Below are positions 1-64,000 of a stretch of 64,000 nt of DNA, in pieces. Within the stretch, counting starts at the first letter, position 1, and every line of letters starts with the position of its first letter. The position numbers were made by a program, and so were the translations under genes. The notes below the pieces were generated by a model that worked only from the letters and a program-made list of their open reading frames with translations, was not told the DNA's origin and did no database searches. This DNA is from Candidatus Aenigmatarchaeota archaeon (GTDB taxonomy: Archaea > Aenigmatarchaeota > Aenigmatarchaeia > QMZP01): the NCBI GenBank assembly GCA_016783545.1, contig JADHWJ010000006.1:888-64887 (forward strand), written 5' to 3'.

Positions 1-1
1 T

Positions 2-406
2 GACTTTGAAATAGCTATTTTGACTGTTCCAAAGAGATTTTATTACAAATTAAAAGGTGACAGCAAACTAGCAATATTCACTGAATTGTTTTTTGTTGTT
101 GAATTCATAGAAATTGTTCCGAAAACGTCTTTTCAGCCAATTCCAAAGACAAATTCTTTTATAATAAAAATTGTTCCGAAAAAACTAACATCAGAAAAAG
201 AGAAAATCCTCAAAGAATTGTTTTTGCAAAGAGATAAAAAGCTGAAAAATGCTCTGTTGGAAGCGCTTTGTAGGGTTAAAAAATTGACAAAAAATCAGGC
301 TAGAGAAGACTTAAAAGCATTGAAAACAAATATTATATTAGGCAAGAAATTGTCAAATTTGAATGCCAGGGAGCTTAAATTTCTGGTGAAAAGTATAAAA
401 TTTTAG
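2..406 (+). CDS. rsmA: 16S/18S rRNA dimethyladenosine transferase (KsgA/RsmA/Dim1 family), C-terminal part; 5' end lies outside the window
   Basis: The frame is open from nt 2 with no upstream stop. The segment FQPIPKTNSFIIKIVPKK resembles the F-x-P-x-PKV-x-S motif of KsgA/Dim1, followed by a helical C-terminal domain. Confidence 0.5.
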   Translation, partial: DFEIAILTVPKRFYYKLKGDSKLAIFTELFFVVEFIEIVPKTSFQPIPKTNSFIIKIVPKKLTSEKEKILKELFLQRDKKLKNALLEALCRVKKLTKNQAREDLKALKTNIILGKKLSNLNARELKFLVKSIKF

Positions 407-466
407 GATTATCTTTTTAAAGGATAAAAGATATTGTAAACAATTATCGTAATTAGGTGATATTAG

Positions 467-3400
467 ATGGCAGGTAAAACAGCTAAAGAAATGGCAAAAG
501 AACATAGAGAGGTTTCCATATCAGAATTTTTTGAAAAGAACAGACATCTTCTGGGATATGATAATAAAACAAAGGCCATGCTCATTATAGTAAAAGAGGG
601 CGTGGATAATGCTCTGGATGCATGTGAAGAGGCAAAGATACTTCCAGATATCTATGTTAAAATAGAAGAAATCGTACCAAAAGAGAAATATAAGATAGTT
701 ATAAGGGATAATGGTCCTGGTATTCTAGAAAAGCATATACCTAAGGTTTTTGGTGTTTTGCTTTTTGGTGGTAAATTTCATAGGCTTCGTCAGTCGCTAA
801 CAGCAGATGAGCCAATTTTAATGACAAATAACGGAAAAACCGAGCTTGTAAAAATAGGTGATTTTGTGGATAAATTTATCAAAGGGGAAGAAGGTGACCT
901 TAATGTTCTAGGAAAAGATATACATGTCCCTGCTTTTGATAAGAATGGGAAATATGCTATGAAAAAGGTTAGCCATCTAATTAAACATAAAAGAGAAAAC
1001 GAGATTCTGGAATTTACTCTTAACACCAATAGAAAAATCAAAGTCACAGGGTGCCATAGCTTGTTTACATTGAATCCAGAAACAATGAAAGCTAAGGAAA
1101 TTGAAGCAAGGAATATAAAAAAGGGTGATTTCATTATATCACCAAGAAAGCTCCCTGAAATAGATAAGCTCAAAGAAATAAATATACTCAATTATCTCAG
1201 TGTTGTAGATATTACTAGAAACCGGTTTTATGTTCATGGTATTGATAAGTATTTCCTAAAGAAATTGTTTGATGATGCTGAAATAGTACATAAAAAAGTT
1301 GATAAAAGCAGAAAATTCTTTAGATTGAGAACAAAAAATGGATACAAAGACATTGTTGCAGAAAAAGTGAAATATTACATAGAGAAAGGCTTTTTGCCGT
1401 TGAGTCTTGTTTTGAAGCTTGGGTTGAAAAATGAACTAAGAGACTGTTGGATACAATCATATTTTCATGGGAAAAGGACAAAATTCCCAATTACACTTGA
1501 ACTAGACAAAACTTTCATGAGATTTTTAGGGCTTTTTATTTCAGAAGGTCACACTAATAAGAGAAAAGTTGAATTCACTTTTGGGAAACATGAAGATTAT
1601 CTGATTAATGAAATAATAAATTATGCAAGAATTCTTGGTTTAAATACAACAATTACACACAGAGAAAGATCAATAAGAGTCAGTGTTTATGGTAATATAA
1701 TAGATACTTTAATGAAAAAATGGTGCGGTAGAGGAGCAAAGAATAAGCATATGCCTGAATTTGTTTTTAGAACAACATATGAAAATAGAAAAGAGTTTTT
1801 GAAATACCTGTATCTTGGGGATGGTCATGAAAACAAAAGATTTAAAGTTCTGCATAGTACTAGCAAGCGATTAATAAATGAAGTCTCATATCTTTGGCTT
1901 ATGCAAGGTGTTGTGGCTACCATGAGCAAAAGAACCTGCAAAGGTCTTGGTAAAAAACCAACAACCTGCTATATGGCATATGTTTTTCCAAACAAAAGGA
2001 AAGGTAGATATGATATGATTCCTTCTGAAATGATAAAGGAATTCGAACCAAAAAAAGATTGTCTTTTTTCTCCAGAGAGAATGTTTGAAGTCCTTGGTTT
2101 GGGATATAGAGAAGAGATAAGAGAAAAATACCAGCAAATTATGTCTTTGAATTTGAATGAATCATATTCTTTTTATGATATGCAGGAACTAGTTTCAGGA
2201 AGGATAACAAAAACACATACAAAGTATCTGTGTAAATTGGGATATCTGAAGGAATCGAATGGCATGTTTTTTGTTACAAAAAAAGCAAAAGCTCTTTTAA
2301 AAACATTTGAAAAAATAAAATACTTTTACAATTCTGACATCTGTCTCCTTAGAGTCAAAGATAAAAAAATAATTAATTCAGGATATAATTCTGTTTATGA
2401 CATATCTGTTCCTGACTGTGAAAACTTTGTCGGAGGTTATGGTGGCATCTCATGTCATAACAGCAGGGGAGCACAGGGTTTGGGTATATCTTGTGCTGTA
2501 CTTTATTCACAATTAACAACAGGAGAATCAACAGAAGTTCTCTCATCTACTGGGAATGGAAAGACTCATAGATATAGGCTAAAAATAGATATTAAAAAGA
2601 ATCGGCCTGTTATATTGGAAAAGGACATACTCAAAGGAAAAGAGTGGCATGGCGTCCAGATAAGTTTTATTGCAGAAGGATTGTATAAAGAACATAAACA
2701 GAGTGTCCTTGAGTACTTGAAGGAAACAGCTATTTCAAATCCGTTTTCAAATATTGTATTTGAATCGCCAATAGGAAAAATTGAATTTAAGAGGGGTATA
2801 GAAGAGCTTCCTATGGAACCAAAGCAAATAAGACCTCATTTACATGGTGTTGAGGTGGGCATACTTACAAGGATGATACGTGATACAAAAACAAGAACTA
2901 TTTCCAGTTTTTTAACATCTGAGTTCACAAGAGTTGGAAAAACAAGTGCAACAGAAATATGTAAAAGAGCAGAACTTGATACTAAAACCTCTCCAAGGAG
3001 ATTAAAAGATGAGGACATAAGAAAACTTTATGAAGGTGTAAAGGAAGTGAAACTCCTAAACCCGCCAACAGATGTGCTTTCTCCATTAAAAGATGAACTT
3101 ATTGAGAATGGCCTGAAAAAGGAACTAAATCCAGAATTTGTGGCTTCTATCTCAAGGCCTCCGACAGTTTACAGGGGCTGGCCCTTTCAAATTGAATGTG
3201 TTACTGGAGATACGAAAATAATCCTTGAGAATGGTAGAATTATACCTATCAAAAAATATGTGGAGAATGAAATGACAAACACAAAAGTTTATTCAATGGA
3301 TAAAAATTTGAAAATTGCTCCGAAAAAGGTTTTAGCTGTACAGAAAATATTAAAAAATCATAAAATTTACAAAATTAGAACAAGAAGTGGCCGTGAAATA

Positions 3401-5305
3401 CAAATAACAGGCAATAATGAAATTCCTGTAATAGAAAATGGGAATATCGAATGGAAAAGAGTAGATGAGACAAATAAAAATAATTTCATTGCTGTGCCAA
3501 GAAAAATAAATATTGATGGAGTAGAACCATTTATAATTGATTTGTTAGAAGAAAATTCAGTGCGCATTCATAATCAGGATCTTATTATTAGCATTGGTAA
3601 AAAATTAAAGGAAAGATTTGGGACACAAAAAAATTCTGCAAAACATCTAGATATAAATTACAATAAATATAAAGGCTTATTTAAGAGAAGCGTTAGAAGA
3701 CCAACCCTAGCAGAATTTAAAAAAATGGTAAAGTATTCATATTCGGATTGGAATAAAATAAAGAAAAAAGTAACAAGAATAACAATTGTTGACAATAAAT
3801 TCAGAAATCCTATACCCATAAATATACCATTAAAATGCAATGAAGATTTATTATATTTGCTAGGTTTGATAAATTCTGATGGTCACATGGCAAAAAAAAA
3901 TTGGGGAATATTTTTTACCAATAATGATGGAAAACTACATGATTCATTTAAAAATAAAATTAAGAGTACCTTTGGCCTTGATGTAAGAAGAGTAAAAAAT
4001 AATTCAATATTTTATAACAAGACTACTTTCTTGCTTCTTAAAAAAATAAGAGAGGCATTACCAAGCTTAACAGACAAGCTTATAATTTCTTGGTTAAAGG
4101 GTTATGCTGATGGAGACGGTATGATTAATGCTAGAAATACAAAACTGAAATCATTGGGGTTTGCAACTGCGAAGATAGAAAAGGCAGAATTTGTTCAATT
4201 TTTGTTATTAAGATTGGGTATTATTTCAAAAATAGAGAAACAAAAACCTTCTAAGTCATTCGGATTTATAGATGGGAGAAAAATTCAGACAAAAAAAGTA
4301 AAATATAATATAATTATACAAGATGCAGAGAATATGAGAAAATTTAATGATTATATATCATTCAGACAAAATGAACGTTCATTAAAGCTATTAAATTGTA
4401 TCAATGATGATTTTAACAATATATCATATTTATCAAAATCAGATATTGTACCATTAGGCAATATGCTTAATTCAGCAAGAATGGAAAATGGTTTAACCCA
4501 ATTCGATTTCCCATTTTCAGATCAGACAATAAGAAGTATAGAAAAAAAGCGCCAAAATATCACAAGATATAATCTTAACATAATAGCACCTAAATTTATA
4601 AAAGGAAAGAGCAGTGATAAATTGAAAAAATTAGCAAATTCTGAGATATTATGTGATAAAATATGTTCCATCGAAGAAATAAGGAACAAAGATAAATATG
4701 TTTATGATTTAACAGTTGAATCAGGGAATTTTGTTGCAAATAACATAATCATACACAATTGTGGAATTGCGTACGGGGGTTCTATAAAAGATGCAAATGT
4801 AATGAGATTCGCAAACAGGGTGCCTTTACTTTACAAGGCAGGTGACTGTGCAATCACAAAAGCAATAGTTGCCACAAAATGGAAGAGATATGGAATCGAA
4901 ATGGAAGGTAAAAACATCACAGAACCAATAATTATTTTTGTACACATGTGTTCTGTGTGGGTACCTTATACATCTGAATCTAAAGAGGCGATAGCAAATT
5001 ATCCAGTCATATTAAAAGAACTAAAACTCGCACTTCAGGATGCTGCTAGAAAGCTCTCTAGGTATCTTTCAGGTGTTAGAAAAGCTGAGAGGGCTGCTGA
5101 AAGGAAGAGAATATTTGAAAAATATGCTGAAGAAACAGCTATTGGTTTAGAGGAACTAACCGGAAAATCAAAAGATAAAGTAAAGAATAAATTATTGGAA
5201 ATAGTAAATAAAAGAATTGGAGAGATTGAATTAATAGAGAAACAAGCAGAAGCTGCTGATATTTCAAAGGGGGTAGAGAATGGTAAAGAAGATAAAGAAA
5301 ATTGA
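467..5305 (+). CDS. top6B: DNA topoisomerase VI subunit B, interrupted by two inteins (1612-aa precursor, predicted 535-aa mature protein)
   Basis: GHKL motifs are present: EGVDNALDA, DNGPGI, and SRGAQGLGIS, which is restored only after excision of insert 1. PFQIE/CGIAYGG is restored after excision of insert 2. A GGTGA Shine-Dalgarno-like sequence lies upstream, and top6A follows with a short overlap. Confidence 0.9.
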   Translation: MAGKTAKEMAKEHREVSISEFFEKNRHLLGYDNKTKAMLIIVKEGVDNALDACEEAKILPDIYVKIEEIVPKEKYKIVIRDNGPGILEKHIPKVFGVLLFGGKFHRLRQSLTADEPILMTNNGKTELVKIGDFVDKFIKGEEGDLNVLGKDIHVPAFDKNGKYAMKKVSHLIKHKRENEILEFTLNTNRKIKVTGCHSLFTLNPETMKAKEIEARNIKKGDFIISPRKLPEIDKLKEINILNYLSVVDITRNRFYVHGIDKYFLKKLFDDAEIVHKKVDKSRKFFRLRTKNGYKDIVAEKVKYYIEKGFLPLSLVLKLGLKNELRDCWIQSYFHGKRTKFPITLELDKTFMRFLGLFISEGHTNKRKVEFTFGKHEDYLINEIINYARILGLNTTITHRERSIRVSVYGNIIDTLMKKWCGRGAKNKHMPEFVFRTTYENRKEFLKYLYLGDGHENKRFKVLHSTSKRLINEVSYLWLMQGVVATMSKRTCKGLGKKPTTCYMAYVFPNKRKGRYDMIPSEMIKEFEPKKDCLFSPERMFEVLGLGYREEIREKYQQIMSLNLNESYSFYDMQELVSGRITKTHTKYLCKLGYLKESNGMFFVTKKAKALLKTFEKIKYFYNSDICLLRVKDKKIINSGYNSVYDISVPDCENFVGGYGGISCHNSRGAQGLGISCAVLYSQLTTGESTEVLSSTGNGKTHRYRLKIDIKKNRPVILEKDILKGKEWHGVQISFIAEGLYKEHKQSVLEYLKETAISNPFSNIVFESPIGKIEFKRGIEELPMEPKQIRPHLHGVEVGILTRMIRDTKTRTISSFLTSEFTRVGKTSATEICKRAELDTKTSPRRLKDEDIRKLYEGVKEVKLLNPPTDVLSPLKDELIENGLKKELNPEFVASISRPPTVYRGWPFQIECVTGDTKIILENGRIIPIKKYVENEMTNTKVYSMDKNLKIAPKKVLAVQKILKNHKIYKIRTRSGREIQITGNNEIPVIENGNIEWKRVDETNKNNFIAVPRKINIDGVEPFIIDLLEENSVRIHNQDLIISIGKKLKERFGTQKNSAKHLDINYNKYKGLFKRSVRRPTLAEFKKMVKYSYSDWNKIKKKVTRITIVDNKFRNPIPINIPLKCNEDLLYLLGLINSDGHMAKKNWGIFFTNNDGKLHDSFKNKIKSTFGLDVRRVKNNSIFYNKTTFLLLKKIREALPSLTDKLIISWLKGYADGDGMINARNTKLKSLGFATAKIEKAEFVQFLLLRLGIISKIEKQKPSKSFGFIDGRKIQTKKVKYNIIIQDAENMRKFNDYISFRQNERSLKLLNCINDDFNNISYLSKSDIVPLGNMLNSARMENGLTQFDFPFSDQTIRSIEKKRQNITRYNLNIIAPKFIKGKSSDKLKKLANSEILCDKICSIEEIRNKDKYVYDLTVESGNFVANNIIIHNCGIAYGGSIKDANVMRFANRVPLLYKAGDCAITKAIVATKWKRYGIEMEGKNITEPIIIFVHMCSVWVPYTSESKEAIANYPVILKELKLALQDAARKLSRYLSGVRKAERAAERKRIFEKYAEETAIGLEELTGKSKDKVKNKLLEIVNKRIGEIELIEKQAEAADISKGVENGKEDKEN
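794..2461 (+). mobile_element. Intein 1 in Top6B (556 aa) with LAGLIDADG homing-endonuclease domain
   Basis: Starts SLTADEPIL (Ser1, block A-like). Block B is VTGCH. LAGLIDADG motifs are FLGLFISEGH and LKYLYLGDGH. Ends SCHN, followed by +1 Ser. It splits KFHRLRQ|SRGAQGLG at the ATP-lid G2 box. Confidence 0.85.
3197..4759 (+). mobile_element. Intein 2 in Top6B (521 aa) with LAGLIDADG homing-endonuclease domain
   Basis: Starts CVTGDTKI. LAGLIDADG motifs are LLYLLGLINSDGH and WLKGYADGDGM. Ends IIIHN, followed by +1 Cys. It splits PFQIE|CGIAYGG. The block B position reads ITGNNE, with no His. Confidence 0.85.
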
Positions 5306-6380
5306 TGCAAGAAAAGAACTTTCGATGTTTGGGAATGGAATAGTTGGACAGATAGACAAAGGTTCAAATCCTGACATAACTTTACCTATAAGAGCATTAT
5401 CAAACATATTTTTTGATAAAAAATCAGGTCTTGTCAAACTTGGTATAAAAGTAAGTCATAGATCATATCTTAACACATCACATACAAGGAAATTCATGCA
5501 GACTGTTATGGTTGCTGCAGAATGCAATAAAATAATAAATCAAGGAGTAACAACATCAATCAGGGATTTGTATTATGCTTTGAAAAGGACTATACCAGAC
5601 ACAAATGAAAACACATTCGAAGAGCAGGCTGAGAGCGATCCGATTTTAGAAGACCTGGAAGCAACTCTGAACACTTTAAGAGAAGCTCTACATCTGAAAG
5701 CAGATAGAAAGGGATATCTTGCAGGTCCATTAACTATCGTAGACTCAGATGATACTATAGACTGTTCAAAAATGGGCAGCTCTGGTTGGGCAATACCTTC
5801 AAATGTTGAGGGAGAGATTATAACATTCAGCAAATGCACTGCTGATTATATATTGTTTATAGAGAAAGATGCTGTCTGGCAAAGGCTTAATGAGGACAAG
5901 TTCTGGAAAATTCATAACTGTATAATTATGACAGGTAAAGGACAACCAGCAAGAGGTGCAAGAAGGCTTGTTAACAGGCTACATAACGAGCTTAAATTAC
6001 CTGTATATGTGCTTGCAGATGCTGATCCTTGGGGATATTACATATATTCTGTAATAAAACAGGGCTCTATCAACCTTAGTTTCCTTTCTGACAGACTGGG
6101 AACACCAGATGCAAAATTCATTGGATTAACAACAGAAGATGTAAAAACATTTAAAATACCAAATAATGTTACAATCAAACTCAACAAAGGAGATGAAAAG
6201 AGAGCAAAGGAGATGATGAAATATGTATGGTTTAAGCCAAAAGAATGGCAAGCAGAATTAAGAAATATGCTAAGAGTGGGTTACAAACTGGAACTGGAGG
6301 CTCTTTCAGCAAAAGGTATCAGATTTATTTCCGAGAAGTATCTGCCAAAGAAAATAAAGGAAAAAGATTTCTTGCCTTAA
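5280..6380 (+). CDS. top6A: DNA topoisomerase VI subunit A (Spo11-like)
   Basis: Contains DLYYALKR, FIEKDAVWQRL, GKGQPARGARRLV and the Toprim motif ADADPWGYYIY. Overlaps the top6B 3' end by 26 nt. Confidence 0.9.
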   Translation: MVKKIKKIDARKELSMFGNGIVGQIDKGSNPDITLPIRALSNIFFDKKSGLVKLGIKVSHRSYLNTSHTRKFMQTVMVAAECNKIINQGVTTSIRDLYYALKRTIPDTNENTFEEQAESDPILEDLEATLNTLREALHLKADRKGYLAGPLTIVDSDDTIDCSKMGSSGWAIPSNVEGEIITFSKCTADYILFIEKDAVWQRLNEDKFWKIHNCIIMTGKGQPARGARRLVNRLHNELKLPVYVLADADPWGYYIYSVIKQGSINLSFLSDRLGTPDAKFIGLTTEDVKTFKIPNNVTIKLNKGDEKRAKEMMKYVWFKPKEWQAELRNMLRVGYKLELEALSAKGIRFISEKYLPKKIKEKDFLP

Positions 6381-7844
6381 TTATTCCACTATTTGTATTC
6401 CATGCGGCTTTGCCACTTCCCTTGCATTTTCAGAAAGCCTTTCCAGAACAGCAAGTTTTCTATATTCTCCAAGATTTGCACAACCTGCATGATATAAAGC
6501 CTCTCTCAATGTTTTCATATAGACTTCCATACCAGGTTTAAACCTTCCTTTATAGGGTATTAAGCCGCTTACTCCTTGGAATGTTGTTAGAGAGTCTCCA
6601 TCAAGAGGTGTAGTGTATCTGTCCATATCGCCAGATGTACGAAAAGACTCTTTTGAAGCTTCACCATATATTCTAACCGCAACAACTCTCCCATCCTTCA
6701 TTACTTTTTGACCAGCAGATTCCTCAAAACAACCAAACATAGAACCACCCATAACACCATCAGCATGTGTAAGTGCAACATTTATGTTAGCTGTTGTTTT
6801 TATGCCGCCGTCTGCTATAACAGGAACATATCTTTCCTTTTCTGCATAGCTGTCCCTCTTTTCACACACTCTCACAATAGCTGAGAACGGAGGCGCGCCA
6901 ACACCCAAAACTTCATTGGTGCTGCATATTGAACCCGGCCCCATGCCAACCTTAACAGCATCAACGCCTGCTAAAGCAAGATACTCAAATGCTTCTGGTG
7001 TGACTATATTACCGGCGCAGATTGGAATTTCTGTAAATCGTTTCTTAAATTCCTGGACAACATCTCTTGAAAAACTTGTATAAGCATCTGATGTATCGAT
7101 AAAAATCATATCAGCGCCTGCTTCAACTAGCATATCAGCTCTTCTTTCCCAGTCTTTGGTACTGATAGCAGCGCCAATTTTGTATGCTTCATTTCTCTGC
7201 ATAAAAACCAATCTTGAAAGCCTTCCCTGACTATCAAGCACAGGTGTAAACCTATATTCTCTTTCTCTAAGAAAATCATCTATCTCTTGGTCACTCATAT
7301 TTTCATGACAGACCTCCATAACACTGCTTCCAGCTGCATTTTTGAATGGCATCATAACTTCTGTTATTAGTGTTCTTGGATCCATCAGGTCATGTTTAGA
7401 TGGTTTATAAGCAAACATTCCCACAAATTCTGCTGTCTGTTTTCTTTTAACAGGTATATTGGAATGCCCGAATTCCCTTGTCTTCATTAAAACAGTGCCA
7501 AGTGTATCATTCTCATATACTATTTCAGGGTCTGTTTCAGACTCTATTTCACCAGGCTTTATCTCTCTATCCCTTACAAATCTGACTATTTCTACCTGTC
7601 TTTCTGGTGTCAATCCTCTTGGAGCAACAGCCATCATCTTGCCCTTACCTGCTGCATAAGCAAGTTCATTTCCTGTAATAGATCTCATGGCAGCTGTAAA
7701 GAATGGAGCACCTAGTCTTATCCCACATATATCTGAACTTAAATTCACAGAATCAGGTATCAAATCATCTTCTTCAGGCCTACCAGGATGTATAAGAAAA
7801 TCATCGAATGTTGTACCAAAATATTCCCCAAAAATAGTTGCCAT
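6381..7844 (-). CDS. guaB: IMP dehydrogenase family protein (GuaB-like, with CBS-type insert)
   Basis: Contains the catalytic-loop-like GMGPGSICSTNEVLGVGAP and VIADGGIKTTANINVALTHADGVMGGSMFG. Length is 487 aa. Confidence 0.75.
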   Translation of the reverse strand: MATIFGEYFGTTFDDFLIHPGRPEEDDLIPDSVNLSSDICGIRLGAPFFTAAMRSITGNELAYAAGKGKMMAVAPRGLTPERQVEIVRFVRDREIKPGEIESETDPEIVYENDTLGTVLMKTREFGHSNIPVKRKQTAEFVGMFAYKPSKHDLMDPRTLITEVMMPFKNAAGSSVMEVCHENMSDQEIDDFLREREYRFTPVLDSQGRLSRLVFMQRNEAYKIGAAISTKDWERRADMLVEAGADMIFIDTSDAYTSFSRDVVQEFKKRFTEIPICAGNIVTPEAFEYLALAGVDAVKVGMGPGSICSTNEVLGVGAPPFSAIVRVCEKRDSYAEKERYVPVIADGGIKTTANINVALTHADGVMGGSMFGCFEESAGQKVMKDGRVVAVRIYGEASKESFRTSGDMDRYTTPLDGDSLTTFQGVSGLIPYKGRFKPGMEVYMKTLREALYHAGCANLGEYRKLAVLERLSENAREVAKPHGIQIVE

Positions 7845-7885
7845 GTGATTATTTAATAGAAACTTTTATAAAGGTAATTGTATAA

Positions 7886-8167
7886 TTACCCTAAGCTTTT
7901 GTCTAATTCTTCCAATGTGCTGGCAATTTCCTGTACATCAGAACCTACGTCCACAACAGCTTCTGAAGCCTCTTCACCACTTTTTATACTGCTTCCACCA
8001 AAGAACATACCAATTGGACTTCCCATTAAAAGAAAGCCTACGGCCCCTAGAAGAACAACGATAATAACTATTGCAATTAAAAGGCCTTTGCTGAGTTTAA
8101 TTGTCACATCTCCTTTGGCCTTAGTGTTCCGTATATTGTTAAGTATATTAGCTTTTTTCTTTGCCAT
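7886..8167 (-). CDS. small membrane protein, unknown function
   Basis: 93-aa ORF with one clear hydrophobic helix (LLIAIVIIVVLLGAVGFLLMG). It fits the intergenic space; the overlapping plus-strand ORF 7878..8303 is low-complexity. Confidence 0.45.
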   Translation of the reverse strand: MAKKKANILNNIRNTKAKGDVTIKLSKGLLIAIVIIVVLLGAVGFLLMGSPIGMFFGGSSIKSGEEASEAVVDVGSDVQEIASTLEELDKSLG

Positions 8168-8196
8168 ATCTATCCTTTGTTTTTATTCCTTAAATT

Positions 8197-10677
8197 TTAT
8201 AGACAATCTCTACAATCAGAACATTCACCTGGATCGCAGACATCATTGTCTAAACAACCTGAACATGGTTCTTTCGTACCTGAGTCTTCATATTTACAAT
8301 TAACATAAGGACATCCCTTGCTATCGTGTTCTTCTATGGGATTTCCACCATCCTGCATGCAACCATCTTTCTTTCTTTTCACATCTTCTATTGTTAATTC
8401 GCAGCCACTGTCAAAATCTCTCTCAAATTCCCTTTCAAATGGCTCCATTCTTGGAGGCTCTCTATAATCATCATAAGAAGGCTCATTCTCCGTACGTTTC
8501 ATTGCTTCTGCAAGCAAAGGACCCTGACAATGAGGGAACATTTCCTCAGGGTTTCTCATACCGAATGAATAATCAGGCATTCTGCATGTCATATCCATTT
8601 TTCCGAAAGGTGTCTCAACAAATACATATAATTTGCATTTTCCATCTTCAACACCGTCTATTCTTAATGTTGGACTTGGTTCTTGGCCTGGTCTAGGCTT
8701 ACCTTCTGGATAAAATAACACTCCTGGTGTACATGTTCTAAATGCGTTGTCAAAGCACATACCATCCCTACCACAATCATTCTCATCCCTTTCATCCTCT
8801 ACAACAAACTCTCTTACATCTTTCTCACTTCCAAGCATGAAATAAACTATATCCTTAAGCAAAACATCTTTTATGTATCTCAAATCTTGTCTTATTTCCA
8901 TCATATCATCTATGTTTAGGTCCTGCAACCTGTTTTTTAATTTCTCTTTTATTTCATCAACTTTGCCCTTTGCGGATTCGAACATGCCAGACACACTTCT
9001 GAATCTATCAGCTTCCCATGAACCACTCTGTGCATAATAATTTGCAATGTCTGCTGTTTTTTTGGATAGTCTATCAAAAGTCATTTTCAATTCTTCAAGC
9101 TTAAATGCCATATCAAGGAGTTCGTGTGATTCAGGTATTCTATCCATCTCATCAACATATACTTCGTTCCTATCACCTCTCATTATACATTCAGCAAAAT
9201 CAACATATCCGTTTTCATCCCTTCTGACAACCATTTTTCCACCTGTTCTTTCACATTTTTCATATGTTATCATTGGAGGGTCTCTTGTTTTTTCTTGTTC
9301 AGATGATGCACAATCTATATATTGGCAACCATCATTGTCAAAATACATAATAGCTATCTTTCCCATCTCTCCGCAATACATTTCTTTTTCTTCTACAACA
9401 TGTCTTGGTGGTGCACGTACACAATCCTCACCAAAACCGCGCTCTGAACGTTCTTCGTGCCAGTTCTCATCCACACATTTGACAAATTTACAGCCATGCT
9501 CAAAAATTATCATATCTTTTTGTTTCATGCTCCAGCATTTTTCCTTTACTTCTTGCATTTCTTCATCATCTGGACAATCTTCATTTTCAAAGAATTTATC
9601 TTTTTTATTCCTGAATTCACAATCAATGTACAAACATTTCATCGGCCTTGTATATCTTTCTACAGGCTCACCACCTTTCTCAAAGCACTCCTTTCTTATC
9701 CCTTCTTCGTCTATTGGCTTACAATCGTCATCAGGATGGTCTTTTCTTTCACATTCAACACGCTCCATACCATACTCATCAGTCTCTCTCCTGCAATTTT
9801 CAGGCAATGGACATGATTCGCACTCACATCTTTGGCCATCATCCTTATGTTCCACCCAACAGCTAACATCAGCCCCATCAGGACATGTTTTATAATTTGG
9901 GCACTGAATGCTTTTTTCACAGCCTTCTATCCATTCGCATCTGCAGTCTGGTGTGACAAGTTTTTCACATTCTCCACATTGAACATTACTACAATCCCAT
10001 CCGGTTCCACCGGTTCCGCTACCTCTTTCACAACCATCTATCCATTTACAATAACAACCATCAGAAGCTAGGGTCTCGCATTCTCCACATTCAAGATGAC
10101 AAACAGGTCCGGATCCCGGCACACCAGGCTCTGTAGGACATGATGGTGAACATGATGAACATGAACCTGTTGAAGAATCACAAGAATTGCCACAAGAAAC
10201 TTCAGAACCATCTGAACATGTTGTTTTAGTTGGTGAACATTCTACACCCGCACATTTATCTTCACCAGTGTCATCACCTGTGTCTCCTGAACCTGTATCG
10301 TCTGTACCTGTATCACCACCAGTGTCATCACCTGTGTCTCCTGAACCTGTATCGTCTGTACCTGTATCACCACCAGTGTCATCACCTGTGTCTCCTGAAC
10401 CTGTATCACCACCAGTGTCATCACCTGTGTCTCCTGTACCTGTATCACCACCTGTATCTCCTGAACCAGTATCACCGCTAGTGTCTCCACCTGTATCTCC
10501 TGAACCAGTATCACCGCTAGTGTCTCCTCCAGTGTCTCCTGAACCAGTATCACCGCTAGTGTCTCCTCCAGTGTCTCCTCCTGTATCTTCCTCTGCAGAT
10601 ACTGCTATAAGAGGATAACCAACTAAAAATAGAACTACAAATATCAGAACAAAAAAGGATTTGAAGTTTTTATTCAT
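8197..10677 (-). CDS. secreted Cys-rich protein with N-terminal acidic G-D-T repeat region, unknown function
   Basis: Signal peptide MNKNFKSFFVLIFVVLFLVGYPLIAVSA, then (GDTGGDTSGDTGS)n. Duplicated CGECE..C.C.WI.GCE modules and many paired Cys residues follow. Confidence 0.7.
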   Translation of the reverse strand: MNKNFKSFFVLIFVVLFLVGYPLIAVSAEEDTGGDTGGDTSGDTGSGDTGGDTSGDTGSGDTGGDTSGDTGSGDTGGDTGTGDTGDDTGGDTGSGDTGDDTGGDTGTDDTGSGDTGDDTGGDTGTDDTGSGDTGDDTGEDKCAGVECSPTKTTCSDGSEVSCGNSCDSSTGSCSSCSPSCPTEPGVPGSGPVCHLECGECETLASDGCYCKWIDGCERGSGTGGTGWDCSNVQCGECEKLVTPDCRCEWIEGCEKSIQCPNYKTCPDGADVSCWVEHKDDGQRCECESCPLPENCRRETDEYGMERVECERKDHPDDDCKPIDEEGIRKECFEKGGEPVERYTRPMKCLYIDCEFRNKKDKFFENEDCPDDEEMQEVKEKCWSMKQKDMIIFEHGCKFVKCVDENWHEERSERGFGEDCVRAPPRHVVEEKEMYCGEMGKIAIMYFDNDGCQYIDCASSEQEKTRDPPMITYEKCERTGGKMVVRRDENGYVDFAECIMRGDRNEVYVDEMDRIPESHELLDMAFKLEELKMTFDRLSKKTADIANYYAQSGSWEADRFRSVSGMFESAKGKVDEIKEKLKNRLQDLNIDDMMEIRQDLRYIKDVLLKDIVYFMLGSEKDVREFVVEDERDENDCGRDGMCFDNAFRTCTPGVLFYPEGKPRPGQEPSPTLRIDGVEDGKCKLYVFVETPFGKMDMTCRMPDYSFGMRNPEEMFPHCQGPLLAEAMKRTENEPSYDDYREPPRMEPFEREFERDFDSGCELTIEDVKRKKDGCMQDGGNPIEEHDSKGCPYVNCKYEDSGTKEPCSGCLDNDVCDPGECSDCRDCL
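10262..10595. repeat. in-frame tandem repeats (57-nt and 39-nt units) encoding the G-D-T tract
   Basis: ccagtgtcatcacctgtgtctcctgaacctgtatcgtctgtacctgtatcaccac is repeated at 10266 and 10323. Units of cctgtatctcctgaaccagtatcaccgctagtgtctcc follow from about 10451. Confidence 0.85.
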
Positions 10678-10713
10678 TATTAATATATTATCTGTCTCAC
10701 TATTTATAAATTA

Positions 10714-11073
10714 TCATAATTCGCACATTTCACAGTCATTTTTTTCACAATCAGTGTTCTTTGTTTTCCATTTCAATGTCCATTCTTTGATACTCTTTAT
10801 TATTTTTATAAAATCCTTTCCTGTCTTTGTCAAACAATATTCAGATCTTATAGGAAATGTATTCACATCAACTCTTTTTTTTATCATTCCCTCTCCTTTT
10901 AGTTCCTTTAACCTTGCGGAAAGCATTTTGGGTGTTATTCCATTCAATTTAGTCTTTATATGGGAATACCTTTTCCATTCACCTTTGCCTCTGTATAGCT
11001 CTAATAGTATTAACATTGTCCATTTTTTGCATATGAAACTAGCTGTTTTATAAACCGAGCAATTCTTATTCAT
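10714..11073 (-). CDS. HxlR-family winged-helix transcriptional regulator
   Basis: ICKKWTMLILLELYRGKGEWKRYSHIKTKLNGITPKMLSARLKELKGEGMIKKRV is a typical HxlR pattern. Confidence 0.75.
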   Translation of the reverse strand: MNKNCSVYKTASFICKKWTMLILLELYRGKGEWKRYSHIKTKLNGITPKMLSARLKELKGEGMIKKRVDVNTFPIRSEYCLTKTGKDFIKIIKSIKEWTLKWKTKNTDCEKNDCEMCEL

Positions 11074-11125
11074 TTTTTCACCTATCTATAGTATACTTTT
11101 AGAAACCACACACTTAAATATCTTT

Positions 11126-11341
11126 ATGATACTAAGTATATTAAAGATACTAAGGGATGGGAGCATGAAAGAAAAATATACATGCATAATCTGCAGTGAA
11201 CCTGTGGGAAGAAGTGGATATATTGGAGAAATAAAGAACATTAAAGTAAGTTTCTGTGTAAAACATGCAAACGATTGTGAAAAAAGCTGTGAGACCTGTA
11301 TGCAGACAAATAAATGTCCTGTCTTTAGAATGGGTGGATAG
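11126..11341 (+). CDS. small Cys-rich protein, unknown function (likelier start at ATG 11165)
   Basis: Contains CIIC...C...C..C..C...C spacing. A GGGATGGGAG SD-like sequence precedes the ATG at 11165. It abuts the cupin gene. Confidence 0.5.
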   Translation: MILSILKILRDGSMKEKYTCIICSEPVGRSGYIGEIKNIKVSFCVKHANDCEKSCETCMQTNKCPVFRMGG

Positions 11342-11653
11342 ATGAAAACAGGATTTTCCCTGGATTTAAATAAAGTAATGAAATTTCCAGAAAAAGGTAT
11401 ATTCAGCAGAGTCTTATCCAAGTCTGATAATCATAATTATACATTAATGTGCCTTTCAAAGGGAACTGAGATTGATACACATACTTCAACAAAAACTGGA
11501 TATGTTCAGGTATTGAAAGGTATGGGAAAATTTAAATTATTCGACAAAGATATTGAAATGAAGCCAGGAGTTTTCATTTTCATGCCAGCAAATGCCCCTC
11601 ATTCATTAAAAGCTGATGAGGATTTATCAATATTATTATGTTTATCAAAATAA
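11342..11653 (+). CDS. cupin-domain protein
   Basis: GTEIDTHTS...GVFIFMPANAPHSLKA matches the cupin motif pattern. Length is 103 aa. Confidence 0.65.
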   Translation: MKTGFSLDLNKVMKFPEKGIFSRVLSKSDNHNYTLMCLSKGTEIDTHTSTKTGYVQVLKGMGKFKLFDKDIEMKPGVFIFMPANAPHSLKADEDLSILLCLSK

Positions 11654-11665
11654 GGAGTGGTTAAT

Positions 11666-11743
11666 GTGAATGATTGTGGATGTTTTTTAGTAGTGAAAAT
11701 ATGTGATGGTTGTGGTAAAACATATGACGTTTGTAAATGTTAA
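11666..11743 (+). CDS. candidate 25-aa Cys-rich micropeptide (MNDCGCFLVVKICDGCGKTYDVCKC), GTG start
   Basis: Not in the ORF track because it is under 60 aa. TAAGGAGTGG lies 6 nt upstream, and the same motif precedes the next micro-ORF. Seven of 25 residues are Cys, and the stop codon overlaps the next SD. Confidence 0.4.
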   Translation: MNDCGCFLVVKICDGCGKTYDVCKC

Positions 11744-11755
11744 GGAGTGATTATT

Positions 11756-11797
11756 ATGTGCGGAACTTGTGGATGTACAACAAAGAAGAAGAAATAA
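11756..11797 (+). CDS. candidate 13-aa Cys-rich micropeptide (MCGTCGCTTKKKK)
   Basis: TAAGGAGTGA lies 5 nt upstream of the ATG. Contains a CxxCxC motif and a Lys tail. Lies immediately upstream of rubrerythrin. Confidence 0.35.
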   Translation: MCGTCGCTTKKKK

Positions 11798-11821
11798 GAA
11801 TAATAGATCTAAGTGATAACT

Positions 11822-12325
11822 ATGACAAACACAGAAGAAAATTTAAAGGCTGCTTTTGCAGGTGAATCTCAGGCAAACAGAAAATACCTGGCGTTTGCAA
11901 AAAAAGCTGAAGAAGAAGGATTGAAACAAATAGCAAAACTTTTTAGAGCCGCTGCTGATGCAGAGACTGTCCATGCACACAACCATTTAAGAGTCATGGG
12001 TGGTATAAAAAGCACTGTAGAGAATCTTAAGGGAGCAATTTCTGGAGAAACATATGAATTCACAGACATGTATCCAAAAATGATCGAAGATGCTGAGAAG
12101 GATAACAACAAAGAAGTAAAAGCAACTTTCAACAAGGCAAATCCTGTTGAGAAGATACATGCAGGTTTATACACAAATGCATTAGAGTTGGCAGAGTCTG
12201 GAAAGGATCTTGAAGAGAAACAAATACTAGTCTGCCAGATATGTGGAAACACTGTTGAAAATAAAGCGCCTGACACCTGTCAAATCTGTGGAGCGAATAA
12301 AGATCAATTCAAGCTTATAGAATAA
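11822..12325 (+). CDS. rbr: rubrerythrin
   Basis: Diiron ferritin-like motifs (GESQANRKYLAFA, AETVHAHNH) plus a C-terminal rubredoxin-like CQICGN...CQICGA. An alternative GTG start lies at 11813. Confidence 0.85.
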   Translation: MTNTEENLKAAFAGESQANRKYLAFAKKAEEEGLKQIAKLFRAAADAETVHAHNHLRVMGGIKSTVENLKGAISGETYEFTDMYPKMIEDAEKDNNKEVKATFNKANPVEKIHAGLYTNALELAESGKDLEEKQILVCQICGNTVENKAPDTCQICGANKDQFKLIE

Positions 12326-12349
12326 GGAGATGTGAACTTCTCCTTTTTT
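12326..12349 (+). terminator. hairpin plus T-run after rubrerythrin
   Basis: GGAGA-tgtgaact-TCTCC followed by TTTTTT, directly after the stop codon. Confidence 0.45.
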
Positions 12350-12376
12350 ATACTCTATCCAAAAGGAGGTGGTATT

Positions 12377-12493
12377 ATGACAGAAGAAAATCAGACATAT
12401 AAATGTAATATTTGTGGGAATATTGTAAAGGTTCTGGAATCCGGAGAAGGTCAACTAGTTTGTTGTGAACAGCCAATGGAACTTCAAAAATAA
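12377..12493 (+). CDS. desulforedoxin-like small iron protein (38 aa)
   Basis: Not in the ORF track. AAAGGAGGTGG SD lies 6 nt upstream. [38 protein letters not shown] matches the Y-K-C-x2-CG-N-I-V-E/K-V...LVCC-G/E-x-x-M signature of desulforedoxin and the Dfx N-terminal domain. Confidence 0.7.
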
Positions 12494-12501
12494 AGAATAA
12501 T

Positions 12502-15500
12502 CTATTTCCTCTTTTTGAAATTAACAAAACCACATTTTATACAAAGTTTCCAAGGCCTTTTGCCCATATTCTTTACAGAAACAATATGAAGCCCGCAGGT
12601 TTTACATTTTGTTTCTAAAACATCTAATTTTCCTTTATGTGGCAAAGAGAATGTTTCAGTGCATTTTGGATAGGTGTCACAAGCCACAAATCTTTTTCCA
12701 GCTTTTGAATATTTTATAACAAGATTTCCACCACACTTGCATTTTCCCATTGTCGACTGCCTTTTAAGGACTTCTTTCAACCCTACCATGAGCTCTTCGC
12801 CTATGTTCTTTTCTTTTTGTTTGAATTCTGAAAGTATTTTTTCCAGGGCACCTTTTGCTTCTTCCAAAACCTCTTCTTTTTTCCTTTTGCCATTTCTAAT
12901 ATCTTCCATCTCTTTTTCAAATTTCTCTGTCATTTCAACAGAGATTATTTCAGGCGAGTTCTTCTCAAGTGCTGATATAACAGACTTTCCAAGGTCAGTG
13001 ACAGTAATAGCAGTGTCTTTTATATAGCCTCTTTCATAGAGTGTCTGCAATATCTGCGCACGTGTTGAATTATGAACAAGAATTCCTCCATTAGTTATAA
13101 AATTTGGAGAGTTTTTTGATACAGAGATATCATAAACAAACTGATTTATAGATTTGATATCTTCTATTTTCTTTATATTAGAAAAATGTAATTCACTGTC
13201 AATATGAACACAAGATGCCTTCAATGCGTGAATGAAATAGTCTTTATCTATAAGACTATAAACTGCTCTATTTGGAGTATTACTATGTGGAGAAAATCTT
13301 TTTCTTCTAAGAACACTTATTTTTACCAAATATTTTAGTGCTTTTTTGATATCATGATTTGTATATTTTTCAAAATTATTTTTTATCTGATATATATCCA
13401 ATGTTTTTCCTTTCAAGAATAGAACAATATCGTAGCAGACCTTTAATGTTCTATATTGCAGAGAATCTGATAATAAACCCTTATAGAGTGTTTCTTTTTT
13501 ATGTTTCATGTCAAATCCTACTTTGTACGCAAATTTATCCACTTTATCTCTTCCACCTATTAGTATTGTAAAACACTCGAAATACTTATCATTCAATTTT
13601 GCCTTTCCTTTGCTTATATTTGTTTTTATCCCGATTTGAAGAAATAAATCCTTAATCCATTTTATATGATCTTTTTTTGATAGTGTCATCTTAATTCTTG
13701 GGACACCATGCCCTATAGCCTCATTACCAAGTATTTTTACTTTTCCTATACTTCTAAGATGAACATTTCCATCGGCATCGAAAAAACCTCTTAAAAAATC
13801 TCCAATGAATCTTTTTGGTATAAACAATCTTTTTTTACCATTTATTAATGGGAAAATTTTTATAATAACAGTAGCCATAGCTGAATTGCATTGAACCTTA
13901 TATTTATTTTTATCTTTCCCCACCAAGTATGCTTTTGGTTCCACACCAAATATTCTCTTTATGCGCATTTTAAGGATTTTGACTGACTTCTCTGCTGCTG
14001 TGAAATAAAGCTGATGTGATCCATTATATTGCGGGTCATTATAACTACCATCACCATAAAAATAACCCAATACCCATGCCAAATCACTTGACCATCTTAT
14101 AGGTATCTTACCATTTAATATTCCAAGAGTATTTTTCTGAGAAAATCTGCTCATATACATGTTTTTATATATTCTGAATTTGTTTCTTTCAAAAAAATCT
14201 TTATTTAATAATATTTTACCTTTTTTATTTTTTGTTATTATGTTAATTACTTTATCATTCTCCAAAATTTCATTTGCTCTTTTTAGGGTTATCTTCTTTA
14301 TTTTTTCATTATATGTATATATGAAATGGTCATCTGTTACTTTAATCTCTCCTCCACAGGTAGTTATTTTTAATATTTTTTCTTTTTTCTTTAATTTTCT
14401 TCTGGATATTAACTTTGGTTCTGTGAATTCTATATTATCTGAATATTGATTAAAAGATATAATTGGTTGTGCATTTATTTTTCTTATTTCAGCATCACCA
14501 TCATGACAGATATATTCAGATTTTTTCCAAATACTATTAATATTTGTTTCTTTCCAATCAGGACTTATTAACTTACAATCTCCGGTCAAACACTTAGTTC
14601 CTAAATTTAATTTCTCCATTTCTTTTAGTACAGAAGCCTGTGAATATCTTCCTGGTGGTTGTGTTTCCTTATCCACCATATCTAATTTCTCAACCAAAAC
14701 CATATCACCTTCGTTGATTTCTGGAAGTATTTTTTCTTTGAAAAATGTATATGGCTGATAGAACTCCATCCAATTAGCCTGGATTGTGCGAACACCATTT
14801 GCAACAAATATCTCACTATTAACATCGATTTTTACAGTGTTTGTCTCTCTTAAAGCAGGATCTGCAAAAACAGAAAGGAATCTCTTAACTATAAGGTCAT
14901 ATAGTTTCTTCTGGTAAGGATTAAGGGTTTTTGGAATATTCCCTGTTGGGAATACAGATGGATGCGCAGGATCAGTTCGCTTGCCTTCATTTGGCCAGAG
15001 CTTAGGCTTTGAAAGCAGCTTTTCAGAAAGCTCTTTATAGTCTTTCTGCTTTCCTAAATTTTGAAGGATTTTTTTTAAGCCAATACTTGCCGGAAGTTTT
15101 TGGCTAGAAGTCCTTGGATAAGAAATTAAAGCTAATAGATAAAGGCCTTGCGCTATATCCAATGTCTGTTTCGGTGAGAATTTGAAATTATTATATGCAT
15201 CTCTCTGTAATGTTGTAAGATCAAATGGTACTGGCGGATTTTGTTTATATTCTTTCTTTTCAACTTTCACAACCTTTCCATTTTTTCCTTTACATTTTTC
15301 AAAGATGTTATGAGCTTCATCTTTGTCCCAGAGTTTTTTCTTCTCATAAAGTGCTTCTATTTTCTTAGCATTGACTAATCCATGTAATAATATCTCCCAA
15401 TAAGGAACTGGTACAAATTTTTCAATTTCTTTCTGCCTATCAACAAGTATTTTCAATGTAGGGCTTTGTACTCTTCCTGAAGATACTATGTGAAAACCAC

Positions 15501-16062
15501 CTGCATCTTTTAGTGCATTTGTCATTGCTCTTGTTAGATTTATTCCCCAATAAAAATCCAGATAATGTCTTGTAAGACCTGCTTCTGTCTGACCAAAATC
15601 CAAGTGATCTGATGCATTTTCAAATGCTTTTACAAGGTCAGGTTTTGTTAAAGTAGAAAATTTCATTCTTTTCCCATCTTTAACACCACAAATGAATCTT
15701 AATACGTTAAATGCTATAACACTACCTTCTGTATCATAATCTGTTGCCGATATGAAACTATCTGCATCTTTTGCAAGTTTTTGTATATTAGTAAAGTATT
15801 TCTTTGCCCAGAAACTTCCTTTCTGATTATATGTTGTTTTCCATTCAATATCAAATACAGGATATGTCCATTTTCCTTTTTCCTTTGTATCTAGAATAAA
15901 AAGATGACCAACAGCAGGGGCAACAACCATTTCCTTTCCACCTCTTTGTATTTTAAATGATGGTACTGATTTTCCTATCTTCTTTGGTTCTGTTTCTGAA
16001 AGAGCATATGCTATCTTCTGGGCAGCGCTTGGTTTCTCTGCAAGTATCAGAGTATAAGACAT
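12502..16062 (-). CDS. topA: type IA DNA topoisomerase (TopA / archaeal topo III-like) interrupted by one intein (1186-aa precursor, predicted 678-aa mature protein)
   Basis: Toprim motifs LILAEKPSAAQKIA and ATDYDTEGS. Also SSGRVQSPTL, the active-site region ISYPRTSSQKL, and C-terminal Cys4 zinc ribbons. Confidence 0.9.
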   Translation of the reverse strand: MSYTLILAEKPSAAQKIAYALSETEPKKIGKSVPSFKIQRGGKEMVVAPAVGHLFILDTKEKGKWTYPVFDIEWKTTYNQKGSFWAKKYFTNIQKLAKDADSFISATDYDTEGSVIAFNVLRFICGVKDGKRMKFSTLTKPDLVKAFENASDHLDFGQTEAGLTRHYLDFYWGINLTRAMTNALKDAGGFHIVSSGRVQSPTLKILVDRQKEIEKFVPVPYWEILLHGLVNAKKIEALYEKKKLWDKDEAHNIFEKCKGKNGKVVKVEKKEYKQNPPVPFDLTTLQRDAYNNFKFSPKQTLDIAQGLYLLALISYPRTSSQKLPASIGLKKILQNLGKQKDYKELSEKLLSKPKLWPNEGKRTDPAHPSVFPTGNIPKTLNPYQKKLYDLIVKRFLSVFADPALRETNTVKIDVNSEIFVANGVRTIQANWMEFYQPYTFFKEKILPEINEGDMVLVEKLDMVDKETQPPGRYSQASVLKEMEKLNLGTKCLTGDCKLISPDWKETNINSIWKKSEYICHDGDAEIRKINAQPIISFNQYSDNIEFTEPKLISRRKLKKKEKILKITTCGGEIKVTDDHFIYTYNEKIKKITLKRANEILENDKVINIITKNKKGKILLNKDFFERNKFRIYKNMYMSRFSQKNTLGILNGKIPIRWSSDLAWVLGYFYGDGSYNDPQYNGSHQLYFTAAEKSVKILKMRIKRIFGVEPKAYLVGKDKNKYKVQCNSAMATVIIKIFPLINGKKRLFIPKRFIGDFLRGFFDADGNVHLRSIGKVKILGNEAIGHGVPRIKMTLSKKDHIKWIKDLFLQIGIKTNISKGKAKLNDKYFECFTILIGGRDKVDKFAYKVGFDMKHKKETLYKGLLSDSLQYRTLKVCYDIVLFLKGKTLDIYQIKNNFEKYTNHDIKKALKYLVKISVLRRKRFSPHSNTPNRAVYSLIDKDYFIHALKASCVHIDSELHFSNIKKIEDIKSINQFVYDISVSKNSPNFITNGGILVHNSTRAQILQTLYERGYIKDTAITVTDLGKSVISALEKNSPEIISVEMTEKFEKEMEDIRNGKRKKEEVLEEAKGALEKILSEFKQKEKNIGEELMVGLKEVLKRQSTMGKCKCGGNLVIKYSKAGKRFVACDTYPKCTETFSLPHKGKLDVLETKCKTCGLHIVSVKNMGKRPWKLCIKCGFVNFKKRK
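13069..14592 (-). mobile_element. Intein in TopA (508 aa) with LAGLIDADG homing-endonuclease domain
   Basis: Starts CLTGDCKL. Block B is VTDDH. LAGLIDADG motifs are LAWVLGYFYGDGS and FLRGFFDADGN. Ends ILVHN, followed by +1 Ser. It splits NLGTK|STRAQIL. Confidence 0.85.
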
Positions 16063-16292
16063 AGATAAGATTTGAGCTTAAACTTATTAAACGTTTTGCG
16101 TAATAAAAATAATGGGAACTGTTACCAGATCCCATATTAAAGTTTTAAAGATGAATTCTTACTTTTATAATTTATTTCTTTTTTTTCTTTGCCATTTATT
16201 TCACTATTCCCTATCATTTATCACTAGTTTAGTGATTCCAAGCTTGGTTTATTACTAGGATAATAACTATTAATGCTGACTTTATAATAAAG

Positions 16293-17180
16293 CTATCTTT
16301 TTTTCAATAATACTTCTGTGTGTGGGTACGCAAAATTAACATTTTTCATACTATTTATTTTCTTAAATATTGCCTGTGTTATATCTGATGATATTTTCTG
16401 CCTCTCATTAGCAGCAGTGTAATATCTTACTTTTATATCAACACCAGATGGCTGGAAATATGTTCTTACAAAAGGCTTTGATGGAACATTTTTTAAAGAG
16501 TCTTTTGTTATTTTCTCTGCAGCATCTTTACAGACTTTTATAGCAACATCTATATCACTTTCATATGTAATAGGAGTAACAACCTGATCAAGTATATATT
16601 CATTGTTGTATGTATAATTTATAATATTCTTCTCAAATAGTATAGCATTTGGAATCATTATTGTTCTTCCTGAACTTTCCTCGCTTGCTATAGTCCCCCC
16701 AAGTTCATTTAGATATATATGAGTAAGCGTTATATCAATCACGTCACCTTTTACATCACCTATTATAATTCTATCCCCTATATGGAACGGTTTTTTTGTT
16801 ACTATTATTAACCATGCAGCTACTCCACTTATTGGCTTCTGGAGAGCCCAACCAAGAGCAGCTGTTAATAGCGCTGCTGATAAACCAAGACCTGTTAATG
16901 AACCTGTCCATGTAAAAATAAGCACCAATAATGTTATGAATACAAAAATATATTTCCACAAATGTATGAAAACTACAACATTGTTTTTTTGTTTTTTTGT
17001 TTTTGCTTTATACATCAATGATTTTATTATGATTCTTTTGATTATTTCATATATTATAAAAAATAACAGTAAGATAAAAACAATATAAATTATTTTTGGA
17101 ATTATAAAAACCACTGAATTGGCAACAGTTGACATATTCAGAAAATTTCCTATAAAATTTGCTGTTATTTCATTGATCAT
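16293..17180 (-). CDS. small-conductance mechanosensitive channel (MscS family)
   Basis: N-terminal TM helices, then KKPFHIGDRIIIGDVKGDVIDITLTHIYLNELGG...TIMIPNAILF. Confidence 0.75.
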   Translation of the reverse strand: MINEITANFIGNFLNMSTVANSVVFIIPKIIYIVFILLLFFIIYEIIKRIIIKSLMYKAKTKKQKNNVVVFIHLWKYIFVFITLLVLIFTWTGSLTGLGLSAALLTAALGWALQKPISGVAAWLIIVTKKPFHIGDRIIIGDVKGDVIDITLTHIYLNELGGTIASEESSGRTIMIPNAILFEKNIINYTYNNEYILDQVVTPITYESDIDVAIKVCKDAAEKITKDSLKNVPSKPFVRTYFQPSGVDIKVRYYTAANERQKISSDITQAIFKKINSMKNVNFAYPHTEVLLKKR

Positions 17181-17280
17181 AAATATATATATATATGGTA
17201 GAATAAATAGAACAAATGTTTCTGTTGATTACTAAAAATTTGGAATCACTGTAAAAGAATAGTACATCATTATAATGAAA

Positions 17281-17871
17281 TTAAGTTATAAGACTACTTT
17301 TTATATCAGGATCTTTAAAACCTAGAATTCTTCCAAAAGATATCAATTCTGAAGAGCTTCTCATTCCATTCTTCTCAACAGCGCCTGAAACCAACCTAAA
17401 GGGTGTCTTATATTTTATTAAAATTCTGGAAAGTTCTAGCATACTCTTCATTAGATTGCTCCTTGTAAGCTTGTCATTGAAAATTAAATTACTAAAACTG
17501 AAACCTACTGATATTTTGTTCATCTTGCAAAGTCTTGCCATTACCTGATCAAATTGGCACATGGAAGTATCAAAAGGATCCAAAAGCATATCTATTTCAG
17601 GTGTTTCAGAAACCTTTCTGTTAAAGTCCATGTCAACTGATCTTGCAAAAACCAGGTCATGGCTTTCTTTTAGCTTAGTTGCATCTTCTATTTTTTTTGC
17701 TTCAGCTATTGATAATATTTTTACATTGGGAAACTTTTCTCTTAGATTTTCTATATTTTTTAAATCTGTTTCAATGCACAAACCACTGAATCCGAGCTTC
17801 TGGGAAAAGTCCAACATGTTCTCTGCTTCTTTGGGTGTTTCTGATTTTATAAGGAAATCAATAAAGTCCAT
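17281..17871 (-). CDS. rnp3: RNase P protein component 3 (Rpp30)
   Basis: The pattern D...D.V.A.L....N...GFS...L......R.NL...M.....L..KYK.......SGA.EK...R....LIS.G..LG matches archaeal Rpp30 as I recall it from Pyrococcus PH1877. Confidence 0.7.
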   Translation of the reverse strand: MDFIDFLIKSETPKEAENMLDFSQKLGFSGLCIETDLKNIENLREKFPNVKILSIAEAKKIEDATKLKESHDLVFARSVDMDFNRKVSETPEIDMLLDPFDTSMCQFDQVMARLCKMNKISVGFSFSNLIFNDKLTRSNLMKSMLELSRILIKYKTPFRLVSGAVEKNGMRSSSELISFGRILGFKDPDIKSSLIT

Positions 17872-17986
17872 ATAAATATTTAGTTATTTGGTTAATATTG
17901 GTTAACTATTTATATCATAAAATTAAAGGCAAAATTAAGAGCCCTTTGATTCGAATGAATTTATATCTTTTTGTTTAATTAATACT

Positions 17987-19219
17987 ATGCAAAATCCATT
18001 TGATTCTGTTATTGAGCAATTAGAGAACGTAAGCAAGTTGATAGAAGTAGATACAAAAATATTGGAGAAACTAAAAAAACCAAATAAAATACTTGAGGGA
18101 GAGGTCTCTGCTGGAGGGAAAAAATATCATGCTTATAGAGTTCAGTATAATAATGCAAGAGGTCCTTACAAAGGCGGTATAAGATATCATCCGCAGGTGA
18201 ATATGGATGAAGTAAAAGCACTGGCCGCCTGGATGACTTTCAAATGTGCTGCAGTAAATATTCCATACGGCGGTGGTAAAGGCGGAATAGCTGTAGACCC
18301 AAAAGGTCTTACAAGAGATGAATTAGAAGAGCTTTCAAGGGGATGGGTACGTTTATTCTTCAAAGATATTGGACCTGAAAAGGATATTCCTGCTCCAGAT
18401 GTATATACAAATCCCCAGATAATGGAATGGATGGTAGATGAATACAGCAAACTTGCAGGAAAGCCAACACCAGCAGCTTTCACTGGAAAACCTATTGAAA
18501 GGGGCGGTTCTATTGGAAGAGAAAGTTCTACCTCAGAAGGTGGTATTATTATATTATTAGAACTTTTGAAAAAACTTGGTAAAGATCCCAAAGGGCTAAC
18601 AGTCGCTATTCAAGGATATGGTAATGTTGGGCATTTTGCTGCTTTCTATCTTCATGAGAAAGGTTTCAAAGTGGTTGCGCTTTCAGACTCCAAGGGTGGT
18701 ATATATAACCCAGACGGTTTTGAGCCGCAAAAGATCTTCAAATGTAAATTAGAAAAAGGGGCCCTTAACCAGTGCCATATAGAAGGTTCTGTAACAGACG
18801 CAGAAGGAAAAAAGATAACAAATGAAGAGCTTTTGGAACTGGATGTTGATATTCTGATACCAGCTGCCCTTGAAAACCAGATAACAGAGGAAAATGCAAA
18901 TAATATAAAGGCTGATATAATATTAGAACTTGCAAACGGTCCTACCACACCAAAAGCTGATACTATTTTGAACAAAAAAAGAAAAATCATTGTACCAGAC
19001 ATACTGGCAAATGCTGGCGGAGTTGTTGGTAGTTATTTTGAATGGTTGCAAAACATGAAAAACGATAAATGGGATGAAAAGAAATTCTCTGAAGAGCTGA
19101 ATAAAAACTTAGTTCTTGCATTTGAAGATATCTGGAAAAAGAGTAAAGAGTTAGACATTGAACTTAGAACAGCTGCATACGTAGTGGCTGTGGAAAGAGT
19201 TGCTAAGGCAATGGGTTAA
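17987..19219 (+). CDS. gdhA: glutamate dehydrogenase
   Basis: Contains YKGGIRYHP, NIPYGGGKGGI and GYGNVG (Rossmann fold). Length is 410 aa. Confidence 0.92.
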   Translation: MQNPFDSVIEQLENVSKLIEVDTKILEKLKKPNKILEGEVSAGGKKYHAYRVQYNNARGPYKGGIRYHPQVNMDEVKALAAWMTFKCAAVNIPYGGGKGGIAVDPKGLTRDELEELSRGWVRLFFKDIGPEKDIPAPDVYTNPQIMEWMVDEYSKLAGKPTPAAFTGKPIERGGSIGRESSTSEGGIIILLELLKKLGKDPKGLTVAIQGYGNVGHFAAFYLHEKGFKVVALSDSKGGIYNPDGFEPQKIFKCKLEKGALNQCHIEGSVTDAEGKKITNEELLELDVDILIPAALENQITEENANNIKADIILELANGPTTPKADTILNKKRKIIVPDILANAGGVVGSYFEWLQNMKNDKWDEKKFSEELNKNLVLAFEDIWKKSKELDIELRTAAYVVAVERVAKAMG

Positions 19220-19376
19220 CATTTCTTTTTTAAATACCCTGTTCCGAGATTTTCCATATATCTACTGCATTCAAAACAAGGACCATACTGTGGGCTACTT
19301 AAATTGTCCAGATATTCAGGTGACCTATGCCTTTTTAGGTAGTCCATAAGATTAGTTTGTTTCTTGGTTTAAATAG

Positions 19377-20072
19377 TCAAATCAGGACAATCCCAGACAG
19401 ATATAGAATAGATAATATCACAGGCTGATGTAGTAAATATATGAATAAAGAATGCCTTCCAAGATAGCAAAGCAATTTTGGATTTCTTTCCCCTAAATTG
19501 AATATTCTTTTATAGTTTGGATAAGCCCAATTACCAATGAAAATCCCAATAAGAAATACCCCAAACCAGGGAAGCAGCGGAAAATAATCTACACTATAAA
19601 ACCAGCTAGGAACAAACCCGAGCCATAGAAGATATGGAAAAGTAAATCTTAGTCCAATTGTATATATACCTATTAATATTATCCCAATACCTACGGCAAG
19701 ATTGGCTAGCTTATATTTGATTAGTGGATATACCAATATGATTGATATTCCTATGAAATGTAGAATACCAAAGATAACAAAATCCTTTATGAAAAACCAG
19801 GTGAAAACAGTAATCAGTAGTCCCCATGAAAATATTTTCAGCCCTCTTTTCAGATATTTTTTGAAACTCTTCTCACTTGCTCTCGAATAGCTTAGCGTAA
19901 GGGAAATCCCAGCAAGGAGTATAAACACACTGGCAACCGAATATGCAAAATATTTCCAGAAAATACCACCACCATAGATATTGAAATAAATAAGGTCTGT
20001 CATAAGATTCGATATAATCATCAGTATTATTGCAATGCCTCTTAGGGAATCTATCTCCCAGAATCTTTCCAT
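19377..20072 (-). CDS. polytopic membrane protein, DUF1624-like (heparan-alpha-glucosaminide N-acetyltransferase-like)
   Basis: The N-terminus RFWEIDSLRGIAIILMI is followed by multiple TM helices. Confidence 0.5.
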   Translation of the reverse strand: MERFWEIDSLRGIAIILMIISNLMTDLIYFNIYGGGIFWKYFAYSVASVFILLAGISLTLSYSRASEKSFKKYLKRGLKIFSWGLLITVFTWFFIKDFVIFGILHFIGISIILVYPLIKYKLANLAVGIGIILIGIYTIGLRFTFPYLLWLGFVPSWFYSVDYFPLLPWFGVFLIGIFIGNWAYPNYKRIFNLGERNPKLLCYLGRHSLFIYLLHQPVILSILYLSGIVLI

Positions 20073-20096
20073 TTAATAGAATTGTTTTTTAATGAG

Positions 20097-20564
20097 TTAA
20101 ATCTTTGCTAGAATAACAACATAGTTCTTTCCATACTCTTTTGAACATTTAGGGCAGGTTGTATAGAATGTATAGAACTGTTTTACTTCTTTTTTCTTGG
20201 ATTTAACATATTCTTTCATTTCTGTCATCCATTTACCAACGTTTTTATAATGACCTTCAAAGACTTTTGTTAAGAATGTTCCTGAAATATTAGCCATCTC
20301 TGACTCTGGTATTTTCTTTGTGACTGAAATATATACATCAGATCCCCAGAGACTTTTGTCATCAGAAAGTACTATTGGTGCATTTGAACATGCTTTTGCA
20401 TCTTCAATTTTCTTCATATTCCTTTTCATCACACCACCAAAATTCAGTGGTATGTGAAGAAAGCATATAACATGATCTTTTACAAATAGCTTATCTTTCC
20501 ATTTGATTGTTTTATTTTCCCAAGGCTTTGGATCAAATATTTTACAGCAACCGGTTTCTTTCAT
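20097..20564 (-). CDS. conserved-looking hypothetical protein with C-terminal CPKC motif
   Basis: 155-aa ORF with good coding appearance (GCCKIFDPKPWENKTIKW...TTCPKCSKEYG). I do not recognise a family. Confidence 0.5.
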   Translation of the reverse strand: MKETGCCKIFDPKPWENKTIKWKDKLFVKDHVICFLHIPLNFGGVMKRNMKKIEDAKACSNAPIVLSDDKSLWGSDVYISVTKKIPESEMANISGTFLTKVFEGHYKNVGKWMTEMKEYVKSKKKEVKQFYTFYTTCPKCSKEYGKNYVVILAKI

Positions 20565-20592
20565 GTATGTTATTTGAATAAATAGTTTAAAT

Positions 20593-21195
20593 TTATTTAT
20601 CAGTTATTGTGACTTTTTCTATAATTACTGCTCTAAAGGGTTTGTCAGAAGAATCTGTATCTACTTCTGATATCTTCTCAATAATATCCATACCTGAGAC
20701 AACCTTGCCAAAAACAGCGTGCTTTCCGTCAAGCCATGGCGTGCCGTCTTTTTTGTCAATTATAAAGAACTGGCTTCCACCTGTATTCGGACCCTTATTT
20801 GCCATTGAAATCGCACCGTATTCATTTTTTAAATCATCATGGAACTCGTCTGGAATCAGCCATGTCTCTGGAATATCAGGGTTTCCAAACCCTTCATGGT
20901 ACCTGGCAGCATGACCACCTGTTCCATCACCCTTTGTGAAATCGCCCCCCTGAATCATAAAATCGTTTATTATTCTGTGGAATTGTGTTCCATCAAATTT
21001 TCCTGCTTCTGCTAACATAACGAAATTTTCTACTGTGATCGGCGCTTTGTCAGAAAACTCTATCTTTATCTCACCAAAACTTTTCATCTGAATAACAGCA
21101 AACTTACCGTTGGCTATGTTATTTCCTTCCATAATACATCCTGATATGGATATTATTACAATCAATGATATAATAAATACAAAGTTCCTATTCAT
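20593..21195 (-). CDS. ppiB: cyclophilin-type peptidyl-prolyl cis-trans isomerase, secreted or lipid-anchored
   Basis: FHRIINDFMIQGGDFTKGDGTGG and GAISMANKGPNTGGSQFFI are present. The N-terminal signal has SISGC, a lipobox-like sequence. Confidence 0.9.
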   Translation of the reverse strand: MNRNFVFIISLIVIISISGCIMEGNNIANGKFAVIQMKSFGEIKIEFSDKAPITVENFVMLAEAGKFDGTQFHRIINDFMIQGGDFTKGDGTGGHAARYHEGFGNPDIPETWLIPDEFHDDLKNEYGAISMANKGPNTGGSQFFIIDKKDGTPWLDGKHAVFGKVVSGMDIIEKISEVDTDSSDKPFRAVIIEKVTITDK

Positions 21196-21251
21196 AGTTA
21201 AAATTGTTTATTCTGATTTATATATTTAGGCACTGAGAACAATATAATACT

Positions 21252-21527
21252 ATGAAAGCTCTGCTTATTGTGCTAGTATTGTTATCTCTTGTGTTGCTTG
21301 CAGGCATTGCATCTGCTTATTCTTTTCAAGGAGCGCAAAAAAGATTTCAAAAGAATGTAATGAACCGTATTCACAGAGAAATGTACAAGACCATGCCAAA
21401 TAGAGTAAAATTATTTGGCGAATTTTCACCTAAAGATTTCAGGCAGATATTCAAAAGCTATAGAAAGAAAATGAGCGGACTAAAGTATTCACATGATAGT
21501 TGTATGGCTTTGAAAGCTATATTATAA
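21252..21527 (+). CDS. small secreted basic protein, unknown function
   Basis: Signal-like MKALLIVLVLLSLVLLAGIASA. Length is 91 aa. Confidence 0.4.
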   Translation: MKALLIVLVLLSLVLLAGIASAYSFQGAQKRFQKNVMNRIHREMYKTMPNRVKLFGEFSPKDFRQIFKSYRKKMSGLKYSHDSCMALKAIL

Positions 21528-21532
21528 ACTTC

Positions 21533-22114
21533 TTATTCAACTTCATCAACAAAAATATCATTATCAGACCAGCTGTCCTTTATTTTTCCTTTTTCTATAT
21601 TTGTATAGGGCAGGTAATTGTGATGCACTCTTATTAGCTTGCTTAGTGCTGTTGTTTCTATATCTTCAATACAGTCATCCCCAAGTTTTTCTCTTAGGAA
21701 AGGCACTATCTTTCCATTGAACTCTTCAACTAAATGGGATTCATCCCTTGCATCCAGAATGATCATAAGCGCTAGATGGCCTTCTTTTTCACCAAGATAT
21801 GCAAGGCTCACATATTTAGAATTGAAATGCCTCCATTTTGGCTGGATCTCCATTGTCCTTAGATACTGCTCTCTTGTTATCCCTATCTTGAATTTTATAA
21901 CATAGAGGTTCTTTGCCCTGAATATGTGCATGCCAAACTCGCCCTTGTCAAGGCTCATATAGTATCTTATAATCATTTTTTCTTCAAGCAGCTTTCTTTT
22001 TCTGTTAACAGTCATTACAGGTATGCCTGTTCTTTTAGAAATCTTATTGTCAGAAATCCTTGGATTTCTTATAAGCTCCCTTATGATTTTCCTTTGTTGT
22101 TCATCCAATCCCAT
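21533..22114 (-). CDS. Lrp/AsnC-like HTH transcriptional regulator
   Basis: The N-terminal QRKIIRELIRNPRISDNKISKRTGIPVMTVNRKRKLLEEKMIIRY is an AsnC-type HTH, followed by an effector-like domain. Confidence 0.55.
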   Translation of the reverse strand: MGLDEQQRKIIRELIRNPRISDNKISKRTGIPVMTVNRKRKLLEEKMIIRYYMSLDKGEFGMHIFRAKNLYVIKFKIGITREQYLRTMEIQPKWRHFNSKYVSLAYLGEKEGHLALMIILDARDESHLVEEFNGKIVPFLREKLGDDCIEDIETTALSKLIRVHHNYLPYTNIEKGKIKDSWSDNDIFVDEVE

Positions 22115-22220
22115 AAAATCGCCAAAATGTTATGTTTATAACAAATATTATATGTTAATTATATAAATTACTTATAAGAACTATTTCTTAAGTTGGGAAA
22201 AATTTTACTAATAATTAGGT

Positions 22221-23102
22221 ATGGGAAAGTCATTAGAATATGGATTCGTGCAATTTGAAAAACCATTCAAACCTGATATTGAGCATATTTCGCCCATGGA
22301 AGATGGTGCTTCTATAAGTTTTTATACAGTTCAAATTGGAAGGAATGGGAATGGATATGATTCTGCTATTTTTAATACAAGCCCTGCAAATGCTGTTAGG
22401 GTTGATGAAATACCAAGAGATTATGTCAGAAGATTACTTTTAACAGCAAAAAAAGAGCCGAGATTTATAAGAAAATTATTAAGTCTTTATGCGGGAAGTG
22501 AAATGCTTTTTGGTAAAGATATCCCAGGAGATGATGAATTGTTTTCTTGCAGTGATGGGGAATTAAGGTTTTTGTCTGACACTGAAAGAATTGATATTGC
22601 ATTCGAACCTGTTTTTAATCTAGTTGAATGTGACAAAAAAGAGTATTTCATGGAAGCAGTTGAAAGATTGAAAAGCTTAACGCAGACATTAGAAGATCTT
22701 GATATATCATATGAAAATGAAGTTGTTGTGCATTTAAGATGGTCTGAAGAAAACTGTAGAATAATAAGGCTTGCAAGAATACAAAGAGATCTTCCATTTG
22801 ATGTTCTCAGGGAAAGAATCGAAGGTGTGCATTACTGTCCATTAGGAGATCACTGGTGGGATGAAAAATCAGATAATACAATTAACTTAGAAGGTAATAG
22901 AAAGACATATGTAAGAAGCTTTCACACACCCAGAGAAGAAACATCACCAAAAATACATGAAATGGTAGAAAGATTAAAAAAAGATGAAATGTTAGAATGT
23001 GAACAATGCAAAAAACACAAACCTGTTGTTGTTGCTCGGGGAGTGCCTCCTTTGGAAGGTTCTTATTCCCCAACTATGAATCCCTTTAACATGACAATGT
23101 AA
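22221..23102 (+). CDS. hypothetical protein
   Basis: 293-aa ORF with native AT-rich composition and no recognisable motif. The C-terminus carries CEQCKKHK. Confidence 0.55.
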   Translation: MGKSLEYGFVQFEKPFKPDIEHISPMEDGASISFYTVQIGRNGNGYDSAIFNTSPANAVRVDEIPRDYVRRLLLTAKKEPRFIRKLLSLYAGSEMLFGKDIPGDDELFSCSDGELRFLSDTERIDIAFEPVFNLVECDKKEYFMEAVERLKSLTQTLEDLDISYENEVVVHLRWSEENCRIIRLARIQRDLPFDVLRERIEGVHYCPLGDHWWDEKSDNTINLEGNRKTYVRSFHTPREETSPKIHEMVERLKKDEMLECEQCKKHKPVVVARGVPPLEGSYSPTMNPFNMTM

Positions 23103-23127
23103 GTGGACAGTAATACTACCTGTCCAC
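23103..23127. terminator. perfect 8-bp hairpin between convergent genes
   Basis: GTGGACAG-taatactac-CTGTCCAC begins at the first base after the stop of 22221..23102. It marks the left edge of the G+C-rich island. Confidence 0.4.
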
Positions 23128-23153
23128 CCGGCCAACCTGGGGTGAGGCGAAGA

Positions 23154-23771
23154 TCAGCCGACGATCTCCTCTTGTGGGAGCCGGAGCCGGAGATCATAAA
23201 TGAGCCTCTCCAGGGCTCTAACAGCCTCTTCAGTGCCGACTCCACTACTCAGGGTTTTGTGACCCTGCAAACCTTTCAGTCTCTCAACAATGCCCGGGAT
23301 CGCGTGTTTCGGAATTGTCGTTTCCACTGCTCTGGCGCAGTTAAGCGTGAACTCCTCGAGACCGTTCGCACCAAGTCTCAACCCTTCTTCAAGCCATACC
23401 AGAAGGTTCTTGTGGTATGGCCGCTTGCCCAGCGTCTTCTGCCAATCGATCTCGAGATCTTTGACCTCGGCTGGGTCGAGGTTGTCGCCGGGAGGAAAGA
23501 TCCTCAAAGCCTTGATCGTCGATCTGGGCATGCATGTGACATACACTGTGCCTTCGATATCTTCTGGTGGCTGGATGAGCACAATCCCGGTCAGGACCTG
23601 GCTTGTGCTCTTGACTAGCTCACGATTTTGAGCCAGCCACTCGCACTGAACTGCTAGTATGTCCTCGTGTCGCTCGATCTGCTTGATCGGCCCGCGAACC
23701 GCTCCGTTTCCGATATTAGCGACAACGTCCCGGCCCTTCATTGCATCGCCCAGAATCTCAGTCCATTCCAT
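23154..23771 (-). CDS. hypothetical protein encoded on a G+C-rich island (likely start MEWTEILGD; the ORF extends to 23795)
   Basis: This is the longest ORF in the island. AGGAG lies 8 nt upstream of the ATG at 23771. Composition differs clearly from the neighbouring genes. No recognisable family. Confidence 0.55.
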   Translation of the reverse strand: MEWTEILGDAMKGRDVVANIGNGAVRGPIKQIERHEDILAVQCEWLAQNRELVKSTSQVLTGIVLIQPPEDIEGTVYVTCMPRSTIKALRIFPPGDNLDPAEVKDLEIDWQKTLGKRPYHKNLLVWLEEGLRLGANGLEEFTLNCARAVETTIPKHAIPGIVERLKGLQGHKTLSSGVGTEEAVRALERLIYDLRLRLPQEEIVG

Positions 23772-23860
23772 CGCTCGTCTCCTTTCAAAGACCATCCAAA
23801 GACTAGTACTGAAAAGCCATGGATAATCTTATTCCTAAAAGAACCATTTCTCCTCTGGAA

Positions 23861-23874
23861 TGACCAAATGGTCA
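23861..23874. promoter_or_regulatory. palindromic operator-like site TGACCAAATGGTCA
   Basis: Perfect 6-bp arms with a 2-bp spacer, about 90 nt upstream of the island gene start. Confidence 0.3.
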
Positions 23875-23982
23875 CGTTTCATGTATTAGAATAGCCAAAA
23901 CCGCCTTTTAGCGCGATTACAGTAGGTGCATTGTTACTGTTAGAAAGTGGTATTTATAAAAGAATATAACATTGTTATAATG

Positions 23983-24240
23983 CTATTTTTTCTTTAAAAT
24001 TCCAGATCTTAAACAGGTCTCATATATACCCCAGCTATAGATTATGGCTTCATATGCGTTTACCCAGTCCTCTTTTTCCATAAAATGCCTGCAATCAGAA
24101 ACATAGGCCTTTATGTTTTCCATAGCGTTTTTAGTGCTTTTTTTATCTATCTTTCCTGTTGACTCTATTTTAGGGAGCTCTTTCTCTAGTTTAGCGAGCC
24201 ATTTTTTAGTTTCTTTTTGGAGTTTTTCCTTTTCTTTCAT
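23983..24240 (-). CDS. small helical protein, DUF357-like
   Basis: 85 aa. The pattern IKAYVSDCRHFMEKEDWVNAYEAIIYSWG resembles archaeal DUF357. Confidence 0.4.
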   Translation of the reverse strand: MKEKEKLQKETKKWLAKLEKELPKIESTGKIDKKSTKNAMENIKAYVSDCRHFMEKEDWVNAYEAIIYSWGIYETCLRSGILKKK

Positions 24241-24299
24241 CTAATCCCTTTTAAAATTTTACTTCTAAATATTTATTGTTAGTTTTATATGGGGAGAGT

Positions 24300-26624
24300 A
24301 TGTCTAATATAATTAAATTGGAATCAATTAAAGATAAAGAGAATAGTGGAATCAAAGCACTTAATCTAAAAAAGCTTATAAGCAACGGTTTGCCTGTTCC
24401 TGCAGGGTTTGTTATAACAACAAACGCCTTTAAAAAATTCCTTTCTGCAAATAGGCTGGATAATAAAATAGGCGAGCTTCTTGGAAAATCTGTTGGTAGT
24501 AATCTTTATGATATCTATAAAGAGATAGAAGAGCTTATATTGGATGCGCAGATACCTGATTCCCTTTATAATGAAATAAAGAATGCTTATGAAGAACTTT
24601 CTGTTGGGAAAGAGGTAAAGGAGCTTGGTGGTCTTGCCTTGGATCTTGTAAAGGCAGGAAGAAACCAAGCGTTTGTTGCTGTACGCTCTTCACCAACAAA
24701 CGAAGATTTGAAACAGATGAATGCAATTCTCAGTGCTCAAGGTATGGGACAATTGGGCAAATCAATAAAGAGATGCTGGGCAGGGCTGTTCTCTCCAAGA
24801 GCTATAATAAACAGCAAAAACAAAGGCTATCAAAATTTTCCTCTTATAGCAGTTATTGTACAAAAAATGGTGAATGCTGAGAAATCCGGCATATTATATA
24901 CATCAAACCCTGATAATGGAAATGCAGAACAAATGGTTATAGAAGCCATGTGGGGCATAGGAAGCTCTGTTTCAGCAGGCTTTATAATACCAGATGAATA
25001 CATTTTGAATAAAAACACAGGGAAAGTCATAAACAAGAGAATAAGGAAAAAACTCTGGTCAATAGAGATAGACGGAGGCACTGGCAAACTGATAAAAAGA
25101 AGAATTCCCAATGAAAGAATCAATATACAAGTTATGTCAGATTCTGAGCTAAAAACGATTTTTGAGATAGCTGAAAGTATTGGAAGTGAATCACAGGAAA
25201 TTGAATGGGGTATAGAGAGGAATAGGGTTCATATAATACAGGCAAGAAAGGAGAATATTTTGGAAGAGATTCAGGCTGAAGAAATACCAGGAAAGCTTCT
25301 TTTAGACGGAATTCCTGTATCAAATGGAAAAATTAAAGGAAAGGCAAAGATTGTCCTAAGCTCTGCTGATTTTGACAAAGTTGAGGAAGGGGATATAATT
25401 GTTACTGATTCTGTAAGAATGGAAATGGATGAACTGTTGAGCAGGGCTATTGGTATTGTTACTGACCATGGCGGGAGAAGGTGCAGGGCATCGATAATCG
25501 CAAATGAAAAAAACATACCATGCATAGTTGGAACAGAGAATGCAACCACAACACTAAAAGATGGACAACAGGTTGTTTTAATGAACGGAAAGGTATACAA
25601 GCTCGAGAGCGTCTCTGAATATATGCAACCAGAAACAGAGAGCTTCCATGAACCTCAAGGAATACATGACGGAGTGATTGCAACCAATGTAAAGCTAAGC
25701 CTGACATTTCCTGAAGTGGATGAAGAAATTATAAACAAATGTGATGGCATTGGAATCCTGAAATCAGAAAGCTTTTTAACAAATCATGGAAAACACCCTA
25801 TCCTATTTGCAAGGGAAAGCTCTGAGGATGTTATAGATAAAATAGTTTCAAATGTGGGAAGGGTTGCAAAAATGTTTTATCCAAAAACTGTCTGGTATAA
25901 GCTATTGGACATGAAAACAAACGAACTGAAAGGTCTGGAATTTGGAGAAGAAGAAGACCTGGAAGACAATTCATTGCTTGGCTGGCATGGAATAAGAAGA
26001 TCATTAGATCAGCAAGACCTGTTAAGATGTGAAATGGAGGCAATTGAAAAGCTTAACCAGCAAGGTATTACAAACATAGGAGTACTTGTACCATTTGCTT
26101 CAACAATAGATGAGTTTAGAATGTTCAAGGAAATGTATCCTAGTGTTGGAAGAATAAAAACAGGTCTTGTTGTTGGAACACCAAGCTCTGGCTTAGAAGT
26201 GGAAAGCTTTTGTAAAGAAGGGGTATCATATGTCCTTATTGATATTGATGTGCTAACACAATTGGTTTTGGGTGTTGACAGGAATAATAAAAAAATAACA
26301 AGGCTTTATTCAGAGACCAGCCCTGCTGTATTAAACATTGTCAGGCAAATTGTTCAGAAATGTAAAAAGCATGGCATTGAAACCTGTATTGCAGGTGATA
26401 GTTGTTCAGACCCGCAAACAGCTGAAAAGTTTGTGGAGGTTGGTATTGGCTCCATATCAACAGATGTCGAGTCCATTGACAGGATAAAAGCAGCTATTGC
26501 AAGAACAGAGAAAAAGCTTTTGCTTGATAATGTGAGGGGCAGGCAAGAAGAATATAGGCCAGCTGTTCAATCATCAGATCCGTCATCAAAGGTATCAGGA
26601 TATCCATCTAATGCTGATTTATGA
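24300..26624 (+). CDS. phosphoenolpyruvate synthase / pyruvate,water dikinase homologue lacking the catalytic His (probable pseudoenzyme); the ORF is open from TTG 24276
   Basis: N-terminal ATP-grasp (AVRSSPTNED) and a central swivel motif GGRRCRASIIANEKNIPCIVG, compared with the canonical [21 protein letters not shown]. The C-terminal PEP-utilizer domain is degenerate (IDVLTQ, CIAGDSC). Confidence 0.75.
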   Translation: MSNIIKLESIKDKENSGIKALNLKKLISNGLPVPAGFVITTNAFKKFLSANRLDNKIGELLGKSVGSNLYDIYKEIEELILDAQIPDSLYNEIKNAYEELSVGKEVKELGGLALDLVKAGRNQAFVAVRSSPTNEDLKQMNAILSAQGMGQLGKSIKRCWAGLFSPRAIINSKNKGYQNFPLIAVIVQKMVNAEKSGILYTSNPDNGNAEQMVIEAMWGIGSSVSAGFIIPDEYILNKNTGKVINKRIRKKLWSIEIDGGTGKLIKRRIPNERINIQVMSDSELKTIFEIAESIGSESQEIEWGIERNRVHIIQARKENILEEIQAEEIPGKLLLDGIPVSNGKIKGKAKIVLSSADFDKVEEGDIIVTDSVRMEMDELLSRAIGIVTDHGGRRCRASIIANEKNIPCIVGTENATTTLKDGQQVVLMNGKVYKLESVSEYMQPETESFHEPQGIHDGVIATNVKLSLTFPEVDEEIINKCDGIGILKSESFLTNHGKHPILFARESSEDVIDKIVSNVGRVAKMFYPKTVWYKLLDMKTNELKGLEFGEEEDLEDNSLLGWHGIRRSLDQQDLLRCEMEAIEKLNQQGITNIGVLVPFASTIDEFRMFKEMYPSVGRIKTGLVVGTPSSGLEVESFCKEGVSYVLIDIDVLTQLVLGVDRNNKKITRLYSETSPAVLNIVRQIVQKCKKHGIETCIAGDSCSDPQTAEKFVEVGIGSISTDVESIDRIKAAIARTEKKLLLDNVRGRQEEYRPAVQSSDPSSKVSGYPSNADL

Positions 26625-26830
26625 ACCCTTTTTCTAGTATCTTCTAAACCCATTTTCTTAGTGCATTTTTTACAATACCTATGAGCCCTGTCTGTATACA
26701 TTCCTGTTCCGCATCCAATACACAGCATGGTTCTTTCTTCTCTGTCTTTGGTAAGCGCATTATGTGTATCATTCCCTATTTCTCTGGCAAGTCTTCTCAA
26801 ACCTTCAGACACGTTGTACGCATCATCCAT
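26567..26830 (-). CDS. small zinc-ribbon protein, unknown function
   Basis: 87 aa with CIGCG...CKKC. Its 3' end overlaps the tail of the pps-like gene, and it is divergent from the PIN gene. Confidence 0.4.
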   Translation of the reverse strand: MDDAYNVSEGLRRLAREIGNDTHNALTKDREERTMLCIGCGTGMYTDRAHRYCKKCTKKMGLEDTRKRVHKSALDGYPDTFDDGSDD

Positions 26831-26864
26831 AGAAACAATTGTTTTGGAATATTTTTAAGCTTAT

Positions 26865-26914
26865 AGTTCCTATCAAAATCTACTAGGAACTGAATAGTTA
26901 ACGATGTTAACTAT
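26865..26914. promoter_or_regulatory. two palindromes in the divergent promoter region
   Basis: AGTTCCTA (26865-72) pairs with TAGGAACT (26884-91). The second site is the 21-bp palindrome ATAGTTAAC-gat-GTTAACTAT (26894-26914). Confidence 0.45.
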
Positions 26915-26940
26915 ATTATTACTCAAAACAATTTTTTACT

Positions 26941-27339
26941 ATGTTCCGAATAGTTATAGACACTAATCTGATAATTGCAGGCAGGTATAATGACAGGTCA
27001 GCCTCTGCTAAGATTATAGATCTTTGTTTGCAGAAAAAATTACAGCCTGTTTATTCAGATAGAGTTAAGAATGAAAACCAATGGATATTGGACAAAGTAA
27101 AACCCAGCGCTGAATACATGAAGAAAATTTATGTATTTTTTACCAAATGTATATATGTAATGCCTACTGAAAGGATAGATATCTGTTCTGATAATAGCGA
27201 TAATATCTATTTTGAGACCGCTCTGGCAGGCCAGGCACAATATATAATAACCAATGACAGGCATCTTCTGGAACATGACGGTTACATGGGTGTCAGGGTT
27301 AAAAGACCAAATGAATTCTTAAAAGAGGTTAAAATATAA
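26941..27339 (+). CDS. PIN-domain protein (PIN_3 / putative toxin family)
   Basis: Contains IVIDTNLIIAG...S.SAKIIDL...YIITNDRHLL. Length is 132 aa. Confidence 0.7.
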   Translation: MFRIVIDTNLIIAGRYNDRSASAKIIDLCLQKKLQPVYSDRVKNENQWILDKVKPSAEYMKKIYVFFTKCIYVMPTERIDICSDNSDNIYFETALAGQAQYIITNDRHLLEHDGYMGVRVKRPNEFLKEVKI

Positions 27340-27899
27340 TGTTCAAATCAGGCGCTGTTGTAAGAAAATTTGAAGTCAATGGGGAAAAAGTCATTCTTAG
27401 ATATCCAAAAATGTCTGATGCAAAGAACCTTATGAGGCATATAAACAGCCTCATTGATGAGAGAGCAAGGATTATATTAACAAAAAAGGTTACTCTGGAA
27501 GAGGAAAAGAAATATCTGAAAGGTATTATTGATAAGTCTAAAAAAGGCCTGTCAATAGACCTTATCGCCGAAGTTAATGGTGAATTTGCGGGAAAATTCG
27601 ATGTTTTCAGGGAAAGAAATCCTCCTTCAGCAATTGACCATATAGCAAAGTTCGGTCTTGGGTTGAAAAGAAAATACAGGAATATGGGCATAGGAACAGA
27701 GATTTTAAAAGTTCTGATAGAAATTGCAAAAAAGGAGTTCAAAGCAGAAATTATTGAACTTGGGATTATAGCTGACAATGATAGAGCTGTTCATGTATAC
27801 AAAGATAAGATGGGTTTCAGGGAAGTTGGAAGAATACCAAACGGTTACAAGAGAGATGGAAAATACCTTGACAGAGTAATAATGATAAAAAATATATAA
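27339..27899 (+). CDS. GNAT-family N-acetyltransferase (RimJ/RimL-like)
   Basis: Contains RNMGIGTEILKVLIEIAKKEF...GFREVGRIP. Its start overlaps the PIN stop (TAATG). Confidence 0.75.
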   Translation: MFKSGAVVRKFEVNGEKVILRYPKMSDAKNLMRHINSLIDERARIILTKKVTLEEEKKYLKGIIDKSKKGLSIDLIAEVNGEFAGKFDVFRERNPPSAIDHIAKFGLGLKRKYRNMGIGTEILKVLIEIAKKEFKAEIIELGIIADNDRAVHVYKDKMGFREVGRIPNGYKRDGKYLDRVIMIKNI

Positions 27900-28072
27900 T
27901 GGGAACTGTGGGATTATCTTTGGAAGGTTTTTAAATACATTTTATCAATTATAGTTCGTTACCTATAGATATTGTCTTTCATGTTCACAAGTTTCATTTA
28001 ATTTCAAAGAGAATCTTAGGCTTTCTTATTTGATTCTCTATAGAATTGATTTTTTCTCTTGTCTTTTCTTAA

Positions 28073-28145
28073 TCCCCTATAGCATATTTGGTTAATGCGC
28101 TCGGCTGTTCACCGAGAAAAGCAAGTTCGAATCTTGCAGGGGGGC
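28073..28145 (+). tRNA. tRNA-Asn(GUU)-like gene with atypical features
   Basis: Cloverleaf: D arm GCAT/ATGC, anticodon arm CTCGG-CTGTTCA-CCGAG, T arm GCAAG-TTCGAAT-CTTGC. Atypical points are U1-G72, U6-G67, an A7xA66 mismatch and C at position 37. The 3' end runs into CCA. Confidence 0.5.
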
Positions 28146-28570
28146 CAGGTCTTCTCCTGTAGAGGGAAGACAGTGTATCGACAACCGCTGTAATTTAAGG
28201 CTAGGCAGGATAGGACCATGGCCCATGGTGCGAGAGCTGCCTGCAAGGTTGGGGCATCAGGGAGAGGCTCCCTGATTAGCATCCGAACCAGGCGAAAAAA
28301 GGACTCGATGGTCCTTCTACGATTTCTTTAGCTCCCCCAGCGTCGGGAGCCGGAGAAGGTGGTTCCATTCAGTAGTGGGTTCTAATCCCACCCTTCTCCA
28401 TTAACAGTCTCCTTTCAGCACCGGGAAGTCCATACCCCCAATCCCTGGACCTCCTGAACATCACCGGGTCCCTGACATTGACCCAGTTAAGGCCCGATTA
28501 CATAGAGGGCAGGTCGAGAAAGGCGCGGGGGCCATGGGTGAGATCCTCCCCCTCACTCCCTCTGGCCCCT
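28141..28570 (+). ncRNA. X1: unassigned G+C-rich structured RNA candidate (~430 nt) between the tRNA-Asn-like gene and tRNA-Thr
   Basis: No credible ORF. The closing helix is GGGGCCAG (28141-48) with CTGGCCCC (28562-69). Multiple local hairpins include GTCTTCTCC-TGTAGA-GGGAAGAC, ACCATGG-cc-CCATGGT, TCAGGGA-gaggc-TCCCTGA, AAGGAC-tcgatg-GTCCTT and GCTCCC-ccagcgtc-GGGAGC. Strand is assumed from the flanking tRNAs. Confidence 0.45.
28352..28400 (+). other. tRNA-like minihelix (acceptor stem plus T arm only) inside X1
   Basis: GGAGAAGG-(15 nt)-GTGGG-TTCTAAT-CCCAC-CCTTCTCC-A. This gives an 8-bp acceptor-like stem stacked on a 5-bp T-arm with a 7-nt loop. There is no D or anticodon arm. Confidence 0.5.
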
Positions 28571-28574
28571 AAGA

Positions 28575-28649
28575 GCAGATGTAGCTCAGTGGTAGAGCGC
28601 ACTGTTGGTAACGGTGTGGTTGTGGGTTCGATTCCCACCATCTGCTCCA
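28575..28649 (+). tRNA. tRNA-Thr(GGU), genomically encoded CCA
   Basis: GCAGATG TA GCTC AGTGGTA GAGC G CACTG TTGGTAA CGGTG TGGTT GTGGG TTCGATT CCCAC CATCTGC T CCA. Confidence 0.9.
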
Positions 28650-28654
28650 ATTTA

Positions 28655-28727
28655 GCGCACATAGCTCAGTGGCCAGAGCAGAGCTTTCGTAAAGCTCAGG
28701 GCGTCGGTTCGAGTCCGACTGTGCGCT
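28655..28727 (+). tRNA. tRNA-Thr(CGU)
   Basis: GCGCACA TA GCTC AGTGGCCA GAGC A GAGCT TTCGTAA AGCTC AGGGC GTCGG TTCGAGT CCGAC TGTGCGC T. No CCA is encoded. Confidence 0.9.
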
Positions 28728-28729
28728 TC

Positions 28730-28958
28730 AGTGTGTGGTTACTGTGTGGATATGCGGCAACGTGCAACCCCTTCCACCAACAAGGCTCTATTCACCCATC
28801 CTAAAAACCTGGTGATGGGTAGTGTTTTCGCTCTCCATGGGGATAGGACACGCGAACAATAGTCACAACACAGCTCAGCACAAGCACAATGTGTTGTGAT
28901 TCGATTGATACACCTCTTTAAGGTTTAGAGTGAGACCTTGTTTCCCCAACTACACACA
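28730..28958 (+). ncRNA. X2: unassigned G+C-rich structured spacer (~230 nt) between tRNA-Thr and tRNA-Glu
   Basis: The closing helix is AGTGTGTGGTT (28730-40) with AACTACACACT (28948-58), 11 bp with one G-U pair. Internal hairpins are CCCATC/GATGGG, ACAACAC/GTGTTGT and AAGGT/ACCTT. No ORF. Confidence 0.4.
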
Positions 28959-28962
28959 CTAA

Positions 28963-29040
28963 GGTTCCATCGTCTAGCTAGGCCAAGGACACAGGATTCT
29001 CATTCCTGTAACACGGGTTCAAATCCCGTTGGGACCACCA
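28963..29040 (+). tRNA. tRNA-Glu(CUC), genomically encoded CCA
   Basis: GGTTCCA TC GTCT AGCTAGGCCAA GGAC A CAGGA TTCTCAT TCCTG TAAC ACGGG TTCAAAT CCCGT TGGGACC A CCA. Confidence 0.85.
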
Positions 29041-29610
29041 GTACTGGGGTAGGGGCCAGACACCTTAGCGGTGGGGTTTCCGTTTGAGGAGACCTTCTGC
29101 TCCTGCTTCTTTAATTTCGTCGGTGGCCACCGTCGATAGGGAAGGGATGCGAACACTCTAAGTGTAGGTCCCTTTCCGGCCCCTATTGTGAATGACCTAC
29201 TGAAGGAGGTGATGAAAACTGAGACTCATTGTCTATCTCCTGATATGGCTACTGCCAATTAGCCTTCTCAACTGGCACAGTCTTTTGGAGTGTTCCCGAG
29301 CTGTGGCCAGCTCTCATCCTATTGGCGCTGTTTTTATGGGAAGTTCTTGTTGTGACCGTGCGCATGGCTCCAGGCCATGGTCTCGCTGGCCACACGGGAA
29401 TAAGAAATGGTTCAAAGGACCATTGCCTCCTGGCCGGTGGTGATCACTACTGCTATTCAATGGGGGGACATACAAGACCTCTTGAAGCCAATCCAGACTC
29501 TAATAAGCACAGACCTCTGGGAGGAAAATGCAGCATATTGCCAAACCGAGAGAGGAACATTAAAGGGGAGCTTAGACCAACCAGATGCATTGGCTGGTCT
29601 CTCCCATTAT
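29041..29610 (+). ncRNA. X3: unassigned G+C-rich non-coding segment (~570 nt) between tRNA-Glu and gatB
   Basis: A long-range helix TAGGGGCC (29050-57) with GGCCCCTA (29178-85) encloses about 136 nt, including the palindrome CGGTGGCCACCG (29121-32). A 3' composite hairpin GGGAG..AGACCA.CCA-gatgcat-TGG.TGGTCT.CTCCC spans 29566-29605. The ORFs here look spurious. Confidence 0.4.
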
Positions 29611-29664
29611 ATTGTCATTTAAGAGGGATATATAGTTTTAATATTTTACAAACAATATTTAGTT

Positions 29665-31074
29665 ATGGGAATAAAGATAGGGCTTGAAAGTCATGTACAA
29701 TTGATATCAAAAAGCAAGATATTTTGCAGCTGCAAAAACCCATTTGCTTTAAAGGAAGATCCAGAACCAAATACACTTACCTGCCCCACATGTCTAGGAC
29801 TTCCAGGTGCAAAACCTGTGGCAAATAATTATGTAATTGATTCTGCCCTAAAGGCTGCACTTGCCTTTCAAAGTGATGTTTCAGACGAAATGTTCTTCTC
29901 TAGGAAGGGGTATTTCTACCCAGATCAGAGCAAAAACTTCCAGATAACCCAATATGAGGCTCCACTAGCCCTTAATGGGAAAGTAGAGCTAAAGATGGGC
30001 TCTAAATCAAAGCTGGTTCGCCTTAGAAGGCTACATTTGGAAGAGGACCCAGCCAAGATTATTCATATAGGGGGATTAAGTGGTAAAGGTGTGCTTATTG
30101 ATTATAATAGAGCGGGCTCTCCTCTTATAGAGATTGTAACAGAGCCTGATTTTGAAAGTCCTGAAGAGGCAAGGGTATATATACAGAAATTAGAGAGTGT
30201 ATTGGAATATCTTGGTATTTATGATCCAACAGCAATAGGCATAATCAAAACAGATGCAAATATTTCTATGGGTGGTGGAGAACGTATTGAAGTAAAGAAT
30301 ATCACAGGAAGCAAAGATATTGAAAAGGCATTGAAATATGAAATAATAAGGCAAAAAAACCTTCTTAAAAGAGGCCAGAAGCCAGAAAGGGAAACAAGAG
30401 CTTGGAACCCACAACTTGGTGTTACACAATTATTAAGAACCAAAGAAGATGAAGAAGAATATGGTTATATTACAGAACCTGACCTGACTAAGATATCTTT
30501 CAAAAAGAACCAGTTGGATGCTATCAGAAAGGACCTTCCAGAACTTCCTGATGAGAAATATAATAGGTTTGTAAAGCAGTTCAAGCTACCTGGGAAGGTG
30601 GCTGAAAGCATTGTTTCAGAACCTGATCTTGCTGAGCTCTTTGAAAATGTTTCGAAGAAAACGAACCCAAAGCTTGCAGGTACATGGGTATCTGGTTATC
30701 TGAAGAAAACATTGAACTGGCATAATCTAAGGTTTAAGGATTCTGGTATGAATCCAGAATGGATTGTTTCTCTATTAAAAATGTTCCAAACAGGAAAACT
30801 CACTGACAGGGGAGCTGAGATGACTATTAGAAAGATGGTTGAAGAAAAGAAGCCACCTGAACAGATAGTTAAGAAGCATTCCCTAGGAAAGGCTAAAATT
30901 GACCTTGATAAGGTTGTTAAGGCTATTATTGAGAAGAACCAGCAAGCTGTTGAAGATTATAAGAAGGGTGAAGATAAGGCACTCCATTTCTTGATTGGTT
31001 TAGTAATGAGAGAGACCAAGGGCCAGGCAGATGCTGTAGAAATACAAAAAGTTCTTAAGAAATTAGTAAAATAG
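29665..31074 (+). CDS. gatB: aspartyl/glutamyl-tRNA(Asn/Gln) amidotransferase subunit B
   Basis: Contains IGLESHVQL, FCSC, CPTCLGLPGAKP, LHLEEDPAK and a C-terminal YqeY-like domain. Confidence 0.9.
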   Translation: MGIKIGLESHVQLISKSKIFCSCKNPFALKEDPEPNTLTCPTCLGLPGAKPVANNYVIDSALKAALAFQSDVSDEMFFSRKGYFYPDQSKNFQITQYEAPLALNGKVELKMGSKSKLVRLRRLHLEEDPAKIIHIGGLSGKGVLIDYNRAGSPLIEIVTEPDFESPEEARVYIQKLESVLEYLGIYDPTAIGIIKTDANISMGGGERIEVKNITGSKDIEKALKYEIIRQKNLLKRGQKPERETRAWNPQLGVTQLLRTKEDEEEYGYITEPDLTKISFKKNQLDAIRKDLPELPDEKYNRFVKQFKLPGKVAESIVSEPDLAELFENVSKKTNPKLAGTWVSGYLKKTLNWHNLRFKDSGMNPEWIVSLLKMFQTGKLTDRGAEMTIRKMVEEKKPPEQIVKKHSLGKAKIDLDKVVKAIIEKNQQAVEDYKKGEDKALHFLIGLVMRETKGQADAVEIQKVLKKLVK

Positions 31075-31280
31075 ATTCAATAAAATTTATCTATTTATCC
31101 CTCTAGGGGTATAACCTTCCCACTGCACTACGTTCCATTATAGTCTCATAATCCCTTAAAAGAGCAGGATTAATCCTATCACAGAATTTATATTTTTCAA
31201 GTTTCAGTAAATCCCTTTCTAAATGGGTAATTTCTGTGCTCATAATTTTTATTTAAGAGTAAGTTTTAAATTCTTACATT

Positions 31281-31316
31281 TTCCAGAAAAAAATAAAAAA
31301 AGCGGCCGAAGCCGCT
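31281..31316 (-). terminator. UUCG-tetraloop hairpin plus T-tract after 31316..31960
   Basis: On the minus strand: TAA-GCGGC-TTCG-GCCGC-TTTTTTTATTTTTTT. Confidence 0.55.
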
Positions 31317-31960
31317 TAAACCGAAGTTAACTCAAAGTTGTAAAATCCGTTTATATCTGGTTCTATTGTTAATTGAGTTCCATCAGGTCCTATTAGTATT
31401 GGTAGATCATCTATAGTAGATGTTACATGGAACCTTAATGTTGCTCCTGGTTGGGTCTTTATCTTTATGATCTCTCTTCCGCCTTTTGTCTTTGTTGTGA
31501 AGCCAACTTTGCTGTCTTCTATCAGACTAAAGTCAAGCTTTTCGAATTTCCTTGTTTTCATTTTAATCACATCTTCTGGATCAACAACTTCTACAAAACC
31601 TCTGAAATAATTGTTCTCTCCTTTAATTCCTCTTAGCACAATTTTCCAAACAGTTATTGTTGTGTTTGTTTCATTCTTGGTTACAATTTTCTCCTTTGTG
31701 AAAACGTTTATGCCTGTAACCGGTTTTGTTTTACCTACTTCCAGATTTGCTGTTTCAGCCACTGTGAAATCGTCTGCCATAAGCGCTCTCAGTTCTGAAA
31801 GGTTTTTGATTCCTTGACCAGGGTTCGCGTTCATTGATGAGATCGTTCCAAAATAGTTCTTCTCCATTGAACCTTCTGATGCAAATACAGGAGCTGCTGA
31901 CGCTGTTCCCAATAATGCTAGAGCGAACAAAACACCCAAAAACTTATTTTCCATATTCAT
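31316..31960 (-). CDS. secreted protein, unknown family (paralogue A)
   Basis: Signal peptide MNMENKFLGVLFALALLGTASA. Shares IKGENNYFRGFVEV and RFHVTSTIDDLPILIG...DINGFYNFEL with paralogue B. Confidence 0.65.
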   Translation of the reverse strand: MNMENKFLGVLFALALLGTASAAPVFASEGSMEKNYFGTISSMNANPGQGIKNLSELRALMADDFTVAETANLEVGKTKPVTGINVFTKEKIVTKNETNTTITVWKIVLRGIKGENNYFRGFVEVVDPEDVIKMKTRKFEKLDFSLIEDSKVGFTTKTKGGREIIKIKTQPGATLRFHVTSTIDDLPILIGPDGTQLTIEPDINGFYNFELTSV

Positions 31961-32021
31961 ACCTCCTTATTTCAAATGAACATACTGTTACCTCTTCACC
32001 TGAGGCAACAACTATTGAATA

Positions 32022-32045
32022 TAAAAATGCGGTCTCCCAACCGCA
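32022..32045 (-). terminator. hairpin plus T-run after 32061..32645
   Basis: On the minus strand: TGCGGT-tgggag-ACCGCA-TTTTTA, 16 nt after the stop. Confidence 0.5.
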
Positions 32046-32060
32046 TATTTAAAAAAGTTT

Positions 32061-32645
32061 CTAATTTACGTATAGTTCGAAGTTGTAGAAACCATCTACA
32101 TCAGCTGTTATATCCAAAGGCTCAGTGTGTCTGCCAACAAAAATTGGCATGTCTTCCACTGTAGATGTTACATGGAATTGAATTGTTGAACCCTTTGTGG
32201 TTTTTATTACAAGACCATCCTGTCCGCCAAGAGTTCTTGTTGAAAAACCTACTGTATTTCCTGATAGATCTGCAAAATCTCTTGTTGCTCTATCAAAGTA
32301 TCTTGTTCTCATTTTCAATACAGATCCGTTAACAGCCTTTATCTGGCCTCTGAAGAAATTCTCTTCTCCTTTGATTCCGCTCCATGTTATGTGCCAAATT
32401 TCTTTTTTTCCTTTTTCTTCAACCCACACGTGAAAACCTGTATCAACTCTGGGTTGTCCGGGATCTATTCTTTTATCAGCCGTTTGTCCTGGATCTATAG
32501 ATTTACTTAGAGCTATATTGAAACTTTGCGGTATTCCTAATGCCCAATAATCCATTACATCCATTGCACTTGCATTAGGAACTGCTGATATCAATGTTAG
32601 TGCTACTAACATAACAGCCACTATTCCTATAGCGTTTTTGTTCAT
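32061..32645 (-). CDS. secreted protein, unknown family (paralogue B)
   Basis: Signal peptide MNKNAIGIVAVMLVALTLISAVPNASA. Shares IKGEENFFRGQIKAV and QFHVTSTVEDMPIFVG...DVDGFYNFEL with paralogue A. Confidence 0.65.
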   Translation of the reverse strand: MNKNAIGIVAVMLVALTLISAVPNASAMDVMDYWALGIPQSFNIALSKSIDPGQTADKRIDPGQPRVDTGFHVWVEEKGKKEIWHITWSGIKGEENFFRGQIKAVNGSVLKMRTRYFDRATRDFADLSGNTVGFSTRTLGGQDGLVIKTTKGSTIQFHVTSTVEDMPIFVGRHTEPLDITADVDGFYNFELYVN

Positions 32646-32830
32646 ATTATACCTCCTTGAAAGAAACAGGTATGGAACGGTATATAATACTAAGGCGGAA
32701 CAGATGGAACCAGTAGAACTGAAGACTTTTCAAGAAAGATGCTCATGCCTTTCGCATGGCACACGTACTGAAAGTACGATGGTTCAATCAGAAAGGAGTT
32801 GCCTTCATAAACTCGGGCAGCTTCCGAAAA

Positions 32831-33577
32831 TTATTTCTCTAAAAACCAGTCAGAAAGTCTTATCATTTTAGTTGTACCGTAGTCGTCTATCTCTATAATA
32901 TTTTTCGCTTTCAGCTTCTTCAGTGTTCTGGAAAGCGTGCTTTTTGGAAGGGTTGTTTCCCTTGCAAGTGCTTTCTGGGTTATTTTATTTTTCTTGAAAA
33001 GAACATCAATTATTTCCTTTTCCTTTACTGGAAGAGTTTTTATTAGATCTCTCTGCCTTTCTGTGAATTTTTCTTCTTTCTTGGCTTCTTTCTTTTCCTT
33101 GGGCTTTTTTTTGGTTTCTTTTGGTCTCAAAATAGGCCTTTTCTTTAGATATGCAAGACCGAATAGAATTAAAACTATGGCCACAAAGGACGCTATAAAA
33201 ATAGGATAATTTTCTCCACTATTCACATATTTAACTTCAAGTGTTTTCTTGCCTTTTATATTCCAGTCTACAATAAGTCTTCCAAACTCAGATGATGTTC
33301 TCCCGTTATGGGAAACAGATTTTGTTTCAACATTAAACGGTAAAAGCACTCTTACATCTGTTTTTTCTTCAAAATTAATACTGTAAGAGAAAGTCCAGGT
33401 ATTTCCCCTTTTTTTTGTAAGTTTATTGGTATCATATATATTTTCAATATCATTTATTTTCTCAATAACATGCGCTTCTCCTATATCAGATATGGTTATA
33501 ACTACAGAATCTTCTGCGGCTGCAATAGGTATTGCTAACATTAAAAGAGCCAATACGAATACTATTACTGTTTTCAT
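32831..33577 (-). CDS. membrane-anchored protein with extracytoplasmic N-domain and cytoplasmic winged-helix DNA-binding domain
   Basis: Signal/TM MKTVIVFVLALLMLAIPIAAA, a second TM PIFIASFVAIVLILFGLAYL, a Lys/Glu linker, then the HTH KITQKALARETTLPKSTLSRTLKKLKAKNIIE. Confidence 0.6.
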   Translation of the reverse strand: MKTVIVFVLALLMLAIPIAAAEDSVVITISDIGEAHVIEKINDIENIYDTNKLTKKRGNTWTFSYSINFEEKTDVRVLLPFNVETKSVSHNGRTSSEFGRLIVDWNIKGKKTLEVKYVNSGENYPIFIASFVAIVLILFGLAYLKKRPILRPKETKKKPKEKKEAKKEEKFTERQRDLIKTLPVKEKEIIDVLFKKNKITQKALARETTLPKSTLSRTLKKLKAKNIIEIDDYGTTKMIRLSDWFLEK

Positions 33578-33615
33578 AGTATCAGACTTAATATTTATCT
33601 ATTGACACTTGTAAA

Positions 33616-33780
33616 TGGACCCGGGATGATTTTGGACTAACTACCTTTTCAGGTAGTCGGGTTTTCGAACATCCATCTCTTGGTTTCCTCGATAAAAATC
33701 AAGAATTCCTATCAGCTGAAACTTTTTTTGAGGAAAAACTTCTCCGAAGCCAAGTGCTCTATCCATTGAGCTACGGGTCC
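33616..33780 (-). tRNA. tRNA-Arg(UCG) with two introns (canonical 37/38, ~59 nt; T-loop, ~34 nt)
   Basis: Exon 1 (33780-33744): GGACCCG TA GCTC AATGGATA GAGC A CTTGG CTTCGG. Exon 2 (33684-33663): A CCAAG AGAT GGATG TTCGAAA. Exon 3 (33628-33616): CATCC CGGGTCC A. The intervening blocks contain helices TTCCTC/GAGGAA and CTACC/GGTAG. Confidence 0.7.
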
Positions 33781-33973
33781 TATTTTGGAAGGCTGTAGCC
33801 TCCCTCTTGCTCACCTACTTCTGTTGGGCGGAGGAGAAGCGGGTCCATGTTTAATATTGTACTTTTTGGTATAAAATGCTTTGATTCATTAACTATCAAA
33901 ACCAATAATCAGTTAATTGTCGTATATTGGTTAGTTAATATACATATTTATTATTTTTTATTAACTAATTAGC

Positions 33974-35005
33974 ATGGAAAAGGAAGAGAAAATTCTAGTT
34001 TTGAATGTAGATAGGGATAATGATATTGGCAGGAAGGCAAAGCAGGAAGGGCCTATAATAGGAAGAGAAAATATCCTAAAATGTGCAAATCTGCTTGGTC
34101 TAGCAGATCCAGAGGACTCTGATTTCAATGCATTATTTCAGGCAGCTAAGATATATGATGAAATGAAAAATAAGTACAAAACAGAGGTTGCTGCCATACT
34201 TGGACATCAAAATAGAGGTATAGATGCGGATAAAAGACTAAAGGAACAGCTGGAAGAGGTCCTGGAAAAGTTCAAAGCTGATTATGTTTTATTTGTTACA
34301 GATGGTGCTGATGACGAGCATGTTATGCCTATTGTGCAATCAAAAGTCCCTATATTGTCAGTTAGAAGGCTGCATATAAAACAGGCTGAACAATTGGAAT
34401 CTGGGTATTATAAGATAAAGGATTTTCTTGAAGAATCTCTTGAAAATCCAAAGTTTGCAAGACTTGTTTTTGGTCTACCTGCAATTGCACTGGTTTTGGT
34501 AGCTGTTTTTGGCATTGACGGCTGGAGGATTATAATAGGTTTGATTGGAATTTATCTGTTTGTAAAGGGTTTCAAGCTCGAAAGTTATATTCTAAATACA
34601 ATAGAAGAGCTAAGAGACAGCCTCACTCGTAAGAGATTTGCCTTCTTTATGTATATGATAGGCATAGCATTCTTCTTATTAGCTACATACAGGGGATATA
34701 CAACAATGCTGGAATTCTTAAGCATAGGTATCTTTGAAACAGTTGCAAGCTTTATTTCAGCAAGCATATACTTCTATTTCATTTCAGGTGCTGGTATATG
34801 GATAGCAAGGAATGTAAAGGATATGTCAAGGAGTGGTAGAAGGGTTGTTGCTGTTGTTCTATTTGGCTTTGCTATTGCACTAGTTGTCTATAATGCAACA
34901 GAGTTGATTATAAAGCCTGCACTACCGTTCTGGAATTTTGTAGGCTCTATTATAATAGGATTTGTATTGATGTTCATAGCAGTGCTATTAGAATGGAAAT
35001 GGTAA
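33974..35005 (+). CDS. archaeal DUF373-like membrane protein
   Basis: A soluble N-domain (KILVLNVDRDNDIGRKAKQEGPIIGRENILKCANLLGLADPEDSDFNALF) is followed by several TM helices. Confidence 0.55.
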   Translation: MEKEEKILVLNVDRDNDIGRKAKQEGPIIGRENILKCANLLGLADPEDSDFNALFQAAKIYDEMKNKYKTEVAAILGHQNRGIDADKRLKEQLEEVLEKFKADYVLFVTDGADDEHVMPIVQSKVPILSVRRLHIKQAEQLESGYYKIKDFLEESLENPKFARLVFGLPAIALVLVAVFGIDGWRIIIGLIGIYLFVKGFKLESYILNTIEELRDSLTRKRFAFFMYMIGIAFFLLATYRGYTTMLEFLSIGIFETVASFISASIYFYFISGAGIWIARNVKDMSRSGRRVVAVVLFGFAIALVVYNATELIIKPALPFWNFVGSIIIGFVLMFIAVLLEWKW

Positions 35006-35140
35006 CTAAGCTTAACTAATCGATTTGATGATTTAACCAATTATTCTATTTATTCTATCAATGCTTGGGCTCATTTGAAAATAGTTTTATGGGCACATAT
35101 AATACAAGCATTTAAATACATGTGCACATAAAGATATATT

Positions 35141-36076
35141 ATGTATCATGAAATTCAAATTAAAAATGGTGAAAAATATCACTATCTTACTGAGAATTTC
35201 AGAATAAATGATAAATGGAAAAAAATTAGGATCTATCTTGGGAAAGGAAATATAAAAAGAAAAAAATTTGAGAAATTAATATCTGAAAAGAAGGTTGAAT
35301 TGGAATTAAAATTAGATAAAGAAAAAAAGCTAAACGATCCTTTACTCTCATTTTTAACTGAGCAAGAAATAAAGAAAATTGAAAAGATGAAAAAACACTA
35401 TCAAAAATCAATGAAAAATATCGATAAGCAATTATGGAAAAATTATTATGAGTCGTTTATAACTGAATTTACATATGATACAAACGCAATAGAAGGTTCG
35501 TCTGTTACTTTACAGGAAACGGGTCTTATATTATTCGATAGGGTCGTCCCAGAAGGTAAAACAATAAAAGAGATAAAAGAAGTGGAAAATCATAAAGAAG
35601 CTTTTGATTTCATGATAAAACATGAAGAAGGTATAACAAAAAGATTTGTCTTACAGATTCATAAAAAACTTATGCATAATATTTTATGGGATTATGCGGG
35701 AAAATTTAGAGATGTTCAGGTTATAATAAGAGGTTCTGATTTTTTACCTCCTCCACCAGCGAAAGTTGAATCTGACTTCAAAACTCTTATGAGATGGTAT
35801 GGTTCTAACAAGAAAAAATACCATCCTGTAATTATTGCTGCTTATTTTCATTCTGCTTTTGAGTCAGTACATCCATTCAGGGATGGTAATGGGAGAACTG
35901 GGAGATTGTTATTGAATTTTATTTTAAAGAAAAATGGATATCCAATGATTGACATAAAAAATAAAGATAGGATGAAATATTACAATAGCTTGAAATCTGC
36001 TGAAAAAAATGGAGATTTAAGACCGCTTGTTAATTTGATTGTTAATTATTTATTAGAAAGTAAAATATGGATATAA
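35141..36076 (+). CDS. Fic-domain protein (AMPylase/Fido family)
   Basis: Carries the canonical Fic motif HPFRDGNGRTGR (in VHPFRDGNGRTGRLLLNFIL). Confidence 0.85.
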   Translation: MYHEIQIKNGEKYHYLTENFRINDKWKKIRIYLGKGNIKRKKFEKLISEKKVELELKLDKEKKLNDPLLSFLTEQEIKKIEKMKKHYQKSMKNIDKQLWKNYYESFITEFTYDTNAIEGSSVTLQETGLILFDRVVPEGKTIKEIKEVENHKEAFDFMIKHEEGITKRFVLQIHKKLMHNILWDYAGKFRDVQVIIRGSDFLPPPPAKVESDFKTLMRWYGSNKKKYHPVIIAAYFHSAFESVHPFRDGNGRTGRLLLNFILKKNGYPMIDIKNKDRMKYYNSLKSAEKNGDLRPLVNLIVNYLLESKIWI

Positions 36077-36083
36077 TTTTAAT

Positions 36084-37184
36084 TTAATGTCTGAAATGTC
36101 TCATTCCAGTGAAAAGCATGGCCATACCGTATTCATTTGCCATGTCTATTGCCTTCTGATCGCCGTCAGAGCCACCTGGTTGTATGATTCCATCTACCCC
36201 ACATTCACCAGCAAGCTCTACAACATCAGGAAATGGTATGAATGCATCAGAACCCACAACTTGTGGCTGAAGATTATTACTATTCATCTCTAGAGCCAGT
36301 CTTGCTGAGTTTATTCTTTTCATCTGACCAGCACCATTACCAGTAATCTGCATAATACCACCCGACATCCTAGCAGCAGTAATTGCATTGGATTTTGTAT
36401 GTTTTGCAACTTTCCAGGCAAAATCATAAAGGCTCGCTTGGTCAGGGTTTGGTATTTTTTCAGTAACAAAACCAACAGTTCTTTCTTTTCCGCCATACTC
36501 CACTTCAAATGGTGGACCCCAAATATCCATAATATTATTAATGCCTTCTGGGTATGTTAATCTATCTGTTTCTTGTGTAAGCATGCCACCTTCTATAGCT
36601 CTCGTTTCGTAAAGCTCTCTTCCTGGAAGATGGAGATTTGGAACTCTCAAAACAACTGTTTTTCCTCTTCTCTCTTTTAGCCTTGCAATAGCTCTTTCTG
36701 TATAACCAGGAGCTATGATAATATCAAATTTTTTCTTTTTGAGTACATCCTCAACTAAATCATCATCCATTGGAAAACTAAGAGCCATTATTCCACCAAA
36801 AGCAGCTTCAGTATCTCCTTCATAAGCATGTTCAAAAACACTTCTTTGTAAAGTGCTACCTGGATAATATGCTGCACCACACGGATTTGTATGTTTTATT
36901 ATAACAACAGCACTACCATTAGGAAATTCTCTTACAAGACCCATTGCAGCGTCTGCATCCAGAAAATTATTATAACCCATTGGTCCGCCACTCAAATGTT
37001 CTGCGGTTGCTACACTAGGTCCTTCATAGCCATCTTTTACAAAACGAGTTCCTTTTTGATGCCAATTTGCTGCATATCTTCCAAATTCTTCACCATCAAC
37101 AAATAGATCGGTTTCTGTTTCAACATTTCGGGGTCCTTGAAACCTTTTTTGAACATAAACTTCTTTTGGAAATCTTACTGGCAT
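36084..37184 (-). CDS. purH: AICAR transformylase (PurH, formyltransferase domain only)
   Basis: Contains IIKHTNPCGAA and the C-terminal GSDAFIPFPDVVELAGECGVDGIIQPGGSDGD...FTGMRHFRH. Confidence 0.85.
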   Translation of the reverse strand: MPVRFPKEVYVQKRFQGPRNVETETDLFVDGEEFGRYAANWHQKGTRFVKDGYEGPSVATAEHLSGGPMGYNNFLDADAAMGLVREFPNGSAVVIIKHTNPCGAAYYPGSTLQRSVFEHAYEGDTEAAFGGIMALSFPMDDDLVEDVLKKKKFDIIIAPGYTERAIARLKERRGKTVVLRVPNLHLPGRELYETRAIEGGMLTQETDRLTYPEGINNIMDIWGPPFEVEYGGKERTVGFVTEKIPNPDQASLYDFAWKVAKHTKSNAITAARMSGGIMQITGNGAGQMKRINSARLALEMNSNNLQPQVVGSDAFIPFPDVVELAGECGVDGIIQPGGSDGDQKAIDMANEYGMAMLFTGMRHFRH

Positions 37185-37186
37185 AA

Positions 37187-38032
37187 TTAATCAGTTTCCC
37201 ATTTATTTCTAATTGCTATATCAAAACCACCAGGTTTTTCAACAACAGCTACTGCAGAAACAGTTAAATTCTGTTCAAGTTCTTCTGGAGGAGCACCCAT
37301 ACCAACCTCATCTGGTCCGCTATTTGCAAACATGTCTTCATATGCTGCTTGGGCAAGTTCTTCTGCTCCTTTCCCAGGTAAATTTAATTCAAAGAAAGCA
37401 TCTTCAGGTACTACAGGAGTAACCAAATCATCTGTTCCTTCTCTACCAACATAAGTTGATACCATTTGAAATACCCCAGGATTTATTCTTAAATCATCAA
37501 TTTTATGTTCAACAACAAGTATTTCACCTTCCTTTGTAACTATACCCAAAGCAGCATTTCTAGCTAAATCAGCTGCAGATGCTATTCTTGGTGTTTGTGC
37601 TATTTTTTCACCATTTTCAGGATCTGTTCCATCTACCTCTGCACCCCAGCTAGCAAGTGCATATTCCATAGCATCTTTTAAGGAAAATTCATGATCGCCT
37701 ATAATATAAGATGAATATAATAAACTACTATGCCTGCCATTTGAACCTGCAATAAAATCCATATCAGGATCTACCATAAAAGCAGGATATTGTATGTTTG
37801 CCACATTTTTCATTTGTTCTTTTCTTATTTCTTCTGCTTTTTCAGGTGGTACATGTGATGGTATATGCAGCAGCATCTCTACTATAAGTGGAACTTTAGT
37901 ATGCCTTCGTGCCATCCTGTATTGACTAGTAGGACTTCTTCCAGTAACTCTATATACTCCTGCAATATTTTCATTTTCATCTGCTCCAATACCAATCACT
38001 CTTCCAGGGTAGTCCTTAAGCATAATTATCAC
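37187..38032 (-). CDS. purO: archaeal IMP cyclohydrolase (PurO-like)
   Basis: YPGRVIGIGADENENIAGVYRVTGRSPTSQYR and TPRIASAADLARNAALGIVTKEGEILV parallel the Methanocaldococcus PurO pattern as recalled. Adjacent to purH. Confidence 0.65.
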   Translation of the reverse strand: MIIMLKDYPGRVIGIGADENENIAGVYRVTGRSPTSQYRMARRHTKVPLIVEMLLHIPSHVPPEKAEEIRKEQMKNVANIQYPAFMVDPDMDFIAGSNGRHSSLLYSSYIIGDHEFSLKDAMEYALASWGAEVDGTDPENGEKIAQTPRIASAADLARNAALGIVTKEGEILVVEHKIDDLRINPGVFQMVSTYVGREGTDDLVTPVVPEDAFFELNLPGKGAEELAQAAYEDMFANSGPDEVGMGAPPEELEQNLTVSAVAVVEKPGGFDIAIRNKWETD

Positions 38033-38354
38033 TTTATTATTACATGCTAAGTTTTTTATAGCAATGTGTTACAGAGAGGCTACATAACTCACTTAATGGT
38101 TCGATACATGCCGTTTTCTTCTGCACTTCCCCTGCACACACACTCATTAGAGGTGAGTTTAATCCTCACTTTAAAGGGCAAAATTAGTATATTATTAAAA
38201 ATATAGTTTCTAAAATATTTAATTAAAAATATTAATTACAATAGTTTTATTATAATGGTTATATTTAAATATATATAATAAATAATATATTAAGGTTTTT
38301 ATATCATTAAATCAAAAATAATATACTGAAAAAAGTGAGAGTTTGTATTCGTAG

Positions 38355-38389
38355 AACCGGACATATGGGGTCTATGCATATCGGTTTTG
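38355..38389. repeat. repeat L (left copy; inverted relative to R at 40657-40702)
   Basis: The reverse complement caaaaccgatatgcatagaccccatatgtccggtt aligns to caaaaccgatatacttagagccta--tgtccgtttt at about 29 of 35 positions. Confidence 0.6.
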
Positions 38390-38422
38390 CTTGGCAGAAA
38401 ATAACAATAAAAAGGTGATAAT

Positions 38423-38761
38423 TTGACTAAAGAAAATAGAATTTTAGAGGGTTTGTTTTTGAGGGAGAAGCCTGCAAAAATACTTTTAGGTCTAAAGCTT
38501 TCTAAATCTGGCACAGTATATACATCAATACTTTCTAAAGAGGCTGACTGCACGTACTCGCACACAATAAAAATACTTAACATGCTCAATAGTATGGGAT
38601 TGGTTAATTTTGAAAAAACAGGAAGAATCAAAAAAGTAACTCTGAGTGATGAAGGCTGGGACATTGCACACAATCTTGAAGCAATTCTAAAGAAGTTTAT
38701 CCAGGTCGAAAATAAAGCCGGAAAAAAAGTTAAAGAAGAAAAGAAAAAGGCAAAGAAATAA
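38423..38761 (+). CDS. small winged-helix DNA-binding protein (TTG start) with Lys-rich tail
   Basis: GTVYTSILSKEADCTYSHTIKILNMLNSMGLVNFEKTGRIKKVTLSDEG is a MarR/ArsR-like wHTH. An AAAAGGTGA SD lies upstream. Confidence 0.6.
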   Translation: MTKENRILEGLFLREKPAKILLGLKLSKSGTVYTSILSKEADCTYSHTIKILNMLNSMGLVNFEKTGRIKKVTLSDEGWDIAHNLEAILKKFIQVENKAGKKVKEEKKKAKK

Positions 38762-38775
38762 AAAGAAGTAGCTCC

Positions 38776-38811
38776 GGAATCTGAGATTCTCGTTTTCGTA
38801 AAAACGGACAT
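38776..38811. repeat. repeat L2 (second left-oriented partial copy)
   Basis: The reverse complement tgtccgttttta-cgaaaacga-gaatctc matches R (tgtccgttttta-tg-gaatctc). It also contains the internal palindrome GGAATCT-g-AGATTC. Confidence 0.55.
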
Positions 38812-38816
38812 TTTCC

Positions 38817-38849
38817 TATAGTTTACAAAATGATGAAATGTAAACTATA
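38817..38849. promoter_or_regulatory. perfect 11-bp inverted repeat TATAGTTTACA-(11 nt)-TGTAAACTATA upstream of recombinase 1
   Basis: Read directly from the sequence. A third copy of the arm lies at 40737-40747. Confidence 0.6.
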
Positions 38850-38888
38850 TAAGTATAAAACACTTAAATTTTAATTAAAGTGGAAATT

Positions 38889-39512
38889 ATGGGAGAATTT
38901 GCTTCTGTTCCGATGAAAGACCCTAGGGGATATCTTAAACCAGCCCAGGCTAACAAGTTGATTAATGCTACAGGTAATATAAGAGATAGATTAATATTCC
39001 AGCTTATGTATAGATGCGGAAGAAGGGTATCTGAGGTTCTCCTGCTTACTGAAGATGATATATTATGGAACGATAGAAAGATAATATTCACAATTCTTAA
39101 AAGGAAAAGACCGGTTAAAGAATTAAAACCAGTTGATTCTGAGACCATAGAACTTCTAAGGCGTTATCTGAACAAAAAGGGTAGGGTAAAGGGATTAAAA
39201 AGGCATAGAAAAGACAGCAGACTTTTTCCTATAACAAGGCAATATGTTTTCAAGCTTGTAAGAAAACTTGGCAAGGAAACAGGGATAGAAATGGTTGGTT
39301 TAAAGAAGATCCATCCACATCATTTCCGTCATAGTTTTGCTGTCCATGCTGTAAGATCAGGAGTAAATTCTGCTGAGGATCTTAGGAAACTTCAGATGTA
39401 TATGGGTCATGCAAACATATCAACCACTGCACATTATCTACAGTTCTCTCCAGATGAACTAAGAAGCCTTGTAGATGGTATGTGGAAGAAAGGAAAAAGA
39501 AATGAAAAATGA
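38889..39512 (+). CDS. tyrosine recombinase, short Xer-like (catalytic domain only); the ORF is open from GTG 38880
   Basis: Contains RDRLIFQLMYRCGRRVSEVLLL, HPHHFRHSFAVHAV and LQMYMGHANISTTAHYLQ (R..H-x-x-R..H/Y pattern). Confidence 0.8.
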   Translation: MGEFASVPMKDPRGYLKPAQANKLINATGNIRDRLIFQLMYRCGRRVSEVLLLTEDDILWNDRKIIFTILKRKRPVKELKPVDSETIELLRRYLNKKGRVKGLKRHRKDSRLFPITRQYVFKLVRKLGKETGIEMVGLKKIHPHHFRHSFAVHAVRSGVNSAEDLRKLQMYMGHANISTTAHYLQFSPDELRSLVDGMWKKGKRNEK

Positions 39513-40569
39513 AGACTATATTGAATTGATGAAGATATACAAAACGTCAGCAAAAACCATAGACAGAGTGTGTGAAATTTTCTCTGGTGGTGATAAGAGA
39601 TATGTTGATTTGGAATATGAGATTATAGTAGCTGGTTTTTTGGATAATGGTGCAATTTCTATTAGGGAAAAACCAATAGAAACAGAGGCTAAATCAAAGG
39701 AGGATATCAAAGGTCCACAAAAGGATTTGAAAGCATTGGCTTTAAAGCTATTAGAAGATCATGATTTCAAGCTAGTTGCTTTTGAAAGGGGTTTTGCAGG
39801 AGGTATAGCTGATATTATAGCAAAAGGTAATGGGAAAAATATAATAATTGAATGTGGTCCATGCAACCTAATAAAGGCTATAGATTATTTATCAGTAGAG
39901 AATACAATTCTTTGGATACTAAAAGCAGATGTTCTTTACATCATTGAAAGGTATAAAGACTGGGGCTCATTCTATCGGTTTCATGAATCGAATCAAGAGG
40001 AAAAAAATAAAAAAATTATGAGCTCTATAAATTTTTTTGATTCTAATTTTAGAAGAAAAATACCTAGAACTTTAACAGAAGAAGAGATAGGTGAGATGTT
40101 GAGGTATTCTGAAGATAATAAAAGAGATAACATGCTAATGAAATGTATGTATTTTCTTGGATTGAAAAATACCGAAGTACAAAATCTGAGGGGAGAAGAT
40201 TTCGATTTTGAAAAAAGTATAGTAAAGATAAGGGGTCGCAGTATACCGATTCCTGAAGACTTCCTTAAAGAAATTTTAAAATGGAAAAAAGAAGGTCCTT
40301 TGTTTTCAGGAAGATCTAATGGTCTTATAAGTGATAGACATATACGCAGGATAGCGAAAAAATATGCTGAACTAGCAGGTGTCCGGAAATACGAGGAAAT
40401 CCACCCTCACACTCTACGTCATTCTTATGCCACTCACTTACAAAACAATGGTACACCTCTTAATGTAATTCAAGCTCTCTTAGGTCACTCTCGCATTGAA
40501 ACCACTACCATATACACTCACCTTGGTATTGAAAATCTGAAACGAGAAGTAGATAAAGTATTTAAATGA
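39502..40569 (+). CDS. tyrosine recombinase with an N-terminal extra domain (possibly nuclease-like); alternative start at 39475
   Basis: The C-terminus carries RDNMLMKCMYFLGLKNTEVQNL, HPHTLRHSYATHL and LLGHSRIETTTIYTH. The N-terminal ~180 aa contain FERGFAGGIADIIAKGNGKNIIIECG. Confidence 0.75.
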   Translation: MKNEDYIELMKIYKTSAKTIDRVCEIFSGGDKRYVDLEYEIIVAGFLDNGAISIREKPIETEAKSKEDIKGPQKDLKALALKLLEDHDFKLVAFERGFAGGIADIIAKGNGKNIIIECGPCNLIKAIDYLSVENTILWILKADVLYIIERYKDWGSFYRFHESNQEEKNKKIMSSINFFDSNFRRKIPRTLTEEEIGEMLRYSEDNKRDNMLMKCMYFLGLKNTEVQNLRGEDFDFEKSIVKIRGRSIPIPEDFLKEILKWKKEGPLFSGRSNGLISDRHIRRIAKKYAELAGVRKYEEIHPHTLRHSYATHLQNNGTPLNVIQALLGHSRIETTTIYTHLGIENLKREVDKVFK

Positions 40570-40656
40570 ATGTATATTTTATTAGATATTCTTTTTATAA
40601 TATATGTTAAAGTATATACTTAATTTATTTTTCTTCGTCGTGAGACTTAATTTTCA

Positions 40657-40702
40657 CAAAACCGATATACTTAGAGCCTATGTCCGTTTTTATGGAATCT
40701 CG
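40657..40702. repeat. repeat R (right copy, inverted relative to L and L2)
   Basis: See L and L2. Sequence: caaaaccgatatacttagagcctatgtccgtttttatggaatctcg. Confidence 0.6.
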
Positions 40703-40736
40703 GGTGTGATAGTTAAATCTACTATATTTTTTATTA

Positions 40737-40747
40737 TATAGTTTACA
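40737..40747. repeat. third copy of TATAGTTTACA
   Basis: Exact 11-mer shared with 38817-38827, and in reverse complement with 38839-38849. Confidence 0.5.
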
Positions 40748-40959
40748 TTAAATATATTATAATAGATAGTATAAGATATATATTATAAATACTATAAGTT
40801 TTTTATTTTTTTCAAAATTTACTAGTGAGAACCCTCACACAAAGTGAGACTTAAGTAGGAGGCTAAGAAGCGAAAACCTCAAAGGGAGAGTAGTTGTGAA
40901 GGGAGTGTGGAGAATGGGTATAGAGGAGCCTGGTGAGAGAAAAACAGTATAGTAAGAGC

Positions 40960-41334
40960 TTAAAAAGAAGGTAAATCAAAGTAAGAGTACCTAACTGCTT
41001 CTATAAATTCAAGAGCAACTCCTACATTCTCAGCAACACTATCATCAGAAGTGAGATCATCAACCCTTTTCACTCTTCCAGTTGTTGTGATTTTTGCCAA
41101 AGGGGGATCATCAGAAACAGCAGCAGGCAAGCCTATACAAAGATTAACTGTATCACCAGGGTTTAGATTTTTTCTATTAGCACGAAAATAAGCACCACCA
41201 GTGCTTAAGTCAGTAGTAAATGCATTATCTAACAATCTATTCTCTTGACAATCATATATCCCTATAGGAAGTGCTAATTCTAGCCTCCTATACCTTCGTC
41301 TTTCAGGTTCTGTATATCCTTTAAATTTGCTCAT
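40960..41334 (-). CDS. PilZ-domain protein
   Basis: ERRRYRRLE (RRxxxR) and DLSTGG (DxSxxG) lie at the expected spacing in a 124-aa protein. Confidence 0.7.
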   Translation of the reverse strand: MSKFKGYTEPERRRYRRLELALPIGIYDCQENRLLDNAFTTDLSTGGAYFRANRKNLNPGDTVNLCIGLPAAVSDDPPLAKITTTGRVKRVDDLTSDDSVAENVGVALEFIEAVRYSYFDLPSF

Positions 41335-41410
41335 AAGAAAATGTTAATAGTAAGGAATAAAAACCAATAAGATGCTTATATTTAAACTAATATATTCAAT
41401 ATCTTATCAA

Positions 41411-42271
41411 ATGAAAAAGATATCCCTTATTATGGTTTTATTTGTTTTATCATTGATGCCTATATTCAGCGCCGCTTCTCAGATAGAGATACCAATAAAG
41501 GCAAATATAACAAGCAACATGACAGTAAACATGCCAAAACCGAGTTTGGAATTGAACATGACGATTGAGAAAGATAAAGATATTATAGGGAATATTACCA
41601 TAACAAAGACTCCTATATCAGTCAATTTATCGCCTGTGCAGGATTTTAGCAGGGTTGTGATAACACCTACAAAAGTTGAAGTACCAGTTAGTGTAGAAAC
41701 AAACGCTTCAGAAGAACAAAATGACATAGAGTCTGCTTTTACAAGAGCTATTAAAATGCCTGATAATGATATAAATCTCAGTGATTTTGTTATTATGTCA
41801 AAAGACGAAGATATGACAGCTTGTAATAACTGCGGTTCAGAATCTGGTGATTCGAGTTCTGGTGGTAAAACTGCACCATCAGTTGTTTCAGTTACATTAG
41901 AAGATTCTGAAGGCGGAGAAGAGCCTATTGATATCACAATAGACAAAGACCAGGTTGTTATCAGTGGTTCCAATGCATCTGCTGCATATAAAGGAAGTGT
42001 AGAAATAAGGGATAAAAAAATATTTTTAGAAGATGCAGAAGTGGGTATGCTTCCTGCTGAAGCAAAAGATATTGCTCAAGATCTTGTTTCTGTGGAAACA
42101 CTTGAACTTGATATTGATGAAGAAAAGCCTATATATAGGGCAAAAGGAACTGAAGAAAAGAGCTTTTTAGGTATAATACCAGTATCAGTTGATGTTGAAG
42201 TGAAAGTTGACGCTCAGACAGGGGAAACTGAAGTATCAGACAAGCCTTGGTGGGATTTCTTAGCTTGGTAG
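41411..42271 (+). CDS. secreted acidic protein, unknown function (the ORF is open from 41372)
   Basis: Signal peptide MKKISLIMVLFVLSLMPIFSAASQ. Contains sequon-rich stretches (NITSNMT, NMTI, NITI). Confidence 0.6.
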   Translation: MKKISLIMVLFVLSLMPIFSAASQIEIPIKANITSNMTVNMPKPSLELNMTIEKDKDIIGNITITKTPISVNLSPVQDFSRVVITPTKVEVPVSVETNASEEQNDIESAFTRAIKMPDNDINLSDFVIMSKDEDMTACNNCGSESGDSSSGGKTAPSVVSVTLEDSEGGEEPIDITIDKDQVVISGSNASAAYKGSVEIRDKKIFLEDAEVGMLPAEAKDIAQDLVSVETLELDIDEEKPIYRAKGTEEKSFLGIIPVSVDVEVKVDAQTGETEVSDKPWWDFLAW

Positions 42272-42275
42272 CTTA

Positions 42276-42746
42276 TTATAATTCAAACCATTCAGCTATT
42301 ATTTTCCAAAGTTCTTGGAAAATTATATTATTATTTATCCATTCATTTATATTTTTTAAGACATCTTCCTCTGTTACTGGTTCAGTTGCCTCTGTTATCT
42401 CTTCAACAACCTCAAACTCTATAGTAGACATATGGTTTTGGTATCCTTCTTTCATGGCATGTATGTTTGCATTATGAATACCTACCTGGGTTAATGATAG
42501 CTCTGCAAGATCTTCAAGAAATATAAACTCTTCTACTGAACCATCTGGTAGGTTTAGAAATCCTACTAGGAATGCATCTTCTGTATCATATGCTTTTACA
42601 TAGGCTTTTGAGGGCTCAAAAAGTATTTTTGGGTTAGTACAGTCCCTGTCTTCGCATAGTCTGAAATGTATGTTATAAAATCTTTCTAACGTGTTTATTA
42701 TTATAAACTCTGCGGATTTTTGCTCATAATCAATGTCTGAAAACAC
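42276..42746 (-). CDS. acidic hypothetical protein (GTG start as called; the frame stays open upstream to 42935)
   Basis: 156-aa ORF. The 63 upstream in-frame codons have similar composition but no start codon. Confidence 0.45.
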   Translation of the reverse strand: MFSDIDYEQKSAEFIIINTLERFYNIHFRLCEDRDCTNPKILFEPSKAYVKAYDTEDAFLVGFLNLPDGSVEEFIFLEDLAELSLTQVGIHNANIHAMKEGYQNHMSTIEFEVVEEITEATEPVTEEDVLKNINEWINNNIIFQELWKIIAEWFEL

Positions 42747-42985
42747 TGATATGTTATAAGTATAATATCCTTCTATGTCTGTTTCTGAAACAGTGAATTC
42801 ATGTCCCAGATACTCTATTTCATCTGGTTCTAATTCTATTGTTTCAGTTAATATATTTCTACTCTCTCTTTCTAAGTGTAAAAAACCAACAACTGTAAAT
42901 ATTCGGGTTTCTGTATAATTATTTTCTTCATTGTTTTATAATTATTTCATGGATCTATATATATCAAACAATTAATTCTTTAGTT

Positions 42986-43261
42986 ATGGACATAGCAAAA
43001 ATACTTTTGGAAAAGGCAGGCCTGGATTATAATCCATACAATAAGGATTTGTTATTCAGAGCTGCAAAAGAAGTGCTTGGTGAAGATTTGGAAATAAAGA
43101 AAGAACCGCTATGGCTGCAGACAATAAGCAACAGCAAAAAACATCACAAACCAAAAGCGCATATAGACGGCTCCCAGGTCTGGAAAATGCTGGAAGAGAA
43201 ATTAAAAACCGATAACAAAGAATTTGAAGCAAAAATAATTAAACTACTTCTTAGTTACTAA
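42986..43261 (+). CDS. small hypothetical protein
   Basis: 91-aa ORF with plausible coding composition. No motif recognised. Confidence 0.4.
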   Translation: MDIAKILLEKAGLDYNPYNKDLLFRAAKEVLGEDLEIKKEPLWLQTISNSKKHHKPKAHIDGSQVWKMLEEKLKTDNKEFEAKIIKLLLSY

Positions 43262-43320
43262 ACTCATACCATTTTCATTTATATGTCGGCAAAACAATAA
43301 TATTAAGCGGTGAATCCAAA

Positions 43321-43668
43321 ATGACGAATGAAAAAATAGGAGAATACGCCTTTATTCTAGGTGTTATTATAGCAGTAGTAGCAGGACTAGCAGCAGGAGT
43401 TTTAGATCCATCAACAGCAGGATATGTCACATTAGCCTTGGTAATCCTAGGTTTAGTTGTGGGAATATTGAATGTTGGTGATAAAAACCTAACAGAATTC
43501 CTTATAGCATCAATCGCTTTAATAGCAGTTGGAACAGCAAACCTAAGTGCAATACCAGTGATAGGTTCATACCTTGCATCAATGGTATTGAATATTGCAG
43601 CATTCGTTGCACCAGCAGCACTTGTTGTTGGTCTGAAAGTTGTTTATAACTTAGCTGCAAAGCCCTAA
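43321..43668 (+). CDS. small integral membrane protein (3-4 TM helices)
   Basis: Hydrophobic, Ala/Gly/Val-rich helices run throughout the 115 aa. Confidence 0.55.
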   Translation: MTNEKIGEYAFILGVIIAVVAGLAAGVLDPSTAGYVTLALVILGLVVGILNVGDKNLTEFLIASIALIAVGTANLSAIPVIGSYLASMVLNIAAFVAPAALVVGLKVVYNLAAKP

Positions 43669-43798
43669 AAAATAAAGGTAGTCCGTAAAACAATTTAATC
43701 TTTTTTAGATTTTTTTATATTTCTTTTTCTTTTATTTATTTCCCATCTAGCGTAAGCTTTATTTTGGAATAGAACTATATTATTATAAGGCGAGATAT

Positions 43799-44473
43799 AT
43801 GAAAATCTGGGTGCATAGTTATCATGATAAAAAAGAGATAGAGAAGAAAATAAGAGAACTCGGTGCAAAGGTTTCTTGGTGGTATCCTGATTTTATTATA
43901 TGCTATGGTGGAGATGGAACTGTTTTGGAAGCTGAAAGAAGCTGGCCAGGAGTGCCTAAGATACCAATAAAATTCAGCAAGATCTGTGCTGGTTGTAAAA
44001 ACTATAAGCTAAAGGATTTGGATTATATCATTCCTATGTTAGAGAGGGGCGAATATGATATAGGTGAAAAGGACAAGGTAGAGGCTGTTATTGGGAATAG
44101 AAAACTTGTTGGCCTTAATGAGGTGCAGGTGCACAATGCAGAACCGTTTGTGGCTCTTAGATTTTCTGTATCGGTGGGAAAGAAAAAAATTGATTGTATT
44201 GGTGATGGTGTTGTTGTTTCAACTCCTTATGGTTCTGGTGCTTACTATCATTCAATAACAAGAAAGAGTTTTTCTAAAGGAATATATCTTGCTTTTAACA
44301 ATACAACCGTACAGAAAAGACCAATCAATATTACTGGCAAAGTTAAGGTAAAGATACTTAGGGAAAACGCACTTCTTGTTGCAGACAACCGCAAAGCAAT
44401 GATTAGACTGAAACCAGGGGATGAGATTTTGATTAGAAAGGCAAAGGACAGGGCAAAATTCGTGGAGATTTAA
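43799..44473 (+). CDS. nadK: NAD kinase (short form)
   Basis: Contains GGDGTVLEAER, GLNEVQVHN, DGVVVSTPYGSGAYYHS and ADNRKA. Confidence 0.8.
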   Translation: MKIWVHSYHDKKEIEKKIRELGAKVSWWYPDFIICYGGDGTVLEAERSWPGVPKIPIKFSKICAGCKNYKLKDLDYIIPMLERGEYDIGEKDKVEAVIGNRKLVGLNEVQVHNAEPFVALRFSVSVGKKKIDCIGDGVVVSTPYGSGAYYHSITRKSFSKGIYLAFNNTTVQKRPINITGKVKVKILRENALLVADNRKAMIRLKPGDEILIRKAKDRAKFVEI

Positions 44474-45639
44474 TAGTTTAATACAACGCTTAGTTCTTCT
44501 GGTCCAATGTCAAATTCTTCCAGGAATTCCCTCTTCCTTCCTTTTATTATCATTTTCAGGTATGGTATATTCTCTCTAATGTCTTTTGGAGAACTATGCA
44601 TCTTTTTTACCATTTTTTTATAAAAGCTGTCTCTAAGCGCCCTTTTGAAACGCGTTCTTCCTAATTGGGCAATCTTTTCAGGGTATTGGTAGGGAATAAA
44701 CCCTCTTTGTGGATTAGTTCCTACGGATACTCCTACCATAAGGTCAGACATCAACCCTTTGAATCTCCAATTCTGCTGTTTGTGCACCCTTGATCTGAAT
44801 ATGTCTGCTTTTGAAAGAAGTTCATATGCACATGCGATATCTTCAGCTGTTTTGAACACTTTTGGTATGTTTGTTTCTATCCATTGAAAGACTTCATCAG
44901 GATCCTTGTCTGAATCATATATGGATTTTCTTGCAGCCTTTATGTTCTGCGAAAAAAATATGGTTGGAAGTATATCATAGATGTCTTTTAGCCTTTCTCT
45001 GAAACCAAGGCTTTCAAGGTCTTCTCCTAGGTTTGAGGCTGTCTGAAAATCTGTTATTGCAGAACGCATATCCCCATTTGAAAACCCTGCTATACTATCA
45101 ATAATTTCATCCTTTATTTTCAAATTTTCCTTTTCTATTATCTCCCTTAGTTTTTTTGATATTGATGCTGATCTTATCTTTTGAAATTTCACATGTTTGC
45201 AAGATCTTTTCAGACCAGAAAGCTTTGAGCTATATGGATCATTTGCAATCAAAATAATCGGAAAACTGGACCCCTTTATTATTTTGAGTATGGCCGAACC
45301 AGCTCCCCTGTCAGAACGTCCTGATATGCCATCAACTTCATCTATAAGTATTATCTTTCCTTTATGGAATAATGTTGTCTGTCTTGATGCATCTGAAAGC
45401 TGTAATTCTATCTCTTTCTTTGTTCTTTTGTCAGAGGCATTCAGCTGGACAAGCTGTAGATTGTTTTCCGTTGTATATGTCTCTGCAAAAAGGGTTTTTC
45501 CAATGCCGGGTGGACCTGATATAAGAAGGGCTTTTCCTTTTTTCCATTCGTTTAGAAATTGCAGGGCTTCAGATACGCATTTTTCCTGCCCCACTATTCC
45601 TGCTGTTGTTTCTGGCCTATGCCTATCTACCCAGAGCAT
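44470..45639 (-). CDS. rfcL: replication factor C large subunit
   Basis: Contains LWVDRHRP, ALLISGPPGIGKT (Walker A) and ILIDEVDGI (the DEVD box typical of the large subunit). Confidence 0.8.
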   Translation of the reverse strand: MLWVDRHRPETTAGIVGQEKCVSEALQFLNEWKKGKALLISGPPGIGKTLFAETYTTENNLQLVQLNASDKRTKKEIELQLSDASRQTTLFHKGKIILIDEVDGISGRSDRGAGSAILKIIKGSSFPIILIANDPYSSKLSGLKRSCKHVKFQKIRSASISKKLREIIEKENLKIKDEIIDSIAGFSNGDMRSAITDFQTASNLGEDLESLGFRERLKDIYDILPTIFFSQNIKAARKSIYDSDKDPDEVFQWIETNIPKVFKTAEDIACAYELLSKADIFRSRVHKQQNWRFKGLMSDLMVGVSVGTNPQRGFIPYQYPEKIAQLGRTRFKRALRDSFYKKMVKKMHSSPKDIRENIPYLKMIIKGRKREFLEEFDIGPEELSVVLNY

Positions 45640-45660
45640 AAATAGAATTAGAATGAAAAT

Positions 45661-46368
45661 TTATATAGTGTCTTTTATCTTCCAACTGCATTCATCAAAA
45701 AACCCGCATTTTCTGCATTTGTTTGGATTATTGTGATGCACTGGTTCTACTTCTTTGAAATACATGGATTCGAAAAGTTTAAGGTTCTGTAAGAGAAAGT
45801 CCTTTAAGCCTTCATCATACTCTTTTACATACTCATTGATTTTTTTCCCATTCTGATCCCTTTGCACTACTTTGAGAAATATTCTATTATATTTTAACAT
45901 ATGAGAATAGTTTCTTTGGAATCCTTCGCAATAGGCAGCAAGCTGTATTATTTTATCACTGAAAGGCACAAACCTATCTGTTTTGGCAAAGCTCTGTTCA
46001 ATAATGCTTAGAGGTTTAGTGGTAATCTTATCATCTATTATACAGATGTCTCCTGATTTTCTTATCACCTTATCTGTTCTTCCAACATAAAATATCCTTA
46101 AGTCGTTAGAAAACCTAGAAATATTCACTGTTATTCCCTCTCTGGTAAAATCCAGATCAAAAGTTGGGTCTTGAAGCTGGGCTTCTGTGGCCATCTCCCT
46201 TTGAATTAAGCGGTCTTCTTCTTCGAGAATTCGATGTATGAGCTTCCCCTTTTGAGCTGAGGGGCTAATTTGCTTTCTAAGACCTAAATGGAGCTTATTG
46301 AGTAGGCCAAACTGGCAAAACCCCATAAAGCTCGCAAAATCCGATATATTTACTTTGAGGGTTTTCAT
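45661..46368 (-). CDS. Cas4/RecB-like PD-(D/E)xK nuclease with Cys cluster (no CRISPR-Cas context)
   Basis: An N-terminal Cys (FMGFCQFG), GRTDKV...IIDDKIT, QLAAYCEGF (QxxxY) and the C-terminal CRKCGFFDEC (CxxCx5C). Confidence 0.6.
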   Translation of the reverse strand: MKTLKVNISDFASFMGFCQFGLLNKLHLGLRKQISPSAQKGKLIHRILEEEDRLIQREMATEAQLQDPTFDLDFTREGITVNISRFSNDLRIFYVGRTDKVIRKSGDICIIDDKITTKPLSIIEQSFAKTDRFVPFSDKIIQLAAYCEGFQRNYSHMLKYNRIFLKVVQRDQNGKKINEYVKEYDEGLKDFLLQNLKLFESMYFKEVEPVHHNNPNKCRKCGFFDECSWKIKDTI

Positions 46369-46404
46369 AAGAATAATTAAAAATAGGGTTTATATAATTT
46401 GAAA

Positions 46405-47403
46405 TTATATTCTTTGTCTCTTCTTTGCCGCAATGATCAATATTATTACAATAACAAGTACTGAAAAAAGCGCAAGTGTTGTTGTTGTTCCAAGACCAAA
46501 GAACGCTCCTATTGGCGCACCTAGAATCTTTTCAATCTCTTTTTCAAGTGTTGATTTCTCTGATATAGGGGTTGTTTCTTCTAGCTTAGGAAGCTCTGAC
46601 TCTGATTCAGTCTCTTCTTCTGAAGAAAGCGCAGCTCCTGCTCCACCACTTGCTGCTGCTCCGCTTCCTGTACTCCCAGCTGCACTGCTATCGTCTGTGC
46701 TTGGACTTGGGTTTGTAACTGACGCAGAATCGGAAAGAGATATGTCAGAAGGTCCTGTAGCAGCTAAAGAAAGTGAACAATCAGAACTACCCATTGTAAT
46801 TGTCCAAGAACGAGAGAGCTCGCTGTTATGTGCAAGGGATACAGACTTAGAGGCACTTTCACCTGATTTCAACTCACAATTGGAAGGTGTAAGTGTTAAT
46901 GTTGCATCAAAGTCCCCACCAGATAATATATTAGCTGTGACAATGAATTCAGAGCTTGTTGCAACAGAACTTGATGAAGAGGAAAGTGTAAGGGTTTTTA
47001 TAACAATTGCATTTATTTTCGCAGAACTTACCTCTTCTGTATGTGTTGTTCCATCTATATCTATATCAGAAAATTTATGGTTGTTTCCTGGCGTAATTGT
47101 CCTTATACCTTCAAATGTTGCGGTTGTGGTTCCGCCTGCACTGATAGTAGATGAGAAACCTGAACCACTATAGGTATTTGATTCAGCCCAATTACCAGAC
47201 ACATCGAGCACAATTTCATTAGTAGTTACCGAAGAAGATGGATCATTGTTTAGTATAACTGCCTGACAATAGAACTGTTCGTTATTTTCTATTGTCAATG
47301 TGGTCTCTCCTTTACATTTAAAATCTTGCACAACCAGAGCCGCTTCTACACCAGGAACTATCAGAATTGCCATCAAAACTGAAATTAATATTAGTTTTTT
47401 CAT
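46405..47403 (-). CDS. surface protein with signal peptide, Ser/Thr-rich stalk and C-terminal TM anchor (the ORF is open to 47448)
   Basis: MKKLILISVLMAILIVPGVEA...SSAAGSTGSGAAASGG...LALFSVLVIVIILIIAAKKRQRI. The ATG at 47403 lies 2 nt after the stop of the giant gene. Confidence 0.7.
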   Translation of the reverse strand: MKKLILISVLMAILIVPGVEAALVVQDFKCKGETTLTIENNEQFYCQAVILNNDPSSSVTTNEIVLDVSGNWAESNTYSGSGFSSTISAGGTTTATFEGIRTITPGNNHKFSDIDIDGTTHTEEVSSAKINAIVIKTLTLSSSSSSVATSSEFIVTANILSGGDFDATLTLTPSNCELKSGESASKSVSLAHNSELSRSWTITMGSSDCSLSLAATGPSDISLSDSASVTNPSPSTDDSSAAGSTGSGAAASGGAGAALSSEEETESESELPKLEETTPISEKSTLEKEIEKILGAPIGAFFGLGTTTTLALFSVLVIVIILIIAAKKRQRI

Positions 47404-47405
47404 AC

Positions 47406-50400
47406 CTATCCTGTTATATTTATTATTATATTCCTTATACCAGACCATGATGAGTTTGCATCTGAAGTTACAGCCTTAACCTTCCAAAAATATGTTGCAT
47501 CTGAAAGGGCTGATGAAGTATAGTTAAGTGTTGAAAGTGAATGGTTCTGTTGTGTTATGTTTCCTACTTCAAATCCAGTTGAACTGGATATTAATATTGC
47601 ATATGTTATTGTATCATTGTCTGAGTCTGTTGAAGCAGTCCAATTAAAAGATGTTGTATTATCCGATGTTGTGCTTCCATTTGTTGGCTGAGTCAAATTT
47701 GGAGCAGTTGGTGGGCTATTTAGTACTGTTAGCGCACTGGAATTGCTCCAAGAAGAGTTTCCATTATCATTTCCAAATGACACTGAACATGTCCAATTTT
47801 CCCCTTTACTTGTATTACCTGATAGCAATCTATTTATTGTTAATGTATTATTTGGGGCAGTTCTTGAACCAGAATAGTTCAATGCCCCGTTCTTGTACCA
47901 TCTATAGTAGGCTGTTAGTAATGAATTTTCATTATTTACGCCTATTGTATAACACACTAAATTATCTGTTGTGTAGTTATTTGATGAAGTTGCGTTGATT
48001 ATTATATAAGAAACCGATGGTGTGGTAGTAGCGTTAACTATAAACGCGCTTATATCGGTCACATTCCATGTACCAGCTGAATTGTTTGCATACACTCTCC
48101 ACGAAATTATTGTACCGCTTGAATAATTCAATGTTTTGCTCACATTTGACCAATTATTTGTAAATGCTGTCCATGTATCATTGACCCAGCTTCCAGAAGC
48201 ATTCCAAGAGAATATGTAACCAGAAAGGTTTACATTGGTTTCCCATAGAACTGAGAACTCAGCACTTGCATTCTCTAGTGTTGTATTCACACCCGTACTA
48301 ACCCAAGCAACATACGGCTGTGCTGTCCTATTCAAAGTAATTACTGTTTCATTTGTTCCATAATTCCAATCTGAATCATAGCAATAGAATTTTATACCAT
48401 AATCTTGATTTTGTGATGTATTCAATGAAAGATTGTATGTATGCGCTGTTCCACCTGTTGATACCTGACCAGACCAGCCTGAAATCCATGAATATGTGTA
48501 GACACTTCCGTTGTAACTAGTATTGCAAGCTGCTGAAACATTACCTGAACAATACCAGCTATAATATCTATCATAGTTCACAATCATTATATCACACCTT
48601 GCATCCTCTGTCGTAGAGGCATTGAAGAATATATTATTTTCTGTTATTACCTGTGCCAATGTTGGTGTGTTTATTGAGACATTTGGTGCTACCATATCCT
48701 TTATCTTAAAGTAGCCATTTTTTATTATAGAAGAATCTGTGCCGTTTGTTATATATACTTTTACATAATAATCTCCACCTTCCCATAAACCACCAGATGG
48801 AACCAATTTTATATAACCAGCCGTGTCAATCTCATTATTACCTACTGATTCCCCTGTTGAAACATTAACAACGCTCCATGTAGCACTTGAATATGTCCTA
48901 CAGCTGTCATCCCAGCACCCATCTGGGCTTTTTGAAAAAAGAACATTTGTGACATTGACCGCCACATTGCCTCCAGAAAGGTCTTGTAATGAATATAGAT
49001 ATATCGTAATATTGTTTGGAAATGAGGTTGCATACTGATAATTTCCATTACTATCTACAGCATACATATATCCTCTTAATGTTGGTCTCGCATTGAAATA
49101 AACACTGCTCCAGTCATCTATTCTAGTTGAATCATTGTCATCTGTAAATTCAGTGTAAAAATAATTATACCCTTCTTCCCAGCCGTCTAGAGGAGCTTCT
49201 ACAACAACAGCTGAAGTGCCGTTTATCAAACAGCTTGAAGAAGTTCTTGAATTGCAGCCATTCACACTGAAATTATAATAGATATTTGAAGGCCATGACG
49301 ATCTATATACAGATGTAAGATTACCGGTTTCAGGTTGACTGCTTATTGGATGACTTAGTGTTGCATTGAAAGTTAGATTACCTGACAGACCAATAGTATA
49401 TGGTGAAGTTCTTGAGAGACTTATTGTAAACGGAACTGCTCTGAAACTTATCCAACCATCCTTGGTTTCATTTGTATCAATATCTTTAATTGTCACTGTT
49501 ATTGATACCCATCCAGATTCCCATCTACCACTCGGTGGTTCTATTGTTAGATTTATAATACTGCCATTGAATATTGCTGTTCCATTGCCTAGTGTATAAT
49601 TAGTTATATCTGTTCTCAATTCGCCTGCATAATTCCATGTTCTTTTGATTATGCTATCTATACTATAATTCCCTTCCTGGATTGTATATGGCCATGTCCA
49701 TCCAGGCTCGTATATTGTCAATTCCACTGTTAAGTTGTTATCAGTTGCTATGGTATATGGATTTGCAGTGGCCTGAATCCTAAACGGCTCCACATTGAAC
49801 CAAAGCCAGCCTGTCACTTTTTCGCTTTCATTGTTTATCATAATAATTTCGCCATTGTAAGATCCCCCTGGCCAGGTTCCATTGTTATAGGTAACATTCA
49901 ACATTGAACGACCTGTTACATTCAGATCATTAGATCCAACTATACTGATGTTAATATCTTCTGGATAATTATAATCTATCTGTTGCCAGGTATTGGAATT
50001 CCATCTGCGAAGCACCATATCTGAAATAGTTGTATTTACAAAATCCACTGTTGAATAATAAGAATAATAATATTTTCTGTTCTTTGTTGTTGTTACATTG
50101 AAATAAACAGGACCCCTTCCTCTTGTATTATATTCGTAGGTTCCGTTTTCATTCATGGGTTGTGTGTCTATATAGAACGCTAATGCACTAAACCAGCCCC
50201 ATCCTGTCTCTGTTCCATTTAAATCCAAAACAACCTGATAATATCCAGAATCCCATCTACCAGATACTGGTGTTATATTGATTATGTAGTTATCATCACC
50301 TGTGGATGCAGACCAGATATCTCTGTTTGACTGATTTACTGTAATTGTTGTAGCAGTGTAATTTGCTGCTGGTACCTCTTTTGGAGGCCATGTGGTATAA

Positions 50401-53400
50401 AATTCCAGTTTCTTTATACTTATATCAACGTTCCCACCAAGCGAACTTCCATAAGTACCCCAGGCATCACCAGCATTCATTATCTTTACATACAGGCTTA
50501 CATTTTCTCTTGTATTGAACTGGTATTTGTATTGATATGTACCGCTAGAAAGTTCAACTGGGTTTGCGTATGCATACCAATTTCTTATCTCAAACCATAG
50601 CTCCCCATAATCACTTTCTCCAGAAGAGCTATCAGTTCCCTTTATAATAGCAGAATAATAACCTGGTTTCCATGTCCCGTTTGGTGCTCTTGAAGCACTT
50701 AGTGATATTGTACCTGCTCCACTTGATATTGTTGAAGCTGACAGACCTGTTGTATTATAATTATAGGTCACTGGCTGCCACATCCATTCTCCAGGTGTTC
50801 CTCTATATTGGACACTTTCAAGCGTAACTGTTCCGTCTATACCACTTCTGCTACTCCACCAGCCACTGCCAGCAGAATACATGTATATTGTGAAATTGAT
50901 ATCACCTGTTGGTTTATTGCTCCATAAATTACTCCATCCATAAATATAGAAAGCACGTGCTTCAAATGTTCCAAATCCTTCATCACTTGTTACGCCATTG
51001 GGTCCTGTTATTTCAACAACAACCCTGTATTTTCCACCATCCCATAAATTATCATATGGTTTTATGACACACATATACCCACCCGTCTGATCAATTGGAT
51101 AGCATATGGATGCCGTGCTGTTCAGGGTTTCTGTATTCCCATTCCGCATATTTTTGACACCTTTTATTGTAATTGTTGCGTTATTAATCGCTGTTTTCGT
51201 TGTATCTGCCTGGCATGCACCACCATATCCATAATAATAACCAGCAGAACTTGTTGTTAAATTAGCTAGTGATAAACTCGATGCATCCTTGGTCTGGTGA
51301 ACCTTCATCTGAAGATATATTGTATCTGTTGTTTGGAATTGCCAATAATAATCACTTTGAGTTGTATCTGAACTTGCCTTTGCAGCAGTGCAGATTTCAT
51401 ACGGTTTTATTCTGAGTCTTGCCCATGTATTTGCAGATTTATTGTTTACAAACATCTCAACAGTGAATAGGCCGCCTGTACTTGGTGGGTCTAATATTAC
51501 CAGACTACTTGTTGAGTTCCATCCCCATTCCAGATCAGTATCTGTAAAGTTCATTAGACTCCAATTTGACTGATATGTATAATTTTTCTCAGTCCCATCC
51601 TGATATTTTATAGAAACAATGTCAATATCAGTAACATTCACATTGGATGTCTTGTTCTTTGCGGTTACCTTTATGTATGCAAATTCTGACATTGAAAATA
51701 TATCTCTTTTGTTTTCATTGACGTCTGTTGATAGTGCAGAAGCCCTTATTGTTGTAACAGTTAATAGTTTCTCTACTGACTGTGTATCATCGTTATTAGC
51801 AAGCGTAACAGAAAGTGTATAAGAGCTCTGTATACTAGGCATGGTTAAATTAAATGTGTATGTCCCTGTACTAGAATTATAAAATGCTGAACTATTTGTC
51901 ATCTGAGCACCGAAATTATTTTTAAGAGTAATAGTGAAATTGTTATTGAGACCTGATATTGCGCTTCCGTTTCCTCTTTCTATAACACTTGCATCGAAAT
52001 ATACAGTAGAGTTAGCAAATGCTGTATATCCATATTCAAAACCTGAATTAGAACTTGTTTTAGATACTGATAATGTCCAATCCCTTACCTGGAAAATAGC
52101 TGTTGAATTTATTGTCTCTCCTCCAATTTTTCTCACACTCACCTTTGTCTTATATTCACCGACTGTAAGATTATTGTTTATTGTGAATGGGACTTTGTTA
52201 GAGTAACTATTATTCGAATCCAAAGAAAATCCTGTAAGTGTGCTTATCAGCGTTCCGTTTGAATTGTAAATAGAACTGGAAACAGTGTAATTACCAGAAG
52301 CTGTAGTTGAATTATAGCCTACTCTTACTTCAACATAACCTGTATCACCTTTCTTGAAAACGTTTTTTATGCTTGTTCCTGTACTATCCTTCATAAAAAC
52401 ATCAACATCAAAGGCTACCACACTAAATGTTGTGTAACCCACATAATTATTTGCCTCTAGTATGTATCTTCCTGATGTTGAAGGTGCGATTAAATTTGTA
52501 TAAACGCATAAACCATTCGCATCTGTTGTACAGCTAAATGTATTAAGAATTTCAAAATCTGAATCTCTAAGTGTTCCATTAATACTGACATTTGCAACTG
52601 GAAGATCATTATCACCAAGATATTGGATTGCTCTTGCAGTAAGTGTTATGTTAGAGCTTGGATAATAAATAGCTTTGTTTGGCTCCAATCTTATATCATC
52701 AATTGATTGATTGATTACATTAATTGTAATCACTGAATATGTTGTTGCGCTTCCGTTTGTGTAAGTGGCATTCAATGTATAATTACCAGTCGTACTTGGA
52801 GCATTAATCACTGTTGCAGAAGGGTAATAATCACTTCTTGAATAGTACTCACCATTTGAACCTGTTGTAAATGTGTAATTCGAAATAACATCATTAGAGA
52901 TATTCAATAGGCTAAGGTTTATGCTGACACTTGGCACCCCTGTCTCAGATGATGCTGTTATGTTATAAAGATACCCGTAAATTTCTATTCTTTCTCCAAG
53001 ACCAAATATAGTCTTTGAAACCATTAGCTGTAGATCATAGATAATTGCACTGATTGCTGTTGAGGTGGCATTTGTAGTGAAATTATACATACCTGTTGTA
53101 TTGCAATTGAAACTATCACAAGATGTTACATTGTAATAATATGTTGTGTTTGATGAAAGGCTGCTTAGGCTTATATTATGAGATAAAACCTGAGTGGAAT
53201 TTGTAACACTAGATGCTAGACTGGAATTTATTCCATAAGAAACAGTGGAATTTGCAATTTCGTCTGTGTCCCAGACTATATCCGCTGTTATTGTGTCTGT
53301 TGCTGCACTTACATTTTCTATAACCGGAGTTGATGTATCAACAGAAAATGATAATGTTGTATTATCAGATACATATGTGAAACTGTTATTTCCGCTTGCA

Positions 53401-53945
53401 ACAGCTGCTTCTAACAGGGCACTATAATTTCCGCTTGTTAAGTTTGCTTTTGTTAGGTTCCAGGTAATATTATATTCAAATTCAGCTCCATATACGCCTC
53501 CGTAATTGTATCCCGAACCAGCATACCCATACCCATATCCAGTTCCAAAGCTTGTGTTAACTGTATAATAACTAGTTGCATTATACCCATAACCAAATCC
53601 CCATAGAGGTCCGGATGCCCAGCCATATGGTGTTACGCCCAAAGCTGTTATATTAATTATGTTAGAACATGCTGTCATATTACTACCATCTGTTGTAAAC
53701 GTACAGGTATCTACGACTGAATTACTGGAGTTTCTTATTTTCAGTGTTATATTTTGAACAGGTAATCTCTCACCCTGATAGTTTATATCAATGTATGCTG
53801 TAAATGCAACAGTACTATCAGAAATGCCATACGAGGATCTGTCAGAATCCACGCCTAGTATAACAGCCTTTGACGGACTGGCGAAAATAATGACTGTTAT
53901 TATAACTAAAGTAAAAAATAAAGAAACTTTCCCATTCCTATCCAT
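47406..53945 (-). CDS. giant secreted surface protein (2179 aa), Asn/Ser/Thr/Tyr-rich with very many N-x-S/T sequons
   Basis: A single uninterrupted ORF. Signal-like MDRNGKVSLFFTLVIITVIIFASPSKA. Beta-rich repetitive modules and a C-terminal FN3-like segment (SFNWTASTDSDNDTITY...YFWKVKA). No C-terminal anchor. Confidence 0.85.
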   Translation of the reverse strand: MDRNGKVSLFFTLVIITVIIFASPSKAVILGVDSDRSSYGISDSTVAFTAYIDINYQGERLPVQNITLKIRNSSNSVVDTCTFTTDGSNMTACSNIINITALGVTPYGWASGPLWGFGYGYNATSYYTVNTSFGTGYGYGYAGSGYNYGGVYGAEFEYNITWNLTKANLTSGNYSALLEAAVASGNNSFTYVSDNTTLSFSVDTSTPVIENVSAATDTITADIVWDTDEIANSTVSYGINSSLASSVTNSTQVLSHNISLSSLSSNTTYYYNVTSCDSFNCNTTGMYNFTTNATSTAISAIIYDLQLMVSKTIFGLGERIEIYGYLYNITASSETGVPSVSINLSLLNISNDVISNYTFTTGSNGEYYSRSDYYPSATVINAPSTTGNYTLNATYTNGSATTYSVITINVINQSIDDIRLEPNKAIYYPSSNITLTARAIQYLGDNDLPVANVSINGTLRDSDFEILNTFSCTTDANGLCVYTNLIAPSTSGRYILEANNYVGYTTFSVVAFDVDVFMKDSTGTSIKNVFKKGDTGYVEVRVGYNSTTASGNYTVSSSIYNSNGTLISTLTGFSLDSNNSYSNKVPFTINNNLTVGEYKTKVSVRKIGGETINSTAIFQVRDWTLSVSKTSSNSGFEYGYTAFANSTVYFDASVIERGNGSAISGLNNNFTITLKNNFGAQMTNSSAFYNSSTGTYTFNLTMPSIQSSYTLSVTLANNDDTQSVEKLLTVTTIRASALSTDVNENKRDIFSMSEFAYIKVTAKNKTSNVNVTDIDIVSIKYQDGTEKNYTYQSNWSLMNFTDTDLEWGWNSTSSLVILDPPSTGGLFTVEMFVNNKSANTWARLRIKPYEICTAAKASSDTTQSDYYWQFQTTDTIYLQMKVHQTKDASSLSLANLTTSSAGYYYGYGGACQADTTKTAINNATITIKGVKNMRNGNTETLNSTASICYPIDQTGGYMCVIKPYDNLWDGGKYRVVVEITGPNGVTSDEGFGTFEARAFYIYGWSNLWSNKPTGDINFTIYMYSAGSGWWSSRSGIDGTVTLESVQYRGTPGEWMWQPVTYNYNTTGLSASTISSGAGTISLSASRAPNGTWKPGYYSAIIKGTDSSSGESDYGELWFEIRNWYAYANPVELSSGTYQYKYQFNTRENVSLYVKIMNAGDAWGTYGSSLGGNVDISIKKLEFYTTWPPKEVPAANYTATTITVNQSNRDIWSASTGDDNYIINITPVSGRWDSGYYQVVLDLNGTETGWGWFSALAFYIDTQPMNENGTYEYNTRGRGPVYFNVTTTKNRKYYYSYYSTVDFVNTTISDMVLRRWNSNTWQQIDYNYPEDINISIVGSNDLNVTGRSMLNVTYNNGTWPGGSYNGEIIMINNESEKVTGWLWFNVEPFRIQATANPYTIATDNNLTVELTIYEPGWTWPYTIQEGNYSIDSIIKRTWNYAGELRTDITNYTLGNGTAIFNGSIINLTIEPPSGRWESGWVSITVTIKDIDTNETKDGWISFRAVPFTISLSRTSPYTIGLSGNLTFNATLSHPISSQPETGNLTSVYRSSWPSNIYYNFSVNGCNSRTSSSCLINGTSAVVVEAPLDGWEEGYNYFYTEFTDDNDSTRIDDWSSVYFNARPTLRGYMYAVDSNGNYQYATSFPNNITIYLYSLQDLSGGNVAVNVTNVLFSKSPDGCWDDSCRTYSSATWSVVNVSTGESVGNNEIDTAGYIKLVPSGGLWEGGDYYVKVYITNGTDSSIIKNGYFKIKDMVAPNVSINTPTLAQVITENNIFFNASTTEDARCDIMIVNYDRYYSWYCSGNVSAACNTSYNGSVYTYSWISGWSGQVSTGGTAHTYNLSLNTSQNQDYGIKFYCYDSDWNYGTNETVITLNRTAQPYVAWVSTGVNTTLENASAEFSVLWETNVNLSGYIFSWNASGSWVNDTWTAFTNNWSNVSKTLNYSSGTIISWRVYANNSAGTWNVTDISAFIVNATTTPSVSYIIINATSSNNYTTDNLVCYTIGVNNENSLLTAYYRWYKNGALNYSGSRTAPNNTLTINRLLSGNTSKGENWTCSVSFGNDNGNSSWSNSSALTVLNSPPTAPNLTQPTNGSTTSDNTTSFNWTASTDSDNDTITYAILISSSTGFEVGNITQQNHSLSTLNYTSSALSDATYFWKVKAVTSDANSSWSGIRNIIINITG

Positions 53946-53985
53946 ATATAGTTATTCTATCTCTAAATTAATAAACACATGTAAA

Positions 53986-54378
53986 CTATTCTCTACATGT
54001 ACCTTCTCTGCATTTCCACCCTTCGCCATAAGAAGAGCATTCTACCATATCGTTTGTTAATTTTCCTGTAATGCAGTAATATTCGATTAGCGAATCATCT
54101 GATTCGCAGTAATCCACGAATTTTTTTGTTTCTCCTACAAACCCTGATTTGCTTACTTTAACTTCACCAAAAGTAAATGGGTCTCTACCGTAATCTGTTT
54201 CATCGCAATTCAGTATTTCAATATCAACTTCCCCTGTAAACTTACCTGAAGGTTTCTGGAAAGTTGTAAAGAATGAAAGAACTGATACAGAGAGTATTAC
54301 AGCAAGAACTATTATGAGTATTATACCATTATTAATTTTCTTGAAATTGTTTTTAGGAGTTTTGATTTTTAATCCCAT
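53986..54378 (-). CDS. small N-terminally anchored Cys-containing protein (paralogue 1)
   Basis: A TM helix, then PSGKFTGEVDIEILNCDETDYGRDPFTFGEV...VDYC...EYYC...EC..YGEGWKCREGTC. Confidence 0.6.
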   Translation of the reverse strand: MGLKIKTPKNNFKKINNGIILIIVLAVILSVSVLSFFTTFQKPSGKFTGEVDIEILNCDETDYGRDPFTFGEVKVSKSGFVGETKKFVDYCESDDSLIEYYCITGKLTNDMVECSSYGEGWKCREGTCRE

Positions 54379-54409
54379 GTATATATTTTAATTTTTTAGG
54401 CTTATAAAA

Positions 54410-54766
54410 TTATTTTACACAGACACCTTCTCTGCATTTCCACTCACTACCATAGAAAGAACACTCAATACCACTGGTTTTTAATTTATCGTCTTTGCAG
54501 TAATATTCAACAAGAAGGTTATCTGCCCTACAATAATCAACAAATACTCTTGTTTCTTTTATAGCAGCATCTACTGTAGTTGCTGTAACCTCACCAAAGT
54601 TATAAGGATCTCTACCATAGTCTGTTTCCTCACACGTCTCTACTGTTAAATTTAAATCACCTGTAAATTTACCTGATGGTGTCTGTACACCAATAGTTAG
54701 AAAAAGAGTTGGAATAAGTATAGCAAGAATCAATATAATTATCAAAATTCTGTTTGAAATTCTCAT
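54410..54766 (-). CDS. small N-terminally anchored Cys-containing protein (paralogue 2)
   Basis: A TM helix, then PSGKFTGDLNLTVETCEETDYGRDPYNFGEV...VDYC...EYYC...EC.FYGSEWKCREGVC. Confidence 0.6.
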   Translation of the reverse strand: MRISNRILIIILILAILIPTLFLTIGVQTPSGKFTGDLNLTVETCEETDYGRDPYNFGEVTATTVDAAIKETRVFVDYCRADNLLVEYYCKDDKLKTSGIECSFYGSEWKCREGVCVK

Positions 54767-54821
54767 ATATATTTCTTAATTTTTCAAGCTTATAAAATTA
54801 TATTAAAAAAATGTAAAGGGA

Positions 54822-57164
54822 TTATTTCACGAGCAATGCAAACCTGATTATAAGAATCACTATAATTATCAATGTAATAATTACTATTGCAGCGATCTTC
54901 CAGAAAGGCCTTTCTTCTATATCTTCTAATATAAGACCTGTTATGTTATCAAATGTTGCATCTAATGTTATGTTTGTTCCATTATCTTCTGATTCTGTTA
55001 TGTTAGGCTCTGTTACGTTAGGTTCTGGTGTGGTTATATTAGGTTCTGGTGTGGTTATATTAGGTTCTGGTGTGGTTATATTAGGTTCTGGTGTGGTTAT
55101 ATTAGGTTCTGGTGTGGTTATATTAGGTTCTGTTACAATAGGTTGCTGTTGAGCAGTTTCATCACAATCTACCAAACCCCTCTCACCACATACTCTTCCT
55201 GTATCTGAAGTAACTAGAGGACCTGTTATGTTAGATTTTACTGATACCTTGACCTTTGCAGTTGTCTGTGAACGAGCAGTATTTGCACTTAGTGTTACAA
55301 CATAATCACCTTCAAGTGTATAATATATCGGTGAAATGTAGATGTATGTTTTTTCTTCTTCATCTGGTCTCAAATGCAATGTATTTGGTCTCAAAAATAC
55401 CCATTCTGGACCATCAACACCTAAATTATATGTCTGAGCAACATCACCTGTGTTTCTTACTGTTACAGGTATTAGTGTAGCCTTTGATGTCCTTATATCC
55501 ACATTATCCTTGTCAGGTCTGATTGATGCAGAATAACAGGCATTGATTGATTTTATGCTTACTGGAGTTGATGTTGTCATTGATGTATACTGGCTTGTTG
55601 CAAAAACATCCAATCTCTTTAAACCTTCCTCATTAGCTATAGACAGGCTGAAATCAAAATTCTTAGACACGCCTGGTGCAAGTGTTATGTTTGTGAATTC
55701 TGGGTTTGTTTTTCCATCATAAACGAATCCTATGCTAAATGTATCAGATCTTGTACCAGTATTCCTCACATTAGCTGTGAAATTTACACCTGTGAATGGA
55801 CATGCTGATATGGATTCTGGATTAACTACAAGTTCACCATCGTAACAATTTTCTACTGCAAGTACAGCAGATGCTTGTTTTGTTATAGAACCATCTGTAG
55901 CTCTAACTGTTATTGTCTTTGTACCAACAAGACCTTCTGTATCTATGTTCAGATTTATAACTTCTACCTGATCTGGGTCCAAAATAACCTTATCTTTTGA
56001 TAATGTACCTAATGTAGTTGAAACCGTGAATGTATCCTGTAGAGTTCCAGTGTTTTTAACAGTAACTGAGAACTCTCCTTTCTCTTTCTTGCATATGTTA
56101 TTTTGAACAGGTGAAACCATTAATATTGCATCTTTACATTCTTTTGCCTGTATTGAAGATGATACTTTCTTTGCCATATTTGGATTTGTTGTGCTTGTAA
56201 CAGTCAATTCAAGTGTATTTGACCCTGTTTTCTGAGGTCTGGAAGTTAAAGACACGCTTCTAATTGAACCAGCTGGAACAGTTACAGAACCAACAGAACT
56301 TGCCCATGAAGGACCTGAAACAATATATGTATCTTCCTTTGAACCAGTGTTTCTAATAGTCAGTGTATGATTAAATGATCTACCAAGACATGCATCTGAT
56401 ATCTGACTTGGTGTAATCTCTGCATTAAAATTATAACATTGTTTCAAATTTAATGAAACTTTTTTTGTTGCTTCTGCATAAGAATTCCTTGAAACAGCAA
56501 ATATCTCTAAAGTATGAAGTCCTGAAAGCGTTTTTGGTGGGTTAAGCGTCATTGTAACTGTTTTTGTTGAACCTGATGATACTGTAACTGAATTTTGAGA
56601 GAAAGTCAACCCTGAAGTAATATCTGTTGACCCTAATGGACAGCAGAAATCAAATGTTTCAGTATATTTACCCAGGTTTTTGAATAAAAGTGAATATGTT
56701 ACAGGAAGCTCTGTCTCCCTACAAACATCTTTTGATGTCTCACCAGCGATTTCAAGAAGATGACAACCAAGGACCTTTACTGATATGGTCTTTGAAACAC
56801 TATGACCAGTTGACCTTGAAACAGCCCTAATTGTTGCAGTGTATGTACCAGGTTCAATTGTATATGGAACATTTATCCAGAATGTTTCAACCTCTTTTAT
56901 TTCATTTGAAGCCAATACTATCTCTGGATTTATAAAAGCTGAGTCAGAATTTGTTATCCAATCAACAGAAAGTGTAAATGTATCAGATCTTGAAAGAAGA
57001 TTTTTAACTGTTATTTTTATATCATCATCTGTAATTGTTCTATCAGGGCAGACTTCAATTGTCTGGGGTGTTATCTGCAAATCTATGTTTGAAATTGCCA
57101 GTGCAGGATTAGCTCCCACCAATACTGTAAACAGACAGATTAAAAGCAAAAGTCTCTTAAACAT
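54822..57164 (-). CDS. secreted multi-domain surface protein with C-terminal TM anchor
   Basis: Signal peptide MFKRLLLLICLFTVLVGANPALA. Repeated ~100-aa beta modules each carry a conserved Cys and a TF.(V/L)..(T/N) pattern (CARDB/DUF11-like). A NITTPEP repeat stalk precedes the TM helix IAAIVIITLIIIVILII. Confidence 0.75.
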   Translation of the reverse strand: MFKRLLLLICLFTVLVGANPALAISNIDLQITPQTIEVCPDRTITDDDIKITVKNLLSRSDTFTLSVDWITNSDSAFINPEIVLASNEIKEVETFWINVPYTIEPGTYTATIRAVSRSTGHSVSKTISVKVLGCHLLEIAGETSKDVCRETELPVTYSLLFKNLGKYTETFDFCCPLGSTDITSGLTFSQNSVTVSSGSTKTVTMTLNPPKTLSGLHTLEIFAVSRNSYAEATKKVSLNLKQCYNFNAEITPSQISDACLGRSFNHTLTIRNTGSKEDTYIVSGPSWASSVGSVTVPAGSIRSVSLTSRPQKTGSNTLELTVTSTTNPNMAKKVSSSIQAKECKDAILMVSPVQNNICKKEKGEFSVTVKNTGTLQDTFTVSTTLGTLSKDKVILDPDQVEVINLNIDTEGLVGTKTITVRATDGSITKQASAVLAVENCYDGELVVNPESISACPFTGVNFTANVRNTGTRSDTFSIGFVYDGKTNPEFTNITLAPGVSKNFDFSLSIANEEGLKRLDVFATSQYTSMTTSTPVSIKSINACYSASIRPDKDNVDIRTSKATLIPVTVRNTGDVAQTYNLGVDGPEWVFLRPNTLHLRPDEEEKTYIYISPIYYTLEGDYVVTLSANTARSQTTAKVKVSVKSNITGPLVTSDTGRVCGERGLVDCDETAQQQPIVTEPNITTPEPNITTPEPNITTPEPNITTPEPNITTPEPNVTEPNITESEDNGTNITLDATFDNITGLILEDIEERPFWKIAAIVIITLIIIVILIIRFALLVK
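55021..55125. repeat. five perfect 21-nt tandem repeats (encode NITTPEP x5)
   Basis: The unit ggttctggtgtggttatatta is repeated head to tail, with degenerate 15-nt relatives on both sides. Confidence 0.9.
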
Positions 57165-57235
57165 GAGAAATTATTAATAGTAAGTTTTTTAAGGGTTTTC
57201 GTCAAATAACAGAAAAGTATTTAAGCTTTTCGCTT

Positions 57236-57290
57236 AATTGTTTCAAATTGTTTCACTGGAAAAAATAATAAAAATCTCACTGAAACAATT
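57236..57290. promoter_or_regulatory. direct and inverted AATTGTTTCA repeats between the dockerin ORF and the 780-aa gene
   Basis: AATTGTTTCA lies at 57236-45 and 57246-55. The inverted partner cacTGAAACAATT lies at 57278-90. Confidence 0.4.
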
Positions 57291-57313
57291 AAAAAAATAA
57301 AGGAAATGTTTAG

Positions 57314-58009
57314 TTAACATTTCCTTCCATAATTGAGGCCTACTGCAGCAAGGTCAAAAATGTTTATTTTACCATCGCCTTCTGCATCTCCTCTGATTGT
57401 TGGTGGGGTATGTATATCAGCAGGTATGCATCCACCTGTAACTGCTTGACCGAAGCAATAACCTACCTTTGCAAGGTCAAATACATTGATTTTGCAGTCA
57501 TTTTGTATATCCCCTCTCAACCAGACACTAATATTCCATGTTTCTGTGTCTGTTGCCCCATGTTGATCTGTTACCCTAAGGGTAACTGTGTGCTCTCCTA
57601 TGTCATTGACAGAGGCCGCGTATAACCAAGACTGGGCTGTTGATTTCTCAACACCATTGAGTTTCCATACGTATTTTAGGCCACTAGTCTCGCCTATATC
57701 AGGGTCGTGTGACGTGTGGTTAAACCTTATTGAATAACCCTCCCTAAATTTAACAGTTGTAGAACTTGGTATTGTTGTATCTATTATTGGTGCTCTGTTT
57801 ACATTATTTACTGTTATTGTTATTTTCTTGCTTGCTCTAGCACTGCCATCGCTTACATTGAATGTTATATCATAGGAGCCTGCCTGATTGTATGTTGGCT
57901 TCCATGAGAACCTATTGCCCACTAAAGTTGCGCCAGTAGGCATTGGCGTTGCGCTATATGTCAAAGCGTCGTTGTCAATATCGCTGCCAATCACATTGAA
58001 TTCAAGCAA
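57314..58009 (-). CDS. dockerin-containing surface-protein fragment (TTG start as called; the frame is open upstream to 58306 without a start or signal peptide)
   Basis: Ig/cadherin-like DIDNDALTYS, a PKD-like domain, and a C-terminal duplicated Ca-binding dockerin repeat (GDIQNDCKINVFDLAKVG and GDAEGDGKINIFDLAAVG). Confidence 0.6.
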   Translation of the reverse strand: MLEFNVIGSDIDNDALTYSATPMPTGATLVGNRFSWKPTYNQAGSYDITFNVSDGSARASKKITITVNNVNRAPIIDTTIPSSTTVKFREGYSIRFNHTSHDPDIGETSGLKYVWKLNGVEKSTAQSWLYAASVNDIGEHTVTLRVTDQHGATDTETWNISVWLRGDIQNDCKINVFDLAKVGYCFGQAVTGGCIPADIHTPPTIRGDAEGDGKINIFDLAAVGLNYGRKC

Positions 58010-58318
58010 TGTATTTTCATTAACAGTTTTATCACTTACTGATATAACAGGTGCTGTATTTCTTATTGTTTTTACAGATGAATTCTTTGCAATACCATAG
58101 TCTTGTGTGTCGTATGGTTTTATTTGACACTTTATATTGTTTCCTTTTACAAATTTACTTGAAGCTAGTGTTTTTCCTGTTTGTCCGGATATAGCAACAT
58201 TGTTTTTATACCAGACATAATTGTTTGTAACCCTATCATTGTCAGCGTCTGCTGTTGAATGATTGTTGCATGTAAGAGTGTCGTCTGTATATGCAACAGC
58301 CGGATATTATTACACGGG

Positions 58319-59932
58319 TTAATAATCCTTTTCTCTTATTGGTGGAATAGGTGTAAACTCTTTTGCTTCCATTCCAATCATTATTCTTGCTGCCAAAATA
58401 ATTATTATAAAAATTATTATAATGTAAGAGACCAGAAGTTCAAAGCTCATACCAAAAGAGAATCTTGAATGGCAATCTGTGCATTCCCTTTCCTCTGCTT
58501 TTAACACGAAAAGCGGTATATAGCTTTCAAAACTCTTTGCTTCCTTATAGGCTATTACATTAACATGTATTGTATATTTCCCGTATTCCCTTGATTTAAC
58601 ATAAGCATAGACTGTTTTTGTTTCATCAACATTTACCTCAGTAGGGTAATCTATCCATCCATTAGGGACTCCTGACATTCTTATGTAAAACTTTTGCGGA
58701 ATCTTTGATGTTATTTCAATTCTCATAACATCACCATCGTACATATTTGAGTCTATTTCAGATGGATATATCATTACAGCTGTCTCTTTTGCCCAAGGTT
58801 TTGGTTTTGGCTCTGGTTCAGGGTCAGGCATGGTAAAATTAATAACATCCAATATTTCTGTCGGGAATTCAACTGGTTTTCTTGATTTTATGTTCAATGT
58901 TGTGAAGTCACCTTCTGAGCACATACCCCTTGAAGCTATAGCAGAAATTTTAAGGTTATGAAGACCCTCTGCACTCAATGAATAGATAAATGTCAAAACA
59001 GTGCCTGACTTTCCATCTAATGAGAAGGAACGTATGTCTTCTTTCTTACCATCAACATAAAAATATACATCAACATCTTCTCTTTCACTCACCATATTCT
59101 CCAATGTAACAACTATTCTATTATCTTCTCCCTTAGTAACATATGTATCATAATCCACTCTCTTTATATCAATTCCACAACGCTCATCATCTTCGTCGTC
59201 TTCATCATCCGCATCTCTTCCTGACAGGCAAAGTCCTGCCTCACAACCATTCTCGCATTCTTTAATGCTTACCCAGTTAGTTGAACCGCAGCCGTCCTGA
59301 AACTCTCTCTGAAGTATGTTGCCTTCGCACCTGTAATTCATTAAAAAGCCTTTGAATATTTTACAATCTGGGCTTTTCCTGCAATCAACCGGACAGTTAT
59401 CAGGGGTTTCACCGCAATTACGAACACCATCACCACATGCATCACATAAGTAACAATAATCACCATCGCCTTTTGCTATGGATTCCCATCTTCCACCAAG
59501 GCACTGCAAAAATGATTGTGTTGAAGAATCGCATCTTGTTTCACCCTCTCTTCCAAGTGGGTTTTTACAAGAATATCCTTCTAGTATGTAATGTATCATC
59601 ACCTCTGAATCCCATGCACCACAGCTGGATTCTACTGCTATACCAACATCATATCTTTCTCTGCTAAATGGATATTCCATTGAAACTCTTTTAACTTCCC
59701 CAGAATCCAGTGTTATATTACCAGAACCAACTTCAACATCGTCAACATAGATTGTATAATCAATTATCTGACCATCATGTGTGCCTGTATTCTTTATATT
59801 CGCTGATATTTCACTATCCCAGACTGTTAGTCCATAAACATCTATTTCACAGCCTACATGATCAGCAAGAACGCCTGGACTAAGCAAAATCGTCAAAACT
59901 ATTAGAGTAAATACGGCAAATGTCTTTCTCAT
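58319..59932 (-). CDS. secreted Cys-rich protein with C-terminal TM anchor, unknown function
   Basis: Signal peptide MRKTFAVFTLIVLTILLSPGVLA. A Cys-rich core (CDACGDGVRNCGETPDNCPVDC) and an acidic DADDEDDEDDE stretch. TM helix LLVSYIIIIFIIIILAA. Confidence 0.7.
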   Translation of the reverse strand: MRKTFAVFTLIVLTILLSPGVLADHVGCEIDVYGLTVWDSEISANIKNTGTHDGQIIDYTIYVDDVEVGSGNITLDSGEVKRVSMEYPFSRERYDVGIAVESSCGAWDSEVMIHYILEGYSCKNPLGREGETRCDSSTQSFLQCLGGRWESIAKGDGDYCYLCDACGDGVRNCGETPDNCPVDCRKSPDCKIFKGFLMNYRCEGNILQREFQDGCGSTNWVSIKECENGCEAGLCLSGRDADDEDDEDDERCGIDIKRVDYDTYVTKGEDNRIVVTLENMVSEREDVDVYFYVDGKKEDIRSFSLDGKSGTVLTFIYSLSAEGLHNLKISAIASRGMCSEGDFTTLNIKSRKPVEFPTEILDVINFTMPDPEPEPKPKPWAKETAVMIYPSEIDSNMYDGDVMRIEITSKIPQKFYIRMSGVPNGWIDYPTEVNVDETKTVYAYVKSREYGKYTIHVNVIAYKEAKSFESYIPLFVLKAEERECTDCHSRFSFGMSFELLVSYIIIIFIIIILAARIMIGMEAKEFTPIPPIREKDY

Positions 59933-59965
59933 GTTATTGGTTTAGTAATAAGGTTTTTAAGCTTT

Positions 59966-61357
59966 TTAACATACTTTATTCACGTATTCCTTCAGGAAAA
60001 GAGCAAATTCCTTGTCTTTTTTTGCCAAAGAAATGATCTGTTTTTCATTCAGGAACTGATATCTTTTCCTTATGGATTTTGCTATATAGCTTGGAACACC
60101 CCTCTCTCTCAGCTTCTTGAATGAGCCCTTTAGTGTCTCTCTTAGGAGCTGTTCGGGCTTTATAAACTCTCTTTTTATCTCAGAAAAACACTTATTCTCT
60201 TCAATCCAGACCTTTCCTATTTTCTTGTATTTCTTTGTGAACTCATCTGATCTATCCTTTACATCTATTGGTGGACCTTCTATTTTCTTCACTTTAGGAA
60301 GCTCTTCTCCATTTAATTCCAACAAAAGCATAGAATACCCATTTCCATATACATCATTCCCAAATACCTGAAATTCCTCATCTTCTAAGACCTCTTTTAG
60401 TCTTTTGCCAAATTTTCTAAGCTGTGGGAATAGTATATCGGGTATCACTTCTGGGCTTTTGAACTTTATAGCAAGAAGAACTGTTTCCCTTTTCTTGATA
60501 GAATTCTCCAGCTGCTTTAGATTAACACTCTTTTCTTCTGAAAAGAATTTTCCAGACGGTTTCTTTAAAAAAGCTTGGCAGGCTTCCACAAATCTTGCAA
60601 AGTTTTCTGGGGAGAGCGCTGCAGCAACATTCCTGTTTTTGTCAACAGGATCTATAACTATCAGTTGATTATTTTTGAATTTTCTCTTAAGATCTTCTGG
60701 AAGCTCTTTATGGTATTTTTCTATATCGATATAGACGTCTGTTTTCCACTTAGAAGCTGATTTCAACAGGTTTTTCAAACTCCCAAAATTTGCAACAAGT
60801 ATCTCACATAAATAGCCTGAGAAGCCCTGAACCTTTGTATCAGAACCGTATACGCCCATAGACTTTGTGAATTGTTTTAGAAGTCGCACATCACCAGAAA
60901 GTCTGAGAGGGAAATTCTTCTGTATCCATCTATTATGAAATGGTGTCCTATCAACAGCTGATTTTATTTTCTCAGCTGATTTTACACTATAACAGGGCAC
61001 AATATCAACATCATATCCTAGTATAACAGCCCTTGTATATGGATGCTCTGCATAAGCTATAACATAACTACCTTTCATTCTCCTTGTGATTGTTTTTCCT
61101 ATTAAAAGCCCTTGTTTTTCCAGCTCTTCTCTTGGAGCATTTTCAGGGAATAGTATAAACAGATCAAAATCTTTTTTATGAGGAAGCCAGGTATCTCGTA
61201 TTATGCTACCTGAAAGTGTATGTCCTAGACCTTTGGGTCTTATGATCTCTTCTGTTGTTTTCAATATTTTCTTAACATCCTCTTCGAGCTCTTTTCTTTC
61301 CTCTTCAGAAGGTGTTATTTTCTTCAGTGCCTTTTCCAGAATAGAATCCATTGTCAT
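59966..61357 (-). CDS. cca: archaeal class I CCA-adding enzyme (tRNA nucleotidyltransferase)
   Basis: Contains GSIIRDTWLPHKKDFDLFILF and RTPFHNRW. Length is about 460 aa, typical of archaeal CCA enzymes. Confidence 0.85.
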   Translation of the reverse strand: MTMDSILEKALKKITPSEEERKELEEDVKKILKTTEEIIRPKGLGHTLSGSIIRDTWLPHKKDFDLFILFPENAPREELEKQGLLIGKTITRRMKGSYVIAYAEHPYTRAVILGYDVDIVPCYSVKSAEKIKSAVDRTPFHNRWIQKNFPLRLSGDVRLLKQFTKSMGVYGSDTKVQGFSGYLCEILVANFGSLKNLLKSASKWKTDVYIDIEKYHKELPEDLKRKFKNNQLIVIDPVDKNRNVAAALSPENFARFVEACQAFLKKPSGKFFSEEKSVNLKQLENSIKKRETVLLAIKFKSPEVIPDILFPQLRKFGKRLKEVLEDEEFQVFGNDVYGNGYSMLLLELNGEELPKVKKIEGPPIDVKDRSDEFTKKYKKIGKVWIEENKCFSEIKREFIKPEQLLRETLKGSFKKLRERGVPSYIAKSIRKRYQFLNEKQIISLAKKDKEFALFLKEYVNKVC

Positions 61358-61428
61358 AGTTAATATTTGGATTTAGAGAAAATAAATGAATATTTAAAAT
61401 TTACTTTCTAAAAAATAAGATTGATAAC

Positions 61429-62487
61429 ATGAAACGAGTCAGTTTATTTGTTCCAGGAAGAGTATGCCTATTCGGAGAGCACAGCGACTGGGCTGGTGGC
61501 TATCGAAGAGAAGATGATTCAATAGAGCCTGGATATTGTATTGCTGTTGGTACAAACCAGGGAATAAATGCTATCGCACATGATCACCACCCAAGTTTCA
61601 TTATGAGGTCCACGCTTCCAGATGGAACATATTTAGATTCTGAAATCGAGATGAATGAGGATGCTCTAAGAAGGGCTGCAAAAGCTGGTGGGTTTTTTAG
61701 TTATGCTGCGGGCACAGCGTATTACATGATAACCGAACATAAAGTTAGCGGTGGATTAATAATAGATAATGTTACAAACATCCCTGTCAGAAAAGGTGTT
61801 TCCAGTTCTGCTGCCATATGCGTTCTTACTACACGAGCTTTCAATAAGGTTTATGAGTTAGGCCTTAGTGTTAGAGATGAGATGGAAATGGCATACTTAG
61901 GGGAAATACTAACACCGTCCGAGTGTGGAAGAATGGACCAGGCATGTGCATACGGAAGCGGAGTGCCTACATTTCTGACGTTTGACGGTGATAATATGGA
62001 TGTTGTAACTCTTTCACCTGACGGAGAGACTAATCTTGTTATTGTTGATCTGAAAAAAGAAAAGAACACTCCAAAGATTCTGAGGGATTTGAATACATGC
62101 TACCCAACTGGCTGGGGGCAGATAGGAGAAAATGTTAGATGGGCACTGGGACAGGGTAATGAATATATTTTACGCGAAGCAAGAGTAGCTATTGAAGGGG
62201 GCAACGCCGAAAAGGTTGGAAGCTTAATGACAGAAGCCCAGGAACAATTTGACAAATATGTAATCCCTGCATGCTCAAGCGAATTGTCTGCTCCAGAGCT
62301 GCACAGAGTATTGAAATATGAACCAATCCAAGAATTGGTATGGGGCGGTAAGGGTGTTGGCTCTCAGGGAGATGGAACAGCCCAATTTGTCGCAAAGGGA
62401 AAACCTGAACAAGAAGAAGTGATAAAAAAACTGGAAGAACTAGGAAAAGAATGCTTTGTTCTTGATATCAAACCGCAATCAGATTAA
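61429..62487 (+). CDS. GHMP-family kinase (sugar/heptose/fucose-kinase-like)
   Basis: Contains PGRVCLFGEHSDWAGG and NIPVRKGVSSSAAICV (GHMP motif II). Confidence 0.7.
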   Translation: MKRVSLFVPGRVCLFGEHSDWAGGYRREDDSIEPGYCIAVGTNQGINAIAHDHHPSFIMRSTLPDGTYLDSEIEMNEDALRRAAKAGGFFSYAAGTAYYMITEHKVSGGLIIDNVTNIPVRKGVSSSAAICVLTTRAFNKVYELGLSVRDEMEMAYLGEILTPSECGRMDQACAYGSGVPTFLTFDGDNMDVVTLSPDGETNLVIVDLKKEKNTPKILRDLNTCYPTGWGQIGENVRWALGQGNEYILREARVAIEGGNAEKVGSLMTEAQEQFDKYVIPACSSELSAPELHRVLKYEPIQELVWGGKGVGSQGDGTAQFVAKGKPEQEEVIKKLEELGKECFVLDIKPQSD

Positions 62488-62496
62488 GGTGAAAAT

Positions 62497-62778
62497 ATGA
62501 CAAACGAATATCATAGTAGCATAGGAGACGATGAAATAGCACAAAAAGTTGTTAATGTTGTTCATGAACTTGTTGTTCAGGGTTACAGAGACATGCCAAA
62601 AAATAGAATAGAACTTGGCCATAGGCTTGTTGAAGACCTGGGAGCAGATGCAGAAGGCGTTGATGCGGCAGTAGTGGAACTGGAACTCGGAATTTGTTAT
62701 GATATGGAATTTCCAGAAAAATTTGAAAGTCTTAAAACAGTTAGTGATTATGTTGATTACGTAAAAGCAAGTACCTAA
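62497..62778 (+). CDS. acyl-carrier-protein-like protein lacking the phosphopantetheine Ser
   Basis: LVEDLGADAEGVDAAVVELE...FPEKFESLKTVSDYVDYV aligns with the ACP sequence FVEDLGADSLDTVELV...IPDEEAEKITTVQAAIDYI. The position of the DSL Ser is Ala. Confidence 0.55.
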   Translation: MTNEYHSSIGDDEIAQKVVNVVHELVVQGYRDMPKNRIELGHRLVEDLGADAEGVDAAVVELELGICYDMEFPEKFESLKTVSDYVDYVKAST

Positions 62779-62811
62779 ACCTTTATTTAAAACAACAGCA
62801 TAATTAATATT

Positions 62812-63597
62812 ATGGTTAAAAAAATCGCCAATGCTAAGAAAATCATTTCTTGTGATGAAAATCAAAATATCAGAGAACTGTTTAAAATATTCCTAAATAA
62901 TTATAGAAGGGTCCCTGTTACTGGAGATGGTGAGATTAAAGGAATGGTCTGTCTAACAGATCTTTTGGATTATCTTGGTGCAGGGGAAAGGCATCAATTT
63001 TTCTTAGATTCAAAAAGTCCATTAGATGTTTCTATTAAGAAAATAATGATAGGGAATCCCTATATAATAAAAGCGGGTATGAAGCCTAAAGGTATCATAA
63101 AGATTTTCAAGAAGACTGGAAGAGGTGCTTATCCTGTTGTTTCAGGAAAGAAGCTCACTGGAATGATAACTGAATGGGATATTTTAAATATAGTAAAGAA
63201 TGAGGTATCAAATCTTAATGTGGGAGATATAATGTCAACAAAACCTTTCACAGTAAAAAAGAATGATACTATTTTTGATGCTTCAAAGATGATGGTTAAA
63301 GGCGGTTTTAGAAGACTGCCTATTGTAGAAAATGGATTTCTGCTTGGAATAATAACACCCTCTGATATACTCTATCATCTATATAGCAAAAACAAGGTAT
63401 TTTCCTTGAGAAAGGATAAGATACTGATAAAGCAGATAATGAGAAAGAATGTTCTTAGTGCAAGGCCAGACACTGGAATAGGTAAAATTATGAATTTTAT
63501 GATTAGAAGGAAAATAGGTGGCCTGCCTGTTACAGAGGATAGGGAATTGTTGGGTATAATAACCGAAAGGGATATAGTAAATCTAGTAAACATCTAA
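62812..63597 (+). CDS. CBS-domain protein (four CBS repeats)
   Basis: Repeated h-x-x-x-P-V-h-D/E-x-G-x-L-x-G-I-I-T-x-x-D-I patterns (RRVPVTGDGEIKGMVCLTDL, YPVVSGKKLTGMITEWDI, RRLPIVENGFLLGIITPSDI, GGLPVTEDRELLGIITERDI). Confidence 0.8.
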   Translation: MVKKIANAKKIISCDENQNIRELFKIFLNNYRRVPVTGDGEIKGMVCLTDLLDYLGAGERHQFFLDSKSPLDVSIKKIMIGNPYIIKAGMKPKGIIKIFKKTGRGAYPVVSGKKLTGMITEWDILNIVKNEVSNLNVGDIMSTKPFTVKKNDTIFDASKMMVKGGFRRLPIVENGFLLGIITPSDILYHLYSKNKVFSLRKDKILIKQIMRKNVLSARPDTGIGKIMNFMIRRKIGGLPVTEDRELLGIITERDIVNLVNI

Positions 63598-63854
63598 TCT
63601 ATTTTTAAATATGCTATCGTAATGTTGATTTTAGAAGAAAAGCTCCTAAATAAGCTTTATAAATTGAAAAAACAAAAAAAGATTGTCATGATGATAGATT
63701 TTAGTAAATGAGTTTCAAGGTAAGAATCTTCTTCAATGATTATATTAAAGGCGCAAATTTGCGTTTAAGGAAAAAATGCTATGATAATGGGAAAAACACT
63801 GATAGAAAACCAGGGAAACATTACACATAGCTATAAATTAAGAGGTGATTTTTA

Positions 63855-64000
63855 TGTCAAAATTAGCTCCATCTTCAATAAAATACAGCATAAAAGCGAA
63901 AATAGAGGCGAACGGAGTTATAGAAAGGCCCGATGTGATCGGGGCCATATTTGGTCAGACAGAAGGTTTACTGGGGGCTGACTTAGATCTAAGAGAATTA
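63855..64000 (+). CDS. dnaG: archaeal DnaG (Toprim primase-like) N-terminus; continues beyond the window
   Basis: An AGAGGTGA SD precedes the ATG at 63855. [49 protein letters not shown] matches the conserved archaeal DnaG N-terminus. This frame differs from the tracked ORF 63781..63981. Confidence 0.75.

Follow-up and report, generated by a model that had tools for sequence, protein, structure and literature searches.

A G+C-rich, ORF-free tRNA island between GNAT and gatB in an Aenigmatarchaeota MAG, with candidate structured RNAs in its spacers

Analysis of a 64,000-nt stretch of an Aenigmatarchaeota MAG (hereafter the window) indicated that the non-coding island of about 1.5 kb at 28073-29610, in which several spacer segments that fold are interspersed with three normal tRNA genes and two tRNA-like elements, is probably a purely RNA-coding, polycistronic tRNA cassette accompanied by one or two orphan structured RNAs. 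We place the probability of this reading at roughly 0.5.

Extent and insertion of the island

The high G+C content that the initial annotation had judged by eye was borne out by a computed profile, with 0.523 for 28073-29610 vs 0.350 in the rest of the window, and both edges of the block were sharp. The left edge coincides exactly with the 5' end of the first tRNA-like gene and the right edge with a hairpin. The tRNA genes of the island have G+C contents of 0.51-0.56, and the three spacers between and beyond them have contents of 0.561 (X1), 0.468 (X2) and 0.511 (X3). The island is flanked by two protein genes:

27339-27899, plus strand: GNAT acetyltransferase gene, left flank (Pfam Acetyltransf_1/3/4)
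29665-31074, plus strand: gatB, right flank (Pfam GatB_N, GatB_Yqey), identical to MBL7206509.1 of a Candidatus Aenigmarchaeota MAG

The GNAT gene is a full-length homologue of the GNAT gene that adjoins gatB in relatives, with 41% identity (E = 1e-46) to the copy in locus L090, where the GNAT stop and the gatB start overlap as ATGA. Since 13 related loci have a gap of -6 to +71 nt between the two genes, vs 1765 nt here, the block of ~1.7 kb is a lineage-specific insertion into a conserved GNAT-gatB pair. No such island was found upstream of gatB in 80 GTDB loci and five contigs from closer relatives (gatB identity 77-64%). The closest relative (gatB 77%) carries different genes at this junction, and the insertion site is therefore variable.

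An ENA contig assembled independently from another sample (L085, ERZ24794671) has 99.8% identity to window positions 26904-28847. It crosses the AT/GC junction and continues through the tRNA-Asn-like gene, an X1 that is identical over its full length, and the two tRNA-Thr genes into the first 118 nt of X2, which differ at one position. The organism is present in the ENA samples that underlie ERZ24794671, ERZ24794672 and ERZ24794676. As this contig reproduces the left junction, an assembly chimera is excluded for the left two-thirds of the island (28848 to gatB lies outside L085).

tRNA genes and tRNA-like elements

ARAGORN and Rfam concurred in placing four tRNA-type genes in the island, all on the plus strand, in the order tRNA-Asn-like, X1, tRNA-Thr, tRNA-Thr, X2, tRNA-Glu, X3 that had been proposed by the initial annotation. 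All four scored above the RF00005 gathering threshold (29 bits) with a readable anticodon. These genes, a further tRNA-like element and a candidate promoter were located as follows:

27930-27937, plus strand: TTTAAATA, candidate cassette promoter, an exact match to the TATA-box consensus of archaea within the 173-nt AT-rich leader
about 28073-28147, plus strand: tRNA-Asn(GUU)-like gene, CCA encoded (ARAGORN; Rfam 44.8 bits, the alignment being marked with mismatches)
28352-28399, plus strand: tRNA-like minihelix in X1, with an 8-bp acceptor-type stem (GGAGAAGG/CCUUCUCC) and the T arm GUGGG-UUCUAAU-CCCAC
28575-28649, plus strand: tRNA-Thr(GGU), canonical, CCA encoded (ARAGORN; Rfam 71.6 bits)
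28654-28729, plus strand: tRNA-Thr(CGU), canonical, without encoded CCA (ARAGORN; Rfam 68.8 bits)
28963-29040, plus strand: tRNA-Glu(CUC), canonical, CCA encoded (ARAGORN; Rfam 57.9 bits)

The tRNA-Asn-like gene is aberrant, having U1·G72, an acceptor stem of only 6 bp with A7 unpaired and one position of the model deleted, a 4-nt variable loop and C37, vs A37 in the tRNA-Asn of a relative (L023). It thus lacks the 7-bp acceptor, the purine at position 37 and the 5-nt or long variable loop of a functional decoder. The X1 minihelix has neither D arm nor anticodon arm; it gave a weak Rfam tRNA-Sec match (16.9 bits) that spans the acceptor and T arm only, and its T arm has 86% identity to that of tRNA-Thr(GGT).

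The T arm of tRNA-Glu is the same as in Aenigmatarchaeota relatives, with the 19-nt ACACGGGTTCAAATCCCGT common to five of them (L018, L028, L031, L037 and L055). CCA is encoded in three of the four island tRNAs and none of the four has an intron; among the relatives examined, CCA was encoded in 0/5 tRNA-Glu genes and several tRNAs had introns. This contrast hints that the whole cassette was imported. Because the tRNA-Glu genes of relatives carry introns, hidden intron-containing or split tRNAs were also sought in the spacers, which revealed no further Rfam tRNA match and, by eye, no convincing T-loop-like hairpin.

The putative assignment of TTTAAATA as the cassette promoter is based only on its position, as the TATA pattern occurred 22 times across the window vs 22 expected, i.e., without enrichment. 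A weaker CTATAGAA lies at 28039-46, ~30 nt 5' of the first tRNA-like gene, and there is no exact TATA consensus within the island.

Folding of the spacers

The structure of the spacers was assessed as the thermodynamics of a single sequence, and the following segments were distinguished:

28148-28351, plus strand: X1a, run of near-perfect hairpins; moderately structured, z = -2.56 (plus) vs -2.68 (minus)
28400-28560, plus strand: X1b, C-rich; no significant structure, z = -0.69, with 40/200 shuffles folding as well
28730-28962, plus strand: X2, 233-nt spacer, candidate structured RNA closed by a 10-bp end-to-end helix
29046-29190, plus strand: X3a, 145-nt multi-branched domain that starts 6 nt past the tRNA-Glu CCA and is closed by copies C and D of the motif described below
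29191-29560, plus strand: X3b, G+C-rich tail; no significant structure, z = -1.98, with 6/100 shuffles folding as well
29566-29605, plus strand: terminal composite hairpin, -19.8 kcal/mol, at the G+C-rich/AT-rich boundary and followed by AUUAUAUUGUCAUUU

The predicted fold of X3a, a five-way junction with an MFE of -67 kcal/mol, had z = -4.83 on the plus strand with 0/200 shuffles as good, vs z = -3.32 and -52 kcal/mol on the minus strand. Within it, a pyrimidine-rich linker of 23 nt is single-stranded in the MFE fold and partly paired in the centroid. X2 had z = -3.90, and in the strand comparison -3.59 (plus) vs -1.89 (minus). Folds of 70 background windows of 200 nt gave a mean z of -0.15 (sd 0.93, minimum -2.15), and tiles of the island reached -2.96 and -2.90. 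Both X3a (-4.83) and X2 (~-3.9) lie beyond all 70 background windows and beyond a foreign-gene control (23154-23795, z about -2 on both strands). Based on these predicted folds, X3a would be the best candidate for a discrete stable RNA. Stable RNAs usually show an excess of G over C, and among the spacers such an excess occurs only in X3a (GC skew +0.12).

The proposal of the initial annotation that the spacers hold structured RNAs therefore stands for X2 and X3a, which have strong z scores and favour the plus strand, and not for X1b and X3b, which are unremarkable; X1a folds equally well on both strands. The composite hairpin at 29566-29605 was present as annotated, but it was not called in an intrinsic-terminator scan because it has no T run of at least five. 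The only T5 run within the island is at 29331-35, in X3b. An SD-like AAGGAGGUGAU at 29203-13, also in X3b, pairs in the fold with a downstream CCUCCU-containing stretch (about 29420-34).

These data bear on a serious rival, which we regard as a realistic possibility: that the block is an inert recent import from a donor of ~50-58% G+C (an archaeon or a mobile element) in which only the tRNAs matter, the spacers being G+C-rich since they have not yet drifted to the host AT bias and their folds arising as a side effect of palindromes and G+C. A second island of high G+C lies 4.3 kb upstream (23154-23795) and is a bona fide foreign protein gene, an ORFan with GC1/2/3 of 0.62/0.40/0.62 and no homologue. 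Together with the insertion into GNAT-gatB, its presence in the same genome means that the high G+C of the island could reflect recent import and not selection for structure. Consistent with import are also the lack of structure in the G+C-rich X1b and X3b, the lack of strand bias in X1a, the other genes at the junction in the closest relative, and the encoded CCA and missing introns of the tRNAs.

Import alone accounts poorly for X3a and X2, whose z scores exceed those of the background windows and the foreign-gene control with a preference for the plus strand, for end-pairing helices exactly at tRNA boundaries, for a G+C-rich block that begins exactly at a tRNA-like 5' end, and for a tRNA-Glu T arm of Aenigmatarchaeota type. 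Moreover, spacers of 230-570 nt that are free of ORFs would be out of the ordinary for a prokaryotic donor with a compact genome, and no donor was found among phages, plasmids, 5.8 billion proteins, JGI metagenomes or IMG/VR. If the spacers are inert, the island would still be a clear case of a conserved gene pair separated by foreign non-coding DNA. It would also warn against taking every G+C-rich island of an AT-rich genome for a structural RNA gene, given that another such island in this window is a protein gene.

Several of the same observations weigh against the preferred reading of the block as an RNA cassette. X1b and X3b are as G+C-rich as the rest yet unstructured, which selection for RNA structure does not explain; X1a is strand-neutral, and the spacers other than X3a have no G-over-C excess; the T5 run at 29331 could end transcription ahead of X3b; and there is other foreign G+C-rich DNA in the genome, alongside a tRNA CCA/intron pattern that hints at import.

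Long-range helices and a repeated motif

The helices that had been annotated for X1 (28141-48 with 28562-69) and X3 (29050-57 with 29178-85) were present exactly at these positions. A helix was also present in X2, but its 3' strand at 28948-58 is AACTACACACA and does not end in ACT as had been annotated; the true helix is 10 bp, 28731-40 with 28948-57. The end-to-end closure of X1 could not be upheld in the form proposed, as the tRNA-Asn-like gene uses 28141-48, the 5' strand of the helix, for its acceptor 3' strand, discriminator and CCA. The X1 closing helix and the Asn-like fold are therefore mutually exclusive.

The closing helices of X1 and X3 were found to consist of four copies of one 11-nt motif, TAGGGGCCAGA:

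28138-28148, plus strand: copy A (AGGGGGGCCAG), degenerate TAGGGGCCAGA, overlapping the tRNA-Asn-like 3' end
28561-28571, minus strand: copy B, exact TAGGGGCCAGA, 3 nt 5' of tRNA-Thr(GGT)
29050-29060, plus strand: copy C, exact TAGGGGCCAGA, 5' side of X3a
29175-29185, minus strand: copy D, TAGGGGCCAGA with one mismatch, 3' side of X3a

With no more than one mismatch, TAGGGGCCAGA occurs three times in the 64 kb, in each case at a spacer boundary within the island. The four copies permit two pairing schemes, A:B with C:D or A:D with B:C. The MFE fold of the full island adopts the latter, in which B:C is a perfect 11-bp stem (28561-71 with 29050-60) that encloses the Thr-Thr-X2-Glu core and the end helix of X2 is retained. 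When the terminal 25 nt at either end of each spacer were compared with 2000 dinucleotide shuffles, the p values for end pairing were 0.01 for X1 (only if the tRNA-Asn-like 3' end was included), 0.0125 for X2 and 0.04 for the whole of X3.

The shared termini of X1 (428 nt) and X3a (136 nt), which are in inverted orientation, raise the question of whether these are two MITE-like non-autonomous elements with terminal inverted repeats TAGGGGCCAGA...TCTGGCCCCTA that landed beside tRNA genes. Like MITE-type transposons, both are short non-coding units of differing length with the same terminal inverted repeat, and there is an added likeness inside their 3' ends (TCCCT-CTGGCCCCTA vs TCCCTTTCCGGCCCCTA). 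We consider this very unlikely. Unlike MITEs, neither element has a target-site duplication, no further copy occurs elsewhere in the 64 kb (the other 62 kb of the window), and one terminus, the degenerate copy A, lies within a tRNA-like gene; in addition, the interiors of X1 and X3a are unrelated and the ends of X2 differ. The only match to the motif pair in IMG/VR (L088) looks like chance, being within a 309-aa ORF on an unrelated contig of 57% G+C with no other similarity.

Known RNA families and homologues

At gathering threshold, Rfam identified only tRNAs from the island in a search of the whole 64-kb window. A search of the isolated spacers with Rfam at E <= 10 gave no match to any of the identities that the initial annotation had listed for checking (RNase P RNA, SRP RNA, C/D and H/ACA sRNAs, introns). 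RNase P models (RNaseP_arch and type T; types A, M and T), which describe the P4 helix with CR-I and CR-V and the P1-P3 core, had no match at E <= 10 with lax filters on either strand of 27900-29750 or of X1 by itself. Neither did the archaeal SRP (7S) RNA model, with its helix 8 tetraloop and symmetric loop and its Alu-domain helices 2-4, on the 1.85 kb and on X1 alone. There was no match to 5S rRNA (RF00001), which has a three-way junction with loop C and loop E motifs, X3a folding as a five-way junction, nor at E <= 10 to Rfam group I or group II introns, small ribozymes or H/ACA RNAs. In a C/D box sRNA, a terminal stem joins the C (RUGAUGA) and D (CUGA) boxes, with C'/D' boxes inside and guides of about 12 nt. 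The island has a single C box (29209), for which the nearest CUGA is 3 nt off and there is no terminal stem, and Rfam snoRNA matches reached only 16-21 bits vs cut-offs of 40-80. Strict BHB motifs, in which two 3-nt bulges enclose a 4-bp helix and are flanked by further helices, numbered 11 vs 6-18 in shuffles, none of them at spacer boundaries, and the closing helices are uninterrupted.

Three likenesses to known RNAs were dropped when covariance models gave no support: CCGAACC...CAGG to 5S/SRP RNA, CUGUAAU to the SRP Alu domain and GGGAAGUCC/CAUAGAGGGCAGG to RNase P RNA.

It is highly improbable that one of the spacers represents a strongly diverged RNase P RNA or SRP RNA. The window does encode Rpp30 (17281-17871), as had been annotated, so an RNA-based RNase P is present and its RNA must exist somewhere, and neither this nor the SRP RNA was found in the 64 kb. 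In some methanogens, 5S and 7S RNA genes lie inside tRNA or rRNA operons. In X1, GGGAAGUCC resembles CR-I; however, it lies in the unstructured X1b, where a correctly ordered P4 partner is missing. Models of the RNase P, SRP and 5S RNAs had no match even at E <= 10, and 64 kb is a small part of the genome, so that both genes most likely lie elsewhere.

Searches for homologues of the spacers in 85 related gatB loci, made with blastn, with nhmmer and with a covariance model built from the one X3a sequence, matched only tRNA-Glu and the query itself. Nothing was found in JGI metagenomes with degenerate patterns back-translated from spacer frames plus a tandem tRNA-Thr anchor, no spacer homologue was found in IMG/VR, and blastn matches in phages and plasmids were confined to tRNAs. 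L085 was the sole second copy found of any spacer sequence. A search of the literature on DPANN or Aenigmatarchaeota ncRNA revealed nothing specific.

Coding signal

The island contains no credible ORF, in agreement with the initial annotation. Its longest ORFs (108-121 aa) cross tRNAs or enter gatB. Codon periodicity relative to background was 0.79 in X1 (p = 0.59), 1.10 in X2 (p = 0.38) and 1.23 in X3 (p = 0.30), against 6.6 in GNAT, 3.4-4.1 in gatB and 2.8 in PIN as coding controls, and a period-3 signal was also absent from the spacers in sliding 180-nt windows. A six-frame Pfam search of the island had no match. Six-frame segments of the island had none at E <= 10 among 5.8 billion proteins (a blastx-type test that also covers spurious ORFs on homologous islands), a collection in which no gene-caller product was recorded from this stretch. 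It is scarcely credible, then, that the spacers are protein-coding or degraded coding DNA, despite a 140-codon stop-free frame (29243-29662) and a 71-aa ATG ORF (29407-29622), or that they are an assembly chimera, which L085 excludes for the left two-thirds of the island.

Predicted processing of the probable RNA cassette

Transcription, processing, RNA stability and any function of the RNA cassette are predicted as follows. One plus-strand precursor would extend from the promoter in the AT-rich leader to the hairpin/AT boundary at ~29610, although it may stop earlier, at the T5 run (29331). The enzymes RNase P and RNase Z would cleave at the three canonical tRNAs (Thr-GGU, Thr-CGU and Glu-CUC), and probably also at the aberrant Asn-like gene and the X1 minihelix, freeing the intervening pieces. 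X2 and X3a, which are compact with paired ends, would be the likeliest of these to survive as small, stable orphan RNAs. As X3a directly follows tRNA-Glu, RNase Z would generate its 5' end. The four copies of TAGGGGCCAGA could form stems of the leader-trailer type, either closing X1 and X3a singly or as the 11-bp stem around the Thr-Thr-X2-Glu core; X1b and X3b would probably be unconstrained spacer.

If X2 and X3a are stable RNAs, they would be orphan families in a phylum of symbiotic archaea that has hardly been studied. Their production as passengers of tRNA processing would be the cheapest route possible, and an insertable cassette would deliver them. A further speculation, which we consider rather unlikely, is that the island represents a new mobile or modular DPANN RNA-gene cassette. 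Its tRNAs and minihelices would be cleavage marks for undescribed stable RNAs (X2, X3a and perhaps X1a), the shared TAGGGGCCAGA stem would bound units as a processing or recombination signal, and the location at GNAT-gatB (transamidosome) would mean that the RNAs might act on tRNA-Asn or tRNA-Glu metabolism.

Comparison with known systems

In AT-rich genomes of archaea, G+C-rich islands reportedly mark structural RNA genes, as described by Klein, Misulovin and Eddy in 2002 in a screen that was established for hyperthermophiles. The island is similar in its contrast of ~17 percentage points, in being ORF-free and in its co-linearity with known RNA genes. It differs in that its tRNAs are only 51-60% G+C, so that strong thermal selection is not evident, in that about half of it (X1b and X3b) has no fold signal, and in that another G+C-rich island in the window is a protein gene.

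The long-range helices joining the ends of transcribed units recall the leader-trailer stems of archaeal and bacterial rRNA operons, and tRNAs and tRNA-like minihelices as would-be cleavage marks recall mitochondrial tRNA punctuation and MALAT1/mascRNA. Unlike these systems, the island has no BHB at the boundaries and no rRNA, and its processing is predicted.

In the DPANN archaeon N. equitans, RNase Z cleaves dicistronic tRNA-sRNA precursors (tRNA-Val/sRNA8) (PMC3491384). In these precursors and in plant tRNA-snoRNA genes, the small RNA lies a few nt past the tRNA 3' end on the same strand with no promoter of its own, as does X3a. The small RNAs there are guides of the C/D box type, 50-70 nt long, whereas X3a (145 nt) and X2 (233 nt) are without a proper C/D arrangement. 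If the cassette reading is correct, the co-processing of tRNA and sRNA seen in Nanoarchaeum would extend to longer, non-guide RNAs.

Composition and genomic context of the G+C-rich island

The block between the GNAT gene and gatB (28073-29610, hereafter the island) was found to have a G+C content of 52.3% versus a window mean of 35.4%, in agreement with the richness noted by eye in the initial annotation. Its edges are abrupt, with 29% G+C directly upstream and 33-38% directly downstream. ARAGORN and Rfam concordantly identified four tRNA-type genes, all on the + strand, beyond which there was no Rfam match at gathering score anywhere in the 64 kb.

tRNA-type genes of the island, with Rfam scores
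28072-28146, +, Asn(GTT), 44.8 bits
28575-28649, +, Thr(GGT), 71.6 bits
28654-28729, +, Thr(CGT), 68.8 bits
28963-29040, +, Glu(CTC), 57.9 bits

These genes (51-56% G+C) alternate with three spacers: X1, between the Asn-like gene and the first tRNA-Thr (56.1%), X2, between the second tRNA-Thr and tRNA-Glu (46.8%), and X3, after tRNA-Glu (51.1%).

The gatB gene product was identical to MBL7206509.1 of a Candidatus Aenigmarchaeota MAG, the nearest non-self gatB was 77% identical and those following at most 66%, indicating that the lineage is thinly sampled. In 13 related loci (L001, L002, L003, L009, L015, L017, L019, L026, L028, L031, L042, L046 and L090) a full-length GNAT homologue lies directly upstream of gatB, with gaps of -6 to +71 nt; L090 (gatB 65%, GNAT 41% identity) has the order gatA-GNAT-gatB with an ATGA stop/start overlap. 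As the GNAT-gatB distance in the window is 1765 nt, the island has been inserted into a gene pair that is conserved and probably co-transcribed. Seen across many Aenigmatarchaeota, the adjacency suggests that the pairing of an acetyltransferase with tRNA-dependent amidotransferase genes is conserved; we know of no explanation for it. In the closest relative (L081, 1-681; gatB 77%), GNAT is replaced directly upstream of gatB by two small, unrelated Lys/Arg-rich ORFs with no Pfam match on record, so that the site upstream of gatB varies within this clade. Downstream of gatB, relatives usually carry tRNA-Arg(UCG), often with tRNA-Glu farther on, a set and arrangement unlike the island's, and the spacer between two tRNAs in L018 was not G+C-rich.

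On the left flank, a PIN_3 domain gene (26941-27339) overlaps the start of GNAT (27339-27899) by one base (ATGA). A tblastn search (E <= 1e-8) detected no PIN homologue in the 16 loci matching both GNAT and gatB, and the gene may be another local addition.

tRNAs and tRNA-like elements

The genes for tRNA-Thr(GGU), tRNA-Thr(CGU) and tRNA-Glu(CUC) are canonical, with U33, A37 and 7-bp acceptor stems, and the T arm and adjacent bases of tRNA-Glu share a 19-nt identity with five Aenigmatarchaeota relatives. The Asn-like gene is aberrant in carrying U1·G72, an acceptor stem of only six pairs (A7 is unpaired), a 4-nt variable loop and C37. Normal tRNAs have a purine at position 37, which is A in a relative's tRNA-Asn. 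Given these features and its retention of U8, A14, G18-G19 and a good T arm, the Asn-like gene looks, from its sequence, more like a tRNA-shaped processing substrate than a decoder. A second tRNA-like element lies within X1 (28352-28399) and combines an acceptor-type stem of 8 bp with a stacked T arm (UUCUAAU loop; 86% identity to the T arm of tRNA-Thr(GGU)), with neither a D arm nor an anticodon arm.

All four island tRNAs lack introns, and all but one of them encode CCA. In the relatives examined, CCA is missing from each of five tRNA-Glu genes, and one or two introns interrupt several of the tRNAs. These introns occur at canonical and non-canonical positions (L028 11099-11216, L031 9968-10059, L037 5560-5649 and L039 3804-3922); tRNA-Glu apparently has two in L028 and one, in the D loop, in L031. 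Several of these intron-bearing genes were overlooked by ARAGORN.

Proposed closing helices and a repeated motif

The helices that had been proposed to close the spacers were located at their assigned positions, with the exception that the 3' strand of X2 (28948-58) reads AACTACACACA; the true X2 helix is 10 bp (28731-40 with 28948-57). End-to-end pairing surpassed shuffles modestly for X2 (p = 0.0125) and whole X3 (p = 0.04); X1 did so (p = 0.01) only if taken together with the tRNA-like 3' end. Because the residues on the 5' side of the X1 helix (28141-48) are those of the acceptor 3' strand, discriminator and CCA of the Asn-like gene, the helix and the Asn-like cloverleaf cannot form together. 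The X1 and X3 helices are made of four copies of a single motif, TAGGGGCCAGA, of which no further copy with at most one mismatch was found elsewhere in the 64 kb.

Copies of the motif
Copy A, 28138-48, +, degenerate
Copy B, 28561-71, -, exact
Copy C, 29050-60, +, exact
Copy D, 29175-85, -, one mismatch

Two pairing schemes are possible, A:B with C:D, as initially proposed, or A:D with B:C. The whole-island minimum-energy fold selected the latter, in which B:C forms a perfect 11-bp helix around both tRNA-Thr genes, X2 and tRNA-Glu. There was no bulge-helix-bulge at the spacer boundaries (11 strict motifs in the island versus 6-18 in shuffles).

Fold strength of the spacers

Spacer folds, with z-scores of fold energy against dinucleotide-preserving shuffles
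X1a, 28147-28351, z -2.56 on +, -2.68 on -
X1b, 28400-28574, z -0.69 on +
X2, 28730-28962, z -3.90 / -3.59 on +, -1.89 on -
X3a, 29046-29190, z -4.83 on +, -3.32 on -
X3b, 29186-29612, z -1.98 on +

Seventy 200-nt windows drawn at random from outside the island had a mean z of -0.15 (sd 0.93, minimum -2.15), and a control, the G+C-rich protein gene of foreign composition, folded with z of about -2 on either strand; island tiles reached -2.96 and -2.90. Against this background and control X3a and X2 are conspicuous, X1a is marginal, and X1b and X3b are unremarkable. None of 200 shuffles folded as well as X3a (MFE -67 kcal/mol on + versus -52 on -), which alone among the spacers has the excess of G over C typical of stable RNAs. 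X1a is a series of near-perfect hairpins with neither strand favored, and whole X1 reached z -2.5 only with the 3' end of the Asn-like gene (-1.9 without it). The original proposal of three novel stable RNAs is borne out only in part: X3a and X2 are good candidates and X1a is doubtful, with no evidence for X1b or X3b.

A candidate RNA cassette and its alternatives

The original observation is real, and was sharpened by these analyses. We give a probability of about one half to the insertion being a working polycistronic RNA cassette. Its transcription would start in the AT-rich leader, where an exact TATA consensus (27930-37) is followed by a weaker one ~30 nt ahead of the first gene. The transcript would then be cleaved by RNase P and RNase Z wherever a tRNA or tRNA-like element occurs (the window encodes Rpp30), and X2 and X3a would persist as stable RNAs with paired ends. 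Such processing has a precedent in the tRNA-sRNA precursors of N. equitans (PMC3491384). The cassette is an orphan finding, and would gain interest if expression or homologues were shown.

A reading that we favor less is that the cassette was recently acquired from a foreign source, with the tRNAs as its only part of consequence and a G+C content that is simply the donor's. Consistent with this are the insertion of the block into a conserved gene pair, the lack of structure in X1b and X3b despite their high G+C, and tRNA features atypical for the phylum. In addition, a second island (23154-23795, -; 58% G+C) clearly encodes a protein, the 213-aa ISS36_02795, and its composition is foreign (GC1/2/3 0.62/0.40/0.62; period-3 signal 7.2 × background); two independent ENA contigs confirmed where it lies. 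The protein had no Pfam, NCBIfam or PHROG family match and no homologue but itself among 5.8 billion proteins, and its sequence looks like that of a recently acquired foreign ORFan. The two readings are compatible to some extent, since stable RNAs could also come from an imported cassette.

MITE-like elements, with the motif as common terminal repeats, are an unlikely explanation. A divergent RNase P or SRP RNA in the spacers is very improbable: Rfam searches at E <= 10 of the island and of X1 alone, which covered the RNase P, SRP, sRNA and intron families that had been suggested, gave no RNase P, SRP, 5S, intron or riboswitch match, and only sub-threshold snoRNA-like matches around a single C box at 29209. 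Searches of 85 related loci by blastn, nhmmer and an X3a covariance model matched tRNA-Glu only, matches in phage and plasmid collections were confined to the tRNAs, and JGI metagenome and IMG/VR scans returned nothing credible. The island's only C-box-like sequence, GUGAUGA, is overlapped by an 11-nt perfect Shine-Dalgarno-like string, AAGGAGGUGAU (29203-29213), which has no usable start codon downstream and pairs in the predicted fold with a CCUCCU-containing stretch ~215 nt downstream (~29420-29434).

That the spacers are coding DNA or a chimera is scarcely credible. The absence of credible ORFs described initially was upheld, as the spacers had no codon periodicity, Pfam match or protein match; the longest island ORFs (at most 121 aa) cross tRNAs or extend into gatB.

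Period-3 signal relative to background
X1, 0.79 ×, p = 0.59
X2, 1.10 ×, p = 0.38
X3, 1.23 ×, p = 0.30
GNAT (coding control), 6.6 ×, p < 0.002
gatB (coding control), 4.1 and 3.4 ×, p = 0.002
PIN (coding control), 2.8 ×, p = 0.018

In 180-nt sliding windows the island signal was at most 1.3, except for one window at 2.1 (flanking genes 2-3.9), which speaks against a frameshifted pseudogene too. Degraded coding DNA was likewise not detected when six-frame translations were compared to Pfam (no family at E <= 1), or when all stop-free segments of at least 28 aa, joined, were compared to 5.8 billion predicted proteins (no match at E <= 10, self included). The absence of a self-match indicates that gene callers never called an ORF here. 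An assembly chimera was excluded for the left two-thirds of the island, since an ENA contig assembled independently from a different sample (L085, from ERZ24794671) matches 26904-28847 at 99.8% identity. L085 runs from PIN and GNAT across the AT/GC junction and the Asn-like gene, includes X1 in full and the two tRNA-Thr genes, and reaches 118 nt into X2.

At 28602-28604, on the 5' side of the anticodon stem of tRNA-Thr(GGU), the window has CTG and L085 (1699-1701) has TCC, which would disrupt one stem pair and alter two others; with L085 coverage only about 1.7x, the difference may not be a strain variant but an error.

Other features of the window

A 210-aa phage integrase family protein is encoded ~9 kb downstream of the island (38880-39512, +). 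An 826-aa ORF (8197-10677, -) contains tandem DNA repeats that are roughly 60 nt long and enriched in G+C (10260-10600); its Cys-rich stretches and N-terminal hydrophobic segment suggest a repeat-bearing surface protein.

Follow-up and report, generated by a model that had tools for sequence, protein, structure and literature searches.

A GC-rich segment in an archaeal tRNA gene cluster that may be spacer around a truncated tRNA-Thr copy

The window analyzed here, a 64,000-nucleotide stretch of DNA from a Candidatus Aenigmatarchaeota archaeon, belongs to an archaeal genome of ~35% G+C and encodes a PEP synthase, a PIN protein, a GNAT acetyltransferase and GatB. Between the GNAT gene and gatB lies an inserted block of tRNA genes and spacers (Table 1), in which an AT-rich leader is followed by a tRNA-Asn-like gene, a segment termed X1, two tRNA-Thr genes, a spacer termed S, a tRNA-Glu gene, a second segment termed X2, GC-rich sequence and the gatB promoter region. 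From 28072 to ~29600 the block forms a GC-rich RNA island, with 49–58% G+C and sharp edges. An earlier note, made from the sequence alone, had drawn attention to X1 (28141–28570, ~430 nt, within the tRNA gene cluster) as a non-coding, GC-rich stretch fitting tightly between tRNA genes, and these points hold. The X1 region has 55–58% G+C compared with the background of ~35%, and it contains no open reading frame longer than 57 aa, which marks it as non-coding. Its boundaries also lie where the note had put them: according to sequence reading, ARAGORN and Rfam, the start of X1 falls within the 3′ acceptor strand plus CCA that close the tRNA-Asn-like gene, and its end is 4 nt 5′ of tRNA-Thr(GGU), which begins at 28575.

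Table 1 Features in and around X1, with positions in the window
Feature	Position	Strand	Description
Inserted block	27900–29664	+	1,765 nt between the GNAT stop codon and the gatB start codon
Candidate promoter	27930–27937	+	TTTAAATA, exact archaeal TATA-box consensus; 30 nt after the GNAT stop codon
tRNA-Asn(GUU)-like gene	28072–28147	+	ARAGORN call; Rfam 44.8 bits; encoded G73-CCA
End helix, 5′ strand	28141–28149	+	GGGGCCAGG = GGGGCCAG(G); overlaps the tRNA-Asn acceptor 3′ strand and CCA
X1a	28148–28351	+	GC-rich spacer, five predicted hairpins; strongest local structure at 28240–28319
tRNA-like minihelix	28352–28399	+	8-bp acceptor-like stem GGAGAAGG/CCTTCTCC and T arm GTGGG-TTCTAAT-CCCAC
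X1b	28400–28574	+	Second GC-rich spacer; holds GGGAAGTCC and ATAGAGGGCAGG; ends at the predicted RNase P cleavage site of tRNA-Thr(GGU)
End helix, 3′ strand	28560–28569	+	CTCTGGCCCC; (T)CTGGCCCC at 28561–28569
tRNA-Thr(GGU) and tRNA-Thr(CGU), tandem	28575–28729	+	4 nt apart; 71.6 and 68.8 bits (ARAGORN, Rfam)

The tRNA-Asn-like gene upstream of X1 is deviant. It has a U1-G72 pair, an acceptor 3′ strand one base short and a 4-nt variable loop, and in the alignment it carries C37 at a position occupied by A in all five archaeal tRNA-Asn comparators. Downstream of X1, tRNA-Thr(GGU) occupies 28575–28649, and tRNA-Thr(CGU) is followed on its 3′ side by S (233 nt), tRNA-Glu(CUC) and more GC-rich sequence. 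The island tRNA-Glu resembles Aenigmatarchaeota tRNA-Glu genes. The island therefore has no obviously foreign character, and its tRNAs look native to the phylum. Split, permuted or intron-containing tRNAs and tmRNA were also considered for the locus and rejected, since ARAGORN at relaxed thresholds returned junk only, and reading of the sequence located no bulge-helix-bulge motifs at the X1 ends. As a separate observation, several lineages of archaea have tRNA-Asn or tRNA-Glu genes beside gatB.

Three relatives, L117 (GatB 65% identical), L002 and L042 (GNAT orthologues 38% and 43% identical), have gatB either directly next to the GNAT gene or overlapping it, which makes the island an insertion specific to this lineage. 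In the closest relative (GatB 77% identical; SRR26701722), the short contig reaches 713 nt upstream of gatB, and no island is present there. GatB of the window is identical to a protein annotated in a Candidatus Aenigmarchaeota archaeon MAG. Beyond the closest relative, GatB identities are 66% or less, and the best GTDB species representatives reach 62%, indicating that the lineage is sparsely sampled. BLASTN and nhmmer searches of 83 DPANN gatB loci and three more yielded no homologue of X1 or of the island. In phage and plasmid collections the tRNAs were matched and X1 was not, pattern scans of IMG/VR gave chance matches or none, and scans of JGI metagenomes with the X1 5′ hairpin and with tRNA-Thr(GGU), both in R/Y code, gave zero matches. 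Nothing came from a protein search with the spurious open reading frames that span X1 and the tRNAs, nor from looking up ten small open reading frames by exact match, and ORF71 (29407–29619), used as an anchor, proved to be an orphan. The contigs of the same strain in ENA (L109–L111) are 99.8–100% identical and hold X1 without variant, so that they offer no covariation information. A second GC-rich patch lies 4 kb away in the same window and comprises ORF213 (23154–23795), likewise used as an anchor, a 213-aa orphan for which no homologue other than itself was found in a protein collection of 5.8 billion sequences.

The edges of the block carry an exact 11-nt inverted repeat (ATATAATGGGA/TCCCATTATAT at 27894–27904 and 29602–29612), which is suggestive at a rough P of ~0.03; its motif otherwise occurs at chance frequency. 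This repeat, the insertion into a conserved gene pair and the GGGGCCAG/CYGGCCCC pairs that flank both X1 and X2 would suit a block, or an X1, left over from a mobile or foreign element, a GC-rich tRNA cassette with X1 as non-functional passenger DNA, and the orphan ORF213 patch indicates that GC-rich orphan DNA does enter this genome. Against such an origin, the block contains no transposase or integrase and no target-site duplication, the motif is unrepeated elsewhere in the window and its recurrence lies within chance after multiple testing, the tRNA-Glu is typical of the phylum, and no copy was found in the viral, plasmid and metagenome collections. We consider a mobile or foreign remnant rather improbable; such an origin would be compatible with X1 being either spacer or a non-coding RNA. 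A narrower version, with X1 and X2 as a MITE, was rejected because no further copy of the motif exists elsewhere and it recurs no more often than chance allows. For GGGGCCAG, recurrence in the island is not significant, as 64% of shuffles hold some 8-mer at least three times.

X1 is a composite of X1a (204 nt), a tRNA-Thr-related minihelix (48 nt) and X1b (175 nt), the minihelix in its middle dividing it into two spacers. X1a and X1b are similar neither to each other nor to the other island spacers. The stem of the minihelix encloses 15 nt and the T arm, and the D and anticodon arms are absent. ARAGORN at relaxed thresholds did not call it, and the Rfam tRNA-Sec model, with a gathering score of 47, aligned its acceptor and T arm with the D and anticodon arms deleted at 16.9 bits. 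Among the matches listed for X1 alone at E ≤ 10, which scored 10.7–16.9 bits, the minihelix was the only tRNA-related one. Its 3′ half aligns with the 3′ end of tRNA-Thr(GGU) at a Smith-Waterman z of 7.2, a value reached by none of 300 shuffles, and the direct repeat D2 that connects the two is 86% identical. The T stems are identical, and of the seven acceptor pairs five are identical and two are flipped on both sides (C2-G71 to G2-C71, U6-A67 to A6-U67). With significant homology on the one hand and missing arms on the other, the minihelix is a truncated tRNA derivative and not a tRNA. Judged by its sequence, it is a paralogue of tRNA-Thr(GGU) in which the acceptor/T-arm stack appears to have been kept, or selected to be kept, and the perfect 8-bp stem together with the two compensatory flips would fit ongoing selection on its shape. 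It is the sole non-random element in X1. In mammals, mascRNA at the 3′ end of MALAT1 is a tRNA-like processing module, and there, as at 28352–28399, a coaxial acceptor stem and T arm are placed within a longer non-coding stretch. Unlike mascRNA, the minihelix is demonstrably a truncated tRNA-Thr(GGU) paralogue, with the T loop TTCTAAT and no CCA, and it may be a pseudogene.

X1 had been proposed as a candidate RNA on account of several short motifs and of its pairing ends. All quoted motifs are present in the sequence: the hairpin GTCTTCTCC-TGTAGA-GGGAAGAC at 28149–28171, GCTGTAAT at 28187–28194, GGGAAGTCC at 28423–28431 and ATAGAGGGCAGG at 28502–28513. These SRP-like and RNase P-like strings are short and near chance, and are best taken as chance resemblances in a spacer. 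The ends of X1 can pair, with eight Watson-Crick pairs and one G-U pair. When the two 40-nt end zones are compared in dinucleotide shuffles, ~2% of these yield an 8-bp helix, and the pairing is not counted as exceeding chance. What the earlier note made of this helix, a single 430-nt RNA closed in the manner of SRP helix 1 or RNase P P1, is weak for three reasons. First, the 5′ strand is the 3′ end of tRNA-Asn, consisting of acceptor stem and CCA, and would be removed by tRNA 3′ processing. Second, GGGGCCAT at 28528–28535 competes locally for the 3′ strand and is the partner used in the fold of the 3′ part alone; the 3′ strand is also pairable with TAGGGGCCAGA at 29050–29060. Third, the minihelix divides X1. 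Throughout X1, perfect 8-bp helices number eight compared with 2.9 ± 2.2 in shuffles (P = 0.04).

X1 shares some general traits with archaeal SRP RNA (RF01857), being GC-rich, with pairing ends and a UGUNR-type motif in its 5′ region, and with archaeal RNase P RNA (RF00373), in whose size range it falls and whose CR-I nonamer it holds in a copy with one mismatch (GGGAAGTCC versus GGAAAGUCC). The note had stopped short of a complete signature for either family, and Rfam, motif scans and sequence reading agree that there is none. At gathering score, the whole window returned four tRNAs only and X1 was without match. With the threshold relaxed to E ≤ 10, neither 27900–29300 nor X1 alone (435 nt) gave SRP RNA, RNase P RNA, 5S rRNA or any other plausible family, and X2, S and 29186–29640 gave tRNAs and noise only. 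The gathering scores are 96.5 bits for RF01857 and 84 bits for RF00373 (clan CL00002). Positive controls were detected in relatives, with 118.3 bits (RF01857) for an Aenigmatarchaeota SRP RNA (L002:4185–4456) and 143.1 and 231.5 bits for the RNase P RNAs of a DPANN archaeon of the Woesearchaeota (L072) and of a Bathyarchaeota member (L075), which shows that the Rfam search works on this phylum. The SRP RNA gene of L002, it may be added, is likewise near gatB. Direct comparison placed X1 at shuffle level: a Smith-Waterman score of 19 against the L002 SRP RNA (shuffle mean 18.2, z = 0.42), z = 0.54 against the L072 RNase P RNA and z = 2.8, still inside the shuffle range, against that of L075. 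The suggestion that X1 might be a divergent member of one of these families is not supported, given a relaxed search free of SRP and RNase P matches, set beside controls at 118–231 bits, and given this lack of similarity.

The defining features of both families were tested and failed, and with them both assignments. Helix 8 of SRP RNA, where SRP54 binds, has a GNAR tetraloop and a conserved AGCA in its symmetric loop. Sequence reading bears out that this motif is missing from X1: AGCA occurs at 28278–28281 and 28417–28420, in neither case after a GNAR-capped stem, while the L002 SRP RNA has GGAGCAGCC at the expected helix-8 place. CR-I and CR-V (ACAGAA..GGCTTA) together form the P4 helix of RNase P RNA. 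A CR-I match followed in range by a CR-V match exists nowhere in the window, and in L072 and L075 the same scan recovered the genuine RNase P RNAs. For the P4 partner strand, X1 offers no GGCTT, and on reading the sequence the best candidate, AAGGCTAGG, leaves mismatches. X1 also differs from archaeal SRP RNA in length (430 nt versus 272 nt), and it differs from both archaeal families in lacking a covariance-model score. The idea of an SRP RNA or RNase P RNA that has diverged strongly or been circularly permuted could still draw on the length of X1, which is in the right range, on the near-match to CR-I with a motif ATAG(AG)GGCAGG 70 nt further on, on an operon of stable RNAs as a plausible location, and on the RNase P protein Pop5/Rpp14 encoded by relatives. 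The ATAG(AG)GGCAGG motif resembles the sequence after CR-I in bacterial RNase P RNA (E. coli M1 RNA). Given that neither a GNAR-AGCA helix-8 motif nor a P4 partner nor a CR-I/CR-V pair is present, that Rfam gives neither family at E ≤ 10 and that similarity to the DPANN RNAs is at shuffle level, we regard this identity as very improbable.

X1 has no K-turn, C/D or H/ACA features. A regular-expression scan of both island strands for box C (RUGAUGA) and box D (CUGA) at guide spacing located none in X1, and the only loose C/D candidate (29209–29243) lies outside it. For X2, 5S rRNA was considered and rejected: X2 shares AGCGGTGGGGTT.CC with Haloarcula 5S rRNA, and it has no loop C or loop E motifs and no Rfam 5S match.

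Folding of the whole of X1 gave minimum free energy z-scores of −2.48 for the plus strand and −1.90 for the minus strand. A control of 434 nt from the GC-rich ORF213 in the same window reached −2.98 and −2.23. A coding control thus folds as well as X1, and thermodynamics fails to single X1 out. Structure within X1 is concentrated in its 5′ half. X1a folds with z = −2.45, and a sliding 80-nt scan places its local minimum, −3.64, at 28240–28319. X1b folds with z = −0.69, and 40 of 200 shuffles fold equally well. In the sliding scan, mean z was −0.87 for the island, −0.68 for the GC-rich open reading frame and −0.26 for gatB. Patchiness of G+C was tried as a signature of stems and loops and rejected, showing no difference to shuffles. 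Among the other spacers, S folds with z = −3.58 and X2 (136 nt) with z = −3.83, the plus strand of X2 being 15 kcal/mol more stable than the minus strand. S and X2 thus fold significantly and in a strand-specific manner, which hints that some spacers of the operon are real RNAs.

Upstream of the island, TTTAAATA is the only TATA match with zero or one mismatch between 27850 and 29635, and from its sequence we infer that it is the promoter of the RNA operon. A T6 run at 28050 separates TTTAAATA from the tRNA, so that the weaker TATA-like TATAGAAT (~28039–28046) may be the promoter used. Inside the GC-rich island there are no TATA-like sites with at most one mismatch and, within 28072–29330, no oligo-T runs, the first run of at least five T after tRNA-Asn being at 29331. 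A further TATA-like sequence, TTTTAATA, precedes the gatB start codon by 22 nt. As the tRNA-Thr genes have no promoter-like sequence of their own, they are probably reached by read-through from upstream, and X1 would be transcribed as part of a polycistronic precursor. X1 has the properties of an operon spacer: it is on the same strand as the flanking tRNAs, it has no promoter or terminator of its own, and its ends abut tRNA processing sites.

Such an arrangement has a precedent in another DPANN archaeon, Nanoarchaeum equitans, in which tRNAs and C/D box sRNAs are made from dicistronic precursors (PMC3491384); plant tRNA-snoRNA genes are cited in the same work. As in N. equitans, the non-tRNA sequence of X1 adjoins same-strand tRNAs and has no promoter of its own, and tRNA end-processing would define its ends. 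In contrast to the N. equitans sRNAs, X1 is without C/D or H/ACA boxes and is ~4–8 times longer. The precedent lends itself to the view that a new structured non-coding RNA, specific to this lineage, is encoded by X1 or at least by X1a, and perhaps by S and X2 too, and is produced by “tRNA punctuation”. The flanking tRNAs and the internal minihelix would recruit RNase P and tRNase Z to excise RNAs with exact ends, much as in the N. equitans precursors and in mascRNA/MALAT1. The sharp edges of the GC-rich sequence in an AT-rich genome, a G+C content that has stayed at 57%, the absence of coding potential, the stable hairpins of X1a, an intact minihelix with compensatory changes, the folding of X2 and S and tRNAs that look native to the phylum all point in this direction. 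The observations on X1 itself are less favorable. No homologue was found and hence there is no covariation support, the z-scores do not exceed the coding control, X1b is unstructured, X1 displays no asymmetry between plus and minus strand, and it carries none of the known guide-RNA or K-turn features; moreover, the island is absent at the same position in relatives. We therefore treat a structured RNA in X1 as the main alternative, tentative and somewhat doubtful. In the more far-reaching form of this proposal, the entire block is an operon of new lineage-specific structured RNAs (X1a, possibly X1b, S and X2), whose tRNAs and minihelix are kept purely as processing signals, and from which RNase P and tRNase Z would excise the new RNAs with exact ends. 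We judge this form unlikely.

We favor an interpretation of X1 as spacer, a truncated tRNA-Thr copy and again spacer, all within an inserted, lineage-specific polycistronic tRNA operon, and consider it about evenly poised between right and wrong. It is favored by the absence of any Rfam family match, of similarity to the control RNAs and of homologues in the collections searched, by a fold of X1b like that of shuffles and z-scores of X1 no better than those of the coding control, and further by the tRNA homology of the minihelix, the deviant tRNA-Asn, the insertion between the GNAT gene and gatB, the absence of an internal TATA box and the N. equitans precedent. Other observations disfavor it. 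In a streamlined genome of ~35% G+C, AT-biased mutation should erode a 430-nt stretch with 57% G+C, unless that stretch is under constraint or of recent date. The stable X1a hairpins (z = −3.6), the excess of 8-bp helices, the intact minihelix and the folding of S and X2 sit uneasily with plain spacer, as does a phylum-like tRNA-Glu in an island that is not obviously foreign.

If X1 is spacer, transcription would start upstream of the tRNA-Asn-like gene and run through X1 into both tRNA-Thr genes. RNase P would then cut the 5′ ends of the tRNAs, which would fix the 3′ end of X1 at 28574 (cleavage at 28574/28575), and the tRNA 3′-end machinery would cut behind tRNA-Asn. Cleavage may also occur at the minihelix, whose shape is the minimal one recognized by RNase P and tRNase Z, and would release X1a and X1b as by-products; X1 would probably have no independent function. 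Its high G+C content and hairpins would be a legacy of the origin of the block as an inserted array of tRNAs, some of them decaying, and not a signature of SRP or RNase P RNA. Both the truncated tRNA-Thr copy and the deviant tRNA-Asn suggest that decay may be under way in the 5′ part of the operon.

If X1 is indeed spacer with a tRNA remnant, it cautions that short SRP-like and RNase P-like motifs and GC richness in an AT-rich DPANN genome do not amount to an RNA gene, and it would provide a small example of the insertion and decay of a tRNA array in a reduced genome. If, on the other hand, the spacers are real RNAs, an uncultivated DPANN archaeon would have, in this block, a compact operon whose orphan structured RNAs are excised by tRNA-processing enzymes, and the small number of known cases of tRNA-like elements acting as processing signals would grow by one.

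Within the RNA block inserted between GNAT and gatB, X2, the element that follows tRNA-Glu, makes a stronger candidate for a genuine small RNA than X1 (28141-28570), the RNA candidate put forward in the earlier note. X2 is predicted to fold with -67.1 kcal/mol on the plus strand (z = -3.83 relative to shuffled sequence), compared with -52.2 kcal/mol on the minus strand. The string AGCGGTGGGGTT.CC is common to X2 and the Haloarcula marismortui 5S rRNA, where it lies at the helix II position. Identification of X2 as a 5S rRNA was nevertheless rejected, as it has no Rfam 5S match and the motifs of loops C and E are absent. Spacer S, preceding tRNA-Glu, folds with z = -3.58 on the plus strand versus -1.99 on the minus strand. 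Within it, positions 28863-28899 form a perfect hairpin of 10 bp, and the spacer has no match among Rfam families.

Features of the RNA block, its edges and the second GC-rich patch
Feature	Position	Strand or location	Description
X2	29048-29187	plus strand fold	136-nt element, closing 10-bp helix TAGGGGCCAG/CCGGCCCCTA
Spacer S	28731-28960	between tRNA-Thr(CGU) and tRNA-Glu	230 nt, closing 10-bp helix GTGTGTGGTT/AACTACACAC
C/D-box-like element, weak	29203-29245		AAGGAG-GTGATGA-AAA-CTGA-...-CTCCTGA
Exact 11-nt inverted repeat	27894-27904 and 29602-29612	flanks the inserted 1.7-kb RNA block	ATATAATGGGA/TCCCATTATAT
213-aa ORF	23154-23795	minus strand	second GC-rich patch, window 23100-23800

Several Rfam snoRNA models match the weak C/D-box-like element at 16-21 bits, with a lowest E-value of 0.17 and a box spacing that is non-canonical for archaeal C/D sRNAs. 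A stretch of ~30 nt at 28299-28328 (AGGACTCGATGGTCCTTCT..ACGATTTCTT), located in the 5' GC-rich spacer of X1 (X1a), is imperfectly complementary to 29402-29432 downstream of X2; this match has z = 3.0 in one of 42 comparisons, no more than multiple testing could produce.

The tRNA-Asn(GUU) gene at 28072-28147 is possibly a pseudogene or tRNA-like element. It carries C37, a U1-G72 pair, an acceptor 3' strand that is one base short and a 4-nt variable loop. A37 and a start with G1 are shared by all of the five other archaeal tRNA-Asn genes compared. In tRNA-Thr(GGU), a contig of the same strain (ENA ERZ24794671, L111) reads TCC instead of CTG at three adjacent bases (28602-28604) of the anticodon stem, a change that would disrupt the stem. 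With 1.7x coverage, this difference is probably an assembly error.

One arm of the inverted repeat overlaps the stop codon of GNAT, and the second arm is located ~50 nt upstream of the gatB start codon; no target-site duplication was found for this repeat. G+C content reaches 52-58% in the second GC-rich patch, compared with ~35% for the genome. Its ORF has no match in Pfam, PHROG or NCBIfam, its sole match in a collection of 5.8 billion protein sequences is itself, and it looks like orphan or recently acquired coding DNA. As this patch is a coding ORF, high G+C is no specific mark of structural RNA in this genome.

In several unrelated archaeal lineages, a gene for tRNA-Asn (L023, L052, L054, L056) or tRNA-Glu (L018, L027, L031) is found near gatB, at distances from a few hundred up to a few thousand nt. 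Immediately 3' of gatB, two tRNA-Asn genes are located in a bathyarchaeal locus (L054) and one in L056. An Asn-tRNA amidotransferase gene next to the gene of its substrate tRNA may be a recurrent linkage. An aenigmatarchaeal relative (L002) harbors an SRP RNA gene (4185-4456, minus strand) ~2.2 kb downstream of gatB. Moreover, the gene for the RNase P protein Pop5/Rpp14 immediately precedes gatA in L117, another relative with the order gatA-GNAT-gatB, and in L082 and L083, both gatA-gatB. With SRP RNA near gatB and Pop5/Rpp14 near gatA, RNA-processing genes of the phylum therefore group around gatB.

Follow-up and report, generated by a model that had tools for sequence, protein, structure and literature searches.

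Two Xer/dif modules, XerS/difSL and XerH/difH, have the recombination site beside the recombinase gene, and in Tn4430, IRS is located beside tnpI. In bacteria and archaea, dif has an 11-6-11 format, and AT-rich DNA and inverted repeats surround archaeal dif (PMC2958812), as they do the sites described below. In Tn4430, the site of TnpI has an inverted-repeat core and direct repeats (PMC2847244), and the selectivity for resolution comes from the extra recombinase-binding motifs beside the core. Proteins with a tyrosine-recombinase fold may also be pure repressors, as is MrpR (PMC10516654), while MpsA of SGI1 is a relaxase that acts at oriT on a mobilisable island (PMC6414798).

We analyzed a 64-kb stretch of DNA from a DPANN archaeon (the window). 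At 38.1-40.9 kb, it contains a trio of genes for a winged-helix protein (wHTH) and two tyrosine recombinases, int1 (207 aa) and int2 (Table 1). Judging from sequence comparisons, the trio is one instance of a locus that is found in Nanoarchaeota and Aenigmatarchaeota: modules of wHTH and recombinase genes are present at about 45 loci in these two phyla. Our tentative interpretation is that the repeats in this region are predicted protein-binding sites of a chromosomally fixed locus that combines wHTH with short tyrosine recombinases and that many DPANN archaea have. Such a locus would most likely resolve or maintain the chromosome, rather than flip or jump.

Table 1. Features of the locus, in window positions
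Feature	Position	Strand	Description
Left G-box cluster	38088-38172		CTCACTT at 38088; GTGAG-TTTAATC-CTCACTTT pair at 38153-38172
Left AT-rich block	38156-38350		Up to 93% A+T
L	38335-38389	-	Composite: GTGAGAGTTTGTATTCGTAGAACCGGACAT (G-box and int2-type half-site), 13 nt, degenerate half-site ATATCGGTTTTG
wHTH gene	38423-38761	+	112 aa, TTG start
L2	38783-38811	-	GAGATTCTCGTTTTCGTAAAAACGGACAT; long-type composite of degenerate G-box and int2-type half-site
int1-type core site	38817-38849	+	Perfect 11-bp arms; upstream of int1-type genes in 9/9 loci
int1 gene	38889-39512	+	207-aa tyrosine recombinase, catalytic domain only, Xer-like
int2 gene	39502-40569	+	Start at 39502 by homology; alternative start at 39475
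Composite-site look-alike in int2	40379-40410	+	GTGTCCGGAAATACGAGGAAATCCACCCTCAC, encoding GVRKYEEIHPHT
R	40640-40709		Composite: GTGAGACTTAATTTTCACAAAACCGATAT (G-box and degenerate half-site), 11 nt, ATGTCCGTTTTTATGGAATCTCGGGTGTGA
Right AT-rich block	40702-40833		Inverted int1 core arm and TATA-like sequence (TTATATAGTTTACATT, 40734-40749)
Right G-box cluster	40825-40937		GTGAG-AACC-CTCAC at 40825-40838; AAAGTGAGAC at 40841-40850; GTGAG at 40933

A chromosomal locus in two phyla

In 20 of 39 loci, wHTH is preceded by a same-strand DUF373 gene, and this association spans both phyla. The shared neighbor argues for vertical inheritance and against the integrative module that had been suggested in a preliminary description of this region. 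The gene order in the window, DUF373-purH-purO-wHTH, recurs in one relative (L074). The composition of the module is that of the surrounding window, and the wHTH gene of L004, which is more GC-rich, uses GC-rich codons. We noticed no direct-repeat ends: the direct repeats from a repeat search were short or AT-rich. The locus is most likely not a mobile element. In the only complete chromosome (CP070804.1), it lies near 494 kb of 742 kb.

In public data, the wHTH family has 323 protein clusters, the int1 family has 137 (at E <= 1e-20), and the int2 family has about 46. Among the 120 matches listed for each protein, wHTH proteins are 61-99% identical to the protein from the window, and int1 proteins are 39-100% identical, with most at 60-78%. 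The family is far from universal, which fits an essential role poorly. Some Nanoarchaeota encode a canonical XerA (P0104).

Two recombinases without core-binding domains

Both recombinases match Phage_integrase from Pfam (E = 5e-30 for int1 and 8e-27 for int2), and their best matches in NCBIfam and in the PDB are XerA, XerC, and XerD, which are also the proteins that their catalytic domains most resemble. The Arg, His-x-x-Arg, His, and Tyr motifs of int1 align with those of XerA from P. abyssi, and those of int2 align with XerA as well. However, the two recombinases score just 125 and 137 bits, far under the cut-off of 220 for the XerA family, and neither has the usual N-terminal core-binding domain.

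As had been described, a short recombinase that is paired with a longer one departs from the standard XerA/dif arrangement. The two proteins belong to different subfamilies. The N-terminal part of int2, about 180 aa long, is a nuclease-like domain with three helices and a PD-(D/E)xK-like alpha/beta core, and it is fused to the Xer-like catalytic domain that begins at about 40045. The end of int1 and the start of int2 share 11 nt (or 38 nt with the alternative start), so both proteins are likely to be co-produced.

FimB and FimE are similar enzymes of about 200 aa with only a catalytic domain, and int1 matches their profile weakly (E = 2.7e-13), but the score is 50 bits and the family's cut-off is 222. 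With TnpI, there is only the general recombinase fold in common and no sequence-family relationship. MpsA/MpsB also pairs a recombinase-fold protein with a small, separate DNA-binding protein, and its cis site, too, is upstream of the operon. But MpsB is like the N-terminal domain of a recombinase, whereas the partner in our locus is a winged helix, and we noted no genes for conjugation next to the DPANN loci.

Each motif is tied to one protein

All of the repeats in the preliminary description are present at or near the positions it gave, and the comparisons support the view that they are functional elements linked to both recombinases and to wHTH. In particular, co-variation across about 45 loci ties each motif to one protein. 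By this measure, int1 recognizes a 25-bp core at 38821-38845; int2-type enzymes recognize the ATGTCCG half-sites of L, L2, and R; and wHTH goes with the CTCACT/AGTGAG boxes (G-boxes).

First, the core lies within a perfect 11-bp inverted repeat (38817-38827 and 38839-38849), which was secondary in the preliminary description and is, of the elements here, the likeliest candidate for a true crossover site. We interpret it as a 9-7-9 site, GTTTACAAA-ATGATGA-AATGTAAAC; read with the 11-bp arms, it would have an 11-bp spacer, more than a canonical crossover region allows. Either way (9-7-9 or 11-11-11), it is not the 11-6-11 format of dif, although, as with Xer/dif, each locus has a single complete core. 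Unlike dif in Thermococcales, which is not adjacent to xerA, the core is next to a recombinase gene: GTTTAC-N13-GTAAAC is found upstream of the int1-type gene in all 9 of the loci that we examined, and the 7-bp center (TCATCAT/ATGATGA) is invariant across them.

In seven of these nine loci, direct repeats of GTAAAC come after the core, one or two of them with a 22-bp period, and end 8-18 nt before the ATG. These sites resemble IRS: both have an inverted-repeat core and direct repeats of the same motif, the DPANN sites are directly 5' of the recombinase gene much as IRS is beside tnpI, and the extra motifs would serve as accessory elements without host factors. The window has lost the direct repeats, and the polarity of its core is opposite to that in most relatives (ATGATGA instead of TCATCAT). 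Also, in contrast to Tn4430, the DPANN locus has no visible transposase or terminal repeats and its chromosomal neighborhood is conserved, while Tn4430 has nothing that matches wHTH or the G-box arrays.

Second, ATGTCCG/CGGACAT occurs three times in the 64 kb, always within the module. L and R are better delimited as in Table 1 than as the shorter repeats that were first described. They align, with gaps, as ATT-CGTAGAACCGGACATATGGGGTCTATGCATATCGGTTTTG and its partner, and their inverted similarity is not due to chance: the score of 24 was not reached in any of 2,000 dinucleotide shuffles of both local regions (mean 11.5, maximum 22). Elsewhere in the window, nothing matches the core of L with a score of at least 15. 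L2 was thought to be a shorter copy of L in inverted orientation to R. Its direct similarity to L (TGAGAnT..TTCGTAnAAnCGGACAT) stood up, with the score reached in 27 of 2,000 shuffles. Its match to R (18 nt at 89%, inverted) did not do so by itself (501 of 2,000 in a restricted shuffle), and is convincing because of conservation across species.

L lies between the promoter region and the start of wHTH and has counterparts just upstream of wHTH in L014 and L025. L2-like elements occur after wHTH or before int1 in L001, L004, L013-L018, and L023. In R, ATGTCCGTTTTTATGGAATCTCGGGTGTGA is an int2-type half-site of the long type, and in L001, L004, and L015, ATGTCCG is found within 2-8 nt after the stop codon of int2. 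The inverted geometry, with CGGACAT to the left of the recombinase genes and ATGTCCG to the right, is kept in distant relatives.

Where an int2-type gene is the sole or first recombinase gene, a 28-bp palindrome with the dif format, ATGTCCGrAAA-N6-TTTyCGGACAT, lies right upstream, mostly at 30-70 nt and up to about 330 nt away. It is exact in 10 GTDB loci and near-exact in 3 more, and it occurs in 25 of 50 metagenome pattern matches. The window contains neither this palindrome nor the direct repeats of its relatives. The same 11-6-11 palindrome lies upstream of short recombinase genes in Acinetobacter-type plasmids. One such contig (L050) has a 232-aa ParA-like ORF (assigned by eye) 3' of the recombinase gene, and in another (L101), the recombinase gene is 1.4 kb from an annotated RepB gene. 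We did not find wHTH in the plasmid loci (by tblastn, for L050 only), nor G-box arrays, just single matches to CTCACT/AGTGAG.

Possible inversion or insertion at the sites

We considered whether the locus might be a mobile element that was domesticated long ago, or might serve as a docking site on the chromosome, with the core and ATGTCCG sites as attachment sites for plasmids, viruses, or small gene cassettes. Extra small genes are found at varying points between the conserved sites, depending on the lineage: L001 has two zinc-ribbon ORFs ahead of L2, L004 has a 100-aa ORF that separates L2 from the core, and L047 has seven small ORFs. There are also same-orientation arrays of sites in L025 and L016, and the palindrome upstream of the short recombinase on the bacterial plasmid-like contig (L050) is identical at 28 of 28 positions. 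However, at least one of the inter-site genes, for a small two-helix membrane protein, is conserved (L004, L016-L018, and L093), so it is not variable cargo. Furthermore, the synteny with DUF373 shows that the locus is immobile, and we found no partner site on an element: a single scan of viral contigs matched only the bacterial contig. We therefore view a docking site as unlikely.

The preliminary description favored an inversion switch, in which int1 and int2 would act on R and either L or L2 to flip the stretch that contains their own genes and perhaps also wHTH, thereby changing which genes are driven by which promoters. Besides the inverted half-sites on either side of the recombinase genes, in the window and in many relatives, and the weak matches of int1 and int2 to models of FimB/FimE-type invertases, there is a promoter-like copy of the int1 arm, facing inward, in the right AT-rich block. 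Also, two separate lineages (the type-e clade, L032-L037, and L051/L068) have the recombinase-site unit turned around with respect to wHTH, which implies that inversions occurred during evolution. But L051 and L068, which are 100% identical and come from two samples, have the same orientation, and across the roughly 45 related loci, orientation is fixed by clade. The wHTH-L2-int1 junction has the identical arrangement in the window and two assemblies (L010 and L011), and the window and a further assembly (L008) agree at the int2-R-PilZ junction. No flipping was seen in any of the assemblies or relatives that we compared. A single fixed orientation points to binding or operator sites, as the preliminary description itself had anticipated.

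The sites themselves also do not look like matched crossovers. L, L2, and R each have a single good half-site beside a GTGAG box, and the sequences next to CGGACAT are dissimilar. Between the half-sites, CCGATAT and TATGTCCG are 12 nt apart in L but 10 nt apart in R, and the intervening sequences are unlike. The closest relative (L013) lacks both L and R. As with FimB/FimE, a segment is enclosed by sites that form inverted repeats. In contrast to that system, the repeats on either side are non-identical, the genes for the recombinases are inside the putative segment instead of beside it, and we saw no polymorphism in orientation.

Two Logan contigs (SRR12042682) do break exactly at L2, where they meet with an exact overlap of 30 nt (38789-38818). 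This break is at 38788/38819, while exchange between L2 and R would place it at about 38797, and Logan contigs are unbroken through both R and L. A branch in the graph at L2 would also be expected from a strain-specific insertion that is flanked by a repeated site, as for a docking site. Overall, inversion at this locus is unsupported, and we consider it quite improbable.

Sites that overlap likely promoters

The AT-rich surroundings that were described before are extreme: in a scan of the window, the two flanks of the module were the only stretches with at least 86% A+T over 120 bp. Every related locus that we mapped has a comparable AT-rich block 5' of wHTH, and the left block probably carries the wHTH promoter. 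The right arm of the core overlaps the likely BRE/TATA of int1 (AATGTAAACTATATAA). The third copy of the 11-bp arm, at 40737-40747, is exact, as reported, and extends to 16 nt (AATGTAAACTATATAA).

This raises the question of whether the recombinase-fold proteins and wHTH just repress their own operon and an antisense promoter, with L, L2, R, and the palindrome as operators and no recombination. The palindrome overlaps the likely TATA of int1; in relatives, a TATA-like sequence has the direct repeats on either side; L is between the AT-rich promoter region and the start of wHTH; and R is just downstream of the inward-facing promoter-like copy. In addition, int2 from the window has a 6-residue deletion where its homologs have a GKxxK(D/E)R hairpin, and it lacks the loop that normally bears the catalytic lysine. 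A recombinase-fold repressor is known from phage SPbeta (MrpR; PMC10516654), and many family members have weak matches to MrpR_C_cat from Pfam. On the other hand, the Arg, His-x-x-Arg, His, and Tyr motifs are retained in both families and in both phyla. Also, an invariant 7-bp center in nine lineages is typical of a crossover region and not of the spacer of an operator, and the 11-6-11 palindrome has exactly the format of dif (PMC2958812). Recombination and autoregulation are compatible, and regulation alone seems unlikely to us.

wHTH and polar arrays of G-boxes

The wHTH family has no model in Pfam. Its recognition helix, CTYSHTIKILN, is nearly invariant, and the closest solved structure is AF_1382 (2qvo, E = 1e-6). 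The GTGAG...CTCAC pairs that had been reported are present (38153-38169 and 40825-40838) and belong to mirror-symmetric, polar arrays of G-boxes around the two AT-rich blocks; G-boxes are also beside each ATGTCCG half-site. Across 17 loci, the left flank has 38 CTCACT and 4 AGTGAG, and the right flank has 36 AGTGAG and 5 CTCACT. The density of G-boxes in the flanks is 12 times that of the background, and the polarity is significant on each side (p about 1e-7). One locus (L049) retains wHTH, the G-boxes, and the AT-rich block but lacks the ATGTCCG site, and no Phage_integrase gene was called within 8 kb of its wHTH.

RTP/Ter of Bacillus is an example of a polar fork trap. Conceivably, the mirror-image arrays of wHTH sites mark a replication terminus of this kind, or an origin, with the recombinases stationed there. 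The strong polarity of the arrays would fit, as would the only two extreme AT-rich blocks in the 64 kb, and wHTH is about the size of a terminator- or centromere-binding protein, with a weak profile match to AspA. Genes for replication and repair are found nearby as well: RPA-like genes (upstream in L047, L048, L103, and L104), RadA-like genes (upstream in L047 and L048), PolB (L048), and the large subunit of RFC (in the window). However, no Orc1/Cdc6 was called between 28.4 and 50.6 kb of the window, and none was listed among the Pfam matches in eight related contexts (5-8 kb on each side of the locus, or 3 kb in L103-L105). We consider a replication landmark very unlikely.

A possible resolution locus

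The best reading, which we hold with some reservation, is a self-regulated resolution locus, similar to Xer/dif or TnpI/IRS but built from split parts. These parts would be a winged-helix protein that is small and strongly conserved, either one or two Xer-like recombinases with only the catalytic domain, and their DNA sites. Strand exchange would take place at the single complete core and would be catalyzed by int1, probably together with int2. wHTH, a separate and obligatorily linked protein that Xer/dif lacks, might substitute for the missing N-terminal DNA-binding domain or might be an architectural partner. L, L2, and R would be accessory or operator sites; the extra copies of the proteins that are held there could confer selectivity for resolution and could repress the promoters that the sites overlap. 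The function may be the resolution of chromosome dimers or related upkeep of chromosome topology.

Finally, the composite-site look-alike within int2 is probably not essential: at the nucleotide level, it is found in 9 of the roughly 33 copies of int2-type genes that were listed.

A conserved locus whose site types follow its proteins

The locus consists of three genes in the same orientation and their repeat sites, with purO on one side and a PilZ gene on the other. The genes encode a winged-helix protein (wHTH), a short tyrosine recombinase (int1), and a longer one with an N-terminal domain (int2). Sequence comparison with related loci indicates that this locus is conserved and vertically inherited, and that it carries cis elements specific to its individual proteins.

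Coordinates of features in the window and in related loci
Feature	Location	Coordinates	Strand	Remarks
tRNA cluster	window	28072-29040		Asn-GTT, Thr-GGT, Thr-CGT, Glu-CTC; GC-rich stretch, unrelated to the module
Fic-domain gene and purH/purO	window	33974-38032		between DUF373 and the module
purO	window	37187-38032	minus	flank of module
L	window	38335-38364		composite element
wHTH	window	38423-38761		112 aa, winged-helix
L2	window	38783-38811		composite element
Contig overlap	window	38789-38818		between L2 and the core
Palindrome (core)	window	38817-38849		25-bp reading, 38821-38845
Small ORF upstream of int1	window	38832-38876		
int1	window	38889-39512		207 aa, Pfam Phage_integrase
int2	window	39475 or, by homology, 39502-40569		Pfam Phage_integrase
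Hairpin deletion in int2	window	39990-40010 region		residues ~250-256
Site look-alike in int2	window	40379-40410		
R, right half	window	40680-40709		composite element
PilZ gene	window	40960-41334	minus	flank of module
AAA+ gene	window	44470-45639		RFC large subunit
Very large ORFs	window	467-5305, 12502-16062, 47406-53945		1612, 1186, and 2179 aa
YYLNCY membrane protein	L004	5844-6086		
YYLNCY membrane protein	L016	8653-8970		
YYLNCY membrane protein	L017	8650-8889		
YYLNCY membrane protein	L018	8730-8930		
YYLNCY membrane protein	L093			
Small ORF upstream of int1	L013	7893-7940		
Direct repeats	L049	7957, 8336, 9016		
Plasmid recombinase locus	L050	10415-11115		
Plasmid recombinase locus	L101	2410-3088		
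Plasmid recombinase locus	L102	1995-2779		

The repeats listed in a preliminary description of this locus were all found in the sequence. The inverted match between L and R scores 24, as compared to a maximum of 22 in 2000 local dinucleotide shuffles, and L has no further partner within the 64-kb window. A 30-nt element is common to L and L2, which carry it in direct orientation (27 of 2000 shuffles), and the 11-bp arms of the palindrome and a third copy of the arm are exact. ATGTCCG or its complement CGGACAT occurs three times in 64 kb, always inside the module; the composite elements of this type are L, L2, and the right half of R. L and R each have a second, degenerate half-site, back to back with the first (ATATCGG/CCGATAT). 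The only extremely AT-rich blocks in the 64 kb are the two flanks of the module. We also considered whether the flanks form a 270-bp terminal inverted repeat: the left intergenic region scored 50 against the reverse complement of the right (shuffles, 22 +/- 3.6). However, the direct-orientation control already scored 45, and most relatives behaved likewise, so this signal is mostly due to AT-rich composition. We dropped it, except for the L/R core.

Related loci came from contigs encoding homologues, from scanning a single genome for each species (33 loci), and from a metagenome pattern scan (50 loci, of which 25 belong to this module). The window itself belongs to a DPANN archaeon. The int2 homologues are annotated as Nanoarchaeota or Aenigmatarchaeota. 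The wHTH family, which has no Pfam model, has a nearly invariant recognition helix and forms 323 clusters at 90% identity; the best 120 listed share 61-99% identity with the wHTH of the window. The int1 family has 137 clusters at E <= 1e-20, and the 120 listed are 39-100% identical (mostly 60-78%). There are about 46 clusters of int2-type enzymes. A search for the exact int1 protein on further contigs, with other upstream contexts, returned the known contig only.

Gene architectures of related loci
Architecture	Loci
wHTH-int1-int2	window, L001, L004; L007 (cut before wHTH)
wHTH-int1-int2, int2 without N-terminal domain	L013, L103
wHTH and int1 only	L048, L104, L105
wHTH and int2-type only	many loci
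Two tandem int2-type genes	L014, L024, L028
Long int2, then inverted wHTH	L032-L037
wHTH, no recombinase called nearby	L049

Because the site types co-vary with protein content across these loci, we could assign sites to proteins. First, GTTTAC-N13-GTAAAC lies upstream of every int1-type gene (nine lineages), and it can be read as two 9-bp arms flanking a 7-bp center, TCATCAT, that does not vary. In seven of the nine lineages, one or two direct GTAAAC repeats come after this core, with a 22-bp period, and end 8-18 nt before the start codon; at int1-type loci, a TATA-like sequence lies between the GTAAAC repeats. The three loci with wHTH and int1 only have the core, with no ATGTCCG near the module. 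In the window and in its closest relative (L013), the center has the opposite polarity (ATGATGA) and the direct repeats are absent. The palindrome at 38817-38849, which is the sole complete core in the window, is the int1 site.

In the window and in L013, the flipped center also makes a small conserved ORF upstream of int1, beginning ATGATGAAA (window and L013 versions, MMKCKLYKYKTLKF and MMKSKLYKYKNIKIK, respectively). It may be a leader peptide or a coincidence.

Second, if an int2-type enzyme is the sole or first recombinase, then a 28-bp palindrome, ATGTCCGrAAA-N6-TTTyCGGACAT, is found upstream. Its 11-6-11 layout is the dif format (PMC2958812). The window does not contain this palindrome. 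In the composite half-sites, ATGTCCG is followed by CTCAC after 9 or 18-19 nt; these spacings differ by one turn, so that the two boxes stay on one side of the helix. The half-sites have one orientation to the left of the recombinase genes and the other to the right. L, L2, and R are copies of a composite element that is tied to int2-type enzymes and to wHTH.

Third, wHTH pairs with the CTCACT/AGTGAG boxes (G-boxes): L049, which encodes wHTH but has no ATGTCCG site, retains them and the AT-rich block; no Phage_integrase gene was called there within 8 kb. Across 17 loci, G-boxes are enriched 12-fold in the flanks, and they are mirror symmetric: the left flanks contain 38 CTCACT and 4 AGTGAG, and the right flanks contain 5 CTCACT and 36 AGTGAG. 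The candidate wHTH boxes are AAAGTGAG.

L049 also contains a different repeat (CTACTACAAGTAAAnGTTGGAGT), whose three copies, all in direct orientation, enclose wHTH and the gene of a 203-aa protein that has a Pfam match to acylphosphatase. This system may be a different partner for the same wHTH. Several other relatives encode a small membrane protein (66-105 aa, two predicted helices, motif YYLNCY), located 3' of the recombinase, after the right-hand ATGTCCG site and before the AT-rich block. The window does not have it. In L025 and L016, sites in the same orientation have small ORFs between them, and we considered an integron-like cassette array but rejected it; at least one of these ORFs is the conserved membrane protein, and IntI-type features were not found.

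The recombinases

Both recombinases have the expected Arg, His-x-x-Arg, His, and Tyr. In int1, these align with XerA from P. abyssi, and the hairpin region contains lysines. The int2 of the window has lost 6 residues where its homologues carry a GKxxK(D/E)R beta-hairpin, which is the usual source of the catalytic lysine. Judging by this deletion, the window's int2 may be catalytically impaired, with cutting left to int1. One rival explanation for the locus is that its proteins act purely as regulators, as MrpR does (PMC10516654).

Pfam gives only PF00589 for int1 and int2, with no SAM-like core-binding domain (PF02899 or PF13495) in either. Both are also under the 220-bit cutoff of the XerA profile NF040815 (124.7 bits for int1 and 136.7 bits for int2). 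The N-terminal 181 aa of int2 did not match any family. Its predicted structure is confident (pLDDT 92), with three helices followed by an alpha/beta core, and the Foldseek matches, although weak (E from 0.03 to 1), are all PD-(D/E)xK nucleases, the best including NucS, MGME1, AF1548, Bax1, and Hjc. D113 and K134 do not vary, and E126 hardly does, but Gly is found in place of Lys after Glu-x (the superfamily has Asp...Glu-x-Lys on an alpha-beta-beta-beta-alpha-beta core). In L025, this domain is encoded as a separate ORF.

Within int2, the codons for GVRKYEEIHPHT closely resemble the composite site (GTGTCCGGAAATACGAGGAAATCCACCCTCAC), and they include GTC, CGG, CCT, and CAC, which are unusual for a genome with 35% GC. 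We rejected a functional site there, as the look-alike is present in just 9 of the ~33 int2-type gene copies listed.

Does the locus invert?

The preliminary description suggested an inversion switch, which would recombine matched inverted repeats. However, the half-sites are separated by 12 nt in L versus 10 nt in R, the intervening sequences are unlike, and L2 has a third version. The closest relative, L013, has neither L nor R. Nor was a second orientation seen in assemblies of the window's species or of close relatives, which report majority states, so that a rare minority would be invisible. In particular, contigs of the window's species from other assemblies have the window's arrangement: two of them (L010 and L011) at the wHTH-L2-int1 junction and a third (L008) at the int2-R-PilZ junction. 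Orientation is also uniform within L001-L003, within L004-L006, and within L051/L068, the last two being 100% identical and from two samples. Among the relatives, orientation is fixed by clade. Two lineages, the type-e clade and L051/L068, carry the unit of recombinase and sites in reverse orientation with respect to wHTH. Inversions have thus happened over evolutionary time, and a switch that inverts rarely remains a rival explanation.

Two independently assembled Logan contigs from SRR12042682 (L008 and L009) abut by an exact 30-nt overlap, CTCGTTTTCGTAAAAACGGACATTTTCCTA, which implies that this assembly graph branches there. The break is not located where an exchange between L2 and R would put it, the contig through R is unbroken, and the break is at most 2 nt from where L004 has an inserted ORF. 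The simplest reading is thus an insertion at the strain level or a point variant. JGI metagenomes, searched for alternative contexts of the L2 junction sequence, gave 0 matches.

Chromosomal setting

In 20 of 39 loci, in both phyla, a DUF373 gene precedes wHTH on its strand; many of the loci without a visible DUF373 are on contigs that end too soon to reveal one. The order DUF373-purH-purO-wHTH of the window recurs exactly in L074. Four contexts have an RPA-like gene farther upstream, and two have a RadA-like gene. The GC composition of the module resembles the surrounding window, and in L004, which is more GC rich, the wHTH gene has GC-rich codons. The conserved neighbors and the host-like composition argue for vertical inheritance at a fixed chromosomal place. 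An integrative module, which had also been proposed, would be expected to have a variable site, direct-repeat att sites, and foreign composition, but we found the conserved DUF373, inverted rather than direct flanking repeats, and GC content like that of the surroundings. No transposase was noted in the flanks of the module, and the chromosomal neighborhood is conserved. In one complete DPANN genome (CP070804.1), the locus is located near 494 kb.

The locus is a candidate marker of a special chromosomal position in uncultivated archaea, and a landmark of the terminus or the origin remains a rival explanation. As for the replication origin itself, we rejected it: Orc1/Cdc6 was not found in the Pfam listings of eight related contexts or among the called genes at 28.4-50.6 kb of the window.

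In most relatives, DUF373 directly abuts the module, while in the window a Fic-domain gene and purH/purO (both scoring weakly and divergently against their families) lie between them; in L001, purH/purO are on the module's other side. Rfam identified just four tRNAs in the whole window. The 2179-aa ORF has only a faint MG2 match; DPANN genomes typically encode giant proteins of the surface type.

Known systems and a proposed role

Compared with XerA, XerC, and XerD, the module's recombinases are missing the core-binding domain and score below the XerA cutoff. The 28-bp dif format is present in relatives with int2-type enzymes alone, but not in the window. Unlike FimB/FimE invertases, the module lacks matched repeats with an identical crossover region. 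The site of TnpI from Tn4430 (the IRS) has an inverted-repeat core with direct-repeat accessory motifs (PMC2847244); seven int1-type relatives have this layout, while in the window and L013 there is just the core, and the module does not look like part of a Tn3-family transposon. By score cutoffs, domain content, matched repeats, and transposon context, the locus is not a member of the XerA, FimB/E, or TnpI families. Its nearest analogues are Xer/dif modules in which the site adjoins the gene, together with TnpI/IRS of Tn4430.

We propose that strand exchange would occur at the 38817-38849 core, that L, L2, and R would serve as accessory or operator sites, and that wHTH would stand in for the missing clamp domain or act architecturally. 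From these analogies, we infer that the role may be chromosome-dimer resolution or related upkeep. A further reading, which we consider less likely, is that the whole DPANN lineage uses this locus for chromosome maintenance through a split design, in which catalytic-domain-only recombinases and the separate, nearly invariant wHTH replace or supplement XerA/dif. The wHTH boxes, in mirror-image polar arrays on either side of the recombination site, would then be KOPS- or Ter-like directional signals for where sister chromosomes are unlinked.

DPANN archaea have tiny genomes and, to our knowledge, no genetic systems. The locus unites a new winged-helix family, clamp-less recombinases, and precisely placed sites whose partners can be read from co-variation, which makes it a testable minimal recombination system of short proteins and 25-31-bp sites. 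We found no description of this locus in the literature; it is missing from a review that covered the tyrosine recombinases of archaea in 2021 (PMC8371274), in which Nanoarchaeota, Aenigmatarchaeota, and Woesearchaeota are not mentioned.

Plasmid recombinases with the same site format

Three loci on Acinetobacter-type plasmids (L050, L101, and L102) encode short recombinases (~195 aa, catalytic domain only), and the 11-6-11 palindrome is upstream of each gene (ATGTCCGAAAA..., ATGCCCTAAAA..., and ATGTCTGAAAA..., respectively). The palindrome from L050 is identical at 28 of 28 positions to that of an archaeal locus, L035. A docking site for episomes remains a rival explanation for the archaeal locus. 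The plasmid loci have single matches to the G-box 6-mer and no G-box arrays, and tblastn did not find a wHTH gene in L050, the one plasmid searched. In L101, an annotated RepB gene is 1.4 kb from the recombinase; in L050, the recombinase gene is followed by a 232-aa ORF that is ParA-like (assigned by eye). These loci look like an uncharacterized plasmid resolution cassette, with a layout akin to the archaeal one. The shared site format suggests an old recombinase-plus-site cassette that spans the two domains. When plasmids were searched with the L050 recombinase, the close matches were the Acinetobacter group (57-61% identity) and one from Aeromonas; the others were generic recombinases.
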